A DNA stretch of 64,000 nucleotides from an uncultured bacterium (lineage in GTDB: Bacteria > Patescibacteriota > Minisyncoccia > Phycocordibacterales > CAIZLB01). Under the pieces are notes generated by a model, which saw nothing but the letters and a program-made list of their open reading frames with translations, had not been told where the DNA came from and did no database searches. The stretch spans positions 3,750 to 67,749 of the forward strand of contig CAIZLB010000006.1 of assembly GCA_903933735.1 (NCBI GenBank), written 5' to 3'. A program made the position numbers and the translations under genes. Of the stretch, positions 1 through 64,000 are shown in pieces (positions within the stretch are counted from its first letter, which is position 1; each line of letters begins with the position of its first letter).

Positions 1-8
1 CTAAAAAA

Positions 9-725
9 GTGTTATTTATAAACGAAACTAATTCTGATGTTAGGATAGTTAAAAATACTAGAATAGATGTAGGTGGTTCAACTTATTATTTAGATAAAGA
101 TATAAATATAAAAAAAGGTGATAAGACCTCAACTTCAACAGCTTCAACTACTCCAAAATACAGAGTTATAGGTTTTAAAGGTTCTGATAAATATGAAAAG
201 TTTTATGCTGTAGATTATACTAGCGACAGTACAGAAACGATTCCTATTGCCAATGACGGTAAAAATTCTCCATCAAGTGATCTATTGTCACTTATACCAG
301 AAAATTTTATACCTCTAAAGAAAAATTATATTTTTGATAAAAAAATAAATCAAACAGCTTTAGTTGTTGTTGATAAAAGAGATTTTGAAAGAGTTTTGGC
401 AAATAATAGTAAGCTAATACAAGAGTATATCAAGGTCTTTAAACCCATATCAGATTTGGTGGGATATGAAATCAATATTGATGATTATGAATTACAACTT
501 GATGGGGAAACTGGGTTACCTATATCTTTCAAGAATCTCAATCTGGAAATAATTCCAAAGATTAAAAAAGATAAAGTTGCTTCTATTTTCAAGGGTTTTT
601 CAAAAACTACGATGAAAGAGATAAAAGTTGGTGTACAAAAATATCTAAATATGGAAGTTAAATATTCTCCATTTTGGATGAGTAAAGTATCTGATGAAAA
701 CTATATAAGTGTGGAGGTTAAATAG
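9..725 (+). CDS. hypothetical protein (possibly 5'-truncated by window edge)
   Basis: Long ORF starting near window edge; no recognisable motifs. Confidence 0.4.
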   Translation: MLFINETNSDVRIVKNTRIDVGGSTYYLDKDINIKKGDKTSTSTASTTPKYRVIGFKGSDKYEKFYAVDYTSDSTETIPIANDGKNSPSSDLLSLIPENFIPLKKNYIFDKKINQTALVVVDKRDFERVLANNSKLIQEYIKVFKPISDLVGYEINIDDYELQLDGETGLPISFKNLNLEIIPKIKKDKVASIFKGFSKTTMKEIKVGVQKYLNMEVKYSPFWMSKVSDENYISVEVK

Positions 726-746
726 GTTTTATGTTAATATCATGTC

Positions 747-2006
747 ATGAGACATACAAATATATTTACTAAGACACGTAAAGAATCTCCAAAAGATGAA
801 CTAGCTAAAAACGCCCAGATTCTTATAAAAGCAGGTTTTGTTCATAAAGAGATGGCCGGAGTCTATGCCTATATGCCTTTTGGTTTAAAGGTTTTGGAAA
901 ATATTAAAAAGATCGCTCGAGATGAGATGAGTAAAGTTTCAGGCCAGGAGATGATTATGGCCTCTCTTCAGAAAAAAGAGATATGGGAATCTACCGATAG
1001 ATGGGATGATAAAAACGTAGATATCTGGTTTAAGAGTCAACTTAAGAATGGTACAGATATCGGTTTCGCTTGGTCACATGAGGAACCTATAACAGAGATG
1101 ATGAAAAACTTTATAGTTTCTTATAAAGATTTACCTATATATACATATCAATTCCAAACAAAGATGCGTAATGAGCTTCGTGCCAAAAGTGGTATTATGC
1201 GAGGTCGTGAGTTTTTGATGAAAGACTTGTATTCTTATTCATCATCTGATGAGGAACATGAGACTTTCTATCATAACATGATAACCGCTTATTTAAGTTT
1301 CTATAAACGATGTGGTTTAGGTGATGATACTTATGTTACCGTAGCTGCCGGTGGGGTATTTACTAAAAATATCTCTCATGAGTTTCAAACTATATGTGAT
1401 GCTGGTGAAGATATAATATATATAGATAGAGAAAATAATATAGTTTACAATGAAGAGGCTATAGATGCATCTTTGGTTGATAAGAATAAATTAGAAAAAC
1501 ATAAAACAGCTGAAGTTGGAAACATTTTCTCTTTTGGTGGTGAAAAATGTGAACGCATGGGACTTCTGTTTATGGATAAAGATGGCGAAAAGAAACCTGT
1601 GATACTTGGTTCATATGGTATCGGAATCACTCGTGTTATGGGTGTCATAGTTGAAAAATATGCTGATGAAAAAGGACTTGTGTGGCCTAAGAACATCTCT
1701 CCATTTGATATAGAGATAGTCTCTTTGTTTAAAGAAGAAGGTGATAATGTACATAAAGAATCTGAGAAAATTCATAATAATCTTAAAGATAAATATGAAG
1801 TTTTATATGATGATAGGTTAATGCCTATAGTAGCTAAGATGCAAGATGCTGATCTTTATGGTGTGCCACTGCAGATTATTATTGGTGAAAAAACTTTGGA
1901 TAAAGATATGGTCCAGATTAAGAATAGACAAAATGGGGAAGTTGTGGAGGTAGGGTTGATGGATGTGGAGAAAGGGTTGGAAGAGATGGGGAGAGGGTTG
2001 TTTTAG
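747..2006 (+). CDS. proS: prolyl-tRNA synthetase (short form, no editing insertion)
   Basis: Class II aaRS motifs; strong similarity pattern to bacterial ProRS (AGFVHKEMAGVYAYMPFG; LPIYTYQFQTKMRNELRAKSGIMRGREFLMKD; C-terminal anticodon-binding GIGITRVMG). Confidence 0.9.
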   Translation: MRHTNIFTKTRKESPKDELAKNAQILIKAGFVHKEMAGVYAYMPFGLKVLENIKKIARDEMSKVSGQEMIMASLQKKEIWESTDRWDDKNVDIWFKSQLKNGTDIGFAWSHEEPITEMMKNFIVSYKDLPIYTYQFQTKMRNELRAKSGIMRGREFLMKDLYSYSSSDEEHETFYHNMITAYLSFYKRCGLGDDTYVTVAAGGVFTKNISHEFQTICDAGEDIIYIDRENNIVYNEEAIDASLVDKNKLEKHKTAEVGNIFSFGGEKCERMGLLFMDKDGEKKPVILGSYGIGITRVMGVIVEKYADEKGLVWPKNISPFDIEIVSLFKEEGDNVHKESEKIHNNLKDKYEVLYDDRLMPIVAKMQDADLYGVPLQIIIGEKTLDKDMVQIKNRQNGEVVEVGLMDVEKGLEEMGRGLF

Positions 2007-2026
2007 AAAAATGATACAAAAAGAAA

Positions 2027-2061
2027 ACCCCAGGCACATACGCTTTCGCGCGTGGCTGGGG
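2027..2061. terminator. GC-rich hairpin between convergent genes (T-run on minus strand)
   Basis: ccccaggcac...gtggctgggg inverted repeat; ttttcttt on minus strand. Confidence 0.5.
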
Positions 2062-2084
2062 TTGGAAGGTTCAAATTACATGGA

Positions 2085-2861
2085 TTACTTTACCATGATT
2101 ATTTTTTTCTCATTCGGGTTAATGTGACCGAATGCTAAGGTGTGTACTGAATTTATATGAGCTGTATTTGGGTTGAAACGATAGTCGATTATCTGAGGGT
2201 GTATCGTTTTATAAATAGGCCCAACCATACCACCAGGACCTCTTCTTCTGATTTCTGTATATGGAATTTGTATGTCACCTTCTCTTGTCATTAGCGGTGT
2301 AGGAAGGCCGATGAAGTATGACCCACACTGCTCTTTAGTGCCTAGTTCTAAAGTGGCCCTTAATCCGTTGAAAAGATCGCATGGGTATAAATCAAAATCC
2401 TCAGCGGCAAGTTCAAGGAATTGTTCATATGTGAATGTTTTACGTTGTTCTTCCGTTTTGAGAATATCGGTGATGCGAACTGTGACTACCTCGCCCTCGC
2501 CGTTTCCGCGAACTGATGGGAGGTAGGTTGATATTCGTGAATAAGAAAAAATGTCTTCAAACAATTCTATAAGTGTCCGATCAATTTCAAATCCTATTGC
2601 GATTAACTTATCGACCTCTCGTAAGAGGGCAACGTTCTTATCTTCGTCAGGAACGGTTTGATTCGTGCAGATTCGGGTAAATGAAATAAAAGGATTTTCA
2701 CCTCTATCCCATCTTCTGAGGGATTCATAGAAATGTCCTTGCCGATCTCCTGTTATCAGCTTGCTGATTACACTCCCGAGTAGTTTTGCAACTTTATCGG
2801 GTTGTAGTGTTGTGGCAGTTGCTGCTACGGTTACTTGTACTTGTGGTTTCTGAGCATTCAT
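2085..2861 (-). CDS. hypothetical protein, higher-GC islet gene
   Basis: 258-aa ORF in locally GC-richer segment; no recognised domain. Confidence 0.45.
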   Translation of the reverse strand: MNAQKPQVQVTVAATATTLQPDKVAKLLGSVISKLITGDRQGHFYESLRRWDRGENPFISFTRICTNQTVPDEDKNVALLREVDKLIAIGFEIDRTLIELFEDIFSYSRISTYLPSVRGNGEGEVVTVRITDILKTEEQRKTFTYEQFLELAAEDFDLYPCDLFNGLRATLELGTKEQCGSYFIGLPTPLMTREGDIQIPYTEIRRRGPGGMVGPIYKTIHPQIIDYRFNPNTAHINSVHTLAFGHINPNEKKIIMVK

Positions 2862-3002
2862 TTGGTCAGTTACTTTTGTTGTTATTGTGCTTTATCGGCC
2901 GGAGACCGTCGTGGCGTCAGGTCGATATATACAAGATAACAATTTTATATATTTTGTCAACATCTCCCAAAAATCAAAATAGTATGCTAATATACTTGAT
3001 AT

Positions 3003-3224
3003 ATGTCAAATCAAGATAAAGAAGATAAGATAATTCTAAACGGAATAGTGATAGAGTCATTACCTGATACTCATTTTCGTGTGCAGCTCGAAGACAATGC
3101 TGTTTTACTTGCCTATATGAGTGGAAAGATGAAATACAATCGTATACGTATATATGTTGGAGATAAAGTAGAGATAGAACTGGATAGTTACGGTGGAAAA
3201 CCAAAAATCATCAGAAGAAAATAA
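3003..3224 (+). CDS. infA: translation initiation factor IF-1
   Basis: 73 aa; S1-like IF-1 pattern GIVIESLPDTHFRVQLEDNAVLLAYMSGKMK..IRIYVGDKVEIEL. Confidence 0.9.
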   Translation: MSNQDKEDKIILNGIVIESLPDTHFRVQLEDNAVLLAYMSGKMKYNRIRIYVGDKVEIELDSYGGKPKIIRRK

Positions 3225-3248
3225 AAATTGTCTCATATATGATATAAT

Positions 3249-4541
3249 ATGATTATTATGCGTCATAGATTTTTATCTGTATTTCTAATAGTTATGTTTG
3301 TATTTGTAAATTTTCCTATATACAGTATCTACGCTGAAGATACAGCTGAACAACTACAGCAAAAGATAAACGAAAGGTCTGATCTCATAAAAAAACTAGA
3401 TCAAGAGATAAAATTATACAGTGATTTAGCTGATAAGACATCAAAGGAAGCTCAGACTCTGAATAATTATATAAAGACATTAGATAATCAGGTTAAGGCA
3501 ACTACTCTAGATATAAAAAAGAGTCAAAATTCTATAGATAAAACCAATCTCGAGATTAAGAAAATTTCAAATGAAATAGTTGGAAATGAGGAGAAAATTA
3601 TGAGACTTAGAAATGGTATAAGAGAAAGTATTGTAAATCAATATACATTGGACAATACCAGTATCGTTGAGAACTTTTTGGCTGATAAAAATATATTATC
3701 TTCAGTTAAAGAAATAGAATTTTTAGGAATAATTCAATCTAGAATAGATAGTAATATAAAAGAGATTACTCAAGTTAAAAAAGATCTAGAGGTAAATAAG
3801 ACTGATGAACAGATAAAAAAAGAAGAATTAGAAAAAGAAAAGAAAGGTCTTACAACCAAACAAACATCTTTAAACATAGTTAAAGAGGAGCAAAAAAAAG
3901 AATTAACAATCACCAAAAATCAAGAAAGTACTTATAATAAACTCTTAGCAGATAGAAAGAAACAAAAGATCGCTTTTGAGAAAGAAATGTTTGATTACGA
4001 AAATAAATTAAAGTATGTCTTAAACCCAAGCTCTTTCCCAAAATCAGGATCATCGCCACTTGTATGGCCTCTTGAATCTATACGCATAACACAACAATTT
4101 GGTGTTACAAATGCTTCAAGACGTCTATACGCATCTGGATCCCATAATGGCGTTGATTTCGGTGCCAAAGTAGGAACTCCTGTTATGGCTATGGGGGATG
4201 GTGTACTGGTAGCTCAGGGAGACACAGATCTTGTGTGTCGCGGTGTTTCTTTTGGTAAATGGATACTTATAAAATACAATAACGGTTTGGCTTCGACTTA
4301 TGGCCACCTTTCTCAGCTTAACTATAAAACAGGATCAACTGTTAAGAGTGGTGACATAGTGGCATATAGTGGTAATACTGGATACTCAACTGGACCACAT
4401 CTTCATGTTAGTCTTTATCCTGCTGATGCAGTTAACGCAATATCACGTCCAAGTGCATCTTGTCCTGGTGTTAACTTAACTATGCCTGTAGCCCCTGTCA
4501 ATGCATATCTTGACCCTTTAGCTTATATGCCTAAGTTATAA
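3249..4541 (+). CDS. M23 family peptidase with N-terminal coiled-coil (EnvC/NlpD-like murein hydrolase)
   Basis: Signal/TM N-terminus, long coiled-coil, C-terminal LytM motifs HNGVDFGA...GHLS...GNTGYSTGPHLH. Confidence 0.8.
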   Translation: MIIMRHRFLSVFLIVMFVFVNFPIYSIYAEDTAEQLQQKINERSDLIKKLDQEIKLYSDLADKTSKEAQTLNNYIKTLDNQVKATTLDIKKSQNSIDKTNLEIKKISNEIVGNEEKIMRLRNGIRESIVNQYTLDNTSIVENFLADKNILSSVKEIEFLGIIQSRIDSNIKEITQVKKDLEVNKTDEQIKKEELEKEKKGLTTKQTSLNIVKEEQKKELTITKNQESTYNKLLADRKKQKIAFEKEMFDYENKLKYVLNPSSFPKSGSSPLVWPLESIRITQQFGVTNASRRLYASGSHNGVDFGAKVGTPVMAMGDGVLVAQGDTDLVCRGVSFGKWILIKYNNGLASTYGHLSQLNYKTGSTVKSGDIVAYSGNTGYSTGPHLHVSLYPADAVNAISRPSASCPGVNLTMPVAPVNAYLDPLAYMPKL

Positions 4542-4542
4542 T

Positions 4543-4589
4543 AAAAAACAACAACATGACAACCCTTCCTGGGGATTAAGTCATGTTGT
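4543..4589. terminator. bidirectional hairpin terminator
   Basis: 10-bp stem acaacatgac/gtcatgttgt; T-run on minus strand (tgttttttat). Confidence 0.45.
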
Positions 4590-4616
4590 GTAAAGTGTCG
4601 GTGAGAATTTTTCATC

Positions 4617-4967
4617 TTAATTATAGTTCGGACTGCGCAGTTTACGCACATGATCAAGGCTATCTGCCTCGATATGTATATCGAATTCTGAGCCGTCTGT
4701 ATGGCCCAGTGTCACAATCACGTGTCTTGTTAATGTATCACTTTCTATACTCATTAGATTTGCATAACGAGTACTTCTTGTCTCATTACCTATGTAAATA
4801 TCACCTCGTTGGTCAAAAGACAAAGTCATAAAATCTAAAACATTAGGAATCCATCCCTGATGAATATCATGTTTCCTACCTAATGGTGATACTTTATGTC
4901 TGAATACGTATCGAATATCGAATCTCGCTACAAAATTCTCCTCTATTTGTTGTGGTTTGTCCGTCAT
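4617..4967 (-). CDS. hypothetical protein
   Basis: 116-aa ORF, somewhat GC-richer than surroundings; no recognised motif. Confidence 0.4.
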   Translation of the reverse strand: MTDKPQQIEENFVARFDIRYVFRHKVSPLGRKHDIHQGWIPNVLDFMTLSFDQRGDIYIGNETRSTRYANLMSIESDTLTRHVIVTLGHTDGSEFDIHIEADSLDHVRKLRSPNYN

Positions 4968-5063
4968 AGTCTTTCGGGGTTCGACTCAACAACAATATAA
5001 TATTTAACCTATAAAGTAAATATACTCCAAAAATATTGACATATATGATATGATTCTAACAAT

Positions 5064-6158
5064 ATGAGTAAAGATTATTATAAGACACTGGGGGTTGATA
5101 AAAACGCCTCACAAGATGAGATAAAGAAAGCTTTTCGTAAACTAGCCTTAGAACATCATCCTGATAAAACAGGTGGTGATGACAAACATTTTAAGGAGGT
5201 TAACGAGGCTTACAGTACTTTATCTGATCCTAAGAAAAGACAGCAATATGACACTTTCGGTTCTGCTGGACCACAAGGTGGTGGATACAACCCTGGTGCC
5301 GGTCAAGGTTTTGATGGTTTTGATTTTTCTGGTTTTGGCGGACAGGGAGGTGGTGAAGAGTTTGATCTGGGAGATATCTTTGGATCTTTCTTTGGTGGTG
5401 GTCAAAGGGGTAGAGGTAGATCTTCAGGCCAAAGGTCTGGACAGAAAAAAGGTCAAGACATCGCTGTCAACCTACAGATATCTTTTAAGGACTCACTCCT
5501 CGGTGTTGATAAAACTATAGAATACAATAGACATGTAGAGTGTCATACATGTCATGGAAAAAAGGGTACAGATTTTAAAAAATGTATTCATTGTGACGGT
5601 AAGGGTCATGTTACAAAAGTTCAGAGAACTATTTTGGGAAACATGGAACAGCAATATGTCTGTGATCATTGCGATGGATTAGGTCAAATTCCCAGTAAAA
5701 AATGTTCTACCTGTCATGGTGAAGGAATAATAAAACAAAAAGAATCATTAACAGTTCATATACCATCAGGTATAGAAAATGGTGAGCAACTTCGAGTTGC
5801 AGGAAGAGGTGAATCTGTGGCAGGAGGTGTAGCTGGTAATCTTTATATACAGATAAGTATTAAGACAGACCTTACTTTTAGAAAAGATAGAACTAGGGTT
5901 TTCATGACTTTGCATATACCTTTATCTGTTGCTATAGGCGGTGGAGATGTGAAGGTCAACTCTTATGATCAAGATTTTACATTGACAGTACCACAAGGTT
6001 CAGCTACTGGTGATATACTAAGAGCAAGAGAAAAAGGTGGATTTATGGATAATAAAAAAAGAGATGACATGCATATAACTTTAAAAGTTGATATGCCAAA
6101 AAAAGTTGGTGGTGAGGTGAAGGATATTATAGAAAAATTGAAGAAGTTAGGTTATTAG
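5064..6158 (+). CDS. dnaJ: chaperone DnaJ
   Basis: J domain with HPD (DYYKTLGV...HHPDK), Gly/Phe-rich linker, four CxxCxGxG zinc-finger repeats. Confidence 0.92.
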
Positions 6159-6264
6159 TAATTTTATTTATGGAATGAGTTTCTTCGCAGACCTTTTGTC
6201 TTAGACAAAAGGTCGAGGACTGAAACGAGTGAAATAAATAAAATTATTTGATACAATATACTAT

Positions 6265-6744
6265 ATGCAATATTTAACATTATACATAGTATTACTTGTG
6301 TTAATTTTACTTTCTTTTTTACGTGGCAAAGATCATTTATTCAAAATAATAATTATGGTTTATCCAACCATAGTTATATACAAATCAGTTGTAGAATATT
6401 TCACTTCTAAGAAAATAGATGCACTTTTTGGATCAAATGTTTTTATAAATAATCTCGTAGTATTTTTATTGATACTTATACCGGTCTATATGGTTATGAT
6501 GAGAATGATAGAGACTTTTAGGGTACATCGAAACCTTCGTGGTGTATCGGAGTCGGTATTGTTGTCTTTGGGCATAGTATTACTTACTATAGGTATATGT
6601 TTTCATATATTGCCAGATAAGGATGTTTTTAACCTAGATAAACCTTTCGAGGTCTTTTTTCAAAGCAATCTAGGTTATTTAACTTGTATGATAATACCTA
6701 TGGTTTCAGTGTTTTTGATGAGTAAGAGAAAGTTTGATATATAA
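6265..6744 (+). CDS. hypothetical membrane protein
   Basis: Multiple hydrophobic segments. Confidence 0.5.
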   Translation: MQYLTLYIVLLVLILLSFLRGKDHLFKIIIMVYPTIVIYKSVVEYFTSKKIDALFGSNVFINNLVVFLLILIPVYMVMMRMIETFRVHRNLRGVSESVLLSLGIVLLTIGICFHILPDKDVFNLDKPFEVFFQSNLGYLTCMIIPMVSVFLMSKRKFDI

Positions 6745-6784
6745 TCTTGCTTTTCCCTTAAAAATAAGCTATATTGTATGAATT

Positions 6785-7138
6785 ATGCCAACAATTAAAG
6801 AAATAAAGGAAAAAAACACAGGACCACAAGCTGTTATAAAAACAGGTGGTAAACAATACCGTGTTCAAGCTGGAGACACTCTTAAAGTTGAAAAACTAGG
6901 TGATGATTTTAAAGTAGGTGATTCTGTATCATTTGATATGGTTTTACTTAAAGATGATGGATCAACTATCACCCTAGGAACACCTACTATAAAAGGTTCT
7001 GTTGTTACAGCTACTATTACAGATATAGCTCGTCATGCAAAAGTGGTGGTAGGAAAGTTTAAACAAAAAAGTAAATATTTTGTTAAGAATGGTCACAAAC
7101 AACCTTACTTTGCAGTGAAGATAGAGGATATAAAATAG
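6785..7138 (+). CDS. rplU: 50S ribosomal protein L21
   Basis: AVIKTGGKQYRVQAGDTLKVEKL pattern typical of bL21. Confidence 0.88.
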   Translation: MPTIKEIKEKNTGPQAVIKTGGKQYRVQAGDTLKVEKLGDDFKVGDSVSFDMVLLKDDGSTITLGTPTIKGSVVTATITDIARHAKVVVGKFKQKSKYFVKNGHKQPYFAVKIEDIK

Positions 7139-7143
7139 ATATT

Positions 7144-7175
7144 AAAAAAATCACCCGAGAGGGTGTTTTTTTTGT
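7144..7175. terminator. intrinsic terminator after rplU
   Basis: caccc-gaga-gggtg hairpin followed by T8; A-run upstream makes it bidirectional. Confidence 0.7.
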
Positions 7176-7182
7176 TATAGGT

Positions 7183-7590
7183 TTAGTAGACTAATTTTCC
7201 ACCACTTTCTTTAATCCTTTTTCTCAGTTTTTCATCAAATGTTAGGATGTGATAGTTGTTCGATAAGTATAGTAATAAAACATCTACATAAGATAATCCG
7301 TCTTTATATTCTCTTATAAATAGGTTTAATATATCACGATTATTTTCATAGAAAAGTTTTATGGTTATGTTTAAACTATCTGTTGCAAATATATTAAATT
7401 CTCTTAACAGATCGGTGTTTTTTATTTTATTCTTTAATATAGTTAAAGATTCATAGAATATCAGATCTGGCATTATTTGTTCTTCCAGTAATATTTTTTC
7501 AAAAGACATGGCTTTTTTATGATTACTATCTTCGTGATTAAATAAAGAAATCCAAACACTGGAATCAACTATTATATTTTTAGATTCCAT
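7183..7590 (-). CDS. vapC: PIN-domain ribonuclease toxin (VapC-like)
   Basis: N-terminal IVDSSVWISLF with conserved acidic residues typical of PIN; overlaps the upstream small ORF by 11 nt. Confidence 0.75.
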   Translation of the reverse strand: MESKNIIVDSSVWISLFNHEDSNHKKAMSFEKILLEEQIMPDLIFYESLTILKNKIKNTDLLREFNIFATDSLNITIKLFYENNRDILNLFIREYKDGLSYVDVLLLYLSNNYHILTFDEKLRKRIKESGGKLVY

Positions 7591-7852
7591 ATACTATTTT
7601 ATCTATATTTTTACTTAAATTTTTACCACCCTTAAAGAATAATGGTTTGAAATCATCCATAGTAAACCTTCTTTTGTTTTTCTTGTCATCAGCGGGAGAT
7701 AAAACCACCTCATCATTGTCTTGGTTGGTTATAATTATCCTCTCACCTGTGAGTTTAACCTCGTTATTATATATCTTATAATTGCGAATATACTCACGTA
7801 TGGATATACGTTTTACATTGTCTTGTGTAAATGTGATAGTTTTTGTATTCAT
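7580..7852 (-). CDS. putative antitoxin of PIN toxin
   Basis: 90-aa ORF immediately upstream of and overlapping PIN gene; operon position typical of VapB/Phd antitoxins. Confidence 0.5.
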   Translation of the reverse strand: MNTKTITFTQDNVKRISIREYIRNYKIYNNEVKLTGERIIITNQDNDEVVLSPADDKKNKRRFTMDDFKPLFFKGGKNLSKNIDKIVYGI

Positions 7853-7880
7853 GTTTATATATTATAAAAAATTTAAAGAT

Positions 7881-7910
7881 ATGTCAAACATATTGTATGA
7901 CATTGACATT
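7881..7910. promoter_or_regulatory. palindromic operator-like element in toxin-antitoxin promoter region
   Basis: ATGTCA-n10-ATGACAT followed by tandem TGACAT, directly upstream of antitoxin start. Confidence 0.35.
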
Positions 7911-8013
7911 ATCTCTCATATTATTATACTTACAAACAGCTGTTCTAAAGAGGTGATTTGAATGTCATCCACCTGAGGCATCCCGTCCAGGTTCATGGAT
8001 AGCAAAACGCACA

Positions 8014-8679
8014 ATGACAACAACGACAGATAGATGTAAATCATTCGGTATGATCTCTAGGCCAAAAGTTTGGCGACGGACCATCGTACGATATCACCCA
8101 AGTGGTAATGGTATCTTGTACGACATGACAAAACTATGTTTTGGGGTGAATGATGGTGGAACTGCTAATATTTCATTACGTAAGGATATCAAAGCAGTGT
8201 CCTTACCTAGAAATATGGCGGTGATTAATCTTGAATTTACCGCTTATTGTGATTGTATAATCTCAACAATTCCATATTCTATTTTGGCTAGTATTCGAGA
8301 AATTCTCGTGAAATCTTTAAACATGAATGGGTATCTTCCTCATGATTATTATTGTATTCAAGAATGTCAGAATGGCATTTTATATAGATTTTCCATCTTC
8401 ATCAAACTCGGCAATCAAAGCTTTCTGAAAAAAGTAACCTCTATAGTTGACTATATAAAACAATCACTAGGTTGTCTGCCCGAAGGGTTCCTTAGAAGTG
8501 ATAATAATGATTTTATCATTGAAACAGCAGAACTTCACCGCCATAGGCTAATGAATGATTTGTGGGTTTATATCAGCTTCTCTGATTGGTTTAAGATCCA
8601 AGAGGGGTATTATCCTCAAGGTCATGTCGTAAAATCCTATCGACTCATGCCTCAACCAGATCGATTTAACGAATTCTGA
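8014..8679 (+). CDS. hypothetical protein, higher-GC islet gene
   Basis: 221-aa ORF, Cys-rich, no recognised domain. Confidence 0.45.
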   Translation: MTTTTDRCKSFGMISRPKVWRRTIVRYHPSGNGILYDMTKLCFGVNDGGTANISLRKDIKAVSLPRNMAVINLEFTAYCDCIISTIPYSILASIREILVKSLNMNGYLPHDYYCIQECQNGILYRFSIFIKLGNQSFLKKVTSIVDYIKQSLGCLPEGFLRSDNNDFIIETAELHRHRLMNDLWVYISFSDWFKIQEGYYPQGHVVKSYRLMPQPDRFNEF

Positions 8680-8736
8680 TTCTTCTTTTGTCTTTTTTCA
8701 TCGCTTCACTGATTCAACTCGGTGCAGCGATTTCTT

Positions 8737-9333
8737 TTATCTCCTAAACTTCAATGCTTCTCTAAGTGTCTCTTGATCCGCATATTCTATTTCTGACCCT
8801 GTAGATATTCCACGACCTAAAAGCGAGATCTTTATCTCTGGGAATTTGCGACCTAGATTATCTTTCAATATCTTGATCGTATAATCACCATCAGAAGTTG
8901 CATTCAATGCAAGTATAACTTCTTCAAGTCCCTGCATTGTCATATTTTCAATCCTTTTATATAACCTATCAAAATCAACATATTCATGAGCCTTCTCAGA
9001 AAATAGCGGAATATATTTTCCAAGAATAAAATACTGTCCATTATAGGCTAAAGTTTTTTCAAATATTTCTATATCATTGTCATAAGCTAATATCAGCAGA
9101 TTTTTATTTTCTCTAGTTTTCGAACAGATATTACATTTGTCTGTGTTTTTATAATTTATATATTTTCTATTACAAGCTACACAGGTGATAACTTTATTGT
9201 TTACGCTGTGTATTCCTTCTATTAATTCTTGTCTATAACTATTATTACTATGCATTAAAAAAGAGACAAATCTTTTTGCTTGTCTTGGACCTATGCCGGG
9301 AAATTTTTTAAATAATTCTATAAGTTCTTCCAT
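8737..9333 (-). CDS. recR: recombination protein RecR
   Basis: HhH motif FPGIGPRQAKRF, C4 zinc finger (CVACN...CNIC), Toprim domain. Confidence 0.88.
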   Translation of the reverse strand: MEELIELFKKFPGIGPRQAKRFVSFLMHSNNSYRQELIEGIHSVNNKVITCVACNRKYINYKNTDKCNICSKTRENKNLLILAYDNDIEIFEKTLAYNGQYFILGKYIPLFSEKAHEYVDFDRLYKRIENMTMQGLEEVILALNATSDGDYTIKILKDNLGRKFPEIKISLLGRGISTGSEIEYADQETLREALKFRR

Positions 9334-9356
9334 ATTGATTATATAATCTATATTTT

Positions 9357-10757
9357 TTAACCTTGATCTTCATAATCAGAATAATCACTTTTATCAAGAG
9401 ATAGAAAACATGAATGATCACCATCAAATTTAAGTTTTACGGCACCTGTTGGACCATTTCTGTGCTTCTCTATGAGTATCTCTGCAATATTGTCTCTATC
9501 CACATGATCTTTATATTTGTCTTCTCTGTGAATGAAAACAACAACATCAGCATCCTGCTCAATAGATCCTGAATCACGAAGGTCGGATAATCTTGGTTTT
9601 CCTTGTCTTTTTTCAACATCACGAGAAAGCTGCGATAGAGCGAGTACTGGCACATCAAGCTCACGAGCAAGATGTTTTAATGATCTAGATATCTCAGTTA
9701 TCTGTGATACCATGTTGTCAGAATTTCGACTTTGGGTGGGGGACATAAGTTGTAGATAATCAACCACTATGAGACCAAGTTTTTTCTCGGATTTTATTTT
9801 ACGGGCAGTACTACGCATCTTGATGATATTTGTACCAGCTTGATCATCGATGAATATCGGCGCGTCAGAAAGTTCACCTATACCATGTTGTAATCTTTCA
9901 TATTCTTCTGAATTATTTAGGTTTAATTTTCCGGTTCTAAGTTTCCAAGAGTCAACACGAGAATGAGATGAAATCATTCTATATAAAAGCTGTTGAGAAC
10001 TCATCTCAAGTGAAAATATAAGTACAGGTATCTTATGATCAACAGCCGCGTGACGCGCGATATCCAAGGCTAAAGAAGTTTTACCACAAGATGGACGAGC
10101 GGCTAGTATGATAAGATCTGATTTTTGAAGACCTGAAAGTTTATTATCAAGATCAGGAAAACCTGTCGGTACACCACGAAGCTCATCACCACTGTTATGC
10201 ATCTTGTCGATACTGTCCCATGTCTCAACCAAACCTTCTTTCATGGTTGTTATATGATTTTTGGTTTTCTTTTGAGTTATAGAGAATATTTCTTTTTCTG
10301 CACTATCCAATATCTCCTCAAGATCACCTTGTTCACCATAACCGAGATTACCTATATTTTCAGAAGCATTTATAAGATGCCTCATCATAAACTTTTTTTC
10401 AAGTATACGAGCATAATATTCTATATTACTCGATGATGGCACCATCTGTACAAGTTCAGCCAGATATGAGGCCCCACCAATATTGTCTAGATATCCCATA
10501 TTATCGAGTGTGTTTTTAAGTGATAAATAGTCAACTGGATTACCTTTATTTAATAATTCTATGATACCGGTAAAGATCTTCTTATGTTTTTCACTGTAAA
10601 AACTATCTTCTGTTATTATATCAGCGATCTCAGCATAAGCATCTGGTCTGATCATGATAGATCCAAGCACAGCCTGTTCTGCTTCCAAACTATATGGTGG
10701 TAGCTTTAGATTATGTATAGCAGTTTGTTGTTTGGTGTAATTATTGTTGTTTTTCAT
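9357..10757 (-). CDS. dnaB: replicative DNA helicase DnaB
   Basis: N-terminal PYSLEAEQAVLGSIM, Walker A GARPSCGKTSLALDIA, RecA-like C-terminal domain. Confidence 0.92.
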   Translation of the reverse strand: MKNNNNYTKQQTAIHNLKLPPYSLEAEQAVLGSIMIRPDAYAEIADIITEDSFYSEKHKKIFTGIIELLNKGNPVDYLSLKNTLDNMGYLDNIGGASYLAELVQMVPSSSNIEYYARILEKKFMMRHLINASENIGNLGYGEQGDLEEILDSAEKEIFSITQKKTKNHITTMKEGLVETWDSIDKMHNSGDELRGVPTGFPDLDNKLSGLQKSDLIILAARPSCGKTSLALDIARHAAVDHKIPVLIFSLEMSSQQLLYRMISSHSRVDSWKLRTGKLNLNNSEEYERLQHGIGELSDAPIFIDDQAGTNIIKMRSTARKIKSEKKLGLIVVDYLQLMSPTQSRNSDNMVSQITEISRSLKHLARELDVPVLALSQLSRDVEKRQGKPRLSDLRDSGSIEQDADVVVFIHREDKYKDHVDRDNIAEILIEKHRNGPTGAVKLKFDGDHSCFLSLDKSDYSDYEDQG

Positions 10758-10758
10758 A

Positions 10759-11223
10759 CTATATTAAGATGTAAGTTATGTATAAAGCGAGCCAAAGTAT
10801 AAGGGTGATAATAGATGTGCGTTTCAATTCTTTGTGATGTTTTATAAAACTATCAGATAGATGACTATGTGCCTCTTGATATCTTTCTAGTATTTTGAAT
10901 TGATAATATTTCTGAATAGCAGTGCAAAATAATAATATAGCAGATATAAAAAAAGTAATTACTGAAAATGAGTATACTTTTACACTAAATTCATTTTGAT
11001 TTAGATAAATCAAGCATATATATATTAATTGCATTAAAAAAATAAAAAGAGAGAATATGAAAGAATAAGACAGTATTCTATTCATTATACGTTTTTCTAT
11101 ACCACGTATTTGTTTAGTTTTTTCAACTATTATTATAAAAACATCTATAGTTAAAGATGAAGCTAATCCAAGACATAATACTATATGATGAACTATATAT
11201 AAGAATACGATTGACATAATCAC
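10759..11223 (-). CDS. hypothetical membrane protein
   Basis: Hydrophobic segments. Confidence 0.5.
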   Translation of the reverse strand: MIMSIVFLYIVHHIVLCLGLASSLTIDVFIIIVEKTKQIRGIEKRIMNRILSYSFIFSLFIFLMQLIYICLIYLNQNEFSVKVYSFSVITFFISAILLFCTAIQKYYQFKILERYQEAHSHLSDSFIKHHKELKRTSIITLILWLALYITYILI

Positions 11224-11253
11224 AGTATATCAAATAAGACCCCACTGGTCCTG

Positions 11254-11281
11254 TTGACAAAATCGTCTATCATGATAATAT
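11254..11281 (+). promoter_or_regulatory. sigma70-like promoter motif facing into structured element (antisense to cysS 3' end)
   Basis: TTGACA then 14-16 nt then TGaTAATAT. Confidence 0.3.
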
Positions 11282-11303
11282 ATAAGAGTCCAGCCAGTAA
11301 AAC

Positions 11304-11383
11304 CTCTTGAAGTGGGGGAACGGTGTCGGTCTGATGTTTGGTCCCGTACAAACAGGTCCTTCGATACACCCCCGCTTCAAGAG
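11304..11383. other. 80-nt structured element (15-bp stem closing about 50-nt loop): cysS terminator with unusually long loop or small RNA
   Basis: ctcttgaagtggggg...cccccgcttcaagag (G-U compatible); on minus strand followed by GGTTTTACT. Confidence 0.35.
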
Positions 11384-11390
11384 AACTTAG

Positions 11391-12755
11391 CTAGTTCGAC
11401 ACAACCTCGGAACCATCATTGCTATCTAGCACCTGATATCCGAGTTTTTTTATTGCATCTCTTAATTCATCTGATTTTTTAAAATCTTTATTCATTCGGG
11501 CGACATCTCTCTCATTTTTTAATTTTAAAATATCTTCTGGTATGTTTTTGTGTTCCAATAATTTGAGTCCGAGTATTGAGTCTATTTTTTCTACGGTATT
11601 TGTATTTATTTTTTCATCCCTAACAAGATCCCATAGATAGGCTAATAGTTTTGGTGTGTTTAAATCATCTTCAACTATGTCTTTGATTGTAGTATCTATT
11701 TCAGATGTATTTATCTCTTTACTTTTATCTAATATGTCTTTTATACGATTCTTCAATCTATGATAAGCTGTTTGTGAAGCTTCAAGATCTTCTATTTCGA
11801 AAAATATTGATTGTTTGTATCGTGTCTGAAGTAAAAAATATCTATAGGAAAGTGGGCTAATGTTTTGTTTTTCAAGGTCTGATATGGTTACAAAATCACC
11901 ATCTGATTTACTCATTTTTCTATCTTTCCAGTTTAGATGGCCACCATGCATCCATATATTTGCAAGGGGAACATGATTTGCACATTCGCTTTGTGCTATC
12001 TCGTTATTATGGTGAACCGGTATATGATCTATACCACCTGTGTGTATGTCAAAAGTTTTACCTAAATATTTTTGGCTCATGGCAGAACATTCTATATGCC
12101 AGCCTGGAAAACCTATACCCCAAGGTGAAGACCATTCTTGTTGACGTTTTTCATCTGGACTTGAGAATTTCCATAAAGCAAAGTCATAGGGTGTATGTTT
12201 TTCATCATTGAACTCAACCCTATTTCCAGCTTGTAAGCCTTTTAGGTCTATATTTCCAAGTTTTCCATAATCTTTGAATGTTGATACATCAAAATATATT
12301 CCATCAGAGGTTCTGTAAGTATGATTTTCTTCTTCAAGTTTTTTTATGATATCGATCTGTTCGGGTATATTATCAGTTGCACGAGGGAATATGGTGTCAG
12401 CTGTTATTATATTTAGCTTTTGTAAATCGTCTAAAAATATCTTTGTATAAAAATCGGTAACCTCTTTGGCTGTTTGATTATTTTCTCTAGCTGACTTTTC
12501 GACCTTGTCTTCACCCTCATTGTTGTCCGATACTAGATGTCCTACATCTGTTATGTTTATAACCTGCTTAACTTTATAGCCCTCAAACTCGAAAGTACGA
12601 CGAAGTATATCTGCAAAAAGAAAAGTTCTCATGTTGCCTATATGTTGATATTTGTAAACAGTGGGGCCACAATGATACATAGAGACCTCTTTGTCTTTGA
12701 TTGTTTTAATCTCCTCAGTATTTTGACTCATTGTGTTATGTAGTTTTATAGCCAT
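11391..12755 (-). CDS. cysS: cysteinyl-tRNA synthetase
   Basis: HIGH motif ([13 protein letters not shown]), KMSKS, class I aaRS layout. Confidence 0.92.
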
Positions 12756-12810
12756 TTTCTGATTATAACTTATTTACTATTTTTATGTAATATGTATATA
12801 ATTAGATATC

Positions 12811-13692
12811 ATGATAAATATAATAAAACTGTTAACAGATTCGTTTGAATCTTACAAAAAAAACTTTAGAAATATAATACTAATGGCCTTGCCAATATTT
12901 ATAATATCTAGTATCGGAGCTTATTACTCTGTGGCGATGAAGACTGTTCAAAAAAGTGGAGATTTTGCAAATATCAATATATATTATTTTATAATAGCTA
13001 TTGTTATTTATTTGATAGCCATGCTATTTGTTGGCCTTTTCTTTGTCCCTGCTTTTAACAGAGCTATACAGAAGAATGAAGATGATAAAAATTTTGATGT
13101 TAAGTCGGCATATAATTTTCAAAAAAGAAATATATGGAAATGGATAAAGGTTAATCTTTGGGGTTTGGTTTATGGTGCATGGAGATTATTACCGTATATG
13201 GTCGTGTCAGCATTATTGATAACTTCTGTTATTTTATTAAATGTATCAAAACCTGAGAGTGATGTTATTGTGATTATATTTGCTATAATTGCATCAATAA
13301 TAATGATTGTAGGTATGGTATTAAATATTACCCGGTTTGTATTTTATAAGAATGTTTTCTTTGCAAAAGATCACATGAAAGCCAAAAATACTGTAATCGA
13401 ATCTATGACCTTAGGTAAGACCAAAAACCTAGAGATTTGGAAAGTCATAGTTTCTATTCTGTTATTTTCTCTGATGATGTTTGTTTTGTCTATAATCCTT
13501 TCGGCGATTGCTGCATTCATTATATTTAGTTTCGGAAGTAAAAATTTCTCTATAATAGATATTATAATATCACCAATGATATCAGCTTTTATGGCAATAC
13601 CTGTAACTTTAATTATAATAGCTAAGGGATATAATAAGATTAGAGGGCATCATCATGTTGTGGAGCATGCTGAAGTTATTGTAGAAAATTAA
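12811..13692 (+). CDS. hypothetical polytopic membrane protein
   Basis: Several TM segments; His-rich C-terminus. Confidence 0.5.
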   Translation: MINIIKLLTDSFESYKKNFRNIILMALPIFIISSIGAYYSVAMKTVQKSGDFANINIYYFIIAIVIYLIAMLFVGLFFVPAFNRAIQKNEDDKNFDVKSAYNFQKRNIWKWIKVNLWGLVYGAWRLLPYMVVSALLITSVILLNVSKPESDVIVIIFAIIASIIMIVGMVLNITRFVFYKNVFFAKDHMKAKNTVIESMTLGKTKNLEIWKVIVSILLFSLMMFVLSIILSAIAAFIIFSFGSKNFSIIDIIISPMISAFMAIPVTLIIIAKGYNKIRGHHHVVEHAEVIVEN

Positions 13693-13702
13693 TTTATTAT
13701 AA

Positions 13703-13740
13703 TAAAAAACATAGATTTATTTTTACATCTATGTTTTTTT
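13703..13740. terminator. bidirectional intrinsic terminator
   Basis: aacatagat...atctatgtt hairpin flanked by A6 and T7. Confidence 0.7.
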
Positions 13741-13798
13741 GATAATTAATCAATAGGCTTTACACATAAGTATATTTTTATTATTATTAGGATTAATC

Positions 13799-16700
13799 AT
13801 GAATTATAAAATTTATTTCGCAATATTATCAATCTTCTTATTTTTCTTATCGATAAAAGCAAATGCTGCAACTGGTGAAGTCCAATTTAGCGTAGCTTCT
13901 CAATATCAATTTGGTAGTACCAATGATCTAACTAACAATTCAACGAATAGATATTATCCAAACGTTTTCGATGGTAATTTTTTTACTTTTGTTGATTCAT
14001 CAAATGCAAGTGGAGGTTATGCTGGTTTAGATCTTGGATCTGCGACTAGAGTAACCAAACTTAGAATCGTACCTAGAATCGGTGAAGCTTGGCGTGTGGC
14101 GGGTATGAAGTTACAAGGTACAAATATCAGTACATCTACTGCTACTTGGACTGATATATATACAATCCCCACACCAGTTTCTAAGCACTATACAGAACGT
14201 CAATATAATGAGTTTCCTATAGACACTGGAGGTGCAAGTTATAGATATTATAGGCTTAATTCTGCGGCAAACACTTATGAAAATATCGCAGAATATCGTC
14301 TAATAGGTAATGCCTCAACTACGACAAATTATCAACCTGTTGCCCCTATAATGAGTCCTATGGGGGGACGTTTTGATAAACCTATAAATGTCAGAATCAG
14401 TAGTTTGACGACAGATGCTACATTGTATTATACAACTGATGGGTCAATACCATCTGTTATAGCGGGGGTGCCACAGGGTACAACTTTGCAATATACGACC
14501 CCTTTTGTGATTTCGAATACTAATTCCACAACAACCATTAGATCTATAGCTGTACTTGATGGTAATAATGTGTCTGATACTTCAGATTCAGCTCAATTTA
14601 TAATCGATAAATCATTTAGACCAGGTCAAGATTGGTTCGATAATAATGGTAAACTGATAGAGTCACATGGCGGGGAAATAAAATATTTTAATGGAAAATA
14701 TTATTGGTATGGTACATCTTTTAATATTGCACCATCTGAGAACGTATCACCAAGTGCTGCTAACAGTGTTGGTGTCGTTACAACTTATTCATCACCTGAT
14801 CTAGTCAATTGGACTGATGAAGGTCAGGCTTTCTATGTAAGAGGGGTTAGGATGATTGGTACACACATATTATATAATCAAAATACATCCACTTATGTAT
14901 TATGGGGTCATAATGTGTTATCAAACCATCGTGCTGTTGTTGCTACATCTTCGTCACCTACGGGACCATTTACATTGGCGACAAGCACATTGAATCCAGA
15001 CGCAGGAGTTAATTTTGTAGATTTTAACCTATTTCAGGATACTGATGGAACAGGTTATGTGATCTATAACGTGACCTCAAATGCTATGATTATATCCAAA
15101 CTGGCACCTGATTATTTGTCTACACTTGGTGTTGGTAATTATGTTACAGCTTATACAGGATCAGCAAACAAAGTTGGTCAAGCTATGTTTAAAAAAGATA
15201 ATGTCTATTTCTTGATGAGTACAAGTCATAATACTTGGGGTACAACAACACCACAATATGCAACCTCGACTTCACCCCTTGGGACATGGTCTACGGCAGT
15301 TAATCCATTTCAACCTAGTGGATCAGCTGATTATACTACAGGTTATTTTTCTCAATCCACACATATTATTCAAATACCCGGAAGAACTAATGCTTTTATG
15401 TATATGGGTGATAGATATGACAATTCTAATTTATCAGGAAATGCCACAAACACTTCCTCTCTATATAATAGTAGACATGTACTCTTACCTATAACATTTC
15501 CAACACCTAGTTCTATGTCTATATCTTATTCTCCAACATGGACATTGGACGGTGCTTTTGTATCTACTAATCCTCCGACAGCTCCGTCTGGTCTTGCAGC
15601 GACAAAAGTTGGTCAAACCGTAAGTCTATCTTGGGCAAATAATGAAGCTAATTCATTTTCTATATTCTTAGACAGGGCTACTGACTCTTCATTTACTCAA
15701 AATGTTGTTTCTGAAGTATTGACTTCAACTACTACAAGTTTTGTTGATTCTTCAGTTGTTGATGGGACAGTATATTATTTTAGAATTAGAATATCAAACG
15801 GGTCCGGCACAACTAATTCCAGCACGGTATCATTTTCTCTAACAGCTGATACTAATCCACCTTCGGTGACTTTAATTTCACCTATAAATGATGCAACTTT
15901 ATCTGGTACAACCACTTTATCTGCAACTTCAACTGATGATATGGGAGTTGCTTCTATTAAATTTTTGATCGACGGTATTCAAACTGGAACTACAAGTACA
16001 ACTTCTCCATATTCTATAGTTTGGGATAGTTCAAGTGTTGAAAATGGTACACATACGGTTGCAGTAGTGGCTATAGATACATCTGGCAATCCGGCTACCT
16101 CAACTGTCTCTGTGACTGTTTCAAATATACAATCACCTTCGATATCTATTCCCACAATGTCTGTGCAGCCAGCATCATCTATTACTACAACAAGTGCTAC
16201 ATTGAATGGAAATATTGTATCTATAAATAATGCTTCATCGACAATGAGAGGTTTTAATTACGGCACTACCACATCTTATGGTTTATCCACCTCTACCAAT
16301 GGTACATATGATACTGGTTCATATTCACAAAGTATAAATGGTTTATTGTGTGCCACAACGTATCATTATCAATCATTTTCAATTAACTCTGCAGGTACTG
16401 GAACATCTACAGATCAGACTTTCACAACTTCAGCCTGTCCTATGTCTAGTATCTCTATCAGTCCTTCAAGTATTATGCAAAATGCAACAAGTACATCTGT
16501 TACAGTTATTGGAGTAAATACTAGCTGGACTGCAGGTACTCCTGGAACACCAACTTTTTCCTTAACTGGTGGTAATAGTGCAAGTATTGTTTCTCAAATC
16601 ATTAGCGGTAGTACTTCGGCTATATTAAATATTAATTCTGGAAGTGCGACCGGTACTTTGATAATCACTGATCCGTCATCAAATTCAACAACTTCTGTAT

Positions 16701-19700
16701 CTGTGATATCTGCTGCTTCAGCGTCTACATTGACCACTGATGTTGCCACATCGGTGACCGCTTCAAGTGTTACATTGAATGGAACAATAACCTCAACAGG
16801 AAGTGCGTCTCCAACCACAAGAGGTTTTCAATACGGCGGATCTATATATTACGGTGCAACCACCACAGAATCAGGAGTGTTTTCTACAGGTGCATTTAGT
16901 GTGTCACTTACAGGAATAGGTTGTAGTTCTACTTATCATTTTAGAGCCTATGCTTCTAGTACAGACGGTTTTACTTATGGAGCAGATAGGACTTTTACAA
17001 CTTCCGCTTGTGGAAATGCTAATGCTACAGGTGAAATACAATTCAGTGTGGGTGGATCTTATGGTTATGGTATAACAGGGGATAATGGATATTTAAATCA
17101 GGGTAATAGATATTACAAGGCTTATGACGGTGATTTTACAACTTATTGGGATTCAAATGCTACAAACCCTTGGATGGCCTTGGATTTGACTACTTTAGGT
17201 AGAGCAACTAGAATAAAGATTGCACCAGCATTGGGTTCAACTGCGAGAATTGCAGGATCGATATTGCAAGGTGCAACAGTTAATCCTCAATCTGGACCGT
17301 GGACAAATATTTACACTATTCCAACAGGATATTATCCTCAAAGACAATTTACAGAGTTACCAGTAGATACAGGTGGTGCTAGTTATCGATATTATAGAAT
17401 ATATACACCGTCAGGACTTGGTGGTAATATCTCTGAATTCAGAGTGATTGGATTGCCAGGTAATACAACTCCATATCAACCCGTAACACCTGTTATCGGA
17501 CCTATGGGTGGCCATTTTCCTACGCCAATAAAAGTTAGGATAAGCAGTCTAACAACCAGTGCTTCTGTATATTATACAACAGATGGTACAGACCCTACAT
17601 TTTCAGCAGGATCACCTCATGGAACAACCCAGCTGTATACTGCACCTATATTGGTTAATTCTACCACTACGATTAAATCAATAGCAGTTAGTGAAGGTCA
17701 ATTTGTATCCGACGTATCTGACCCCGCAAGGTTTTTTATAGGTACACAATTTGTTCCTGGTAGTGATTGGTATGATACAACAGGTCATCTTATAGAATCA
17801 CATAGTGGTGAGGTTAAGTTTTTTAATGGAAAATATTATTGGTATGGACAGATTCAGAATACTTATATGCCAGAATGGGAGAGGGTTGGTGTATCATGTT
17901 ATTCATCGACTGATTTGGTCAATTGGAAAGATGAAGGACCGGTTTTATATCTTGCAACTACGACATCGCCTATATCAAGTAATGCTATAATAGTAGAGAG
18001 ACCACATGTTATCTATAATTCAAGTACTGGTAAATATGTCCTATGGGGTCATAATTGGGTAGGGGGAACAGGTTCTGGTTCAATGGCTTTGATTGCACAA
18101 AGTAATTTACCATACGGGCCTTTTACAATTGTCACACAAGCCTATGATCCAAATGGATATGGTTTAAATGATATGAACCTATTTAAGGATGATGATGGTA
18201 CAGCTTATGTGATATATTCATCAGCGACTGACAGTAATGGACATTTCTTTATATCAAAACTCTCATCTGATTATTTGACCACACTGTCCGGTCAATATGT
18301 AAATCCTCCAACACTTATGGGTGCCAATAAACGCGAAGCACCAGCTATGGTAAAAAGAAACGGGGTATATTTCTTGTTGGGTTCAGGTGTTACAGGTTGG
18401 GGTATCAATGAAAACAAATATGCTACTTCGAGCTCACCTCTTGGAACTTGGTCATCTCTTGTAAATGAATTTCAGCCAAGTGTTTTGGAGGATTATACTT
18501 TAGCCTATCGTTCTCAAGGAACAAACGTGATTACAATTCCAGGTAGAACAGAGGGGTATATTTATATGGGTGACAGATTTGATCCAGGATTATCGGCAGG
18601 TGGAGCGGCTAATCAAAACTGGGGAGCTCTATTACTTTACGGTACTCGTCACGTGTGGCTCCCTGTAACTTTTCCAACCGACAATACAATGTCCATATCT
18701 TATTCACCTTCATGGACATTGGATGATGCCTTCGTAACAAGTCAGGGTCCTCAAGCGGCAACTGGATTTACGGCCATCAAATCTGGATTATCTAGTAGTC
18801 TGGCTTGGACAAATAATGAGATAAATGGATATACACTCTATGTTGATCGTGCTACAGATAGTAATTTTACTCAGAATATGTTTTCAGACTTAATTAATTC
18901 AAGTAATACAACTTATAATGATCCATATGTATCTTATGGTACAACATACTTTTATCGTCTGAGAACCGTTACTGCTGCAGGAACATCATTTTCAGAAACA
19001 AAGAGTATAGATTTTGGGTCGGCGCCAGATGTCACTGTACCTACAGTTTCAATACTGAGTCCAACTGTATCTGCAACTATTAGCGGTACTTCAACTGTGA
19101 TAACCGCAAGTTCATCTGATAATATTGGTATAACATCAGTACAATTTTATATAGATGCAACATCAACTGATGCTATGGGTACGACAACTCAATATTCCAT
19201 TGTTTGGGACTCTACTACCGTTGCTGATGGTGCACATATTATATCGGTTGTCGTATCTGATGCTGCTGGAAATACTGCTAGTTCAAGTGTTAACATCAAT
19301 GTGTCTAATACAGTAAATAGGCCAACCATATCTTCCGTTCATATATCATCTTCAAATAGTTATTCTGGTTATGCTAAAACAGATGATGTTATTACTTTGA
19401 CTTTCATTTCAGATCAAAATCTGATTAATAATCCTATTGTAACAATCGCAGGTCATGCTGTAACAGCGACTTCAACAGGTGTTTCAAATAATTATATAGC
19501 TAACTACACAATGCATTCTTCTGATAGCGAAGGTTCAATACCTTTCACTATAGATTTTACTGATACTTTAAGTGTGAACGGGTTTACTGTTTCTTCTACA
19601 AATGATTCTAGTTATATAGTATATGATAAAACCGGCCCTATAATAAATATTGCAGGATTACCTGTTGATAATGAATACTCATCTGTATTTTCTTATTCCT

Positions 19701-20635
19701 ATGCCTCCTCTACTGATACAAGGTCTGGCATAGCTAGTTATTTATGGTCTAAAATATCAGGTTTAGGTAATGTAACTTTTAGTAGTCCAACTTCTGCTAT
19801 AACAAATATATCAGCTGACAATAATGATAATTATGTAGTTAGATTGACTGTGACTGATAGAGTTGGCAACATCTCCACTTCAGATTTTAATTTTACATGG
19901 GTTCCAACAACAGGACTTTCTGTAGTAGATGTCGGTCCTGTTGGCTCAAATGTTTCTACTGCTGATGGTATATCAACGATTACATTTAATAAAAATATAA
20001 CGTTACTTAATTCTGGTAAGATAACTTTAGTTGATAATGTTACCGGTGTATCAAAAAAGACAAATGTATCAGTGGCTAATGGTGATGGTAATTCTGCAAT
20101 ATTGAATATCTCATATAGTGGATTAGAGAGTAATAAAGATTATCGTCTAACTATAAATCAAAATGCAATAAGAGATGATTCTGGTATTACAAACGGAACA
20201 AATATTTATTATTTCCATACAGCTTCATCCAATGCAACCGCAACTCTAGCAGTAACTGGTATAGATGCTATAAAAACATATGCTATATCTGATGGTACTT
20301 ATGCAAATGGGTGGAAATGGGTATTTCATATAACTGTACCTGATGCGGAAAACAGTTTTAGTTTGAGATTTGATAATTGGACAAATGGGTCAAATTCAAT
20401 ATCTGTTGCAAATAATATGAGATATTATTCAACTCAATCATCGAATAAGTCTAATATGAATAATCCTGTAAATATAACAAAGATAGGTTCATATGAGGCT
20501 GATATAATGAATCTTAATTCTGATCTTGATCCTACAAAATCAGGAAGACAGGTAGATGTAACAGTAGAGGTCGCTATACCAGTTGGTTCAGTCGGAGGTT
20601 CTTATTCAACAAGCTATAATATACATACTGAATAA
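13799..20635 (+). CDS. giant secreted glycoside hydrolase: two tandem supermodules of F5/8-type-C (discoidin), CHB_HEX_C-like, GH43-like beta-propeller, Fn3 and Ig-like domains
   Basis: Signal peptide; discoidin pattern (YDGDFTTYWDS..WMALDL, RYYRL..EYRLIG); GH43-like (DWFDNNGKLIESHGGEIKYFNGKYYWYG; EAPAMVKRNGVYFLL); internal duplication about 50% identical between aa 20-1070 and aa 1071-2278. Confidence 0.8.
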   Translation: MNYKIYFAILSIFLFFLSIKANAATGEVQFSVASQYQFGSTNDLTNNSTNRYYPNVFDGNFFTFVDSSNASGGYAGLDLGSATRVTKLRIVPRIGEAWRVAGMKLQGTNISTSTATWTDIYTIPTPVSKHYTERQYNEFPIDTGGASYRYYRLNSAANTYENIAEYRLIGNASTTTNYQPVAPIMSPMGGRFDKPINVRISSLTTDATLYYTTDGSIPSVIAGVPQGTTLQYTTPFVISNTNSTTTIRSIAVLDGNNVSDTSDSAQFIIDKSFRPGQDWFDNNGKLIESHGGEIKYFNGKYYWYGTSFNIAPSENVSPSAANSVGVVTTYSSPDLVNWTDEGQAFYVRGVRMIGTHILYNQNTSTYVLWGHNVLSNHRAVVATSSSPTGPFTLATSTLNPDAGVNFVDFNLFQDTDGTGYVIYNVTSNAMIISKLAPDYLSTLGVGNYVTAYTGSANKVGQAMFKKDNVYFLMSTSHNTWGTTTPQYATSTSPLGTWSTAVNPFQPSGSADYTTGYFSQSTHIIQIPGRTNAFMYMGDRYDNSNLSGNATNTSSLYNSRHVLLPITFPTPSSMSISYSPTWTLDGAFVSTNPPTAPSGLAATKVGQTVSLSWANNEANSFSIFLDRATDSSFTQNVVSEVLTSTTTSFVDSSVVDGTVYYFRIRISNGSGTTNSSTVSFSLTADTNPPSVTLISPINDATLSGTTTLSATSTDDMGVASIKFLIDGIQTGTTSTTSPYSIVWDSSSVENGTHTVAVVAIDTSGNPATSTVSVTVSNIQSPSISIPTMSVQPASSITTTSATLNGNIVSINNASSTMRGFNYGTTTSYGLSTSTNGTYDTGSYSQSINGLLCATTYHYQSFSINSAGTGTSTDQTFTTSACPMSSISISPSSIMQNATSTSVTVIGVNTSWTAGTPGTPTFSLTGGNSASIVSQIISGSTSAILNINSGSATGTLIITDPSSNSTTSVSVISAASASTLTTDVATSVTASSVTLNGTITSTGSASPTTRGFQYGGSIYYGATTTESGVFSTGAFSVSLTGIGCSSTYHFRAYASSTDGFTYGADRTFTTSACGNANATGEIQFSVGGSYGYGITGDNGYLNQGNRYYKAYDGDFTTYWDSNATNPWMALDLTTLGRATRIKIAPALGSTARIAGSILQGATVNPQSGPWTNIYTIPTGYYPQRQFTELPVDTGGASYRYYRIYTPSGLGGNISEFRVIGLPGNTTPYQPVTPVIGPMGGHFPTPIKVRISSLTTSASVYYTTDGTDPTFSAGSPHGTTQLYTAPILVNSTTTIKSIAVSEGQFVSDVSDPARFFIGTQFVPGSDWYDTTGHLIESHSGEVKFFNGKYYWYGQIQNTYMPEWERVGVSCYSSTDLVNWKDEGPVLYLATTTSPISSNAIIVERPHVIYNSSTGKYVLWGHNWVGGTGSGSMALIAQSNLPYGPFTIVTQAYDPNGYGLNDMNLFKDDDGTAYVIYSSATDSNGHFFISKLSSDYLTTLSGQYVNPPTLMGANKREAPAMVKRNGVYFLLGSGVTGWGINENKYATSSSPLGTWSSLVNEFQPSVLEDYTLAYRSQGTNVITIPGRTEGYIYMGDRFDPGLSAGGAANQNWGALLLYGTRHVWLPVTFPTDNTMSISYSPSWTLDDAFVTSQGPQAATGFTAIKSGLSSSLAWTNNEINGYTLYVDRATDSNFTQNMFSDLINSSNTTYNDPYVSYGTTYFYRLRTVTAAGTSFSETKSIDFGSAPDVTVPTVSILSPTVSATISGTSTVITASSSDNIGITSVQFYIDATSTDAMGTTTQYSIVWDSTTVADGAHIISVVVSDAAGNTASSSVNINVSNTVNRPTISSVHISSSNSYSGYAKTDDVITLTFISDQNLINNPIVTIAGHAVTATSTGVSNNYIANYTMHSSDSEGSIPFTIDFTDTLSVNGFTVSSTNDSSYIVYDKTGPIINIAGLPVDNEYSSVFSYSYASSTDTRSGIASYLWSKISGLGNVTFSSPTSAITNISADNNDNYVVRLTVTDRVGNISTSDFNFTWVPTTGLSVVDVGPVGSNVSTADGISTITFNKNITLLNSGKITLVDNVTGVSKKTNVSVANGDGNSAILNISYSGLESNKDYRLTINQNAIRDDSGITNGTNIYYFHTASSNATATLAVTGIDAIKTYAISDGTYANGWKWVFHITVPDAENSFSLRFDNWTNGSNSISVANNMRYYSTQSSNKSNMNNPVNITKIGSYEADIMNLNSDLDPTKSGRQVDVTVEVAIPVGSVGGSYSTSYNIHTE

Positions 20636-20638
20636 AAT

Positions 20639-21437
20639 TATGAATCTATACTATAAAAACAAAATATTAATTATTGTAATTTTAATATTTGTATCAATTA
20701 CAAATGTTAAGGCTTCGGATATATCTGGTACTATAAGTACTAATAATACCTTGAGTACAGGTTTGAGCGGGACAGTTGCTGACAGTGTTCCTACGTCAAG
20801 TGGTGGTTCGGGTGGTAGTAATTCCGGCAGTGCAGGTGGATTTATAGGTGTGCCAACAACAGCAACAACAACTGTTACAGTCACTCCTAATAAAATAATA
20901 GATATGAGTATACCTGTATTTTCTAAACAATTAAAAGTTGGTAGTGTTGGAATAGATGTTAAAAATTTACAAATATATTTAAATACTCATGGATATATTA
21001 TCGCTAAAAAAGGTCCCGGATCTGTAGGCAATGAGACAAATACTTTTGGTAGTTTAACTAAAGTCATGCTTACAAAATTCCAAAAAGATAAGGGGATAAA
21101 ACAGACAGGAGTTTTGGATGCTGAGACAATAAAAGTTATATCTAATACAAATGCAACAAGTACTATGGCTGTTGTTAATAATAATGTAAAAGTAAATTCA
21201 TTTACTAGAGATATGGGCACGGGAGACACAGGCTTGGATGTTAAGAGACTACAAATATATTTAAATTCTAACGGATATATTATTGCAAATTCAGGAGCTG
21301 GTTCTAAGGGAAATGAAACTGAAAAATTTGGCAGTGCGACTAAAAAAGCTGTAATAAAATTCCAGAAAGATCATGACTTACCGGCTACAGGTTTTTTTGG
21401 TCCTAAGACTAGAAAATTTATTGAAACAATGAAATAA
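20639..21437 (+). CDS. secreted protein with two PG_binding_1 (peptidoglycan-binding) domains
   Basis: Signal peptide MNLYYKNKILIIVILIFVSITNVKA; two copies of LQIYLN..GYII...G.ETxxFGSxTKxAVxKFQKD...TG. Start chosen at ATG 20639 rather than the overlapping 20583. Confidence 0.7.
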
Positions 21438-21454
21438 ATAATATAAAAAAATCG

Positions 21455-21483
21455 GTGGTCTGAACGCGTTTGCGCAGACCACC
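21455..21483. terminator. GC-rich hairpin terminator (T-run on minus strand)
   Basis: ggtggtctg...cagaccacc; minus-strand T7. Confidence 0.6.
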
Positions 21484-21508
21484 GAAGTGGAAACGGGAAT
21501 TTCACCCG

Positions 21509-22219
21509 TTAGAATTTCAGACTTGTACCCAGTCCTAGCACGAATCGCTCCTTGCGAGCATCATCGGTCCAGAGAGGGACACAGCCGGCAATAGAGAGGC
21601 TGACACTCAGACCATCGCTGACTTTGTAGTTGAGCCCTGTTGAGATGCTGGGAATGACCCCGCTATCATTACCGAACCCCCCATCGTCATAAATGAGCTT
21701 AAGCGTCACAGGAACCGACCATTTGTCCGTGACTTTGAATGTCTTGTTTGCCATTGGGCCAACGAGCCATCCGCCTTCGCTCCCGTCGATCGGGAGATAG
21801 ACGCCGATCTTTAAGCCGATGTCCCACCCGAAGAATTCGTGAGAGATGACCATCTTTGGATACCAGATGTCGGGGAAGTTTGCTTCCGGCTCGTAGAAAT
21901 AGATCAGAGCTATGTTCATCTTGAATCCGTAACCGATATCACCAGACCATCCAAGACTGGGATCGATCTCGTCGCCGAGGTCATTACCCCAGCTTGATTC
22001 CGGTGAGGTCGAGAACCATAGGGATGCATAGATCCCATTCTGGAACGTCGCCGTGATGTCACCTTGGATGACAGGTTCGTCGTGGAACAGCCCGGCATTG
22101 TCCATCAGGACGTAGGAGCTTTTCCAGTCGAGGTTGGTTGTGAAGTTTTGAGCTTGCGAGTTACCCATGAAAGCGATAAGGATCGCGACCATGGCCAATA
22201 GTTTGCTGATGATGTTCAT
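21509..22219 (-). CDS. hypothetical secreted beta-rich protein (outer-membrane beta-barrel-like, C-terminal Phe), high-GC islet gene
   Basis: Signal peptide; alternating hydrophobic pattern; ends ...GTSLKF; segment about 50% GC versus about 30% in surroundings. Confidence 0.45.
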   Translation of the reverse strand: MNIISKLLAMVAILIAFMGNSQAQNFTTNLDWKSSYVLMDNAGLFHDEPVIQGDITATFQNGIYASLWFSTSPESSWGNDLGDEIDPSLGWSGDIGYGFKMNIALIYFYEPEANFPDIWYPKMVISHEFFGWDIGLKIGVYLPIDGSEGGWLVGPMANKTFKVTDKWSVPVTLKLIYDDGGFGNDSGVIPSISTGLNYKVSDGLSVSLSIAGCVPLWTDDARKERFVLGLGTSLKF

Positions 22220-22450
22220 ACGTTGCTGTTTGTCTGCTTTGACTTGATTATTATAGCATTTTTGTGCGATAAGTCAAGCTAAGCTTTTTGTTCTTCTGTA
22301 CCCACTGTGGATACATATACAAATATAATATAAATACAATTATCTGCTTGAGATTTTTATTAAAAATACGTATATATTACAAATATCTTGATATCTAAGG
22401 ATATTTTTATGATGATTGTCTAACTGTGATTGGACAATTTATAATTTTAT

Positions 22451-23167
22451 TTAATTTTTCACCCCAGAACCAATAGCGTCCATATAATGACGATTATCTA
22501 CAATGCAATCCTTAAACTCTATATTTTGTAAATCTTTAATAAAAGCATCTTCATATAAAACTCTATTCACATCTTCATCTTCCACATAATGATCAGTCCA
22601 ATCTTTTTTCAATTCAGGACGTCCAATGTTTTCAAATGCGTCAAATTGTTTAAGCTGCCAATCTAGATTACTTTGATGTAAATCTTTGTCTGATACAGCA
22701 TATTTATCACCATTTACAAATATTCCACCAGATTTTAACACTCTATATATTTCCGAATATATCTTACTTCTAAATTCTGATTGTAGATTGTGTAATACCC
22801 AAACAGAAATAACAGCATCAAAAGTATTTGATTCTTGTTGTTTTAAATATTCTAATGCATCTATTGTATGTAAACTAAATCTCTCAGGTGAAAAAGATTG
22901 TAGTTTGGATAATGCTTTTTCTAACATCTTGGGCTCATTATCAACTCCTATTAGATTTATATTGTTAGATTGAGTCAATAACTCATGTGATGTTATGCCA
23001 GTTCCAAATCCTATTTCGAGTACATTTAATATTTTTTGATTATTAAAATGTTTAATAACTTTTTCTACGGACTTAGTCTGTATCTCATCTTGATGGGGAA
23101 GGACGAGACTAAATAAATCGTACCCTTCACCAGTTTTGTTTGAGAATCGTTGTTCATTTTGCGTCAT
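22451..23167 (-). CDS. class I SAM-dependent methyltransferase
   Basis: Motif I VLEIGFGTGITS; Rossmann-fold MTase layout. Confidence 0.7.
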   Translation of the reverse strand: MTQNEQRFSNKTGEGYDLFSLVLPHQDEIQTKSVEKVIKHFNNQKILNVLEIGFGTGITSHELLTQSNNINLIGVDNEPKMLEKALSKLQSFSPERFSLHTIDALEYLKQQESNTFDAVISVWVLHNLQSEFRSKIYSEIYRVLKSGGIFVNGDKYAVSDKDLHQSNLDWQLKQFDAFENIGRPELKKDWTDHYVEDEDVNRVLYEDAFIKDLQNIEFKDCIVDNRHYMDAIGSGVKN

Positions 23168-23222
23168 GGTTGGATTATAACATAGGGTAGGTTTGAGATA
23201 AATTTATGCTAATATTATAAAC

Positions 23223-23690
23223 ATGAATCAAGACCCCAACCCAACATTAAATACAGAATCAAATCCAAATCTTGAGCTTGTAAACTCAGCTCTTAGAAAA
23301 TTGGGTAGTAAATTAGAGTATATAAAATCACCAGATTATTTTCCTGAATACGATAAACTTAAAGGCAAAAAAATTATCATGATTGATGATGTCTTTATGG
23401 TACTTGAAAATATATTACCTGATCTTGTTGTTGCAAGTGATGGAAACGCTGAAGCTATTCACTATACGAATCAGAAATTAGAAGATTTAATTCTTGATTT
23501 GATGGATAAAAATCCTGATATATTAATATTGGATTATCATTTGTCGGATGGTTTGAAAGGGGTGGAGATAGCTATTGGATTAAAAAGACTTGGTTTCGAA
23601 GGTAAAATTGTCGGAGGGTCATCCGAATCCGATAAAGGTAAGGAGTTTATAAAAGCAGGTGCTGTAGGAAACATAGATAAAACAACATGA
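23223..23690 (+). CDS. stand-alone response-regulator receiver (CheY-like) domain protein
   Basis: KKIIMIDD acidic pocket, ILILDYHLSDG phospho-Asp region, conserved S/T and K positions. Confidence 0.55.
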   Translation: MNQDPNPTLNTESNPNLELVNSALRKLGSKLEYIKSPDYFPEYDKLKGKKIIMIDDVFMVLENILPDLVVASDGNAEAIHYTNQKLEDLILDLMDKNPDILILDYHLSDGLKGVEIAIGLKRLGFEGKIVGGSSESDKGKEFIKAGAVGNIDKTT

Positions 23691-23741
23691 CCAGTGTCGG
23701 ATGCTATTAAGCATTTGGCGGAGATGATATAATTATTTTAT

Positions 23742-24188
23742 ATGCATGAAGATTATATAAACAAAAAAACAGAAGGAAATAAATTAGAAACAATTTTGGA
23801 AGTTAATGGTGTCAAACTAGAAATAGGTCCAGATTTGGGGGATTTTCTTTGGAACGAGATATCTACAAAGCTTGCAGAGATGAATAATCAATGTAAAGAA
23901 GGTGAAGAATCATGGAGAACTATGACAGCTGATGAATTTAAAGAAATCGGCAAAGAAATAAATAAACTTTGGAAAGAGCCTGGTAGAAACAATAGAGAAG
24001 CTGTAATATCGGAGATGGTCAAAAGACTTGGTTTTAAACCAGATCATTCATATTGGGCTGGAAGTTGTTATGATGATGGGCAAGATAAGACAAATGTTTG
24101 GTCTTCAAGAACTGGTGAGATTAACTATGCGTCTAAGAAAACTAATGCTAAGGCTGGAGTTAGATTTGTGAGAGGGGTTAAGGGGTGA
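23742..24188 (+). CDS. hypothetical protein
   Basis: 148-aa ORF, no recognised domain. Confidence 0.4.
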   Translation: MHEDYINKKTEGNKLETILEVNGVKLEIGPDLGDFLWNEISTKLAEMNNQCKEGEESWRTMTADEFKEIGKEINKLWKEPGRNNREAVISEMVKRLGFKPDHSYWAGSCYDDGQDKTNVWSSRTGEINYASKKTNAKAGVRFVRGVKG

Positions 24189-24228
24189 TTGACTTTAAGT
24201 TTTATATATTTTTATAAATAAAAAAACA

Positions 24229-24260
24229 CCCGTCAACTTTCGAAGGCGGGCTTTGTTTTT
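24229..24260. terminator. hairpin with flanking A/T runs (bidirectional terminator)
   Basis: cccg...cggg stem followed by ctttgttttt. Confidence 0.4.
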
Positions 24261-24281
24261 GATAAGGAAATGATCAAGGTC

Positions 24282-24728
24282 TCATTTCCAGAGGTCTGGG
24301 AAGATGGGGTCCTTCCTCCACAGTAGAGTTAGGTATGTTCTTGAAGTAATATGAAAGAAACTTGCATATATCTCTTCTAAGGTATTGGTGATGCCACCTG
24401 TATAATGGAACGTTCTGGTCATACTCCGCATGCGAGAAGTGGCAAATGCTACTTTATCGATGGTTGGAAAAGCCCAGAATTGCTCATCTTGAATATCTGT
24501 TTGCCATCCCCGCAAGTAGATACGATTTATATCGTTTGTCATATAGCAACTAGGGAGCGACGTGTCGAGTTTTTTGACGATTCTATAACCTATCGCCATG
24601 TAGCCTGCTACAGCGACGTCATAATGCCCAGGTTCTTCTGAATTTGTGCTAACTGTAGTGTACTCGAGTGTTGCCTCTTGGGTTTTCTTAAAGACTTCTG
24701 CTAAATCAATCAGGAGTTGTGTATCCAT
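24282..24728 (-). CDS. hypothetical protein, higher-GC islet gene
   Basis: 148-aa ORF; GC-richer than flanks. Confidence 0.45.
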   Translation of the reverse strand: MDTQLLIDLAEVFKKTQEATLEYTTVSTNSEEPGHYDVAVAGYMAIGYRIVKKLDTSLPSCYMTNDINRIYLRGWQTDIQDEQFWAFPTIDKVAFATSRMRSMTRTFHYTGGITNTLEEIYASFFHITSRTYLTLLWRKDPIFPDLWK

Positions 24729-24823
24729 AGTTTTGGTTGGTGAATGTTCTGTTTAACGATGTTTACTTTAAGTTAAATATTTAATTTTGTCAAATACATC
24801 AAATCCATGCTACACTATCAAAT

Positions 24824-25930
24824 ATGAATCTCTCCATCGGCATCGTAGGCCTCCCAAACGTAGGCAAATCAACATTATTCAACGCTATAACTAAAAAGTC
24901 AGTTCCAGCTGAGAATTATCCCTTCTGTACAATAGATCCTTCTGTTGGGGTTGTTCCTGTACCTGATGAAAGATTACACCGCCTTGCAACATTTTCTAAA
25001 ACTAAAAAAACCGTACCTGCTATAGTCGAGTTTGTAGACATTGCTGGGCTTGTTAAAGGCGCTTCTGAAGGAGAAGGTCTAGGTAATCAATTCTTACAGC
25101 ATATACGCGAGGTGAACGCTATAGCTCATGTTGTGCGTATATACGAGGATACAAACCTCATACATGTCCACGGAAAAGTTAATCCTGTTGATGATATAAC
25201 TATTATAAACCTTGAACTTATATTGGCTGATAAACAAGTTGTTATAAAAAGATTATCATCCATAGATAGAGATGTTAAAAGAGGTGATAAGGAGGCTATT
25301 ATCCTAAAAGATTTACTTGAGAAAATTTTAAAGAATCTTGAAAATGATTTATTTGCCTCAAAGATAGATTTTACAGAAAATGAATTGATAGTTGTTAATA
25401 AAAATATACAACTTATAACTATGAAGCCTGTAATGTATGTTTTGAACAGAAAAAGTGGTAGTCGTAATATCATCGACGATAAAGAGGATATTAGATATAA
25501 AGAATTGATGAAATATTTTGAAGATGAAAAGGCAATATACACAACAGTTGATGCCCGTATAGAAAATGATCTTAAAGATTTTGAAGGGGAAGAAAGAGAG
25601 ATGTTTAGACAAGAACTTGGAGCAGGGCATGATGACGGTATTAATGATCTTATAAAATCAGGTTATAAGCTACTTGATGTTATAAGCTACTTTACAACCG
25701 GAGTTGAAGAGACTAGAGCTTGGACCATAAAGAGAGGTTGGACAGCGCCACTTGCGGGAACTGCTATACACACAGACTTTAAGGATAAGTTTATAAGAGC
25801 TGAAATAGTGTTTTGGAGTGATTTGATAGATGCAGGGTCATATGCTCATGCGAAGGAGAAGGGTTTGGTTCGTACTGAAGGGAAGGATTATGTGGTCCAG
25901 GATGGGGATGTTGTGGAGTTTAGGATATAA
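24824..25930 (+). CDS. ychF: ribosome-binding ATPase YchF (Obg-family)
   Basis: [18 protein letters not shown]-loop; C-terminal TGS domain ([12 protein letters not shown]). Confidence 0.92.
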
Positions 25931-25994
25931 CAACACCATCTTCTAAAGAAAAAAGGACAAAAAACCCTTAAAAAACAAGAAAAAGACCAAAAGA

Positions 25995-26019
25995 ATCGTC
26001 GACGAAAGTCGGCGATTTT
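25995..26019 (+). terminator. ychF terminator
   Basis: cgtcgac-gaaa-gtcggcg hairpin followed by T5. Confidence 0.55.
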
Positions 26020-26077
26020 TATATTGCCTACCCCGTCTAAAAAGGTCGAATTTATCAACAATTAGAAGTACATCGAA

Positions 26078-26440
26078 ATGAAAGCGAAAACCAGATTTGT
26101 CCCAGCCACTCACAGGGATACGTTCCATACGAGCTTCCACGGATATCTGCATGCGTCCTATCAGGAGCTTGTGGATAAGTTAGGAATGCCGAATGACAGA
26201 ACCAAAGAGGGCGAATGGATATCGGGTGACGGAAAAGTTCGGGTCGAATGGTCCTTCAAATCCACGCATGAAAAGCGTCCTATGGTACTTACCATCTACG
26301 ACTACAAAGACCCGCGTCCGATCAATGAAGTGAACCAGTGGCATGTCGGCATAAAAGGCGAAGCCCAACAGGTAAACGAATTATTCGCACAAAAAGGACT
26401 GTATCCAACAGCACTCGAAATTCACAAGAAGTACCGCTAA
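26078..26440 (+). CDS. hypothetical protein (island-associated, higher GC)
   Basis: 120-aa ORF; no recognised domain. Confidence 0.4.
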   Translation: MKAKTRFVPATHRDTFHTSFHGYLHASYQELVDKLGMPNDRTKEGEWISGDGKVRVEWSFKSTHEKRPMVLTIYDYKDPRPINEVNQWHVGIKGEAQQVNELFAQKGLYPTALEIHKKYR

Positions 26441-26446
26441 CTAAGA

Positions 26447-26497
26447 CATTGTCCCGAAAAGGGATCGGCCGGTGCACACGGCCTGATGCTACCAATG
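26447..26497 (+). repeat. left copy of 50-nt structured direct repeat (candidate att core or RNA element)
   Basis: CATTGTCCCGAAAAGGGATCGGCCGGTGCACACGGCCTGATGCTACCAATG; about 85% identical to 60446-60495 with compensatory changes in the central hairpin. Confidence 0.6.
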
Positions 26498-26767
26498 CCC
26501 TACATCCTAAAAAAACAAAGGGTCGTGACCTATCGGAAAAACGGCATACCGGCCGTGATCCTTGAAGGGAAATGGCTCACAAAACTATATCGCATTAACG
26601 TCGGTGACGTGATCGACATAGACCATAAATGGCCACACGAGATACGAATCACAAAGAACAAAAAGCTCAGCAAGTTAAGACAAACAAAACTGAAGGAGCG
26701 AGAAGAACTTCGTAAGCAATATCTCCAAAAGCTAAAAAATAACCATGACTACACAAGCAAAAACTAA
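26486..26767 (+). CDS. putative AbrB/MazE-like (swapped-hairpin) DNA-binding protein
   Basis: VVTYRKNGIPAVILEGKWLTKLYRINVGDVIDID resembles the looped-hinge helix fold; start ATGCTACCAATG lies inside the repeat. Confidence 0.35.
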   Translation: MLPMPYILKKQRVVTYRKNGIPAVILEGKWLTKLYRINVGDVIDIDHKWPHEIRITKNKKLSKLRQTKLKEREELRKQYLQKLKNNHDYTSKN

Positions 26768-27047
26768 AGCATTAGCTCGAGAAGCGCTAAGTCTAGTGAA
26801 AGAGAAGGCTCCGGCAATAGTCGATGAGCAGATTCTTGCGCACATGCTTGATGAGGTCGCTGAATTTACAAGCGACATCATGGGCAAGCTTACTAACTTA
26901 GACGCTGACAACGAAACTAACATCACGATGGCTCACGGAATCATCTATGACGGACTTCTCAATGAAGTCGTCACTCAAATTAGAGACACAATGCATGCCG
27001 CAGCCGGAAAGAGGTTAGACAAGTTCGAAACATTATCAAAAAAATAA
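26745..27047 (+). CDS. hypothetical protein
   Basis: 100-aa ORF in phage-like early region. Confidence 0.35.
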   Translation: MTTQAKTKALAREALSLVKEKAPAIVDEQILAHMLDEVAEFTSDIMGKLTNLDADNETNITMAHGIIYDGLLNEVVTQIRDTMHAAAGKRLDKFETLSKK

Positions 27048-27163
27048 AATCCCCCCGTGAGGAGAGACTGAACCCTAGATAAGTACATTCTCCCAAAAAT
27101 TTCACGGAAAGTCAAAAGAGAGATCGCCGCCGTAACCGGCGCTTTCTCTCTTCAACCAAAACT

Positions 27164-27703
27164 ATGGAAGAAAATAAAACACTTAATTTGATACCAAACA
27201 GCACACAGCTCCCAAACCTCATCCTCGATCTGGTGGTCCCTCTAGTACCAGAGTCTGAAGCTAGATGCCTGATTTACATATGCCGAAGAACGTTCGGATT
27301 CCACAAGGGTTCCGATCGCATCAGCTTCTCTCAATTTACAGATGGAATAAAAGATCGCAGAGGCAACGTGCTTGATTACGGAACTGGTCTATCAAAGCAG
27401 GCGGTAGCAGTCGGCTTGAAGAACCTCGCACAGGCAGAAGCCATTCGGGTGATGAAAAGCAAGAAGGGAAACGTGTACGAAATAAACCTGCATATGGATG
27501 TGGATAAGGTAGTCAATTTAATAGACCAGTCTAGAAAGTTGACCAAAATCGGTCTAAAAAATAGACAACGCTTGTCCTACAAAGTAGACACACAAAACCT
27601 AGGAAATAAAGAGAAACAAAGTATTAGGGATCCTGTTGAAAACTTATCCACAGGAATAAGAGAACTTGCTCGAAAGATGACCATTAACAAATTTAGAAAT
27701 TAA
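27164..27703 (+). CDS. putative winged-helix replication or replisome-organiser-like protein
   Basis: Weak resemblance to phage replisome-organiser N-terminal HTH; position upstream of RusA. Confidence 0.3.
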   Translation: MEENKTLNLIPNSTQLPNLILDLVVPLVPESEARCLIYICRRTFGFHKGSDRISFSQFTDGIKDRRGNVLDYGTGLSKQAVAVGLKNLAQAEAIRVMKSKKGNVYEINLHMDVDKVVNLIDQSRKLTKIGLKNRQRLSYKVDTQNLGNKEKQSIRDPVENLSTGIRELARKMTINKFRN

Positions 27704-27708
27704 AACCA

Positions 27709-28113
27709 ATGAAAAAAACAATCCAATTCACAATAAAGGGAAACCCGGAAGACCTTGAAGGTAATCCGGTCCCATACGTTCGTGTGGTAGGCCGAGCGTT
27801 GTGGTTACCACACGCAAAGAAATACCACGCATGGAAAGAATATGTCCGCAGTATCTTCTACCGAAACAATCCAGAATTCTCCTCTGAAAAGGAGCAGCCT
27901 CTCACAACAAAAATATCAGAGCGTGCACGGATGTCGATAACAATCTTCTGGGTAAACGGAGTGCATGCCGATCCTGACAATGTGTTCAAGGGTCTTGCAG
28001 ATGCTTTGTTTGCCAATGACAAGTTTCTCGATGGAGCATTCGAATCTCACTATGCGTCCGATGGTAAAGGGCGGGTCGAAGTGGAGATAACGCTCAATCA
28101 TCGAAGCCAATGA
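27709..28113 (+). CDS. rusA: RusA-family Holliday junction resolvase
   Basis: About 130 aa; HADPDNVFKGLADALFANDKFLDG matches RusA catalytic D-x-D-N region. Confidence 0.6.
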   Translation: MKKTIQFTIKGNPEDLEGNPVPYVRVVGRALWLPHAKKYHAWKEYVRSIFYRNNPEFSSEKEQPLTTKISERARMSITIFWVNGVHADPDNVFKGLADALFANDKFLDGAFESHYASDGKGRVEVEITLNHRSQ

Positions 28114-29012
28114 AGTACTTCAGTTTATTCTCCGGCATCGGAGGGTTCGAATTAGGAATAAAACAAGCATATGAAATCCTGCGCACTAAGAACAAGAAAC
28201 AGAGGGTTCAAGGAATTGGAAATAAGAAAAGATCATCTAGCGAATTCCATCACCTCGGTCCAGACGGATTCACTTGTGTTGGTTACTCGGAGATCGACAA
28301 ATATGCAATCCAAATCTATGAAAAACACTTTGACCACAAAAACTTCGGAGACATCAGAAAAATCAAACCTAGGTCTATACCTGACTTTGACCTTCTTATC
28401 GGAGGCTTTCCTTGCCAGTCTTTCTCAGTCGCAGGGAAAAGAAAAGGATTTAAAGATACACGCGGCACCCTCTTTTTTGAGATTGCTCGCATCATCGCTT
28501 CCAAGAAGCCAAAGCTACTTCTCCTTGAGAACGTTAAAGGGCTTCTCTCTCACGATGTCGGGCGCACGTTCGGAACTATCCTCTCCTCATTGGATGAACT
28601 GGGGTATGACGTGCAGTGGGAAGTGCTTAACAGTAAGAACTTCGGGGTCCCTCAAAACAGAGAGCGAGTGTTTATTGTCGGACATCTTAGAAAAGACTCC
28701 AGACCGGAAATATTTTCTCTCAGAAAGGATGACACAGGGAATAGTAAACAGCATGTTTCGAAGTCGCAAACCACTCGAGGTGTCCGGAATATGTCAGACC
28801 TTAAAAGTAGGTGGCGACACTCCATGCGTATTAGAAAACTCACACCAAAAGAATGCGAAAGGCTCCAAGGATTCCCAGATGGATGGACTGAAGGAGTAAG
28901 CGACACGCAGAGGTATAAGACCCTCGGAAACGCAGTGACGGTAAATGTAGTCGCCGAGATTGTAAAACGAATCATCGGCATTGAAAAGAATAATTATGTA
29001 CAACGCAAATAA
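28110..29012 (+). CDS. DNA (cytosine-5)-methyltransferase
   Basis: Motif I FSLFSGIGGFELG, motif IV GGFPCQSFS, ENV motif LLLENVKGL. Confidence 0.88.
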   Translation: MKYFSLFSGIGGFELGIKQAYEILRTKNKKQRVQGIGNKKRSSSEFHHLGPDGFTCVGYSEIDKYAIQIYEKHFDHKNFGDIRKIKPRSIPDFDLLIGGFPCQSFSVAGKRKGFKDTRGTLFFEIARIIASKKPKLLLLENVKGLLSHDVGRTFGTILSSLDELGYDVQWEVLNSKNFGVPQNRERVFIVGHLRKDSRPEIFSLRKDDTGNSKQHVSKSQTTRGVRNMSDLKSRWRHSMRIRKLTPKECERLQGFPDGWTEGVSDTQRYKTLGNAVTVNVVAEIVKRIIGIEKNNYVQRK

Positions 29013-29379
29013 TCCAAGACACAAATTAACTCCCGACCAAATAAAGCATCTTCAGCGTTGTTTTGAGGATGAAGGGTGGAGGATTAATTGGCTCTCGGTT
29101 TATTTTGGAATCTACAAAAAGTCGGTCCTCTTTCACATCAGGTACAACGGCTGGGTCCGACGGATGAAAGTCCAACGGCACATGCCCAAGGAAATAGCGG
29201 ACATATACCGCGAACGCAGAAAGCAAAAGTACGAAATAAAACTTAAAGGAACGTACGAATTTATCAAGATGTCGGCTGAGCAGCACAGGATGGAAGGCTG
29301 CGGGCATGTCCGATGGGTTAAACGCTGCAGTCTATGCGGCCAGATACTCGGATCGGATGCGACAGACCATAAACATTAA
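28981..29379 (+). CDS. hypothetical protein (Cys/His-containing)
   Basis: 132-aa ORF; C-terminal CGHVRWVKRCSLCGQ possible zinc-binding motif. Confidence 0.35.
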   Translation: MKRIIMYNANNPRHKLTPDQIKHLQRCFEDEGWRINWLSVYFGIYKKSVLFHIRYNGWVRRMKVQRHMPKEIADIYRERRKQKYEIKLKGTYEFIKMSAEQHRMEGCGHVRWVKRCSLCGQILGSDATDHKH

Positions 29380-29384
29380 TCATC

Positions 29385-29795
29385 ATGAAAAATATAACCA
29401 ACAAAACAAAAAAAGAATTGCATCCTAATCCACTCAACCTATCGGCAAGATTCCTTGCCGCACGTCCTGATCTTGTCGGTCCTTGGATTATCGGAGCACA
29501 TAGCCTTCTTCCAATATTTAAAACTGAGCATAAGGGCGCACTCGTTGCATACCTCGAAACTGTCCAAAGGGAATTTTTTGCTGCACTCGAACATTTTTGG
29601 AAAAAGAAGCATGCCGATCAGAAGATTACATACACATTCGGAACTATCTGCCGAAACTCCAAGGGCGAGGAGCGACTCGTGATCGGTATAACTCCAACAG
29701 AAAAAGGAAAGCCAACCTACGAGTACATGGATGACAACGGCAAAGTCGGCGCATGCAACGAGTCGAGCATGATGAGCTGGATGGAAAAAAGATAA
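29385..29795 (+). CDS. hypothetical protein
   Basis: 136-aa ORF. Confidence 0.35.
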   Translation: MKNITNKTKKELHPNPLNLSARFLAARPDLVGPWIIGAHSLLPIFKTEHKGALVAYLETVQREFFAALEHFWKKKHADQKITYTFGTICRNSKGEERLVIGITPTEKGKPTYEYMDDNGKVGACNESSMMSWMEKR

Positions 29796-29805
29796 CAACA
29801 ATCAT

Positions 29806-31134
29806 ATGCAAATCACTGACGTAAAAAAATACGAAAAAAACGCAAAGGAGCATCCGGGCTTCCAACTCGAGAAAATCGCAAGCTCGATAAAAGCATTCGG
29901 ATGCAAGCAACCAATCATCCTCGATAAGGATAACGTTATCGTTGTTGGTCATGGTCGCTTTATTGCAATGACTGAACTGCTCGGCTACACGCTCATGGAA
30001 GCAAAAGCATTCACGAGAAAGGGTGAGCCTGTTATCCCCTACATGCTCATTGATGATTTGAGCGATGAAGAAATAAAAGCATATCGAATCGCCGACAACC
30101 AACTCAATGCTCTCACAGGACAAGACATGATGCTGATCACAGAGGAACTAAAGTTGCTCGACGAGTCAGGATTCGATATCACTCTCACCGGTTTTGACCG
30201 TGACATCATTCTTGAAGATGACGAGCAAGACGATGTGGTCCCTGAAGAACCGAAAGTGCCAAAAACAAAACTAGGAGATGTGTATCAGCTCGGTCCCCAC
30301 ACTATCATTTGCGGAGACTCAACAGACAAAGATGCATACGAAAAGACGGTCCAGCAAAGAAAAGCGGACTGCATATTTACCGATCCTCCATACAACGTGA
30401 ACTATTCAGGCCGTGGAAAAAATACGAGCGAAGGAATCATGAACGATGACATGGACTCCGAAGCGTTCGATTCATTTCTTGAGAAAGCATTCGGATGTCT
30501 TAGTGATGTGGCAAAGACTGGTGCAGGTTGGTATGTCTTTCATTCAACATCAACACAGGCGCAATTCGAAAAGGCACTCAAGAAGTTTGGAATGGCAATC
30601 CGGAATCAACTCATTTGGAATAAGCCAACCGCATCGATGGGATGGGGTGACTACCGATGGAAGCATGAGCCATTCTTCTACGCATCAAAAGACGGAACCA
30701 AAACAGTCTTCTACGGTGACCGCACACATTCAACAATTGTGGACTTTCATGACAGCGAACAGAAACTCATCAACTGGGCAAAGCGACAAAAGAAATTGGA
30801 AACCGAAGGCAAACTCACGATATGGACTATGAAGCGAGACAAAGTAAATGAGTACAAACATCCAACACAGAAACCTGTGGAGCTTATTACTTACGCACTC
30901 CTCAATAGCTCGAAAGCCGAGGACTTGGTGGTCGATCCATTTCTCGGAAGCGGAAGCACACTCATCGCATGCCAGAAGACAGACCGTGTTTGTGCAGGAA
31001 TAGAGCTCGACCCGAAGTTCGTAGACGTGATTGTTCAGCGATGGGTGGATTTCACCGGCATCGAACAGGTGGTCCGAAATGGGCAGCCCGAAAACTGGCC
31101 GAAAACCATCTATGAGCATGAACACCAAGAATAA
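29806..31134 (+). CDS. ParB-like nuclease N-terminal domain fused to amino-type DNA methyltransferase (N6A/N4C)
   Basis: ParB-N motif KQPIILDKDNVIVVGHGRF; MTase catalytic motif FTDPPY; AdoMet motif DPFLGSGST. Confidence 0.8.
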   Translation: MQITDVKKYEKNAKEHPGFQLEKIASSIKAFGCKQPIILDKDNVIVVGHGRFIAMTELLGYTLMEAKAFTRKGEPVIPYMLIDDLSDEEIKAYRIADNQLNALTGQDMMLITEELKLLDESGFDITLTGFDRDIILEDDEQDDVVPEEPKVPKTKLGDVYQLGPHTIICGDSTDKDAYEKTVQQRKADCIFTDPPYNVNYSGRGKNTSEGIMNDDMDSEAFDSFLEKAFGCLSDVAKTGAGWYVFHSTSTQAQFEKALKKFGMAIRNQLIWNKPTASMGWGDYRWKHEPFFYASKDGTKTVFYGDRTHSTIVDFHDSEQKLINWAKRQKKLETEGKLTIWTMKRDKVNEYKHPTQKPVELITYALLNSSKAEDLVVDPFLGSGSTLIACQKTDRVCAGIELDPKFVDVIVQRWVDFTGIEQVVRNGQPENWPKTIYEHEHQE

Positions 31135-31720
31135 TGAAAACAATCAGCCGAAAGTGCTCCTTTTGGAAGCTCCTAAGTACGTTCCAAGGAGTGAGGAAGC
31201 TTCACGCCCCGTAGAGGCAAATAAGGGCATTTCCGAGGCTCCTTCCGACCCCTCGGATGCCCGTAAATACGGGCAAAATACGGGTAATTTAGATAGAGAC
31301 CCTGTCACAGGGCAGTTCCTCCCAGGGAACTCAGGTAAGCCATTGGGAGCCAGACATTTCAGCACAATGTTCAGAGATTACGTCCGTGAGGCTGGTGCCA
31401 TTACCAAGGATGGGCAAAAGGTTGGATTCGACAAGTTGATAGTGAAAAAGATGGTGAGTATGGCAGTGGACGGAAACCTTAAGGCGGCAGGAATGGTACT
31501 CGATCGTGTCGATGGAAAAGTCCCTCAAACATTCGAGGTAAACAAGACTGAGAGAATAGGAATCCTTGTAATGACCCAACAGGAAATCGAAGACCATGAA
31601 TCAATATTCAAACGAAAATATGCAGAACCAAATACCAAAGACAATAATACCTCCAGTGACGGAGCACGGAATGAAGACACTCCGAGAGTCACGGAAGGAA
31701 GTGCGTACGAAACACACTAA
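31112..31720 (+). CDS. putative terminase small subunit
   Basis: Position immediately upstream of large terminase; basic N-terminus; start chosen at ATG 31112 to avoid overlap with upstream gene. Confidence 0.35.
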   Translation: MSMNTKNNENNQPKVLLLEAPKYVPRSEEASRPVEANKGISEAPSDPSDARKYGQNTGNLDRDPVTGQFLPGNSGKPLGARHFSTMFRDYVREAGAITKDGQKVGFDKLIVKKMVSMAVDGNLKAAGMVLDRVDGKVPQTFEVNKTERIGILVMTQQEIEDHESIFKRKYAEPNTKDNNTSSDGARNEDTPRVTEGSAYETH

Positions 31721-33299
31721 GGAACACTTCGGGTACTTTCTCGCTTATTACCTTTCTAGGTATGTGAGGTGTGAGTACGCGGATTTTCACTACGAAATGA
31801 TGGCAGATGTGCATGACCTGTTGGATTTGAAAATAAGAGAGATTGCATGGTTCATGTTTGGAGAAAGTGCAAAGACAAGCTTTGTAAAAGGATTGATTCT
31901 GTACATGATTGCTTACGACATAGAGCCATACATCAACGCAGATGCGTTTGATAGTACAAACTCTGAACGTATCCTGTTCGACGTTGTGTGGGAGCTTCAG
32001 ACCAATAAAAGATTTATCGAAGACTTCGGAGAGAAATACAACACCACTCGAAGTAAAGATGAGGTAACCCAAAAGAGAGTAAAAGACTTCATCACCAATC
32101 CCATGAAAGATGACGATGGAAACATTATCAAGGAAGGAATACGTGTCGAAGCACACAGTACACAGGAATCAGTCCGAGGGCGTGTGCACGGAGCGATGCG
32201 TCCAGGCTTCGTGTTGCTGGATGACTTCGAAACCAAGAAGACTCTCAAAAGCGAAGCGTCAACAAACCAGATACGTACGCACATCCAAGAATTCAAGCGA
32301 GGTCTCGACTCTGCAAGACGGAGGGTTATATACCTCGGTAACATCCTGTCTGAATACGGAAACGTGCAAAGCATCATAGAACGTGGAAAGCATGATCCAG
32401 AATTGAGAGTGCGAATCGTTCCGATTTGCCAAGGAGACCTGATCACAGGAATACACACCCCAACATGGCCTGAACGATGGGTGATGACGGATGAGGAAGC
32501 CAAAGCAACAGGAAAGGTAAGCATCGAAAGTAAGAGGCGATCAATGTGGACACCAGAAGAAGGTGATATGGACTTTCAAGCAGAAATGTTGTGCCAACCA
32601 ATAGACGAATCAAAAGCAATCTTCAAGCGTGACTGGTTCATGCCAATAAGTTGGGATGACCTTTTGCAAAAGAAACTAGCGGCTTACGTGACACTTGATA
32701 CACCGAGTCGAAAAGAAGGAGAGGTTAGCAAAGACGGAGACTACGTGGGCATTTGCATCAACTGGGTAGACAGGGAAGGCAAATGGCATCTGAAAGCATG
32801 GAGAGAAAAGCTTGGTCCAACAGCGATAATCGAGAAGATGTTCGGTCTCTACGCATTCTTACTGCAGGCAGGTACACCACCGGTGAAGTTCGGATGGGAA
32901 GATACAGCGTTCACAAGAGGTCTTGAACCAATGCTAAGGCATGAGCAAAGAATGAGACAGATATTCCTACCACTCATGTGGCTCAAACATGCAGGAAGGT
33001 CGAAAGAGGATCGAATAAGAACAGGATTGCTGTACAGATACGAAACAAGAAGTGTCTATCACCTCAAGGGGGAATGCAAAGACTTGGAAAACGAGCTGAT
33101 GCGCTTTCCTGATGCAGACCATGACGATACGAGCGATGCAACAGCGTATCAAAGCGATATTGCACGTCCTGCGGGAATCGATAAGCCAAGAGATGCAAGA
33201 CCAGAGCCGATGATAGATACGGCATATGGCAAGGTAAAACCTGCATATGAAGATGAATTCTACGATGAAAGCCCTCAATACCCAGACATTGGGATATAG
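31596..33299 (+). CDS. terminase large subunit (start uncertain; possibly Met at 31671)
   Basis: Deviant Walker A FGESAKTS, Walker B-like GFVLLDDFE, C-terminal RNase-H-like nuclease acidic residues (VTLDTP...DADHDDTSDA). Confidence 0.6.
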   Translation: MNQYSNENMQNQIPKTIIPPVTEHGMKTLRESRKEVRTKHTKEHFGYFLAYYLSRYVRCEYADFHYEMMADVHDLLDLKIREIAWFMFGESAKTSFVKGLILYMIAYDIEPYINADAFDSTNSERILFDVVWELQTNKRFIEDFGEKYNTTRSKDEVTQKRVKDFITNPMKDDDGNIIKEGIRVEAHSTQESVRGRVHGAMRPGFVLLDDFETKKTLKSEASTNQIRTHIQEFKRGLDSARRRVIYLGNILSEYGNVQSIIERGKHDPELRVRIVPICQGDLITGIHTPTWPERWVMTDEEAKATGKVSIESKRRSMWTPEEGDMDFQAEMLCQPIDESKAIFKRDWFMPISWDDLLQKKLAAYVTLDTPSRKEGEVSKDGDYVGICINWVDREGKWHLKAWREKLGPTAIIEKMFGLYAFLLQAGTPPVKFGWEDTAFTRGLEPMLRHEQRMRQIFLPLMWLKHAGRSKEDRIRTGLLYRYETRSVYHLKGECKDLENELMRFPDADHDDTSDATAYQSDIARPAGIDKPRDARPEPMIDTAYGKVKPAYEDEFYDESPQYPDIGI

Positions 33300-33353
33300 A
33301 GAGAAAGTAATACACCAAAAAATGCGTTTTATTACACGCATACTGAAAACACT

Positions 33354-35369
33354 ATGGCATTAGCCCACTACAAGAAACGAGATGAACTGGCAAAGCAAGC
33401 TCTCAAGGAGATAGATTTTTCATATCGGTATAAGAAAGCTCGAATGACTTCGTGGAATAAGAACGAGGATATGATGAACCCTGACAAGTCCAGTCCATCA
33501 GTCATCTCACCTTACGGAGGATCAACCAATCAGGCAGACACGAGAGCTCAAGTGCCTTTGTACAAGATGCATGGATATGTGCACACAATCCTCTCGAAGA
33601 TCGATAGTCCACTCACATTCAAGTACACCAAAGGTGAAACTGCAGATTTGAAGAAGTCCAAGCTGATGAACTCAATCAAGGATAAAGATGCGAAGATTGG
33701 ACGTTGGAATTTCAAAGACTTAATGGGTAAACGAGACGCAGCAATTTATGGTCGTGCGATTTATCTTTACATGACTCGAAACGATAAGGGTCAGTATCGA
33801 AGCCTTCTCAACCTTATCGATCCTAAAGACTTTCTGATTGATCCAGATGTGGGAGGTTTATGCACCGAAGAAGAAGACGGAAGTGGGGTGGAGAAGGCTG
33901 CATACCTCGGATGGTGGAATACCAAACTCACACGAGCTCAGATCACAAAAGGAATTAAAGATGGAATTTACTACAAGAAAGTTGCTGAAGAATTGATTGC
34001 TGGTGGTACGAATACGAAAGCAACAACCAATCAAGATAACGATAAGGACAACAGAAAGCCTTCAGGTGCTCCCCGTGAGCGATACAAGAACGAGAACCAA
34101 TTTATTTTTTATACATGGATAACCACAGACGAGAATGATGACCGATACTATCTCGTGCTGACACCTTCAGGAGACTGTATCAGGTGTGAGCCTTGGAAGG
34201 ATATTCGAAGAAGTGGAAAGTATCCGATATGGACATGGGCAGCGTTTCCAGACCCTCGAGAGTTCTGGACTCCATCGTATTGCGACTTTGCACGAGGAAT
34301 ATTCCAAGCTCAGGAAAAGAGTATCAATCAGTCTCTCGATAACTCAGAACAGATCAACAGACCTCAGACAGCAGTCAACGTTGACTATGTCCGCAACTTA
34401 GCGCAGGTTCGTTATAGAAAAGACGGTTACATTGAAATTGAAGGAAACGTAGACGTGAACCGAGTGCTCCAGACACGACAGACTCCACCGATTGAAGGTC
34501 CATTCAAGGTGTACGACAAACTCGAGTCCATCGTCGAATCAGAAAGCGGAGTAACAGCTGACGTGAAAGGTACGAGCGATGAAGACACTCTCGGGATTTA
34601 CGAAGGTAACCTCATGCAGGCAGGAGATCGATTCGGACTCCTAAACAAAAGCTATGCTGAAGGCTACTACCGATTTGCAGTACTTCACAAAGAAGGTGTG
34701 ATGCAAGATTTGAAAAAGAAGATGGCAGTCCAGATACTTGGTCCGATGGGACTTGAGATAGAGATGGTAAGTGCTCGAGACCTGAAACCTTATCAGAATG
34801 ACTACGACATCCTCGTAGAATCAAGTCTGGCTGAAGCTCAAAGTAATCTTGCAGACAGCAAGAACAAACTCACGTTCCTTGGAGCTTACAAAGGCGATCA
34901 GACAATCAACCAAAAAGTATTGTTCGAAACCCAAGCAACGATTGCGGGAGTAGATGACGACACAATCAAGAGACTCCTTGATACAAGTGATTACAACGCA
35001 ATCGAAGTCGTAGCTCAAGCAGACGAAGCATTCCAGATAATTCTAGGTGGCGAGACTCCTCCACTTTACAAGGATGCAAACACAGCGTTCCTACAGAGAC
35101 TCCATGACCTGTCTGACAAATACGATCACGAATTGAGTTCTGAACAACATGCGGCAGTATTCTCCTACATCGACAACATAACACCGATTGTAGAGAGGAA
35201 CGCTGCTCGCTCGGTAGTTGCCGAGTCTGCAAAGGCAGGACTTATCAGCGGAGGGGGTCGGATGGTCGATGGAGCCGAACTTAAAGATGCTGAACTTGCT
35301 GCAGGAGAATCAATCCCACCAGGTGACCCAGGTGCGGAGGCAGCTGCAACCGCAGCATTATCAAAATAA
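33354..35369 (+). CDS. putative portal protein
   Basis: 671 aa, directly downstream of terminase; size and position typical. Confidence 0.4.
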   Translation: MALAHYKKRDELAKQALKEIDFSYRYKKARMTSWNKNEDMMNPDKSSPSVISPYGGSTNQADTRAQVPLYKMHGYVHTILSKIDSPLTFKYTKGETADLKKSKLMNSIKDKDAKIGRWNFKDLMGKRDAAIYGRAIYLYMTRNDKGQYRSLLNLIDPKDFLIDPDVGGLCTEEEDGSGVEKAAYLGWWNTKLTRAQITKGIKDGIYYKKVAEELIAGGTNTKATTNQDNDKDNRKPSGAPRERYKNENQFIFYTWITTDENDDRYYLVLTPSGDCIRCEPWKDIRRSGKYPIWTWAAFPDPREFWTPSYCDFARGIFQAQEKSINQSLDNSEQINRPQTAVNVDYVRNLAQVRYRKDGYIEIEGNVDVNRVLQTRQTPPIEGPFKVYDKLESIVESESGVTADVKGTSDEDTLGIYEGNLMQAGDRFGLLNKSYAEGYYRFAVLHKEGVMQDLKKKMAVQILGPMGLEIEMVSARDLKPYQNDYDILVESSLAEAQSNLADSKNKLTFLGAYKGDQTINQKVLFETQATIAGVDDDTIKRLLDTSDYNAIEVVAQADEAFQIILGGETPPLYKDANTAFLQRLHDLSDKYDHELSSEQHAAVFSYIDNITPIVERNAARSVVAESAKAGLISGGGRMVDGAELKDAELAAGESIPPGDPGAEAAATAALSK

Positions 35370-35390
35370 TAATTAAACTAAATCAAATTT

Positions 35391-35732
35391 ATGACTGAAT
35401 CAAACAATGTAAAATTCGTAGAAGCTGAAGGCAAATGGCTATGGAAGCGATACGACGAAAACGGATCGGTAATTTACCGAAGCCCATTATTTAATACCGA
35501 GCGTGAAGCTCGAGAGGACTACGATATCAACGGACGCAAGCAGAATGATGCGGATGAGACTAACCAGGAAGCAAAAGATATTCAGGTCGAGAATACTGCC
35601 CCTGACCGTGGTATCACTGGAGATACTACGATAAATCATCCTGAAGACGAAAACACAGCAGGAACTGCGACACTCGACGAAGGTCAGGAGCGTCAAAACG
35701 AAGATAACGGCGTAGGCCAAGCAACAATCTAA
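35391..35732 (+). CDS. hypothetical acidic protein
   Basis: 113-aa ORF. Confidence 0.3.
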   Translation: MTESNNVKFVEAEGKWLWKRYDENGSVIYRSPLFNTEREAREDYDINGRKQNDADETNQEAKDIQVENTAPDRGITGDTTINHPEDENTAGTATLDEGQERQNEDNGVGQATI

Positions 35733-36106
35733 TGCTGAAATTTAATTATCAGATCAAGAAGAAGGCGAAGGATAAGGGAGACTACCGAATCACCAAGCAT
35801 GGCCAGATGGCAGAGTTTTCATTGCGTGAGCTGAACCGGAACATCGAACAGATCCGAAAGCAGGCAAAAGAAATGGAAGCGAATGCAAAGCTCCAAGAAG
35901 CACTCGCAGATAATATCCGTAGAGCCAATCCTGACCTCATGGCATACATGAAGAAGCTGACACCCAAGAAGCGTCATGCACTCATCATGCTCGCAATCCA
36001 AGAAAACAAAGCGAGACAGTTCAAGGATCAGGAGAAAGAAGCCAAGAGCATCCTTCGCACGATTACTAATGAGGACAAAGAAGTCCGTAAACAACTAAAG
36101 CTATGA
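35732..36106 (+). CDS. hypothetical coiled-coil protein
   Basis: 124-aa ORF, charged/helical. Confidence 0.3.
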   Translation: MLKFNYQIKKKAKDKGDYRITKHGQMAEFSLRELNRNIEQIRKQAKEMEANAKLQEALADNIRRANPDLMAYMKKLTPKKRHALIMLAIQENKARQFKDQEKEAKSILRTITNEDKEVRKQLKL

Positions 36107-36498
36107 GCGAAACACCAGAAGAAAAACCAGCAGTGCTAACTGGTCCGCATAATGCACAAGTTGAAGCAATCGCCGAACAGAAGGAAGTGGATGAGGCAGA
36201 GGTAAAGGAACTCAATCAAGCTATCGATGTGGCGAGTGACATTCTGTCATGGTCCAAAACTCCTGCAGGGAAGGATACAATCGAAAGACTCCAAAACGAA
36301 TCACGGAAAGCGATGAATGAGCTGTTCGCTGTTCTACATGACAGCCCCGAGCTCGGGAAGCTCATCTCCGTGGTCGCAAGGTTTGAAGCGTCAGTGCAGA
36401 TGTTGAGACGATTTATAGGTGCCAATGAAGACCTCGACACACTTCTCAATGAGCTTGCAAGGAAGCGACCAAGCGCAGCGTCTGAAACAGTAAAGTAA
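36103..36498 (+). CDS. hypothetical protein
   Basis: 131-aa ORF. Confidence 0.3.
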   Translation: MSETPEEKPAVLTGPHNAQVEAIAEQKEVDEAEVKELNQAIDVASDILSWSKTPAGKDTIERLQNESRKAMNELFAVLHDSPELGKLISVVARFEASVQMLRRFIGANEDLDTLLNELARKRPSAASETVK

Positions 36499-36662
36499 AG
36501 AATTTATCAAGAAAAGATAAAGAAATTATAAAGATAAAACCACTGGTAAGCCGGTGGTTTTTCTTGTTCAAAAGTAATGCACCATTTTTTGCTTTCTGAT
36601 GCCATCAAACTAATAAGCATAGAGGGGCCAACCTCTTATTAATAAAAAGGTTAATTGCGCTA

Positions 36663-37574
36663 GTGCTCAGCGTTTCAAAGAGGAGCATCGATGGGGCGAA
36701 ACCATCGAAATATAAAACGTATATGCCAAAACCACACAACACGGAAGCAGCTCCCGAGGATGAAAAGTCCAAAGCTGCAGGGGAATCACAGCCAGCCGAT
36801 AAGGGTGGCAAGAAAGATTCAGACAACCCTTCAAATGGTCAATCGATTGCACAAGTTGCAGGAGCAGAAAACGGTTCAAAGGGAAGCAAGCCTGCAGAAG
36901 GCGATGAGAAAGAAAGTCTCATAGTCGACCTGAAGAAAGAGAATCGTGAAATGAAAAAGATGATACGTGACGAGGTCATCCCTACCATTCGTGATTTGCA
37001 ACAGCAGATCAAGAAAGGTGGTACAACCGCCGATGACGCCTTAGACGAACTCGACGAACTCGCCAAAGAGTGGGAATTGCAGCCGAAGTTTGTACAGAAG
37101 CTTGCAAACATTCTCCTCACAAAGTCCAAGAAGCAATTCGAAGACGAGTACCTTTCAGATATCAAAGACATTAAGAAAAAGACTGAAGATCAATCAAAGG
37201 AGATCTCTAACGCTCAGATTACCGGAGCAATCTCGAAAGAGTTTGACCGAGTCATTGCTGATAACCCAGATCTTGCCAAGGTTGCCAAAAAAGAAGCCGT
37301 GAAGAAATACATCATGTCGAGCGAGGAAAACCTCAGTCGAACGATGGAAGACATTCTCGAGGAACTCTATGGCAATTCTGAAAAGCCAGAACCAGGCATG
37401 GAAGGCTACAGCTCTCAGGGGAACAACCATCAGAAGGAGCCAGACTACAAGACTCCAAGCGAAGATGATCACAAGCGTATCGCTCAGTCTCGTGAAAAAG
37501 GGGGTCAGGAATTCGAAAAGTACCAGGAAGGTCTTATCGATCGATTGACTCACCGATCACGACATCGAAAGTAA
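36663..37574 (+). CDS. putative scaffolding protein
   Basis: K/E-rich coiled-coil protein immediately upstream of capsid candidate. Confidence 0.35.
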   Translation: MLSVSKRSIDGAKPSKYKTYMPKPHNTEAAPEDEKSKAAGESQPADKGGKKDSDNPSNGQSIAQVAGAENGSKGSKPAEGDEKESLIVDLKKENREMKKMIRDEVIPTIRDLQQQIKKGGTTADDALDELDELAKEWELQPKFVQKLANILLTKSKKQFEDEYLSDIKDIKKKTEDQSKEISNAQITGAISKEFDRVIADNPDLAKVAKKEAVKKYIMSSEENLSRTMEDILEELYGNSEKPEPGMEGYSSQGNNHQKEPDYKTPSEDDHKRIAQSREKGGQEFEKYQEGLIDRLTHRSRHRK

Positions 37575-37618
37575 TTGATTCTGGAAGGGTAAATTTATTC
37601 ATCTAATTTTATCCAACC

Positions 37619-38821
37619 ATGTTAGTACAATTCAAAGAACAGTTCGATAACGCATATCAAGCGGTATTCGACAAAGTGCTCGTGGCTATGGAGATCGCCA
37701 ACACACGTCTCGAGAAGAAACTCGAGTATGGAGCCTCAGTAAAACGTGTGAAGTATTCTCTCGCACCAATCCGCGTGCGTAACATCACAATCGGTGTAAA
37801 CCGAACCATTGACCAGCTCAATGACTCTGGTGAGACCTTGCTCGTTAACAAGAACAAGGGTGCGGACTTCCGTGTCTCAAAGAAAGAAATGATTCAGGCT
37901 GGCCCACTGAATCCGGCAGAGACAATCGGTGCCGAGGTAGCCAAGAAGCTGTCTCGTTACATCGATGCCGATGTGTTCGCTCAGGTAAAGAATGCTCTTC
38001 AGACATTCGATACAGGAGACTTGACCACAATGAGCTCGAATGGAACGGCGATCGCTCTTTCCACTACAAACATTCCTCAGCTTTTGGCTCAGGGACGTGC
38101 GAAACTTCGAAAGGCAAACCAAGACCTCACCAGTCTTGCACTTGTCCTCGACAGTTATGGTGGATCAATCATTGAACAGTACGTCATGTCTAAAAACATT
38201 GACCTTGCTGCTGCAGCCTTCAAGAACGGTTATGCCGGTCCTGTCGGTGGTGCGGAGCTTTACCTCTCCGAGAACCTTCTCGCAGAAGCTGTCATCACAA
38301 TGTCAGCAAACCCAACAGCCGGTCAGACATTCTCAATCAATGGATTCGTGTACACCTTCGTGGCAGCCATTGGTTCTACACCAGGTAACGTGCTCCTTGA
38401 AGCGGGTGTTGATGCGACTCGAGACAACCTCATCGATGCGATTCACCAGACAACTGGTACTGCAGGAGTGAAGTATGTCGCATGGACTGATGTTGATCCT
38501 GGTTATGACCAGTCAAACTGGGTCGACTTGCAGCTTGCTGCAGTCGATAACGATGGTGCAGATACCATCACTATTACCGGAACTGGTTCAGGTCGACTTG
38601 TATTCGGCGGAAACGCTACATATACGGTAACCAAGAACCTCGTCCACGCTTACTACGGTAAGAAAGGTGCAATCGACGTGGTCATCCAAGACCTTGCCGA
38701 AATGGAAATGGTGGACGATCCATATCAGCGAGCAAAGATCATCCGAGCAGATGCAATCTACGGAATCTTTACATTCGCAGACGGAAAGCCACAGTTCCTC
38801 GACGTTCTTCTTCAGTCTTAA
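37619..38821 (+). CDS. putative major capsid protein
   Basis: 400 aa, follows scaffold candidate; synteny only. Confidence 0.4.
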   Translation: MLVQFKEQFDNAYQAVFDKVLVAMEIANTRLEKKLEYGASVKRVKYSLAPIRVRNITIGVNRTIDQLNDSGETLLVNKNKGADFRVSKKEMIQAGPLNPAETIGAEVAKKLSRYIDADVFAQVKNALQTFDTGDLTTMSSNGTAIALSTTNIPQLLAQGRAKLRKANQDLTSLALVLDSYGGSIIEQYVMSKNIDLAAAAFKNGYAGPVGGAELYLSENLLAEAVITMSANPTAGQTFSINGFVYTFVAAIGSTPGNVLLEAGVDATRDNLIDAIHQTTGTAGVKYVAWTDVDPGYDQSNWVDLQLAAVDNDGADTITITGTGSGRLVFGGNATYTVTKNLVHAYYGKKGAIDVVIQDLAEMEMVDDPYQRAKIIRADAIYGIFTFADGKPQFLDVLLQS

Positions 38822-38906
38822 CAGACTCACTGACCCGAGTTCGCTCGGGCTCAGTGCCAGGGTCAAGCTTAGCCTTGTCTCTGGCACTGAGAAATAAAAA
38901 ACAATT

Positions 38907-39536
38907 ATGGCAACACCACTTACAGGACAACAAATCATAGACCGATTCGAACTCTACACAGACGATACAACCGATCTGTCGAGTGATGAGGAACTTATAC
39001 TCGCAAACGACAAGTTGCGACTCGTTTACATGGAACAGCCGTGGGAGTTTCTACGCAGAAAGAAAGCAGGAGTGATTGAGAGTGATGGGAAGATAACTCT
39101 TCCATCCGACTTCGATGAATTTCTTGAGAACTTCAGCGATGATGCTGCATATGGGGAACCAGTAATGAAGGTTGTGTACATGGGCAGTCAAAAGGCGCCG
39201 TACTTGGTAGTTCCAATGGGGCAGAGAAATGCAAATAGCTTCAGCAATGTGTGCTGGATTGATCCATCAGATGGAAAGATTAACTTTGCACAAAGCCCAG
39301 GTGTAGGTGCGTCTTACGAATACGACTACAAGACAAGTCCTGATGACATCACAGTATCAACATCTCCAAAGCTCCCAGCCGAATATCATCCAATGATTGT
39401 TTTTTCAATGCTTATCGATGAAGACATTATCAAGAAGTCCGAAAAGGCGAGAAGTAACATGCAGGATAACGCTGTGCAATACCAACGCTATCTCAAAAAC
39501 CTTAAGTTGCGTGATGCACGCTTTAAACTCGCATAA
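38907..39536 (+). CDS. hypothetical virion protein
   Basis: Synteny in morphogenesis module. Confidence 0.3.
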   Translation: MATPLTGQQIIDRFELYTDDTTDLSSDEELILANDKLRLVYMEQPWEFLRRKKAGVIESDGKITLPSDFDEFLENFSDDAAYGEPVMKVVYMGSQKAPYLVVPMGQRNANSFSNVCWIDPSDGKINFAQSPGVGASYEYDYKTSPDDITVSTSPKLPAEYHPMIVFSMLIDEDIIKKSEKARSNMQDNAVQYQRYLKNLKLRDARFKLA

Positions 39537-39539
39537 ATT

Positions 39540-41441
39540 ATGGCTGACCATGAAATCAAAAAATTTGCAGCAGGGGTCCATAACCGAGAGGACAACGAGG
39601 ATACGCCCAAAGACAGCGCAAAAGATTCTTTGAATTGGATTACTATTGATGGACGAATAGAACTAGCTCGAGGAAAAGTAACGGTGGGAGATGAAGGATC
39701 AGCAGGAACGTGTCCTGCAATCCATATTGGATACAAAGCAAACGGTTCAGCAATTCTCTGGAGAAAAGTAGCAACAGCAATCCAGTATTTCAATGGACTG
39801 ACATGGGTAAGTGTTGTCACAGGGCTCAATCCAAACGACTTATATGTCTTCACGAATTACAGCTCTCTCACAGGTGCGTGGACATTTGCAGGCGGCCCCG
39901 GTGGACTTTTCAAGTTTGCGAACGCAAATCCTAACGATTACATCCAACTATATACGACTACAGACTTTTTCTGTGGTTTCCCACTGATCGACAAAGCGAG
40001 GATGTATCTCTGGGGAATTATAAAAGATACAACGGCTCTTTATCGAAGTTATATCGACGTTCAGCGTGATGGAGTGAGCTTCACTCAAATATCCAATGAA
40101 AATATTGCAAGTGGAAACGGATCACAGATCACATTCTCCGGAGTTTTGGCATTTAAACCTGGACAACCAAAAAGAAATTGCGCACTAGTTACCATAAGAT
40201 GCATAGATGGGGGCGGTGAGCTATTTACAGACGATAAGAATGGAAACCTAAAAGGAAATGCAGGAGGTGTCGGAACCATTAATTACATCACAGGTGCATG
40301 GATGGTGACTTTTGTGACAGTACCTTCAGCATCGGCAAACAACATCCAAGCTACATACATCTGGGAAAACAGCACAAGCAAAGGAGTTGCTGATTTTACA
40401 TACAGTGCGTCTCGTCTTGCAGGTGAAGGTGATGTGATTCGACAGGATGAAGGAGGTGATGCAATCCAACAACTCGTGATTGGTATCGACGGAAACTACT
40501 ACTCGCTTAAAAAACAGAGCGCATATCAGCACAAATATACGGATGACGATAAAACATTTAATAACCAAGTAGTCCGAAGAAACATCGGAGTTCTTACACG
40601 AAAAAGTGTAGTCACCACAGGGCGTGGTGTGGTATTCATCAACACGGCAAATCCTGACCGTCCACAACTCACTGTTCTCGAAAAGAATCCACTCGGCGAT
40701 GATATTCTTGCAACAGAACTCATTCCACATTTTGCATGGGAAAAGTTTGATTACTCAGATGCAGTCATGGAAACATACGGACAATTTATCGTCCTTTCTT
40801 GCCGAGCCCTAAACAGTATCGTAAACGATCGTACTCTCATCATCGACATCGTAAAGAATACTGTAGACATTTCCAATTACGGAATGAAAGCACTCGCAAA
40901 AGACTCGGGTGTGCTCTATGGAGGAAGTCCTCACACTCAAACAGTTTATAAGATCCTGAATGGCTTTGATGATGACAGCTATGTCATTCAAAACAACTGG
41001 GATAGCAAATACGAAACCTACGGCGTCAGAAGGCTAAAGAAATATCGTCGCTTGCGATATCGAGGTGAAATAGACCCTGCTCAGTATGTGGAAGTGTACG
41101 CCGATTTTGATGGAGCAGGATATTCACTGGTTGGAACTATTCGTGGAGATGCGACATATGTTAACCGAACCAGTCCATCAAGTGTCGGTACAACAATGGT
41201 TGGAGAGGCGGCAATTGGTGGGGATGGAGAGACAAAAGTCTACCCTTTTGAAATGCAGATAAAAGCCATGAAGATACCGAAGTTCAGGCGCAGAAGTATC
41301 AGGTTCGTGGCAAAGGGTATCGGATACGTGAGCATTATGGAATCAGTAGACTGGGACATTTTGACCTACGAAGACAAGCTACCGAAGGTTTATAGGCAAA
41401 AACAGCACGTCAGTCTTGATGGCGAACATGTGAACCAGTAA
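39540..41441 (+). CDS. hypothetical large structural protein
   Basis: 633 aa, beta-rich. Confidence 0.3.
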   Translation: MADHEIKKFAAGVHNREDNEDTPKDSAKDSLNWITIDGRIELARGKVTVGDEGSAGTCPAIHIGYKANGSAILWRKVATAIQYFNGLTWVSVVTGLNPNDLYVFTNYSSLTGAWTFAGGPGGLFKFANANPNDYIQLYTTTDFFCGFPLIDKARMYLWGIIKDTTALYRSYIDVQRDGVSFTQISNENIASGNGSQITFSGVLAFKPGQPKRNCALVTIRCIDGGGELFTDDKNGNLKGNAGGVGTINYITGAWMVTFVTVPSASANNIQATYIWENSTSKGVADFTYSASRLAGEGDVIRQDEGGDAIQQLVIGIDGNYYSLKKQSAYQHKYTDDDKTFNNQVVRRNIGVLTRKSVVTTGRGVVFINTANPDRPQLTVLEKNPLGDDILATELIPHFAWEKFDYSDAVMETYGQFIVLSCRALNSIVNDRTLIIDIVKNTVDISNYGMKALAKDSGVLYGGSPHTQTVYKILNGFDDDSYVIQNNWDSKYETYGVRRLKKYRRLRYRGEIDPAQYVEVYADFDGAGYSLVGTIRGDATYVNRTSPSSVGTTMVGEAAIGGDGETKVYPFEMQIKAMKIPKFRRRSIRFVAKGIGYVSIMESVDWDILTYEDKLPKVYRQKQHVSLDGEHVNQ

Positions 41442-41481
41442 TGCACCATGTTTTGCACTTTTTTGAATACATACTTTCAAC

Positions 41482-42258
41482 ATGGCATCAAAACTCACAA
41501 AAGTCGTCGCAAACTTCGAGACATCACTCGCAACTAAACTCGGAAACGGTGCCGTTTCAGGTGCTTTGACTAGCGTAATTGATAAGAACGGCGTAGCACT
41601 TCCCGATGCAAAGTACTGCATGATCGTTGATCGAGGAACCGGAGATGAAGAACATCTACTCTTCGACCTTACCGGGAATGCGATAGCAAATATTATCAGC
41701 ATTTCACGACAAGGAGCTCAGACACCAGGAGTGCAAAATCTAAATGGGCATCGTGCGGGAGCAAAGTGTTATCTTACCGACTTCGTTAATTTGAAAATTA
41801 TCGTCGATATGTTGAACGGTGATGAGCCGTTCAACGGATCAAAACCTCTTAAATACGATTCAGCGCCCGCACTTAGTGATCCTCGTCATATTCCCGATAA
41901 GGAATATACGGATTCGGCACTCGCAGGAAAAGCCGAGCTTGATGGCAATAATGTCTTCACTGGAGAAAACTCCTTTACTCAATCACCGAGTATTCCAAAT
42001 GCTGCGACATCAAATCAGCCGGTCACATTGTCACAACTTATGGTCGCGGCACTCGTGGGAATTCCTGCAGGTTTTGAAAACGTGGACATTGTCAGGAATC
42101 AAGACGGATGCGTTCGATCCATTCATGACAACGTGAACGGAAAAACATATGTCATGGAGTACGACCCAAATGGATATGTACAAGCCATTTATGACGGATC
42201 GACAAAGACAAAAATAACCAGTGTCGACGGCCGACTTATTAGCAAAGTAACAAATTAA
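41482..42258 (+). CDS. hypothetical structural protein
   Basis: 258-aa ORF. Confidence 0.3.
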   Translation: MASKLTKVVANFETSLATKLGNGAVSGALTSVIDKNGVALPDAKYCMIVDRGTGDEEHLLFDLTGNAIANIISISRQGAQTPGVQNLNGHRAGAKCYLTDFVNLKIIVDMLNGDEPFNGSKPLKYDSAPALSDPRHIPDKEYTDSALAGKAELDGNNVFTGENSFTQSPSIPNAATSNQPVTLSQLMVAALVGIPAGFENVDIVRNQDGCVRSIHDNVNGKTYVMEYDPNGYVQAIYDGSTKTKITSVDGRLISKVTN

Positions 42259-42268
42259 AAATAAATTT

Positions 42269-44365
42269 ATGAGCGTAACACTATTTACAGACAAAAAACC
42301 ACAAGCTGTTTCTCCAAAAGGTGAATGGCTTTTCCCTCAAGTGATGATGATGGAAGTAAACCGCCTCGGGCAGGTGAGGTATCCAGCAGTAAAGGCCAGG
42401 GGAACTCTTACTCTTGCCCTTAATGTATCAAACGGCGAAACAGTACTCATTGGTTCAAAGACATATGTCTTCGTGAATACGCTCACGGGTGTAGACGGGC
42501 AAGTGAAGATCGGAGCCTCGAAAGAGGAATCAATTGCGAACCTTATCGCAGCAATTAATCTTGATGGAACTCCAAACTCCCAGTACACAACACAAACAAC
42601 TCTGCATCCTGCTGTGTATGCAAAGGTAGGTCCGACCACGGCAAAATTACTTGCTGTCGCTAAAGTGGGCGGTGTTTCCGGCAACTCAATCGCTCTTGGC
42701 GAGACTCTTGTTGGTGCTGGAAACCAATGGGATGCTGCAACCCTTGGAACGACTGTGGCCGGTGCAGACGAATCTGATGCTGACTCGCTCATTCACCCTC
42801 ACTACTACGGAGGCGTGAACAACAACTCTGGTCAGCAGTACAACGTTCGTGAACTTTATTATCACGGAAGTGGAGAAGAAGATGCATCTGACGATAGGTT
42901 GTGGCAGCACAGACACGCTGTAATGAATTTCCCAATGAAGGAATACAAGCTTCTTGCTGGCGCAACCAGAAAATTGTTCCTGCCGAACCACTTAGATCGA
43001 CTTGTAAAACGAATCGACGTTCTGAATGTTAAGTCATTCATCAAGAGACCAGAATGGCAATCAACAATCTCATCACCTTTTGCGGAAAGCACAAGCAACA
43101 TCACATTTCATACAGTAGAAATGGGTGATGACAGATTTGCACTTTTCTACCGACAACAGGCGGGAACATCAGGAATCTACGTCATCATTGGACAACTTGC
43201 ATCAAACGGAATTATTACATGGGGAACTCCCACAATTATCACGACACTCGACCAGTTCGATTCAAACTTTGATGCTGTCCTCGTAAGTACAAATAAAATA
43301 CTCTGCACGTTTGGACATGGGGCAAGTACGTTTACTCATACAGCCTCAATTACTGTATCGGGAACTGTGGCATCGGTGAACACTCCGGTCCAAGTTGTTG
43401 CCACAAACTTCACTTGGAAAAAGCTCTGCAAGCTAGATAATGACAAAGCACTTCTTGCTGTATTTACAGGAACAACATTATCGATTTATGTTGTCACTCT
43501 CTCGGGTACTGTACCTTCGTACGGATCAGTAGTGAACCAAGCAACATCACAATATCCGCATATCGTTCAAAATGGAACCGATAAGGCACAACTGGTCTTC
43601 TGGGACAGCACAGCATCCCGTGTGAAATCCTCTGTGATTACTGTGACAGGTACGACTCCAACAATTCAAGCATCTATTGTAATTGGATATGAAGGCAGCT
43701 TTTCTTACAAAGCAAATAATCTTGTTCAAGTAGCAACCGATAAGTTCGTCTACTACCACTACAACGGAAATCTTCACCCATACCGCGGTCGTGATCGAGC
43801 AAAATTTGTCATGCTCAATATCACAGCAAACACGACAGCCATTTCACATACACTCGAGATGAGAAATGGTGTATATGACGGAAACCTTAACTACTTCAAA
43901 AAGTTAGATGCAAATAACTGGATGATTTGGAACAAACCACAGGGTCGTGTAGGAAAGATGACACTTGATCTCACAAATAACCAGATGACAATCAATGATA
44001 TTCCTTATCAACATAGTATCTGGGATAACGGTACCTATCAGACAAACTTCATGCAAAAAAGCGCGGAAACAAATAATATCCAGCGCTCTCCAGAACCAGC
44101 AATTACAACAAATGGATGGGTGTTCGTTGCTACTGACAACAACATAAATGGAGGAATCGTGGCGTGGACTGACAAAACATTCAGCTTTGAAGTTTATCTC
44201 GATGATGAACTTGTCGGTACATACAACAAGACAGTTCCAGGTGCTATCGAAGGTGTAATTGTTCGAATCCCACTCAACCGATTTGAAGTGGCACTAAAAA
44301 TCAAGAATCCAGGAGCGGTCGACCTGTTCTTCATGATGCCTAACCTCGTAACTTCAATCGAATAA
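42269..44365 (+). CDS. hypothetical large structural protein (tail-fibre or receptor-binding candidate)
   Basis: 698 aa, S/T/G-rich beta protein. Confidence 0.3.
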   Translation: MSVTLFTDKKPQAVSPKGEWLFPQVMMMEVNRLGQVRYPAVKARGTLTLALNVSNGETVLIGSKTYVFVNTLTGVDGQVKIGASKEESIANLIAAINLDGTPNSQYTTQTTLHPAVYAKVGPTTAKLLAVAKVGGVSGNSIALGETLVGAGNQWDAATLGTTVAGADESDADSLIHPHYYGGVNNNSGQQYNVRELYYHGSGEEDASDDRLWQHRHAVMNFPMKEYKLLAGATRKLFLPNHLDRLVKRIDVLNVKSFIKRPEWQSTISSPFAESTSNITFHTVEMGDDRFALFYRQQAGTSGIYVIIGQLASNGIITWGTPTIITTLDQFDSNFDAVLVSTNKILCTFGHGASTFTHTASITVSGTVASVNTPVQVVATNFTWKKLCKLDNDKALLAVFTGTTLSIYVVTLSGTVPSYGSVVNQATSQYPHIVQNGTDKAQLVFWDSTASRVKSSVITVTGTTPTIQASIVIGYEGSFSYKANNLVQVATDKFVYYHYNGNLHPYRGRDRAKFVMLNITANTTAISHTLEMRNGVYDGNLNYFKKLDANNWMIWNKPQGRVGKMTLDLTNNQMTINDIPYQHSIWDNGTYQTNFMQKSAETNNIQRSPEPAITTNGWVFVATDNNINGGIVAWTDKTFSFEVYLDDELVGTYNKTVPGAIEGVIVRIPLNRFEVALKIKNPGAVDLFFMMPNLVTSIE

Positions 44366-44369
44366 AACA

Positions 44370-45938
44370 ATGAATTCCTACACGATACAGTACGGCGATA
44401 CCTTAAGTGGAATCGCATCAAAGACGGGTAAGAGCGTTCAGGAACTGATGCGTCTCAATCCGTCTATTACTGATCCCAACAAAATATATGCTGGGCGCTC
44501 TTTGTCGTTGGGAAATTCAACACCCGCACCCGCATCTACACCTGCTCCTGCATCAAATAATTCAAAGCAGACTATTGCTCAGGTGGCAAAAGTAACGGTC
44601 CCGACTTATGTTGAAGATCCAACAACGACACAAATAGGAAAAAGCTACAAGTCCCAAGCTACTGACACCGTAAACGAAGAAGCTGTCAGATCAGCTACAA
44701 GAGCACGTATTCAGGGGCAAATTGACGCCATAAATGCCGCTGTGAGCGATCAAATAGCAAACTTCAGGAATACCACAGGGAAGAATCGCCAAGGCCAATC
44801 GTACGCCCTCGCAGCAGCTGGTGGCCGAATTGGAAGTGCAACTGGAGAGGCGGAATTTAGGACAACAGAAGACTATAACAATCAAGAGGAGCAGACATAC
44901 CGAAGTGAGGCGAATGTGAAGATCTCACAATTACTAGGTGCTTCAATGCGGGATGCTCAGGCAGAAATTGAAGCGAAGCGTACTGCAATCAAAGAAGGTG
45001 CTGAAAAGTACTTCCAGTTCCTCGAGACACAAGGTCAACGAAAGAAAGATCAGATCACATCATTCCTCAAAAACATGCTCGCACTTGGAGTTGATCCAAA
45101 AGAAATTAGTGATGCTGACTTTGAAAACATTCAAGATCAGTATGGATTCAGTAAAGATCAGCTTGTCTCGTTGTTTGGTGATCTGAAAGCGCAAAAAGTA
45201 GCTGCTGATCAGGAAGCACAAATGGATGCAGCTGATCTTGATCAAAAGAAAGCAACTACAGAAAAAACACGAGCTGAAATAAATCAATTTGATCTTAGTG
45301 AGGGTCAGGCTCGATATGTTTATGATCCTGAAACCCGGAAGACGACAGTCATTGCTTCAAAAGCAAAAACGTATGCACCAACAGGTGGTGGTACTTCATC
45401 TGACCCTGTTATTGATTCATGGGTAAGTCAGATTAATGGCGGAAAGGCTACGATCGCAAACGTACCGGCGAACCTTAAGAACGCTGTCATCACCGCACTC
45501 AATAACTCGACACCACAAGATTCAGGCTATCAGATAAGCAATCTCAAAGGCGCACTCGATAATGTACAAAAGCTCAAAGGTGCGGCAGGTCCTAGTGCAA
45601 TAAGCAGAAAGCTCGGTGACGTTTTTGTTGGTGATTCTTCATTTAGACAACTTGAGGCGTACGTAGATACTGTTAAATCAAATCTTCTTACTCTGGTAAC
45701 AGATCCAAATATTAAAAAGTTCTTCGGTCCGCAGATGTCTAACCGTGACGTTGAGCTCATGACTTCAACTGCGTCATCTCTTGATGCGCAACGCTTAAGT
45801 CCTGAACAGATTCAGGCAGAAGTAGATAAGGTCAATGCCTTCTTGGTGAAATACGAAGCTGCCCGCAATAGCAGTGGTCTTGTCGATACCACAGCTACAC
45901 CAGAACAAAATGCATTAAGGACTAAATATCAATACTAA
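44370..45938 (+). CDS. LysM-domain protein with PAPAS linker and coiled-coil
   Basis: N-terminal LysM (YTIQYGDTLSGIASKTG...IYAGRSL). Confidence 0.6.
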   Translation: MNSYTIQYGDTLSGIASKTGKSVQELMRLNPSITDPNKIYAGRSLSLGNSTPAPASTPAPASNNSKQTIAQVAKVTVPTYVEDPTTTQIGKSYKSQATDTVNEEAVRSATRARIQGQIDAINAAVSDQIANFRNTTGKNRQGQSYALAAAGGRIGSATGEAEFRTTEDYNNQEEQTYRSEANVKISQLLGASMRDAQAEIEAKRTAIKEGAEKYFQFLETQGQRKKDQITSFLKNMLALGVDPKEISDADFENIQDQYGFSKDQLVSLFGDLKAQKVAADQEAQMDAADLDQKKATTEKTRAEINQFDLSEGQARYVYDPETRKTTVIASKAKTYAPTGGGTSSDPVIDSWVSQINGGKATIANVPANLKNAVITALNNSTPQDSGYQISNLKGALDNVQKLKGAAGPSAISRKLGDVFVGDSSFRQLEAYVDTVKSNLLTLVTDPNIKKFFGPQMSNRDVELMTSTASSLDAQRLSPEQIQAEVDKVNAFLVKYEAARNSSGLVDTTATPEQNALRTKYQY

Positions 45939-45939
45939 A

Positions 45940-48282
45940 ATGCTTACAGAATCCAGAAGACAACAACTTGATAAGATCGTTCAGCAAATGGTCGCTAACA
46001 AAGAAAGCGATGCGAATATTCAATTTGTCGTAAATGACTTCAAACAGAAATATGGAAATGAAGTTCAAGCTCCAACAACTCAAGAGCCAGAGAAAAAAAG
46101 TCTTGGCTCAAAGATTTGGAGTGGAACGAAAGCTGTAGGCAATGCGCTCATCTCAAGTGAGAAAAAATTCGGGAAGAGCATTGCAGATGCTTTGCCCTCG
46201 TTTGTGCCTGGGAGTGCAGCATGGACAAATAAACAGAATGAGGAACTCATGGCACAAAGTCAGGAAATTACTGACAATCTTTTGAAAACCATCAAGCAGA
46301 AAAAAGAAAGAGGCGAAGACACATCTCGTCTCGAAGTGGCACTTCAGCAGCACCTAAAAGATACAAGCCAGCCCCCGATTGATATCAATGAGACAAATGC
46401 GAGTGTAAATAAAACAGCGAAGCAAATATTCGGAGAAGGTCTTGGTGTGGCTGTAGATATTCTTTCAGCAGGATCATACGGTAAAGCAGCTCAAGGTGCT
46501 CAAAGCGGAAAACTTCTTATTGCAGGAAAAACATCTGGGAAAGTTGCAACTGTTCTCGGTAAAGCAGGGATAGGAAGCACAGTCTCACCTGCAGCCGGAG
46601 CATTACCAAGCATTATCGGTGGAGGCACAAAAGCTCAAGCTTTTCTTAAGGGTGCATGGCAAGGTGCAAAACAAGGTCTGACGTCCGGTTCTGTATGGGG
46701 AACAGCCCAAGGAGCAACCCGAGCAATGCAAGACAACAAAAGTAATTCGGAGATCGTCGAAGATGCTCTTACTGGCGGTGTGATTGGGGGTGCAGCTGGT
46801 GGAACTGTCGGAGCGATTGTTGGCGGTACAAGCGGATATTTAAATCGTCGAAGGGAAATCAACAACATGCTTAAACCTTCAATGACTCCCGATGAGACTA
46901 TCAATTCGCTTCATGACGAAATTGCTAAGCATGCTGATGAAGATTCATTCAAAGCTGCAATCAAAAACGGCGATTTGAGCATTGATCAGGTTTATCAAAA
47001 AGATGGTGCTCTTAATCCCGAACTTGCTAAGGGGCGCATTGATGATATTGCAACAAATTTGGATATGAATGTTCCAGGTGCAGGAGAAAAATACCGAACA
47101 CTCATTGATCCTAATAAAACAACCTTTGACGAATTGATCTCAAAGGCAGATGACGTGATTGATGAAAGTAGAAAGATTCCAGCTGATGTAATTAACTATT
47201 CTGTAGGTGCGGACGGTAAAAAAGTTGTTGATGCAAAAGCAACAGAAGCTCTAAAGTCAGGTATTGCAGACCAAGATGTTGCCTTTATTAAGAACGCCTC
47301 TCCTGAAGATAAAAAAATATTTGATAAAGCTATGAAAGTTGCGGAGCAGGCATCAAAAGATAAGACATACTCACGTCAGCCAATCGAACAGGCTGGAAAA
47401 ATACTCATTGAACAGGCTGATACAGTCGAAAGCGCACGTCAAAAAGTTGGTCAAGATCTTGGTGTTTTGAGATCGAAACTTGGCAACACCCCTGTCACAA
47501 TCACCGATACAGCTGATATTTTCTATAAAGACCTTGATGATGCCGGAATAAAAATAACTAACGATGGTCTCGATTTCTCAAACTCTAAGTACGCAAATGT
47601 TCCTAAGGTCCAGAAGATAATCGAAAGCGTTCACCAGAGAATCTCCAATCTTGGAGAACAATCAAACGTAAAGACTGTGGACATGATCAGACAGCAACTC
47701 GGAACTGAAGTTGATCTCGGAACTCTTGAAGGAAACCTCGATAAAAGTGCAAAGCGAATCCTTCAAAAAGTATATGGAGGACTGGGAGACAATATCGCAT
47801 ACATCGATACCGATTATGCGGAGCTTTCAAATGAGTATTCAAAGCTTACTAGTGCGATGGATTATTTCCAGCGTGCTCTCGGAAAAGACTTTGAAGCAAC
47901 AAAGATCGATTCATCACTTAGAGCCGGAGAGGTTGGCCGAAGAATTCTCGGTAACGCTTCATCACGCCCTCTATCGATTGTGCAGAATATCCAGGATCTC
48001 GCAAGGCAGTATGGATATAACAAGAATATCGATGCAAGAAGTCAGTTCTTATTTGCAAATTTTCTTGAAGACTTGTTCGGTACGACTCAGTCACAAAGTC
48101 TCCAGCAGCAAATCACAAAAGGTGTGAATACCGCAGAGGAAGCAACCGGAGCACTTACCGATGTCGCCACAGGAAATGCCTCAGGATTGCTTTCAAAGGC
48201 TGTAAGGAAAGGAATAAACTTAGTACGAAACATTACACCTGAAAGACAAATCGAAGCTGTGCGAGCTCTAATCTCTCAATAA
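45940..48282 (+). CDS. large virion protein with Gly-rich hydrophobic segment (tape-measure-like or internal protein)
   Basis: 780 aa; GGVIGGAAGGTVGAIVGGTSG segment; helical. Confidence 0.3.
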   Translation: MLTESRRQQLDKIVQQMVANKESDANIQFVVNDFKQKYGNEVQAPTTQEPEKKSLGSKIWSGTKAVGNALISSEKKFGKSIADALPSFVPGSAAWTNKQNEELMAQSQEITDNLLKTIKQKKERGEDTSRLEVALQQHLKDTSQPPIDINETNASVNKTAKQIFGEGLGVAVDILSAGSYGKAAQGAQSGKLLIAGKTSGKVATVLGKAGIGSTVSPAAGALPSIIGGGTKAQAFLKGAWQGAKQGLTSGSVWGTAQGATRAMQDNKSNSEIVEDALTGGVIGGAAGGTVGAIVGGTSGYLNRRREINNMLKPSMTPDETINSLHDEIAKHADEDSFKAAIKNGDLSIDQVYQKDGALNPELAKGRIDDIATNLDMNVPGAGEKYRTLIDPNKTTFDELISKADDVIDESRKIPADVINYSVGADGKKVVDAKATEALKSGIADQDVAFIKNASPEDKKIFDKAMKVAEQASKDKTYSRQPIEQAGKILIEQADTVESARQKVGQDLGVLRSKLGNTPVTITDTADIFYKDLDDAGIKITNDGLDFSNSKYANVPKVQKIIESVHQRISNLGEQSNVKTVDMIRQQLGTEVDLGTLEGNLDKSAKRILQKVYGGLGDNIAYIDTDYAELSNEYSKLTSAMDYFQRALGKDFEATKIDSSLRAGEVGRRILGNASSRPLSIVQNIQDLARQYGYNKNIDARSQFLFANFLEDLFGTTQSQSLQQQITKGVNTAEEATGALTDVATGNASGLLSKAVRKGINLVRNITPERQIEAVRALISQ

Positions 48283-48327
48283 AGTAATACACCCTTTTTT
48301 GTCGCAAGGGACATCTATGCTTTAGGT

Positions 48328-48609
48328 ATGGAAAAACAAGAGACGTTCAAGAAATTTTTATATAACCAGGTCTCTCTGGTAATTGGAATCGTCGGCGTGT
48401 CATTCGGAATCTTTAACATGCTCCAAGCACCAAAGAGTGATATTCAGGTTATCGAAGCTCTCAATAATATTCGAGATAACCACATTCATACAATCGAAGA
48501 AAACGTAAAACGACTAGACCAAGCGAACACCGAACGCTATCGGGATACAAGCGAGCGATTGATAAAAATTGAAACAATCCTCGATGAACGATTACCAGCT
48601 AAAAAATAA
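48328..48609 (+). CDS. putative holin-like single-TM protein
   Basis: One TM (VSLVIGIVGVSFGIF), directly upstream of endolysin. Confidence 0.35.
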   Translation: MEKQETFKKFLYNQVSLVIGIVGVSFGIFNMLQAPKSDIQVIEALNNIRDNHIHTIEENVKRLDQANTERYRDTSERLIKIETILDERLPAKK

Positions 48610-48612
48610 TTT

Positions 48613-49218
48613 ATGAATATATCATTTCAACAAACACCAAATTACTCAGTTGGTCCTACAAAGAAAGCCATTGTGGTTTTGCATTTTACGCTTGGTTCAT
48701 ATGGCGGCGCAGTGAGCTGGCTCTCAAATGCGAATAGACCAAACCGATCCTCTTCACATTTTGTGATTGGTAGAAAGCCTGGTGAAATAGTCCAGCTAGT
48801 AAAAATTACTGACATAGCATGGCATGCAGGAGTAATAAGTAACCCAAACGATAGAGCAAAAAAAGTAATGCTCAAGAATCTGGATGGCTCATGGGTCAAT
48901 CCAAATCAATACACTATAGGAATTGAACTCGCGGCAGGATATGACGTGGATCAGGATGGTGTTGTTGAATCAAACGAAAATGACATAACCGAATGGCAAT
49001 ATGACCAACTTATAGAACTTATAAAATCATTTTCAAACAATCCGGAGACGGCATTCGTACTTGATCCAAAAAATATCATCATCCATGGAGATATAACCGA
49101 CTATAAAGAAAAACCAGAAAATGTACGAAATGAAGTAATAAAAAAACTATTCACTCAGTCGGTCCCAAACAGGGAAGTGATAAAGGCACAAATTATTAAT
49201 CTATTAAACCAATTATAG
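48613..49218 (+). CDS. N-acetylmuramoyl-L-alanine amidase (Amidase_2/PGRP) endolysin
   Basis: SSHFVIGRKPGEIVQLVKITDIAWHAG pattern of Amidase_2. Confidence 0.8.
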   Translation: MNISFQQTPNYSVGPTKKAIVVLHFTLGSYGGAVSWLSNANRPNRSSSHFVIGRKPGEIVQLVKITDIAWHAGVISNPNDRAKKVMLKNLDGSWVNPNQYTIGIELAAGYDVDQDGVVESNENDITEWQYDQLIELIKSFSNNPETAFVLDPKNIIIHGDITDYKEKPENVRNEVIKKLFTQSVPNREVIKAQIINLLNQL

Positions 49219-49220
49219 CT

Positions 49221-49397
49221 ATGGAAATATTAAAATCAGCATCAAAAGTAGTTTTTATTCTGATGGCAGTGGCGACCATTGCTGGGATGTTTGTGGGTAG
49301 AATTGATCCTAAAGATTTTATGATCCTAGCATCAATGGCATTCTCATTTTACTTTGCAAATAAAGGGGAAACGAATGTCCCGTTTGCCGGTAAATAA
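49221..49397 (+). CDS. small membrane protein (58 aa, not in the provided ORF track)
   Basis: ATG 49221; MEILKSASKVVFILMAVATIAGMFVG... one TM; last gene before GC drop. Confidence 0.35.
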   Translation: MEILKSASKVVFILMAVATIAGMFVGRIDPKDFMILASMAFSFYFANKGETNVPFAGK

Positions 49398-49445
49398 ATT
49401 CTCTGTTCAAAACACTAAAAAAAGTGTAGAATTATAGAGTAATTT

Positions 49446-51089
49446 ATGGCTGAAAATAACACTATAATTCCTGAGGAAGCGTATCTACTCGGTCTCATAA
49501 CAGGCCGAGGTCATTTCTTCATGGATAGCTTTTCAATCGCAATTGAATTCTCACACACAAATGAATTTATTGCTGGGATTGCTCATTGCCCAAAATGTGG
49601 GTGGTTAGCAACTGACAATAAAAATGGCGGACTAAAATGTAAAAATCCAGAATGCGGTCACATTCTAGACTCGTCAGTAAAAAAGACATACAATCAACCA
49701 CTTTCTACAGTCGAATCTTTAAAAAATGTGATTATACCTTTTCTAAAGACCGGTATTAATGCTGAATTTGATATTACAGGAAATAAGTCCATGACAATTC
49801 TAGTTATTGATTTAAAAAATGACAAAGACAAATTCAAGGATATAACAAGATTTTTTTCACCGGACACAAGTTTCGATAGATTTCATATTCCGAAAGAATT
49901 AGAGACTGCAACAAAAGAAGCAAAAATAGAATTTGTGAATGGATTACTTGATACATCTGGTTTTGCAAATGCGGGTGGTTGGTTAAATCGTGATGGAAAA
50001 AATGGACACGGAAGAATGAGAGTTTACTATCAAATAGTTAGAAACTGGCATCTCCCCGTAGAAATCGATAACTTCATGCGTTCGCAATTTAATCTCCCAA
50101 TACATACGATAGACTGGGGTCATCCAAATATTCGAGATGGTAATTTAAATGACTTTTATGAGACAAACCCAACGAGTTGGGGTCGTGAACATCAAATAAA
50201 ATTCTTTCCAGAATATTATGGAGATTTTAAATTCCGTATAAGTTCTAAACAGTCAATGTTTGATGAATTAAAAGCTCATAATCTAGGAGTTAAATTTGAT
50301 AATATTGACGACTGGTTTCCACCTTCAAAAATTACCAAAGGGAAACTCAAGGCATACCATCCGGGAGAAAATGATTTAAGAATTCCAGAATCGGCTCGAA
50401 GACATTTTGATGCTTTCTGGCAGATCAATCTTGCAATGGGGTGCAAATATCTTCAAGGATTGCAAAGTAAATCAAAAAATCCTGATCTTTTTGCTATCAC
50501 CGGTGATATAGAGCTAGATGAGGATTTTTCTAAGATTCAGGCTGAATTTGATATTATTAGAAATGAGCTAACGGAAAATGCAACTAATAAAAAAAGGCCA
50601 GAGAAAGCTCCATCTACAAAGAGAAAAACTGAGAAGGAGATGGCTGAGCAGGCAATGTACGAACCATTAACTGTATTTTTTACAGACTATTTGTCAAAAA
50701 AATATAGTGAACCAGCAGATGCTTTTGATACATCAGCGGGAAATCTAAATCTATTTTTGAAAAATAGAAATCGAGAATTACTTGATGTTTTTGATTATTG
50801 TGATAAGTATCGAATTAAACCAGATGTTGTAGGTTTTCTTGAAAAACAAAAAGCTCTAGCCTTCATTGAAGCAAAAATTACACCACTTGATTTGAAAAGT
50901 CTGGGTCAGCTTATGGGTTATTGCTTCGTTGCACAGCCAATAGAAGCTATTCTCATTTCAACAAAAGAACCGTCACTATCCCTTATTAAAGTACTCAAAG
51001 CACGTCCAGATTTACTACAATATGCTGAAGGTCGAATGATTCAGCTTGCTACACTTCAAAATGGAAAAGTTAACTTCATCAATATTTAA
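49446..51089 (+). CDS. candidate restriction endonuclease: LAGLIDADG-like motifs (x2), C4 zinc ribbon, C-terminal PD-(D/E)XK domain
   Basis: YLLGLITGRGHF and EFVNGLLDTSGF; HCPKCGW...CKNPECGH; KPDVVGF...AFIEAKI; convergent with tandem MTases. Confidence 0.45.
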   Translation: MAENNTIIPEEAYLLGLITGRGHFFMDSFSIAIEFSHTNEFIAGIAHCPKCGWLATDNKNGGLKCKNPECGHILDSSVKKTYNQPLSTVESLKNVIIPFLKTGINAEFDITGNKSMTILVIDLKNDKDKFKDITRFFSPDTSFDRFHIPKELETATKEAKIEFVNGLLDTSGFANAGGWLNRDGKNGHGRMRVYYQIVRNWHLPVEIDNFMRSQFNLPIHTIDWGHPNIRDGNLNDFYETNPTSWGREHQIKFFPEYYGDFKFRISSKQSMFDELKAHNLGVKFDNIDDWFPPSKITKGKLKAYHPGENDLRIPESARRHFDAFWQINLAMGCKYLQGLQSKSKNPDLFAITGDIELDEDFSKIQAEFDIIRNELTENATNKKRPEKAPSTKRKTEKEMAEQAMYEPLTVFFTDYLSKKYSEPADAFDTSAGNLNLFLKNRNRELLDVFDYCDKYRIKPDVVGFLEKQKALAFIEAKITPLDLKSLGQLMGYCFVAQPIEAILISTKEPSLSLIKVLKARPDLLQYAEGRMIQLATLQNGKVNFINI

Positions 51090-51597
51090 TTATATGGACA
51101 AAAATATTTTTACAAACAAATTAAAGAATTGGCTAAATAATTTTTTGAATATAAAATTTTCTGAAACACATGAAGTTGTATCTGTTTTAATACCAGAGAC
51201 GAGTCTGGCGAAAATGAATAATGATGCTATTAAACAAATAGCAAATTATTCTACATGGGAATTTAAACCAGATGTACTCGGTATTTTAAAAAATAAGAAA
51301 AATTCTCGTTTAGAATTGGTACTACTCAACAGATCAACATCCGCACTCAGTCTTAAAGAATTGGGTGAGATGAATTGTTACGCCAAACTCACTGGCGCTC
51401 TTTTGGCATTTGTCGCTTCTACAAATGGAGTATCCAATGAAGTAAACATCCTTCTACTTGAGGATAAAATAAGACAGAGAGTCCTTAGCTATGGGGAAGG
51501 ACAAGATATTATTGTCGTTGGTTGGGATGAAAAAAATGACCAAATCAGCGAAGATTCAGTCATTCCTTTCTCAAAAAAAGATTTTATTGTTAACTAA
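51046..51597 (+). CDS. degenerate paralog of the C-terminal PD-(D/E)XK domain of upstream ORF (catalytic E-x-K lost)
   Basis: FKPDVLGILKNKKNSRLELVLLNRS...LKELGEMNCYAKL aligns with IKPDVVGFLEKQKALAFIEAKIT...LKSLGQLMGYCFVA; overlaps upstream ORF by 44 nt. Confidence 0.4.
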   Translation: MLHFKMEKLTSSIFNYMDKNIFTNKLKNWLNNFLNIKFSETHEVVSVLIPETSLAKMNNDAIKQIANYSTWEFKPDVLGILKNKKNSRLELVLLNRSTSALSLKELGEMNCYAKLTGALLAFVASTNGVSNEVNILLLEDKIRQRVLSYGEGQDIIVVGWDEKNDQISEDSVIPFSKKDFIVN

Positions 51598-52403
51598 GCT
51601 CTTTTCCAGTAGACACAAATAAATTCGTGTACCTTATTGAATCTGAATACCCAAGGGTAACCAAGCGTTTTCATATTGTTATATTCTTTCTGTCGGTCCC
51701 ATATAACATACTCTTCAAGTTCAAAACCTATTTCTCGCATTATGCGACTTTGATCTTCGTGCAATGGATAGAATTTATCCTTTTTACGAATATCCATAAC
51801 GACGCAGATACATCGCTTGTTGGGTTTTAGTGTTTTGTAGACCTCAGTATAAACAGTTTTTAGATCTTGGAGAAAAGCCTCGTAGTCGTGAATATTACCA
51901 ATATCATCGTCTGAATCGGAATACTTACGTCCATCTTTCATGTCAGCAGTTCTCTTCATGGTTAAAATATCCCAATATGGCGGTGATGTAACCACTAGGT
52001 CTACTGAATTTGGTTTGACGTGCTTTAAAATGTTTCTTGAATCCTCGCAATAGATCTTGGGTTCAAATCTTTTTACTTTTTTATCAAAATTTTCATCAGC
52101 TTCATGTTTTGTAACTCTACCTTTGGCAATCTCGCAGTAGTCCCTATTTAAATCAAAGCCGATTCCTTTCTTTCCAAGGTTGTGAGCTGCTTTTAATGTT
52201 GAACCAATACCCAGAAAAGGATCGAGAATGACCTCACCAGAATCTTTTGTGTAGATTTTAATGAGTTTCTCGACCAATTGCTGTGGAAACATTGCGGGGT
52301 GCTTCAACTTCCTCTCCTCGGATGTTTTACCAACGTCTCTCCAAATACTAAAGGAGTTTTGTAGCCACTCTTTGCCATTTAAGTTGTTCATTTTTTCAGC
52401 CAT
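51594..52403 (-). CDS. beta-class amino (N6A/N4C) DNA methyltransferase
   Basis: AdoMet motif DPFLGIGST before catalytic SPPY (beta-class order), as in DpnA-like MTases. Confidence 0.8.
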   Translation of the reverse strand: MAEKMNNLNGKEWLQNSFSIWRDVGKTSEERKLKHPAMFPQQLVEKLIKIYTKDSGEVILDPFLGIGSTLKAAHNLGKKGIGFDLNRDYCEIAKGRVTKHEADENFDKKVKRFEPKIYCEDSRNILKHVKPNSVDLVVTSPPYWDILTMKRTADMKDGRKYSDSDDDIGNIHDYEAFLQDLKTVYTEVYKTLKPNKRCICVVMDIRKKDKFYPLHEDQSRIMREIGFELEEYVIWDRQKEYNNMKTLGYPWVFRFNKVHEFICVYWKRA

Positions 52404-52404
52404 A

Positions 52405-53424
52405 TTATTTTTTTACAGTTAGTAGGAACAAATGCTCCTTAGTTATAATTTTCGACCCATCTTGATTAATTGCGCGGTATCGTTTGTGTTCTTTTGTGTA
52501 TTCCTTAACTTCACCGCGAGTTGAAAGAATTTTTTTGAGCACAGGAATCGGTATTATTCCTTCGTCGTTGTAACTCAATAAAATATATTTTGCTTTTGCT
52601 TTTGTTACTAAATCTAGAAGCGCGTCAGCAGCCTTTCGAGAAATTGAATAATCCGATTTTTGATCCTCATAAGGCCTCATTCCCGCGTTTCCATATATCT
52701 CAGGAATTTTCCTAAACCAACCTTCCGCCACCAATTCTAGAAAAAAATAATTTGATGCAAATTGCCTAGCGTTATATGGGGGATCTAGGTATAGAATATC
52801 TACTTTGTGCATCCCAACGAGATCATTTGCATCGGCTCGAAAGGCCCTGTTTTCTTTTTTGTTATCAAACACTTCTCCATGTTCTAAAGTGATATTTTTT
52901 AAAGCCCGTCTGTCCCAGCTTTTCAAAAATGCAGCGTAGGTACCTGTTACATTTGCAACAAGACTGATTGCGTTTATGAGACTTGCAATAAGATAATAAT
53001 ATTCTGTTTCGGAAATTAATTTACTATTCTTCCAGTTCTCGATATTTTCTCTAATCACATCAACCTTTTTAGCATTTTCAACTGAAAGATACTGACGTTT
53101 GTTTCCGTTAAATGGTGAGTAATTTTTTGTAATGAATCCAGCCTTACCCTTAAGTTTATTTAGATGATCAATAATATCATCCGACAATCCTAACTTTTTA
53201 AATTTAGGGATTTTAGCCGTTTCAATATTTGTTCGAGCCAGCGAGTATGCGAACTCTAAAAAATCGTTCGAATAAACTGTATAGCCAAGTTTTTTAAAAT
53301 GTTGACCAACTGCAGTTGTCCCACTAAATATATCGAAAAAAATTGCCCCTTTTTTTACGGGTAAAGTTGTAACGACATCCTCAATGTAATCAAGCAGTTT
53401 GGTTTTGCAACCGTAATATCTCAT
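52405..53424 (-). CDS. D12-class (Dam-like) N6-adenine DNA methyltransferase
   Basis: N-terminal MRYYGCKTKLL (RYxGxK), FFDIFSGT, catalytic DPPY. Confidence 0.85.
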   Translation of the reverse strand: MRYYGCKTKLLDYIEDVVTTLPVKKGAIFFDIFSGTTAVGQHFKKLGYTVYSNDFLEFAYSLARTNIETAKIPKFKKLGLSDDIIDHLNKLKGKAGFITKNYSPFNGNKRQYLSVENAKKVDVIRENIENWKNSKLISETEYYYLIASLINAISLVANVTGTYAAFLKSWDRRALKNITLEHGEVFDNKKENRAFRADANDLVGMHKVDILYLDPPYNARQFASNYFFLELVAEGWFRKIPEIYGNAGMRPYEDQKSDYSISRKAADALLDLVTKAKAKYILLSYNDEGIIPIPVLKKILSTRGEVKEYTKEHKRYRAINQDGSKIITKEHLFLLTVKK

Positions 53425-53540
53425 GTCTCCTTATTTTAGCTTACTTTTTGCAAAATACATAGTCATTTGCATACCAAGCGCTCTTTATAAGGGTACTATT
53501 TTATGGTAATATTTTTTTATCTTGAAAACCCCAAAAACAC

Positions 53541-55817
53541 ATGCCTATTACCAAATTAAAAGACATAACAAATATTGATGCTTTCGACACCTTTCAATGG
53601 GGTGGGAGTGATCTAAAAAAATACAACTTAATTTATGGGTGGAATGGATGTGGTAAAACAACCATGTCGCGCGTGTTAAGTTTTGTTGAGAAGAAGGAAA
53701 TTGATATGCCGGAGTTTTCTTCAATGCAATTTCAGGTTCAGACTAATACCGGCGTAACCAAGGAATCAGACCTGCTCACTAGTAATATAAGTATTAAAGT
53801 TTTTAATGAGGATTTTATCCGAGAAAATCTTGAGTTCCACGAGTCAAAAGCAAAGAAAATTCTCATTGTCGGAAAAGATAATATAGATGCACAAGCTGAA
53901 ATAACTTCTCTAGAGGCGAAAGTTACCACGGCAAGAGAAGAGCATGATCGGCTAGAAGTAGATAGAGGAAAAATTAGCTCTATAGAAAATATTTTTACTG
54001 AAGCTGCCCGTGAAGTAATCAAGCAATTTACTAATACCCCCCTCGGTAGTGGAACATACTATGGTCGAAGCTACAACCGTACAAAAATAGAACCTTTTGT
54101 TACTGACGGCAAGATCACTCCTGAGAATCTAGACTCATTGATTATAGAAAAGGTAGAAGATATAGATAGCAAGAGGGACATAATTAAAAATCAAAAACAA
54201 AAAATTGGTTCTGAATTAAAAGGGGTTAATGATTTTTCTGTATTATTTGAAAATGCGAATAATCTCTTGGATACATTTGTAGATATCGAAATAATCGAAG
54301 GGCTCGACTCTGACAAAGAGCTCAGAGATTGGACTGAACAAGGATATCACATACATAAAAACCGAGATCTCGAATCGTGTCAATTTTGTAAAAAAACTCT
54401 CGATAAAGGATTCCTAGAAAACCTTGGTAAATTTTTTACTGAGGAGCTCGAAAAAGCAAAAAAGGGAATTGATGACATTATTACAAAAATAGACGTAGCA
54501 GAAAACAAAGCTGAGGCAGTATTTATTGAACCAAGTCGACTATTTCCTGATTTGGCAAACGAATATCTTGCGACAAAATCAAGCGTTGAAGATAAAGGCA
54601 GAGAGCTACGTGGTTCAATTACAGCACTGATCGTTGCCCTCAATGAAAAGCGTGAGAATCTACATGATCGAAAAAAAACTATTTCAAAAATTCCATATCC
54701 TGAGAATGTTATTAGAGAGTTCGGTGCACTTATTGAAAAGCTTAATGCTATAGTCAATAAACATGATGAGAGGATGGATAAAATAGATGAAGCGGCAAAA
54801 GCAATTGAGATCCATACCATTGCGTCGGTTTTGAAGTCAAAAGAGTATTTCAAAAAGAAAAAAGACCTCGCCGATCTTGATGCAAAGCTTGGTCCATTAA
54901 AAACAGAAATATACACACTAAATGGTGAAATAAAAAAGAAACGTGGCGGTATCCTAAATGCTTCTATCGCAATCGATGCAATAAATGACGTTCTCAAAGA
55001 TTTCTTCGGTGAATCACAAATATATCTAGAGCTTACAGATCCAAATGCTCCAGAGGTGGGTTATATTGTGAAGCGCCGTGGTAAGAATGCAAAGCACCTA
55101 AGCGAGGGTGAGAAAAGTGTCATAGCATTGATTTATTTTCTTGCAAAACTCGAAGAAGACGGCTTTAAAAAGGAGAGCGGAATAATTGTGGTAGATGATC
55201 CTGTAGACAGTCAAGATGAAATATTTTTGTTCCGCACTTTCGGCCTCATAAAAAGACAGCTTATAAAAGCCGAGCAATTGATAGTACTTACACACAACTT
55301 CGCCTTTTTTAATCTGGTCCGAGATTGGATGAACGACACCGACGATGCCGAACTTTATCTTATGACCTGCAATCGCACAGGGACGACACATGAAGCAAAA
55401 ATTGAGCCCCTGCCAGATATTATCCGCAAATACAAAACCGAGTATCAATTCCTATTTTTTCAACTCTATAACTTCAATAAAAATGGTGCAGGAATAGATG
55501 CTCCACTTATACCAAATGTCGCAAGAAAAGCACTTGAATATTTCGCAGGTTTTAAGTGGTCGTGTGGTACAGATCGAGCTTTTGCTCAAATGGTACACGA
55601 TAAATATATCACTGATCCTAACCTCAAAAACAAAGGAGTGGCAGACTTCATCGTAAAGTTTCTGCACGAATACTCACACGGACTAGACTTCACTCGGCCG
55701 ATCACCGCTGCAACACTTGAAGCAAAAGATGTGGCAAAAAACGTCATAGAATTCATACATATGTCCGATGACGATCATTACAAAAAATTAAAGGTTCTAT
55801 GTGACCCTTCGGCCTAA
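53541..55817 (+). CDS. AAA_13-like ABC-type ATPase with long coiled-coil insert
   Basis: N-terminal YNLIYGWNGCGKTT Walker A; signature LSEGEKSVIAL; Walker B IIVVDDPVDSQDE; H-loop LTHN; about 450-aa coiled-coil between. Confidence 0.7.
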   Translation: MPITKLKDITNIDAFDTFQWGGSDLKKYNLIYGWNGCGKTTMSRVLSFVEKKEIDMPEFSSMQFQVQTNTGVTKESDLLTSNISIKVFNEDFIRENLEFHESKAKKILIVGKDNIDAQAEITSLEAKVTTAREEHDRLEVDRGKISSIENIFTEAAREVIKQFTNTPLGSGTYYGRSYNRTKIEPFVTDGKITPENLDSLIIEKVEDIDSKRDIIKNQKQKIGSELKGVNDFSVLFENANNLLDTFVDIEIIEGLDSDKELRDWTEQGYHIHKNRDLESCQFCKKTLDKGFLENLGKFFTEELEKAKKGIDDIITKIDVAENKAEAVFIEPSRLFPDLANEYLATKSSVEDKGRELRGSITALIVALNEKRENLHDRKKTISKIPYPENVIREFGALIEKLNAIVNKHDERMDKIDEAAKAIEIHTIASVLKSKEYFKKKKDLADLDAKLGPLKTEIYTLNGEIKKKRGGILNASIAIDAINDVLKDFFGESQIYLELTDPNAPEVGYIVKRRGKNAKHLSEGEKSVIALIYFLAKLEEDGFKKESGIIVVDDPVDSQDEIFLFRTFGLIKRQLIKAEQLIVLTHNFAFFNLVRDWMNDTDDAELYLMTCNRTGTTHEAKIEPLPDIIRKYKTEYQFLFFQLYNFNKNGAGIDAPLIPNVARKALEYFAGFKWSCGTDRAFAQMVHDKYITDPNLKNKGVADFIVKFLHEYSHGLDFTRPITAATLEAKDVAKNVIEFIHMSDDDHYKKLKVLCDPSA

Positions 55818-57306
55818 CCATATGACGCTATCAAAAACTGATTACATACTTTATAGAGAATGTCCAAAGAATGCTTGGATGAAAATTCACAAGCCGGATA
55901 TTTACTATGCAACTGAACTTTCCGAATTCGAAAAGCATATCATTGAAACCGGTAACGAGGTTGAGCTTGTGGCCCGTCAGCTCTTTCCAAGCGGTGTGCT
56001 TATAGAAGGCAGAGATGAGAAAGCTCGACTTGATACTCTCGATCTTGTCGCTAAGAAGGGTCAAACTATTTTCCAGCCCATCTTCGTTAAAGATGGATTT
56101 CTCGCAGCGGTCGATGTGCTCAAATACGATCCAGAAAATGACGGTTATCAAATATATGAGATCAAGGCTACGAATGAAGTGGATGAGAAAGTTCATCTTT
56201 ATGACCTCGCATTTCAAGTAGCTTTACTACACAAGTGCGGGGTAAGAGTGACAGGTATCAACCTTCTACATCTCAATAAGGAGTACGTGAGGAATGGGGA
56301 ACTAGATATCATAAAGCTTTTTTCAATAGACGAAGTGAGCGAGGTAATAGCAGACATGATCTCTGTAGTGTGGGATGAAATGAATATCGCTTTAAAATAT
56401 CTGTCTTCTGAGAATGAGCCCAATGGTCCTTGCTGTTGCGTTTACAAAGGAAGAAGTGGTCATTGCTCTACATTCAAACATAACAACCCTCATATTCCAG
56501 AGTATTCGGTACACGACTTAAACCGAATAGGTAGCAGCAAAAAGAAACTGATGGAACTTATCGATAGTAACGTCTTTCATATTCATGAGGCGGATGGAAG
56601 GATTGTTTTTAGTGAGTCACAACAAAACCAAATTGATGCTCATGTAAATGATAGAGTGCTGATAAAGAAAGATATGATCGCAGAGGAATTTAGTAAGTTG
56701 GAGTATCCGCTTTATTTTTTAGATTACGAAACATTTCCATCTGCTGTACCATTGTTCGACGGCTACTCTTCGTATAATCAAATCCCATTTCAATATTCAC
56801 TTCAAGTGGTTCAAACGCCGAATGCAGAGCCACAGAGTTTTGATTTTATTTATACAGAATCAGATGATCCCTGCCCGGCATTAGCAAAATCTCTACAATC
56901 TCATATTGGTCCTAAAGGGAGTGTAATTGTTTGGTATAAACCTTTTGAAAAATCAAGAAATACAGAAATGGGAATAAGACTTCCAGAGTATAAGATCTTC
57001 TTTGAAGGAATAAATGAGAGAATCTTTGATCTCATGGAAATATTTTCAAAGCAATACTACGTTCACAAGGAGTTCAAGGGTAGCAGCTCGATTAAAAAAG
57101 TTCTCCCCGTTCTTGTACCTGAGCTTTCATATAAAGAGCTTTTGATCAAAGAGGGTGGCACAGCATCTCAGGCATGGAAAAAAATAGTAGACGGAAAATA
57201 TTCAAAAGATGAAGCGACTGAGCTCATCAATGCCCTTAAGATTTACTGTAATCTAGACACTTATGCTATGTATGCAATCTTCAAGCGTTTGGTGGATATA
57301 ATATAA
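55801..57306 (+). CDS. Cas4/RecB-like PD-(D/E)XK nuclease with Cys4 Fe-S cluster and C-terminal extension domain
   Basis: YRECPKNAWMK N-terminal Cys; ...YEIKAT E-x-K motif; CCCVYKGRSGHC cluster; 17-nt overlap with upstream ATPase gene. Confidence 0.6.
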   Translation: MTLRPNHMTLSKTDYILYRECPKNAWMKIHKPDIYYATELSEFEKHIIETGNEVELVARQLFPSGVLIEGRDEKARLDTLDLVAKKGQTIFQPIFVKDGFLAAVDVLKYDPENDGYQIYEIKATNEVDEKVHLYDLAFQVALLHKCGVRVTGINLLHLNKEYVRNGELDIIKLFSIDEVSEVIADMISVVWDEMNIALKYLSSENEPNGPCCCVYKGRSGHCSTFKHNNPHIPEYSVHDLNRIGSSKKKLMELIDSNVFHIHEADGRIVFSESQQNQIDAHVNDRVLIKKDMIAEEFSKLEYPLYFLDYETFPSAVPLFDGYSSYNQIPFQYSLQVVQTPNAEPQSFDFIYTESDDPCPALAKSLQSHIGPKGSVIVWYKPFEKSRNTEMGIRLPEYKIFFEGINERIFDLMEIFSKQYYVHKEFKGSSSIKKVLPVLVPELSYKELLIKEGGTASQAWKKIVDGKYSKDEATELINALKIYCNLDTYAMYAIFKRLVDII

Positions 57307-57321
57307 GTAATTACTAAATTT

Positions 57322-57477
57322 ATGTTTGAAGACAAAGACCCAGAAGAAGTGAAAGAGATTACAGAAATTGCTGAAAATCAGGGAGTGGATATTGAGAGTG
57401 CTGAAAAAATAAAAGAAATCATGGATGAGGAAGGTCTTGATGAGGATGAGGCTGCTGAAATAGCGGAAGTAGTCTAA
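57322..57477 (+). CDS. small hyper-acidic protein (51 aa, not in ORF track)
   Basis: MFEDKDPEEVKEITEIAENQGVDIESAEKIKEIMDEEGLDEDEAAEIAEVV; about 40% D/E. Confidence 0.3.
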   Translation: MFEDKDPEEVKEITEIAENQGVDIESAEKIKEIMDEEGLDEDEAAEIAEVV

Positions 57478-57497
57478 AAGTGATAAAGTATTAAAAC

Positions 57498-58367
57498 ATG
57501 AATCATTCAGAGAAAAAATCCCTCGAATTTGTACACAAACACCGACGTAAGTTTTATGCCGTCGGTATTTTGATACTCTTTTTTGTAATGAGTATTACTA
57601 GCGAGGCTGTCTACGATTCCTTCAAGCCCGATACAGTGGCATCCGAATATTCAGAAAGCGAGGATACTTCCTCATGCAATGTTTTAGGAATCAATCTCCA
57701 TGGCGACCTTTATACTTATGTACCAGAAAGCAATGACGATGAGTTAATGAGCAACAAAGATGTTGTGGGAAGCGAAGAAATAATGGGCTCGCTTGAAACA
57801 GCCGAAAATGACGAGAATATCAAAGCTGTTATCGTGGAAGTGGATTCCCTGGGAGGTTATCCTGTCGCGGGCGAAGAAGTGGCCAATGCAATAAAAGCAT
57901 CTACCAAGCCTGTCGTGGCCTTTATCCGCCAGAGCGGAACGTCGGCAGCATATTGGGCAATCACCACGGCCGATCAGATATTCGCATCAAAGAATTCTGA
58001 TGTTGGCAGCATTGGAGTCACAACATCCTATCTCGAAAATGTTTCCAAAAATGAAAAAGAGGGCCTTAAATACGTTCAACTCAGTGCAGGAAAATACAAG
58101 GATGCCGGAAGTCCGGACAAGTCACTGACTGATGAAGAAAAAGCACTCATCATCCGAGATCTGAAAATCGTCCATGAAAACTTTATTCAGGATGTCTCAA
58201 CCAATAGAAATATTCCGATTGAGAAAATTCGAGCAATCGCTGACGGTTCTTCAATCCTCGGAGCGCGCGCGAAAGAACTCGGCTTAATCGATAGTATCGG
58301 TGGATACGCTGAAGTGAAGAACTACATCGAAGAAAAGATCGGAGAGAAACCTGAGGTTTGCTGGTAG
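57498..58367 (+). CDS. sppA: signal peptide peptidase SppA (S49 family)
   Basis: TM anchor; ClpP/crotonase-fold motifs VDSLGGYPVAGEEV...SGTSAAYWAI...DVGSIGV. Confidence 0.8.
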   Translation: MNHSEKKSLEFVHKHRRKFYAVGILILFFVMSITSEAVYDSFKPDTVASEYSESEDTSSCNVLGINLHGDLYTYVPESNDDELMSNKDVVGSEEIMGSLETAENDENIKAVIVEVDSLGGYPVAGEEVANAIKASTKPVVAFIRQSGTSAAYWAITTADQIFASKNSDVGSIGVTTSYLENVSKNEKEGLKYVQLSAGKYKDAGSPDKSLTDEEKALIIRDLKIVHENFIQDVSTNRNIPIEKIRAIADGSSILGARAKELGLIDSIGGYAEVKNYIEEKIGEKPEVCW

Positions 58368-58410
58368 AGTCCCTCTAGACTTAAAAATCTATTCTCGGTA
58401 TCTTTGTACT

Positions 58411-58722
58411 ATGGAAGAAAATGACATGGATGCAGTCCGTAAGGCTGCCGAACACATTCAAATACCTTTCAACCGGTATGAAATATTCAACCGGCTTTCT
58501 CAACTTTCCCAGCCCAAGGCTAAAATGAAACAGGCTCTGAAAGAGAGGATGAAATTACTTGCCGCCGCCTATGTATCACTGGCAACTTTTATAGATGATG
58601 ATGACGTGGAGTTTATCTTTGAAAACAAAAACAGCCAGAGAGCAAAGGATGTAGCTGCAAAGGTTTGTGAAGATTTAGATATAGCACAAGAAGAAATGAG
58701 GAATTTCAAGCTAATGGACTAG
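58411..58722 (+). CDS. hypothetical protein
   Basis: 103-aa ORF. Confidence 0.4.
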   Translation: MEENDMDAVRKAAEHIQIPFNRYEIFNRLSQLSQPKAKMKQALKERMKLLAAAYVSLATFIDDDDVEFIFENKNSQRAKDVAAKVCEDLDIAQEEMRNFKLMD

Positions 58723-58743
58723 TCAATTTTTAATTAATACTTA

Positions 58744-58802
58744 TTAAAGTTTTAATAAAGAAAAAGTAAAAACTCCCTAGATTCACTCAAAAGTGGTATA
58801 AT
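58744..58802 (+). promoter_or_regulatory. promoter with extended -10 TGGTATAAT; near-leaderless transcript for yerC-like gene; contains 25-nt repeat
   Basis: TGGTATAAT at 58794-58802, ATG at 58812; repeat TTAAAGTTTTAATAAAGAAAAAGTA. Confidence 0.4.
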
Positions 58803-58811
58803 GAGATTAAT

Positions 58812-59135
58812 ATGGACGATCAAGAAAAAAATAACATTTGGAAAGAGATAGAACAAAAATCACCTGACTTAATCCAGGCGTTCTTGTCATTGAAAAACGA
58901 GGATGAACTGAAAGCATTCTTCCGCGACCTTATGAGTGAGCGTGACTTGCGAGAATTCGCAATGCGATGGGAGGTAGCAAAAATGCTTGATTCGGGTATG
59001 TCATTCACTCAGATCCAAGAAAAGTGGGCTGGTGATGAGATGGTTTCTCCAAACACGATCGCAAAAATTAATCGATGGTTGAAAGAGGGTTGTGGAGGAT
59101 ACAAAATGTTGATTGATCGTATGAAGAATAATTAA
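58812..59135 (+). CDS. YerC/YecD-family TrpR-like DNA-binding protein
   Basis: About 100 aa, pattern ...LSLKNEDELKAFFRDLMSERDLREFAMRWEVAKML... typical of YerC/YecD. Confidence 0.65.
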   Translation: MDDQEKNNIWKEIEQKSPDLIQAFLSLKNEDELKAFFRDLMSERDLREFAMRWEVAKMLDSGMSFTQIQEKWAGDEMVSPNTIAKINRWLKEGCGGYKMLIDRMKNN

Positions 59136-59198
59136 AGAAAAGTTAAAGTTTTTATAAAGAAAAAAGTAGCAAGTTGAATACATAAAAGATAAAATAAA

Positions 59199-59223
59199 AG
59201 CGGGCTAGTGCCCGTTCTTTTTC
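59199..59223 (+). terminator. intrinsic terminator
   Basis: agcgggc-tagt-gcccgtt hairpin followed by CTTTTT. Confidence 0.55.
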
Positions 59224-59249
59224 ATAAACAAAAAAAACAAGGAGGTCTC

Positions 59250-60251
59250 ATGAATTCAACAGAATCAGATCGTCATGGGACCTACGTGGTTACCTATGAC
59301 GTGGCAAGTCGTCTTCAGGCGTTTCGTCCGAAGACTATCACAATCCCGCGTCCGAATGACCAATTGTTCGAACGCTTTCACATGAGCCTGTTTCAAAAGA
59401 TACAGCAGGCTCTTCCAGGCATCACGATCGATACGATCGAGATGAGTGAACTCAGGCGAAAAATCTGGGAGCAAGTTGATTCCCGCATAACTGACCTAGC
59501 TCAGCAAGCGGTCCTCAGTACATGCCCAGAGATTGCCGACTCGAATCCGAAAAGCGAAGGCTTACTCCTCAATATCAACCGTCTGTTCAATGTGGATGGT
59601 CAGTTGATAGGACACGGTCCTCGCCCAGGCTTCAAGCCACTCGCAAAGCAGTATGATGATTTGGCAAAGAAGTTCGCAGGCCGTTCCGTCGTCCTCATCG
59701 AAGATGGAGCATTCAGCGGCGGCACACTTCGGTCCGTGCTTCATGAGCTCAATAGTCGAGGCATAACAGTCACGGCAATTGTCATCGGCTTCTGTTGCAC
59801 GAGGGCGAAGTTTGTCCTCGGTCAGTTCTTCAGGGGTGAGCTCGTCATAGTGCATCCAATCGAGAGTCTTCTTGATTGGATTCCTGACCACGATCTTATT
59901 CCGTTCATCCCCAACTGCGGACGTGTCCTAGGCGAAGCATCTGGTGATAGCTTCATGCCGGTCCGAAGCGCAGAAGGCTTCAGTTCTGCCTACCCCTACA
60001 TATTGCCGTTCGGCAAGATCGAGGAGTGGGCAAGCTTGCCGATCGAGGGAGCTAGAGAATTGTCGAGGCTTTGCCTGGATACCAGTATTGAGCTGTTTGG
60101 CCGTGTAGGGCAAAAAATGACGATAGGGGAGCTTCTAAGGGCTAACCCAAGGGTTTCATTACCTATCGAAATTGGAGCCAAATCTGGGCAAATTGATCAA
60201 AACATGGAGATCAGGGTGTTCTTGGAGAAAGTAAGGAAAAGACTAGGATAG
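59250..60251 (+). CDS. phosphoribosyltransferase (type I PRTase fold) domain protein, higher-GC islet
   Basis: PRPP-binding motif VVLIEDGAFSGGTL; strong RBS AAGGAGG 8 nt upstream of ATG 59250. Confidence 0.6.
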   Translation: MNSTESDRHGTYVVTYDVASRLQAFRPKTITIPRPNDQLFERFHMSLFQKIQQALPGITIDTIEMSELRRKIWEQVDSRITDLAQQAVLSTCPEIADSNPKSEGLLLNINRLFNVDGQLIGHGPRPGFKPLAKQYDDLAKKFAGRSVVLIEDGAFSGGTLRSVLHELNSRGITVTAIVIGFCCTRAKFVLGQFFRGELVIVHPIESLLDWIPDHDLIPFIPNCGRVLGEASGDSFMPVRSAEGFSSAYPYILPFGKIEEWASLPIEGARELSRLCLDTSIELFGRVGQKMTIGELLRANPRVSLPIEIGAKSGQIDQNMEIRVFLEKVRKRLG

Positions 60252-60274
60252 CCTGTGCTCTTTATTTAAAACTC

Positions 60275-60314
60275 AGTCGCATCGCCCCATTGGGTGGTGC
60301 GACTTTCTTTTTTT
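60275..60314 (+). terminator. intrinsic terminator after PRTase gene
   Basis: gtcgca...tgcgac hairpin followed by T-run of about 12. Confidence 0.7.
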
Positions 60315-60445
60315 TAGTTTCTTAAATACCCTTATTTTAATTGACTTATTTGTTCATATGCTCCCTAACTCTTTAGACCATACATTAAGGGTATTGACAA
60401 TAGACAGCCACTATAATAGATTATAGTGACAACCGAATATGAATC

Positions 60446-60495
60446 CATTGTCCCGAAAGGGATCTGGGCCGGCAACGGTCCCGATGCTACCAATG
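60446..60495 (+). repeat. right copy of 50-nt structured direct repeat
   Basis: CATTGTCCCGAAAGGGATCTGGGCCGGCAACGGTCCCGATGCTACCAATG; preceded by TTGACA promoter-like motif at about 60400. Confidence 0.6.
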
Positions 60496-60625
60496 GACTT
60501 TGTCCCCAGCTAGGGATAGAATGTATATGGCATCTCCGCAAGGAAATGTCTCCCTAGCTAGGGAACGGCCAACTGTCCGTCAAAGGATAGAACCGCCACT
60601 GAAAAGTCCACTAGAGTAGCATCGA

Positions 60626-61570
60626 GTGGGCTTTTTGGTTGGAAAAAACCCTATGCTATTCAAAGACGCTATTGATGAATTTACAAACTGGCGCACGTTT
60701 AAGATAAACGGCACTACTACCAGAGGTAATGACAAAGACCTCCGGCTCTTTAGTGTGTTTCTACGTAACCCTCACATTGAAGACATCACGCTCAACGACG
60801 TGATGGAATATTTGAATTTAATGAAAGAAATGGGATGGGCTCACAACAGCTTCGTCTCAAAATGCATGGCATACAAAAAGTTTTTTGAATTTTGTAATTT
60901 AAGAGGGTGGAGAGTGCTGAATGAAAATTTGATACCAATTCCGCAAAAGGAATACAAGATTCCACGTGTTGCAACAAAAGAAGAATTTAAAAAATTGATT
61001 GATGTTATTCCTAAAAACACAGACCCAAGAAATGTACGAAATACAGCAATAATCAGACTGCTCTGGGATACTGGCGCACGAAATGGAGAAATCTTAAATC
61101 TCGACATGGATGACCTAGATCTAGTCAACAATAAAGCTTTGATTAAAACTGAGAAGGCAAAAACTCGACGACCTCTTAGAGAAATATTTTGGACAAAAGA
61201 AACCAGTGAAGCGATCAGTAAATGGATTGAGAGGCGAGAGCGATTCAAGCAAGGAAACGCACTGCGTGATCCAAACGCACTCTTTATTTCTATACACAAC
61301 TCAGGAACAAACAAGACTCGTGGTTTACGATTCAAACCAAGTGGGGTATGTGAGATGCTTCGTGGATACTCAAACAAGGCAGGTCTTCAGCGACCACTGA
61401 ATGCTCACTCAATGAGACATTACATGGGGCGAAACATTATCGAAAAGGGTGGCTCAAACTCAGATGTGACAAACATCCTAGGTCACTCTTGCATTGAAAG
61501 CTCGATGATTTATACCATGATGTATGGAAAGCAGGCTGAAAAACGATATCGAAAATTTAGAGGACAATAA
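60626..61570 (+). CDS. tyrosine recombinase/integrase (Xer-like); likely start ATG 60653
   Basis: N-terminal SAM-like core-binding domain; catalytic R (DTGARNGE), HxxR (AHSMRHYMG), Tyr (IYTMMY). Confidence 0.85.
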   Translation: MGFLVGKNPMLFKDAIDEFTNWRTFKINGTTTRGNDKDLRLFSVFLRNPHIEDITLNDVMEYLNLMKEMGWAHNSFVSKCMAYKKFFEFCNLRGWRVLNENLIPIPQKEYKIPRVATKEEFKKLIDVIPKNTDPRNVRNTAIIRLLWDTGARNGEILNLDMDDLDLVNNKALIKTEKAKTRRPLREIFWTKETSEAISKWIERRERFKQGNALRDPNALFISIHNSGTNKTRGLRFKPSGVCEMLRGYSNKAGLQRPLNAHSMRHYMGRNIIEKGGSNSDVTNILGHSCIESSMIYTMMYGKQAEKRYRKFRGQ

Positions 61571-61585
61571 CCTATTTCAAAAATA

Positions 61586-61750
61586 ATGAGCGCTTGGTAT
61601 AATATCCAAGTGAAGAATAAAGCAGCACAAGAACTAGGTAAAAAGGGTGGCACTACTACCAAAAAGAAGTACGGTAAAAAGCACTTCAAAGAAATTGGTA
61701 AAAAGGCAGCCAAAGTACGGTGGGGAAAGACCAAGCCCGCTGGCACTTGA
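61586..61750 (+). CDS. KGG-repeat stress-induced small basic protein (54 aa, not in ORF track)
   Basis: ELGKKGG...KYGKKHFKEIGKKAAK KGG-motif repeats. Confidence 0.5.
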   Translation: MSAWYNIQVKNKAAQELGKKGGTTTKKKYGKKHFKEIGKKAAKVRWGKTKPAGT

Positions 61751-61754
61751 TATT

Positions 61755-61783
61755 TATACCAAGCGCTTGGTATACTGTTTTTA
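61755..61783 (+). terminator. perfect 20-bp palindrome plus T-run
   Basis: TATACCAAGCGCTTGGTATA followed by CTGTTTTTA. Confidence 0.5.
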
Positions 61784-61968
61784 GGTACATTGAAAACTAA
61801 CAAAAAGGTTGCTCGCCTACTAAGGTCGGAAAATAACATTTGTGGGCTTAGTAGACGGGCAAATCGACGATTCTCAAGGTTTCTAGGGCTATTTTCAACA
61901 AATAGCCCACTTGTTGAGAAGATGGTGGTCTTATAGAGTTTAAGATTTAGTGTGTTAATATAACCCTC

Positions 61969-62781
61969 ATGAAAAAAACAACCATAGGCATACTCGGTCC
62001 GAAAGGGTCATATTCTGATCAGGTGGGATCTGAATACTCCAAAGATAATAATAAAGTATTTTTTGATAGTATCAATGAAGTTATACTAGCCTTATCTTCA
62101 AAAAAGATAGAGGGAGCTGTATTACCTTTAGAAAATTCAATACATGGTACTATTTTAGAAACCCTAGATGGTCTATATAATCATGATTTAAAAATAAATA
62201 AAGAAATAATATTAAAAATAGATCATGTTTTAGCAGGTGTAAATAAAAAAATATCTGCAAGTAAGATTAAATACATATACTCTCATCCTCAGGCTCTTGG
62301 TCAATGTAAAGTCTATTTACAAAAGAGATATCCAAAAGCAAAGCTTATACTAACTCCAAGCACATCTTTTGCAGTCAAAAAGGTGAAGGATGAAGATAGG
62401 AATGATTCATTGGCTATAGGCTCTAAATTTGCTGTCGATACTTACGGTCTATATATTGTTGATGAAGGTATTCAAGATATTAAAAATAATCAAACATTGT
62501 TTGTACACATATCAAGAAATACTGATAATAAAAATATATTACCGTTTACTTTTTTTGTGATAGATCCGAAAGTCGATAAAGTAGGAACACTACACGGAAT
62601 ACTTTCTATATTCAAAGAAAATAATATCAATCTACTTAAGATTGAATCTCGTCCGTCAACTAAAAAGCTAGGTAAATATATTTTCTATATTAAAGCTGAG
62701 ATATCATCAAAAGATAGAAATAGGGGTTTGATATTAAAAGAATTGAGAAAAAGTGGTAAAGTGACTCTGATAACAAAATAA
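61969..62781 (+). CDS. pheA: prephenate dehydratase with C-terminal ACT domain
   Basis: PDT domain (IGILGPKGSYSDQ...), ACT domain TLHGILSIFKENNINLLKIESRP. Confidence 0.85.
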   Translation: MKKTTIGILGPKGSYSDQVGSEYSKDNNKVFFDSINEVILALSSKKIEGAVLPLENSIHGTILETLDGLYNHDLKINKEIILKIDHVLAGVNKKISASKIKYIYSHPQALGQCKVYLQKRYPKAKLILTPSTSFAVKKVKDEDRNDSLAIGSKFAVDTYGLYIVDEGIQDIKNNQTLFVHISRNTDNKNILPFTFFVIDPKVDKVGTLHGILSIFKENNINLLKIESRPSTKKLGKYIFYIKAEISSKDRNRGLILKELRKSGKVTLITK

Positions 62782-62837
62782 AAAGACTGTGACACCTTTC
62801 GGGGGTTATCACAGCTCAAACGTTATGAAAATATTTC

Positions 62838-63032
62838 TCAGGTGTGCCACTTACAGCCACACTGGAGACACTCATGATGGTATTCGGTGGGTTCCATTGC
62901 ATATGTTCTGGACTGGGTATGGATTTTATGACCTCTGCAATTTATGCACTCTCGACGATTGCTAAAGATAACTCTCATGGCGATATACAATAATAGAATT
63001 ATAACTCCAATGTACGGAAGATAGTCTTTCAT
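62838..63032 (-). CDS. small membrane-anchored zinc-ribbon protein
   Basis: One TM then CINCRGH...CLQCGC. Confidence 0.35.
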   Translation of the reverse strand: MKDYLPYIGVIILLLYIAMRVIFSNRRECINCRGHKIHTQSRTYAMEPTEYHHECLQCGCKWHT

Positions 63033-63142
63033 GTTTTCGGTTCTTTCGTTCTAAACAATACTATATTTAATAAATTCTGCAAGTAAAAAACCAGGAGGAA
63101 TGGGTACCCCCTGGTCTGATAATGTGCCGGACCGGAGCCTAC

Positions 63143-63394
63143 TTAGGCCTCCTGCAGTTCGCGAGCAGGAGCTTTCGCGAAAGTGAATTTGTATCGGCCC
63201 GACAGTGCACGAAGGGCACCTTCGTACACATGCGGTGTGTTGCAGTGGAACTCCGCGGTGACTTTATGTACCCCTCCGGAAGCCCCTTGGTCAAAGGTGA
63301 GGTTGAAGTCTTTGCCTTCTTTGAGACGGTGATCCGTTTCGAGGCAGTGATAGACGATACCTTGCAGACGGCTTAGTGTGATTTTCTTTGCCAT
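63143..63394 (-). CDS. hypothetical protein, high-GC islet gene
   Basis: 83-aa ORF in about 55% GC segment. Confidence 0.4.
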   Translation of the reverse strand: MAKKITLSRLQGIVYHCLETDHRLKEGKDFNLTFDQGASGGVHKVTAEFHCNTPHVYEGALRALSGRYKFTFAKAPARELQEA

Positions 63395-63548
63395 GACAGT
63401 ATTTCGGTTTGTTTGTTTGGTATGGATTGGTGAAATCAGTCTACTCTGGACCCACCTGGGTTTTGATTACTCCGATTTCAGTTCTTAAATATATACCCAA
63501 AATAAATAATAGTCAAATCAAAAAAACTGTGCTAATATATCTTCCATT

Positions 63549-64000
63549 ATGGTAAACCAAGATCAAAAAGAATATTTATCAAAAGAGAGACAAGCAGAGC
63601 TTGTATCTGAGCTAGAGCTTCTAAAAACCGTTAGAAGAAAAGAGATAGCTGAGGATCTGGAGTATGCTAGAAGTCTCGGAGACTTAGCTGAAAACGCTGA
63701 GTTCAACAAAGCTCGTGAAGATCAAGCTATTGTCGAAGATCGTATCAGTCAGATACAGAGCGTCTTAGCAAATGCTGAGATCGTTAAAGTACATCACTCT
63801 TCAACAGCTGAGGTAGGGACTACAGTGTGTTTAGTTAAGAAAGGTTCAACTAAAGAGATAGTTTATATGTTAGTCGGATCTGAAGAGATTGATTTTACAC
63901 AGAACAAGATATCATTAAAATCACCTATAGGTGTAGCTATATCAGGAAAAACCAAGGGAGACTCTATAAAAGTAAAACTACCAAATGGTACAGAAGAGTT
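63549..64000 (+). CDS. greA: transcription elongation factor GreA (3' end beyond window)
   Basis: N-terminal coiled-coil plus FKBP-like C-terminal domain pattern matching GreA (AENAEFNKAREDQ...; SPIGVAISGK). Confidence 0.85.
   Translation, partial: MVNQDQKEYLSKERQAELVSELELLKTVRRKEIAEDLEYARSLGDLAENAEFNKAREDQAIVEDRISQIQSVLANAEIVKVHHSSTAEVGTTVCLVKKGSTKEIVYMLVGSEEIDFTQNKISLKSPIGVAISGKTKGDSIKVKLPNGTEE

Follow-up and report, generated by a model that had tools for sequence, protein, structure and literature searches.

A putative heteromeric restriction-modification cassette joining an acid-less LAGLIDADG fold to a PD-(D/E)XK nuclease domain

A prophage in a Candidatus Paceibacteria genome carries a four-gene restriction-modification cassette, which we consider likely to encode a heteromeric Type II system acting at an asymmetric site (Type IIS/IIT; 'class III' in the sense of BspD6I/BstNBI). 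What is new is a disabled LAGLIDADG homing-endonuclease fold joined to a classical restriction nuclease domain and accompanied by a small protein that is paralogous to this domain but lacks the usual catalytic residues. The cassette occupies positions 49446-53424 of the window, the 64,000-nucleotide stretch of DNA analysed, and sits as cargo in the prophage, with lysis genes on one side and an integrase on the other. An open reading frame check recovered all four frames of the original prediction at their coordinates; with one start corrected (see below), they encode a 547-aa and a 167-aa protein on the plus strand and two convergent amino-methyltransferases on the minus strand. The features are as follows.

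49446..51089, plus strand: putative large endonuclease subunit, 547 aa, with LAGLIDADG-fold module, zinc ribbon, helical extension, linker and PD-(D/E)XK domain
49470..50291, plus strand: LAGLIDADG-fold module of the 547-aa protein (motif 1 at 49482-49517, motif 2 at 49929-49964)
49575..49682, plus strand: C4 zinc ribbon (C48, C51, C65, C70), an insertion in the first LAGLIDADG domain between its beta2 and alpha2
50292..50630, plus strand: helical extension, residues 283-380 (invariant H305, E308, H320, C333), then linker 381-395
50631..51086, plus strand: putative PD-(D/E)XK cleavage domain, residues 396-547 (D460...E475-x-K477...Q488xxxY492 encoded at 50823-50921)
51094..51597, plus strand: putative small subunit, 167 aa, cleavage-domain paralog (N79-R-S81 replaces E-x-K, E92xxxY96 replaces QxxxY)
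51594..52403, minus strand: circularly permuted N6_N4-family amino-methyltransferase, 269 aa (PF01555, 2.4e-35, two stretches in swapped order)
52405..53424, minus strand: D12-class N6-adenine methyltransferase, 339 aa (PF02086, 1.3e-33)

The nuclease proteins have no naming match in Pfam, NCBIfam, PADLOC, PHROG or PDB sequences, and a literature search found no description of either. They are organised like the heterodimeric Type IIS/IIT enzymes, BspD6I among them, in which the large subunit recognises the site and cuts one strand, the small subunit cuts the other, and usually two methyltransferases serve one strand each (PMC4081073; PMC3017599). The locus supplies a large subunit with a recognition part and a PD-(D/E)XK site, as well as two methyltransferases of different families; judged by its canonical motif, the small subunit does not supply the second active site.

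Synteny ties the nuclease genes to the methyltransferases. In 25/25 distinct loci of the fused type the large gene is followed by the small gene and then by the permuted methyltransferase; these loci come from Patescibacteria, Nanoarchaeota, Thermococci, Proteobacteria, Actinomycetota, Firestonebacteria and others. All 20 loci with a long enough contig also encode a second methyltransferase (D12, gamma-class or MT-A70), the linkage expected of restriction-modification. The analogy with heterodimeric restriction enzymes drawn in the original prediction fits this conserved four-gene arrangement. A sister 'split' architecture encodes a ~310-aa LAGLIDADG-like protein and a free ~160-aa nuclease with its motifs intact; D...ExK...QxxxY is complete in the free nuclease of 6/6 split loci and in ~40 free-standing representatives of ~160 aa. 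The ancestor was probably such a split system, in which the methyltransferase(s) accompanied a LAGLIDADG-like subunit of ~310 aa and an active nuclease of ~160 aa that was still free. One nuclease copy would then have fused to the recognition subunit, while the other remained downstream and degenerated.

Of the two methyltransferases, the permuted enzyme is the conserved one of the system. It occurs in 25/25 distinct fused loci and 5/6 split loci, with 66-77% identity across phyla in the former and 45-51% in the latter. Its motifs (DPFLGIGST...SPPY) had been read as beta-class, an assignment that the motif order corrects: motif X/I (residues ~35-69) comes first and motif IV SPPY (~140) later. 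Beta-class structures (the DpnA homolog 5hek, M.MboIIA, M.PvuII) align only through their C-terminal motif-I part, the DpnA homolog covering motif I alone (1.4e-9), and the protein is a circularly permuted N6_N4 enzyme. The 339-aa enzyme (MRYYGCK...DPPY) does belong to the D12 family, as proposed, and matches PADLOC MTase_II PDLC03287 at 2.6e-94 over the N-terminal half of the 646-position profile. The Dam likeness also proposed did not stand: the protein reaches 17.7 bits against the Dam model TIGR00571 (cut-off 114.85) and has no PDB sequence match at E<=1e-3; its sequence is not Dam/DpnM-like. Its counterpart in other loci is a gamma-class N6_Mtase/TaqI_C enzyme or MT-A70, and it is the second, replaceable methyltransferase. 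The description of the pair as 'DpnII-like' thus captures a resemblance between families that is otherwise superficial, the D12 member being swapped in relatives and its partner being permuted rather than DpnA-like.

The C-terminal domain of the large protein carries the PD-(D/E)XK core that the original prediction had placed there. Within KPDVVGF...IEAKI, D460, E475 and K477 are retained in 54/54 homologs, and Q488 and Y492 are also invariant. The fold matches restriction enzymes, and motif and fold together define a PD-(D/E)XK domain with a RecB/Cas4-type QxxxY. The linker that precedes it (381-395) is flexible and basic, with a net charge of +3.5, pLDDT 60-70 and a mean column identity of 0.30.

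The small gene begins at ATG 51094, 4 nt past the stop of the large gene. The original prediction had described a 183-aa frame overlapping the large gene, but the 52 homologs of the small protein, each 162-167 aa bar one 128-aa fragment, begin at the equivalent of ATG 51094, so that the longer frame, starting at TTG, is an artefact of ORF calling and the true protein has 167 aa. Its homology to the large C-terminal domain was borne out by BLASTP (E=1e-7) and by profile-profile comparison with hhalign (probability 98.3%, E=2e-14, 133 columns), a similarity well above chance that identifies it, from sequence, as a paralog of the cleavage domain. The predicted loss of E-x-K also recurs in every fused-type relative. 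The fold is present and the motif is not: E475 and K477 of the large protein align with N79 and S81, and Q488 of its QxxxY with E92. Nearly all fused-type small subunits have N-x-S/T for E-x-K and ExxxY for QxxxY, and none has E-x-K or QxxxY; the Lys and Gln are gone from every one and Asn replaces Glu in all but L032. The PD aspartate is missing as well in L022 (PN) and L032 (K). In a set of 36 small subunits with identities as low as 37%, D60, N79, K88, E89, E92 and Y96 show little or no variation (D60 is kept in most), and the near-invariance of the substituted residues argues for a kept function of that pocket.

The label 'catalytically degenerate' applies to the canonical motif and not to activity. 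PD-(D/E)XK enzymes such as EcoRII and BspD6I are known to recruit a catalytic D/E or K from elsewhere (PMC4081073), so a missing linear E-x-K is no proof of inactivity. It is possible, if somewhat doubtful, that the small subunit of the same system is active through a rearranged site in which D60 acts, in place of E-x-K, with E92 and K88, both from the helix after beta3. Two active sites, one for each strand, would make the complex a classical Type IIT heterodimer like BspD6I, BtsI and BsrDI. The conservation just described is consistent with such a site, as is the location of E92 exactly at the position of Q488. Relocated catalytic residues are documented in the superfamily (PMC4081073), the PD-Xn-E-X12-QR site of BsrDI and BtsI is non-canonical (PMC1950550), and NgoMIV-type enzymes are among the top structural matches. 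Against this, both the acid and the lysine of E-x-K have been lost, not one alone, and the PD aspartate is absent too from L022 and L032. Moreover, the ~40 free-standing relatives and the fused domain all retain the canonical set, which confines the change to the partner of a fused active domain. We favour, with some caution, a non-catalytic small subunit that serves as an obligatory structural or positioning partner.

The N-terminal part of the large protein was predicted to contain two LAGLIDADG-like motifs, and both hold in proper alignment: YLLGLITGRGHF at residues 13-24 and EFVNGLLDTSGF at residues 162-173. The positions of the catalytic acids are taken by R21 and S171; position 21 is R/K and position 171 A/S/T in 54/54 members, with no D or E at either among 46 superfamily members. 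Pfam LAGLIDADG_1/2/3 and WhiA profiles gave no match at E<=0.1. The scaffold is a double LAGLIDADG fold from which both catalytic acids are gone, as in WhiA. The original prediction had staked itself on a homing-endonuclease fold in the N-domain and on a protein outside known non-nuclease families; the fold was found, no match to such a family was, and the interpretation as a whole is supported. The inserted C4 zinc ribbon was likewise confirmed, with C48, C51, C65 and C70 invariant in the homolog alignment. The ribbon has a net charge of +3.4 and a match to PF14952 zf-tcix below threshold (2.3e-5); it is found only in the fused architecture and is absent from the ~310-aa split-type relatives.

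The two LAGLIDADG domains differ in charge and conservation. Domain 2 has a mean column identity of 0.76-0.86 and a first hairpin of net charge +3.7, and domain 1 has neutral to acidic sheets. Conservation within the scaffold is highest at H226, N228, E248, H249, K268, E308 and H320. These residues recur across architectures and, instead of reading bases, could bind metal, take part in catalysis or lie at a protein interface. LAGLIDADG enzymes usually have sites of 14-40 bp, and a restriction site matched by methyltransferases is expected to be short; this normal site length counts against a LAGLIDADG module as a restriction-site reader.

We propose that the acid-less scaffold is the sequence-recognition module, with the basic, highly conserved second half-domain and the basic zinc ribbon as the parts likely to contact DNA. 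It is unlikely that the module is instead a protein scaffold, a role suggested for the domain in WhiA, or a second, new catalytic centre built from invariant His/Glu/Lys, with recognition left to the zinc ribbon and helical extension or to the nuclease domains. The invariance of H226, E248, H249, K268 and H320 throughout the superfamily, in three architectures, would suit that reading, as would the non-basic sheet of the first half-domain and the argument that the LAGLIDADG domain of WhiA possibly does not bind DNA at all (PMC3384342). Yet the split-type relatives keep the module without the zinc ribbon, the hairpin of the second half-domain is strongly basic, and wherever the module occurs in the fused and split architectures a canonical nuclease goes with it (the 991-1299-aa proteins lie outside this comparison). 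Since the partner methyltransferase is an ortholog in every case, the conservation of the module could reflect a shared specificity.

In the proposed mechanism, cutting would be performed by the PD-(D/E)XK domain of the large subunit, and each methyltransferase would guard one strand of the asymmetric site. The small protein and the tethered cleavage domain would form a dimer-like cleavage module, as with the BspD6I small subunit. If the small subunit is non-catalytic, each complex has a single active site of the canonical kind and would either nick one strand or depend on a second complex or a second binding event for a double-strand break. There is a slim chance that the superfamily-invariant cluster of H226, E248, H249, K268, E308 and H320 is a new catalytic or metal centre on the homing-endonuclease scaffold that cuts the second strand. 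The large subunit would then combine two chemistries, and the 'dead' small paralog would serve as a clamp with a structural role alone. In a milder version, the complex may be a restriction enzyme that naturally nicks one particular strand, the active/inactive heterodimer determining which.

It is quite improbable that the small subunit is a regulator rather than a component of the cutting machinery. In that role it would be a dead decoy on the dimerisation face of the tethered cleavage domain and would restrain the nuclease until the complex sits at an unmethylated site, standing in for a C-protein during establishment, for instance. FokI-type cleavage domains cut only as dimers (PMC1950550), most loci preserve the cassette without an HTH controller gene, and the small gene is apparently tightly coupled to the large one. 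The idea is purely inferential, however, and has no precedent in restriction systems, and the free nuclease of the split architecture, with intact motifs in the same gene order, suggests a structural rather than an inhibitory ancestry.

A free-standing homing or selfish nuclease that lies beside the methyltransferases by chance, or a DpnII-type GATC system, is scarcely credible: the LAGLIDADG fold and the dpnM/dpnA-like pairing of D12 and N6_N4 families recall these, but every member lacks both catalytic acids, there is no intron or intein context, methyltransferase synteny is strict across phyla (25/25 distinct loci), and DpnII membership fails on the D12 enzyme (Dam model, PDB sequences, replacement in relatives), on the permutation relative to DpnA, on an unrelated nuclease with no DpnB-like gene, as had been predicted for the convergent partner, and on the convergent gene order.

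Among known proteins, WhiA/DUF199 shares the acid-less LAGLIDADG fold, and in T. maritima WhiA the two acid positions are occupied by Arg and Gly (PMC3384342). WhiA regulates transcription and ends in an HTH, whereas the 547-aa protein has no HTH and no WhiA profile match, ends in a nuclease and belongs to a restriction-modification cassette, and membership of that family was rejected. Single-chain LAGLIDADG homing endonucleases (I-DmoI, I-Tsp061I, PI-PfuI, PI-SceI) carry the catalytic Asp/Glu that is gone from both motifs here; the present protein is not intron- or intein-borne, has an inserted zinc ribbon and has passed cleavage to a PD-(D/E)XK domain, and it fails as a member of that class on acids, Pfam profiles and homing context. 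R.BspD6I and R.BstNBI have no detectable sequence similarity to the proteins described here; the recognition domain of BspD6I is FokI-like rather than of LAGLIDADG fold, and it has a catalytically active small subunit, responsible for cutting the second strand, whereas here the canonical motif is lost. In FokI and PaqCI, which have other recognition folds, identical active domains homodimerise or oligomerise, in place of the dedicated degenerate paralog that partners the active domain here. XPF-ERCC1 and Mus81-Eme1 are also obligate heterodimers, in which a catalytic nuclease domain of restriction fold is paired with a paralog lacking catalytic residues; they are eukaryotic/archaeal repair enzymes, structure-specific rather than sequence-specific, and unrelated to this family in sequence and context. 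Finally, engineered chimeras (inactivated I-SceI with the FokI cleavage domain; megaTAL/I-TevI fusions) use a disabled or binding-only LAGLIDADG scaffold to deliver a separate nuclease; they are artificial and have long sites, whereas the family described here is natural, widespread and coupled to methyltransferases.

Two plus-strand nuclease genes and two convergent minus-strand methyltransferase genes make up the cassette at 49446-53424. Both methyltransferases have hits to numerous Type II methyltransferase profiles in PADLOC.

Genes of the cassette
49446-51089, + strand: large subunit, 547-aa ORF
start ATG 51094, + strand: small subunit, directly downstream of the large gene, start taken from homologs
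51594-52403, - strand: permuted methyltransferase, 269 aa, PF01555 (N6_N4_Mtase) 2.4e-35
52405-53424, - strand: D12 methyltransferase, 339 aa, PF02086 (D12 class) 1.3e-33

A search of 5.8 billion proteins yielded 360 matches to the large subunit. Among the best 120 of these, homologs are ~540-560 aa long apart from a few truncated entries, and named entries are 'hypothetical', bar one misnamed for its zinc ribbon. Searches of Pfam, NCBIfam, PADLOC and PHROGs with the large and small proteins gave only one sub-threshold zinc-ribbon match, and PDB sequences searched with the single proteins and with family profiles returned only noise. The original prediction described two LAGLIDADG-like motifs, a zinc ribbon and a PD-(D/E)XK core, and all were found in the 547-aa ORF as YLLGLITGRGHF and EFVNGLLDTSGF, a CxxC...CxxxxC cluster and DVVGF...IEAK...GQLMGY, respectively. 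Alignment of 54 family members with identities down to 44% revealed invariant C48, C51, C65 and C70, invariant D460, E475, K477, Q488 and Y492, and a dense conserved block at residues 177-258 that includes TIDWGHPNIRD and REHQxKFFPEYY. An AlphaFold2 model built from this alignment was confident (mean pLDDT 90, pTM 0.72), with residues 381-395 as its sole weak stretch.

Regions of the large-subunit model, from its secondary structure
residues 41-83: zinc ribbon, a beta-rich insertion in the first unit
residues 283-380: helical region
between the helical region and the alpha/beta domain: linker
residues 396-547: alpha/beta domain

Structure comparison and Foldseek, an independent method, both ranked LAGLIDADG enzymes first, which bears out the predicted LAGLIDADG fold. 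The top Foldseek matches had probabilities of 0.99-1.00, and the TM-score normalised to I-DmoI was ~0.5.

Structural matches of the large-subunit model, with scores
I-Tsp061I: 13.7 (180 of 204 residues aligned)
PI-PfuI: 13.5
TliVMA intein endonuclease: 13.4
PI-SceI: 13.2
E-DreI: 12.6
WhiA: 12.3 and 11.2
I-DmoI: 11.8
NgoMIV, PD-(D/E)XK: 9.2
PaqCI, PD-(D/E)XK: 9.1
NucS, PD-(D/E)XK: 9.0
FokI, PD-(D/E)XK: 8.2
N.BspD6I, PD-(D/E)XK: 8.1
BspD6I small subunit, PD-(D/E)XK: 7.4

The metal-binding acid of LAGLIDADG enzymes is the penultimate motif residue, as in D20/21 and E117 of I-DmoI (PMC3384342). At these two positions the large subunit has R21 and S171. Position 21 is Arg in 53 of 54 family members and Lys in one, position 171 is Ala, Ser or Thr, and none of 46 members of the wider superfamily carries Asp or Glu at either. 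Judged from these residues, the scaffold appears to be catalytically disabled. WhiA from T. maritima, with Arg and Gly at the two acid positions (PMC3384342), is likewise a domesticated, acid-less LAGLIDADG scaffold; a Pfam search detected no HMM-level relationship of the large subunit to WhiA or to Pfam LAGLIDADG families. Domain 2 is the best-conserved part of the large subunit (mean column identity 0.76-0.86). Because its first hairpin and the inserted zinc ribbon are also basic (net charges of +3.7 and +3.4), while the domain 1 sheets are neutral to acidic, we infer that DNA would be read mainly by the second half-domain and the zinc ribbon. Such reading would correspond to roughly one LAGLIDADG half-site and may fit a methyltransferase-sized target better than a full 20-bp homing site.

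The small subunit had been predicted as a 183-aa ORF overlapping the large gene from a TTG start. This gene call was wrong, and the ORF was rejected: the 52 homologs, 162-167 aa save one 128-aa fragment, start at positions equivalent to ATG 51094, supporting a conserved 167-aa gene. This ATG lies 4 nt past the TAA of the large gene, a spacing that points to an operon. Paralogy with the large C-terminal domain was confirmed by BLASTP (E=1e-7) and by hhalign of large-subunit residues 403-539 against small-subunit residues 5-146 (probability 98.3%, E 2e-14), and the structure of the small subunit was predicted very confidently (pLDDT 95.5). Loss of the E-x-K residues likewise proved correct, with E475, K477 and Q488 of the large subunit aligned to N79, S81 and E92.

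To place the cassette among its relatives, loci were gathered by exact-protein look-up and by scanning one genome for each species, and all their ORFs were scored with HMMs built from our alignments. The order of large gene, small gene and convergent permuted methyltransferase was observed in 25/25 distinct fused-type loci, in which LAGLIDADG-fold module and nuclease domain form one protein. A second methyltransferase comes next in all 20 loci whose contig continues, and its family varies: D12 in the window and most Patescibacteria, a ~510-540-aa gamma-class N6_Mtase/TaqI_C enzyme in Nanoarchaeota, Thermococci, Firestonebacteria and others, and MT-A70 in Polynucleobacter. Hosts include Paceibacteria, Saccharibacteria, Kaiserbacteria, Howlettbacteria, Pseudobdellovibrionaceae, Gammaproteobacteria, Actinomycetota, Gastranaerophilales, Flavobacteriales, Pelagibacteraceae, Nanoarchaeota and Thermococci. 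One carrier, Polynucleobacter sp. IMCC30063 (GCA_021395235.1), is to judge by its name probably a cultured isolate and not a MAG. Strict synteny across these hosts, together with integrases or recombinases that often adjoin the loci, marks a restriction-modification cassette that is mobile. The synteny also rules out chance juxtaposition of nuclease and methyltransferases and, with the missing catalytic acids, a homing endonuclease or selfish element.

The 269-aa methyltransferase had been read as a beta-class enzyme. Because motif X/I lies at its N-terminus, ahead of motif IV SPPY by about 75 residues, and beta-class structures (DpnA homolog, M.MboIIA, M.PvuII) align to it only via the C-terminal motif-I part, it is instead a circularly permuted member of the N6_N4 family. 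For this type PADLOC has a co-linear Type II methyltransferase profile, PDLC03363. Orthologs from fused loci share 66-77% identity across phyla, and the nearly invariant C-terminal third is a putative target-recognition region; the accompanying nuclease is only ~48-62% identical (loci L001, L003, L006 and L008-L011). The D12 enzyme stayed below the cut-off of the Dam model (17.7 against 114.85 bits) and matched no PDB sequence at E<=1e-3. It matched generic Type II methyltransferase profiles only; the best was a 646-position PADLOC profile, of which it covers the N-terminal half and which we take to resemble Type IIS methyltransferases with two fused domains, such as M.FokI. Among related loci, moreover, the D12 partner is freely swapped for other m6A methyltransferase families. 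Thus, of the DpnII-like pair originally predicted, the tandem of a D12 and an N6_N4 enzyme stands as the sole likeness to DpnII, whereas the DpnII/Dam reading was rejected on the Dam score, the missing PDB match, the permutation and the exchange of the D12 partner.

A profile search run exhaustively over 1.84 billion representatives yielded 467 matches at E<=1e-3, among which three kinds of relative stood out. Proteins of ~290-320 aa match only the LAGLIDADG-like module and helical extension, retaining the acid-less motifs and the WGHPNIRD and REHQ blocks without zinc ribbon or nuclease domain. About 40 free-standing ~160-aa proteins match the nuclease domain, and all carry D...ExK...QxxxY. 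Finally, four proteins of 991-1299 aa (P0229, P0230, P0231, P0233) have the module at the C-terminus, preceded by ~800-1100 residues without Pfam, NCBIfam or PADLOC match, and constitute a third architecture of the superfamily. Next to one such protein, in L012, lies a gene that starts like the permuted methyltransferase. Sequence and profile searches with the split-type and ~1000-aa relatives gave no named match.

Split loci, those of the ~290-320-aa proteins and a sister architecture of the fused type, follow a consistent layout on one strand, namely a D12 or gamma methyltransferase, the permuted methyltransferase, the ~310-aa module and the ~160-aa nuclease with active motifs; their proteins include P0200, P0208 and P0209. 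The full layout is present in L038, L039 and L040, and the D12 or gamma methyltransferase lies upstream in 4/6 split loci (L010, L011, L038, L039, L040, L042). L010 starts at the permuted methyltransferase, no second methyltransferase was detected in L011, and L042 is a degraded locus without the permuted enzyme. Hosts include Pirellulales, Phycisphaerae and Anaerolineaceae, and the permuted methyltransferase is 45-51% identical to that of the window. In a chimeric 353-aa protein, P0303, the motif X/I part from the N-terminus of the permuted methyltransferase runs into the second half of the module; it resembles what a deletion would leave of a split-type locus more than a working fusion. Where the nuclease subunit is free its catalytic motifs are intact, and where the nuclease is fused E-x-K and QxxxY are both missing from every free copy downstream, a correlation that was complete in the sample examined. 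In the simplest history, the nuclease gene would have been duplicated, with one copy fusing to the recognition subunit while the other degenerated.

These patterns bear on the role of the small subunit, which we moderately favor as a non-catalytic structural partner, in which case the outcome would be a nick in one strand, or a double-strand break that takes two complexes. Both E and K of E-x-K are absent, the change occurs only where the active domain is fused, and the PD aspartate is not kept universally, being replaced in the fused-type small subunits of L022 (PN) and L032 (K). A small subunit active through a rearranged site seems distinctly less probable, even though the replacement residues are strongly constrained: N79, K88, E89, E92, Y96 and D60 are invariant among 36 aligned small subunits, and a single helical turn separates E92 from K88 on the helix equivalent to that bearing Q488 in the active domain. 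PD-(D/E)XK enzymes can also recruit catalytic residues from neighboring elements (PMC4081073). A regulatory decoy is quite improbable.

A further residue set, H226, N228, E248, H249, K268, H305, E308, H320 and C333 (window ~50121-50444), is invariant in the family and nearly so across all three architectures. Such conservation is unusual in that the DNA-binding surface of LAGLIDADG proteins is normally hypervariable. The set could form a structural metal site that anchors the helical extension on domain 2, serve as a common DNA contact or act as a catalytic centre, although we assign a low probability to its invariant His/Glu/Lys cluster being a catalytic or metal centre of the module.

In the window, the cassette (GC 0.34-0.37) follows a phage block of higher GC.

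Neighboring features in the window
~26000-49400: prophage, higher-GC block (0.42-0.49) with phage genes
28110-29012 and 29806-31134, + strand: two further prophage DNA methyltransferases, no adjacent nuclease
31596-33299: terminase large subunit, upstream of the cassette
33354-35369: portal, upstream of the cassette
between portal and cassette, prophage block: LysM protein
48613-49218: amidase, prophage, upstream of the cassette
49222-49398: 58-aa membrane ORF, prophage block, upstream of the cassette
53541-57306, + strand, first gene: AAA_13 ATPase, 758 aa, PF13166 3e-110, PADLOC candidate system PDC-S06 1.7e-140
53541-57306, + strand, second gene: DUF2779 protein, 501 aa, N-terminus weakly like Cas4-type PD-(D/E)XK
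within 57498-59135, + strand: S49/NfeD-type peptidase, 289 aa, between defence genes and integrase
within 57498-59135, + strand: Trp-repressor-like protein, 107 aa, between defence genes and integrase
60626-61570: tyrosine integrase, downstream of the cassette

Remaining unannotated ORFs of the prophage block are probably structural genes, and the 64-kb window contains no tRNA gene. One of the two extra methyltransferases matches phrog_116/363 and the other fuses a ParB-like N-terminal domain to an N6_N4-type methyltransferase (phrog_498, 2e-130); both are probably phage anti-restriction enzymes. Downstream of the cassette, the AAA_13/PDC-S06, DUF2779, S49 peptidase, Trp-repressor-like and integrase genes follow in that order. 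The AAA_13 ATPase is weakly similar to PrrC/AbiLi, its ORF overlaps that of the DUF2779 protein by 17 nt, and the pair, probably a second defence module, adjoins the cassette here and follows it in L004 and L005; the order of the peptidase and Trp-repressor-like genes is also kept in L004. The layout is repeated in the closest contig, 99% identical, from a MAG of Candidatus Paceibacteria JTS-AC154. Given these neighbors and the repeated layout, the restriction-modification system is prophage cargo within a small defence island, and because the closest contig is of Paceibacteria origin, the prophage block would belong to a CPR bacterium.

Overall, the logic of the cassette is that of known restriction-modification systems, and its endonuclease belongs to an undescribed superfamily. 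Curated profile libraries (Pfam, NCBIfam, PADLOC, PHROGs) name none of these nuclease proteins, and a full-text literature search of incomplete coverage turned up no restriction system described as having a LAGLIDADG fold. Host-side relatives of homing endonucleases include restriction enzymes for GIY-YIG, HNH and PD-(D/E)XK, and only WhiA, maturases and HO for LAGLIDADG (PMC3384342); the term LAGLIDADG does not occur in a 2014 survey of Type II enzymes (PMC4081073). The cassette would fill this gap, the other three folds being already common to homing and restriction enzymes. The superfamily is widespread and uncatalogued: its 467 representatives (E<=1e-3) fall into three architectures and occur in many phyla of both Bacteria and Archaea. 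Its constant theme is a disabled LAGLIDADG scaffold partnered with a methyltransferase and a PD-(D/E)XK nuclease. It adds a defence system missed by Pfam, NCBIfam and PADLOC annotation, especially among CPR bacteria and DPANN archaea, and could be a source of new specificities for restriction or nicking. The clean series from free active nuclease subunit to fused active domain with degenerate partner bears on the origin of heterodimeric Type IIS enzymes and strand-specific nickases.

Among known systems, engineered meganuclease-nuclease fusions find a natural parallel in the fused protein. In class III heterodimeric Type IIS/IIT enzymes, site recognition and cleavage of one strand fall to the large subunit, the non-specific small subunit is homologous to the catalytic domain, and there are usually two methyltransferases, one per strand of the asymmetric site (PMC4081073; PMC3017599; PMC1950550). 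The cassette is organised alike, with large and small nuclease subunits and two methyltransferases. Because of this match, it is probably a class III-like Type IIS/IIT system in which a disabled LAGLIDADG scaffold replaces the usual recognition domain.
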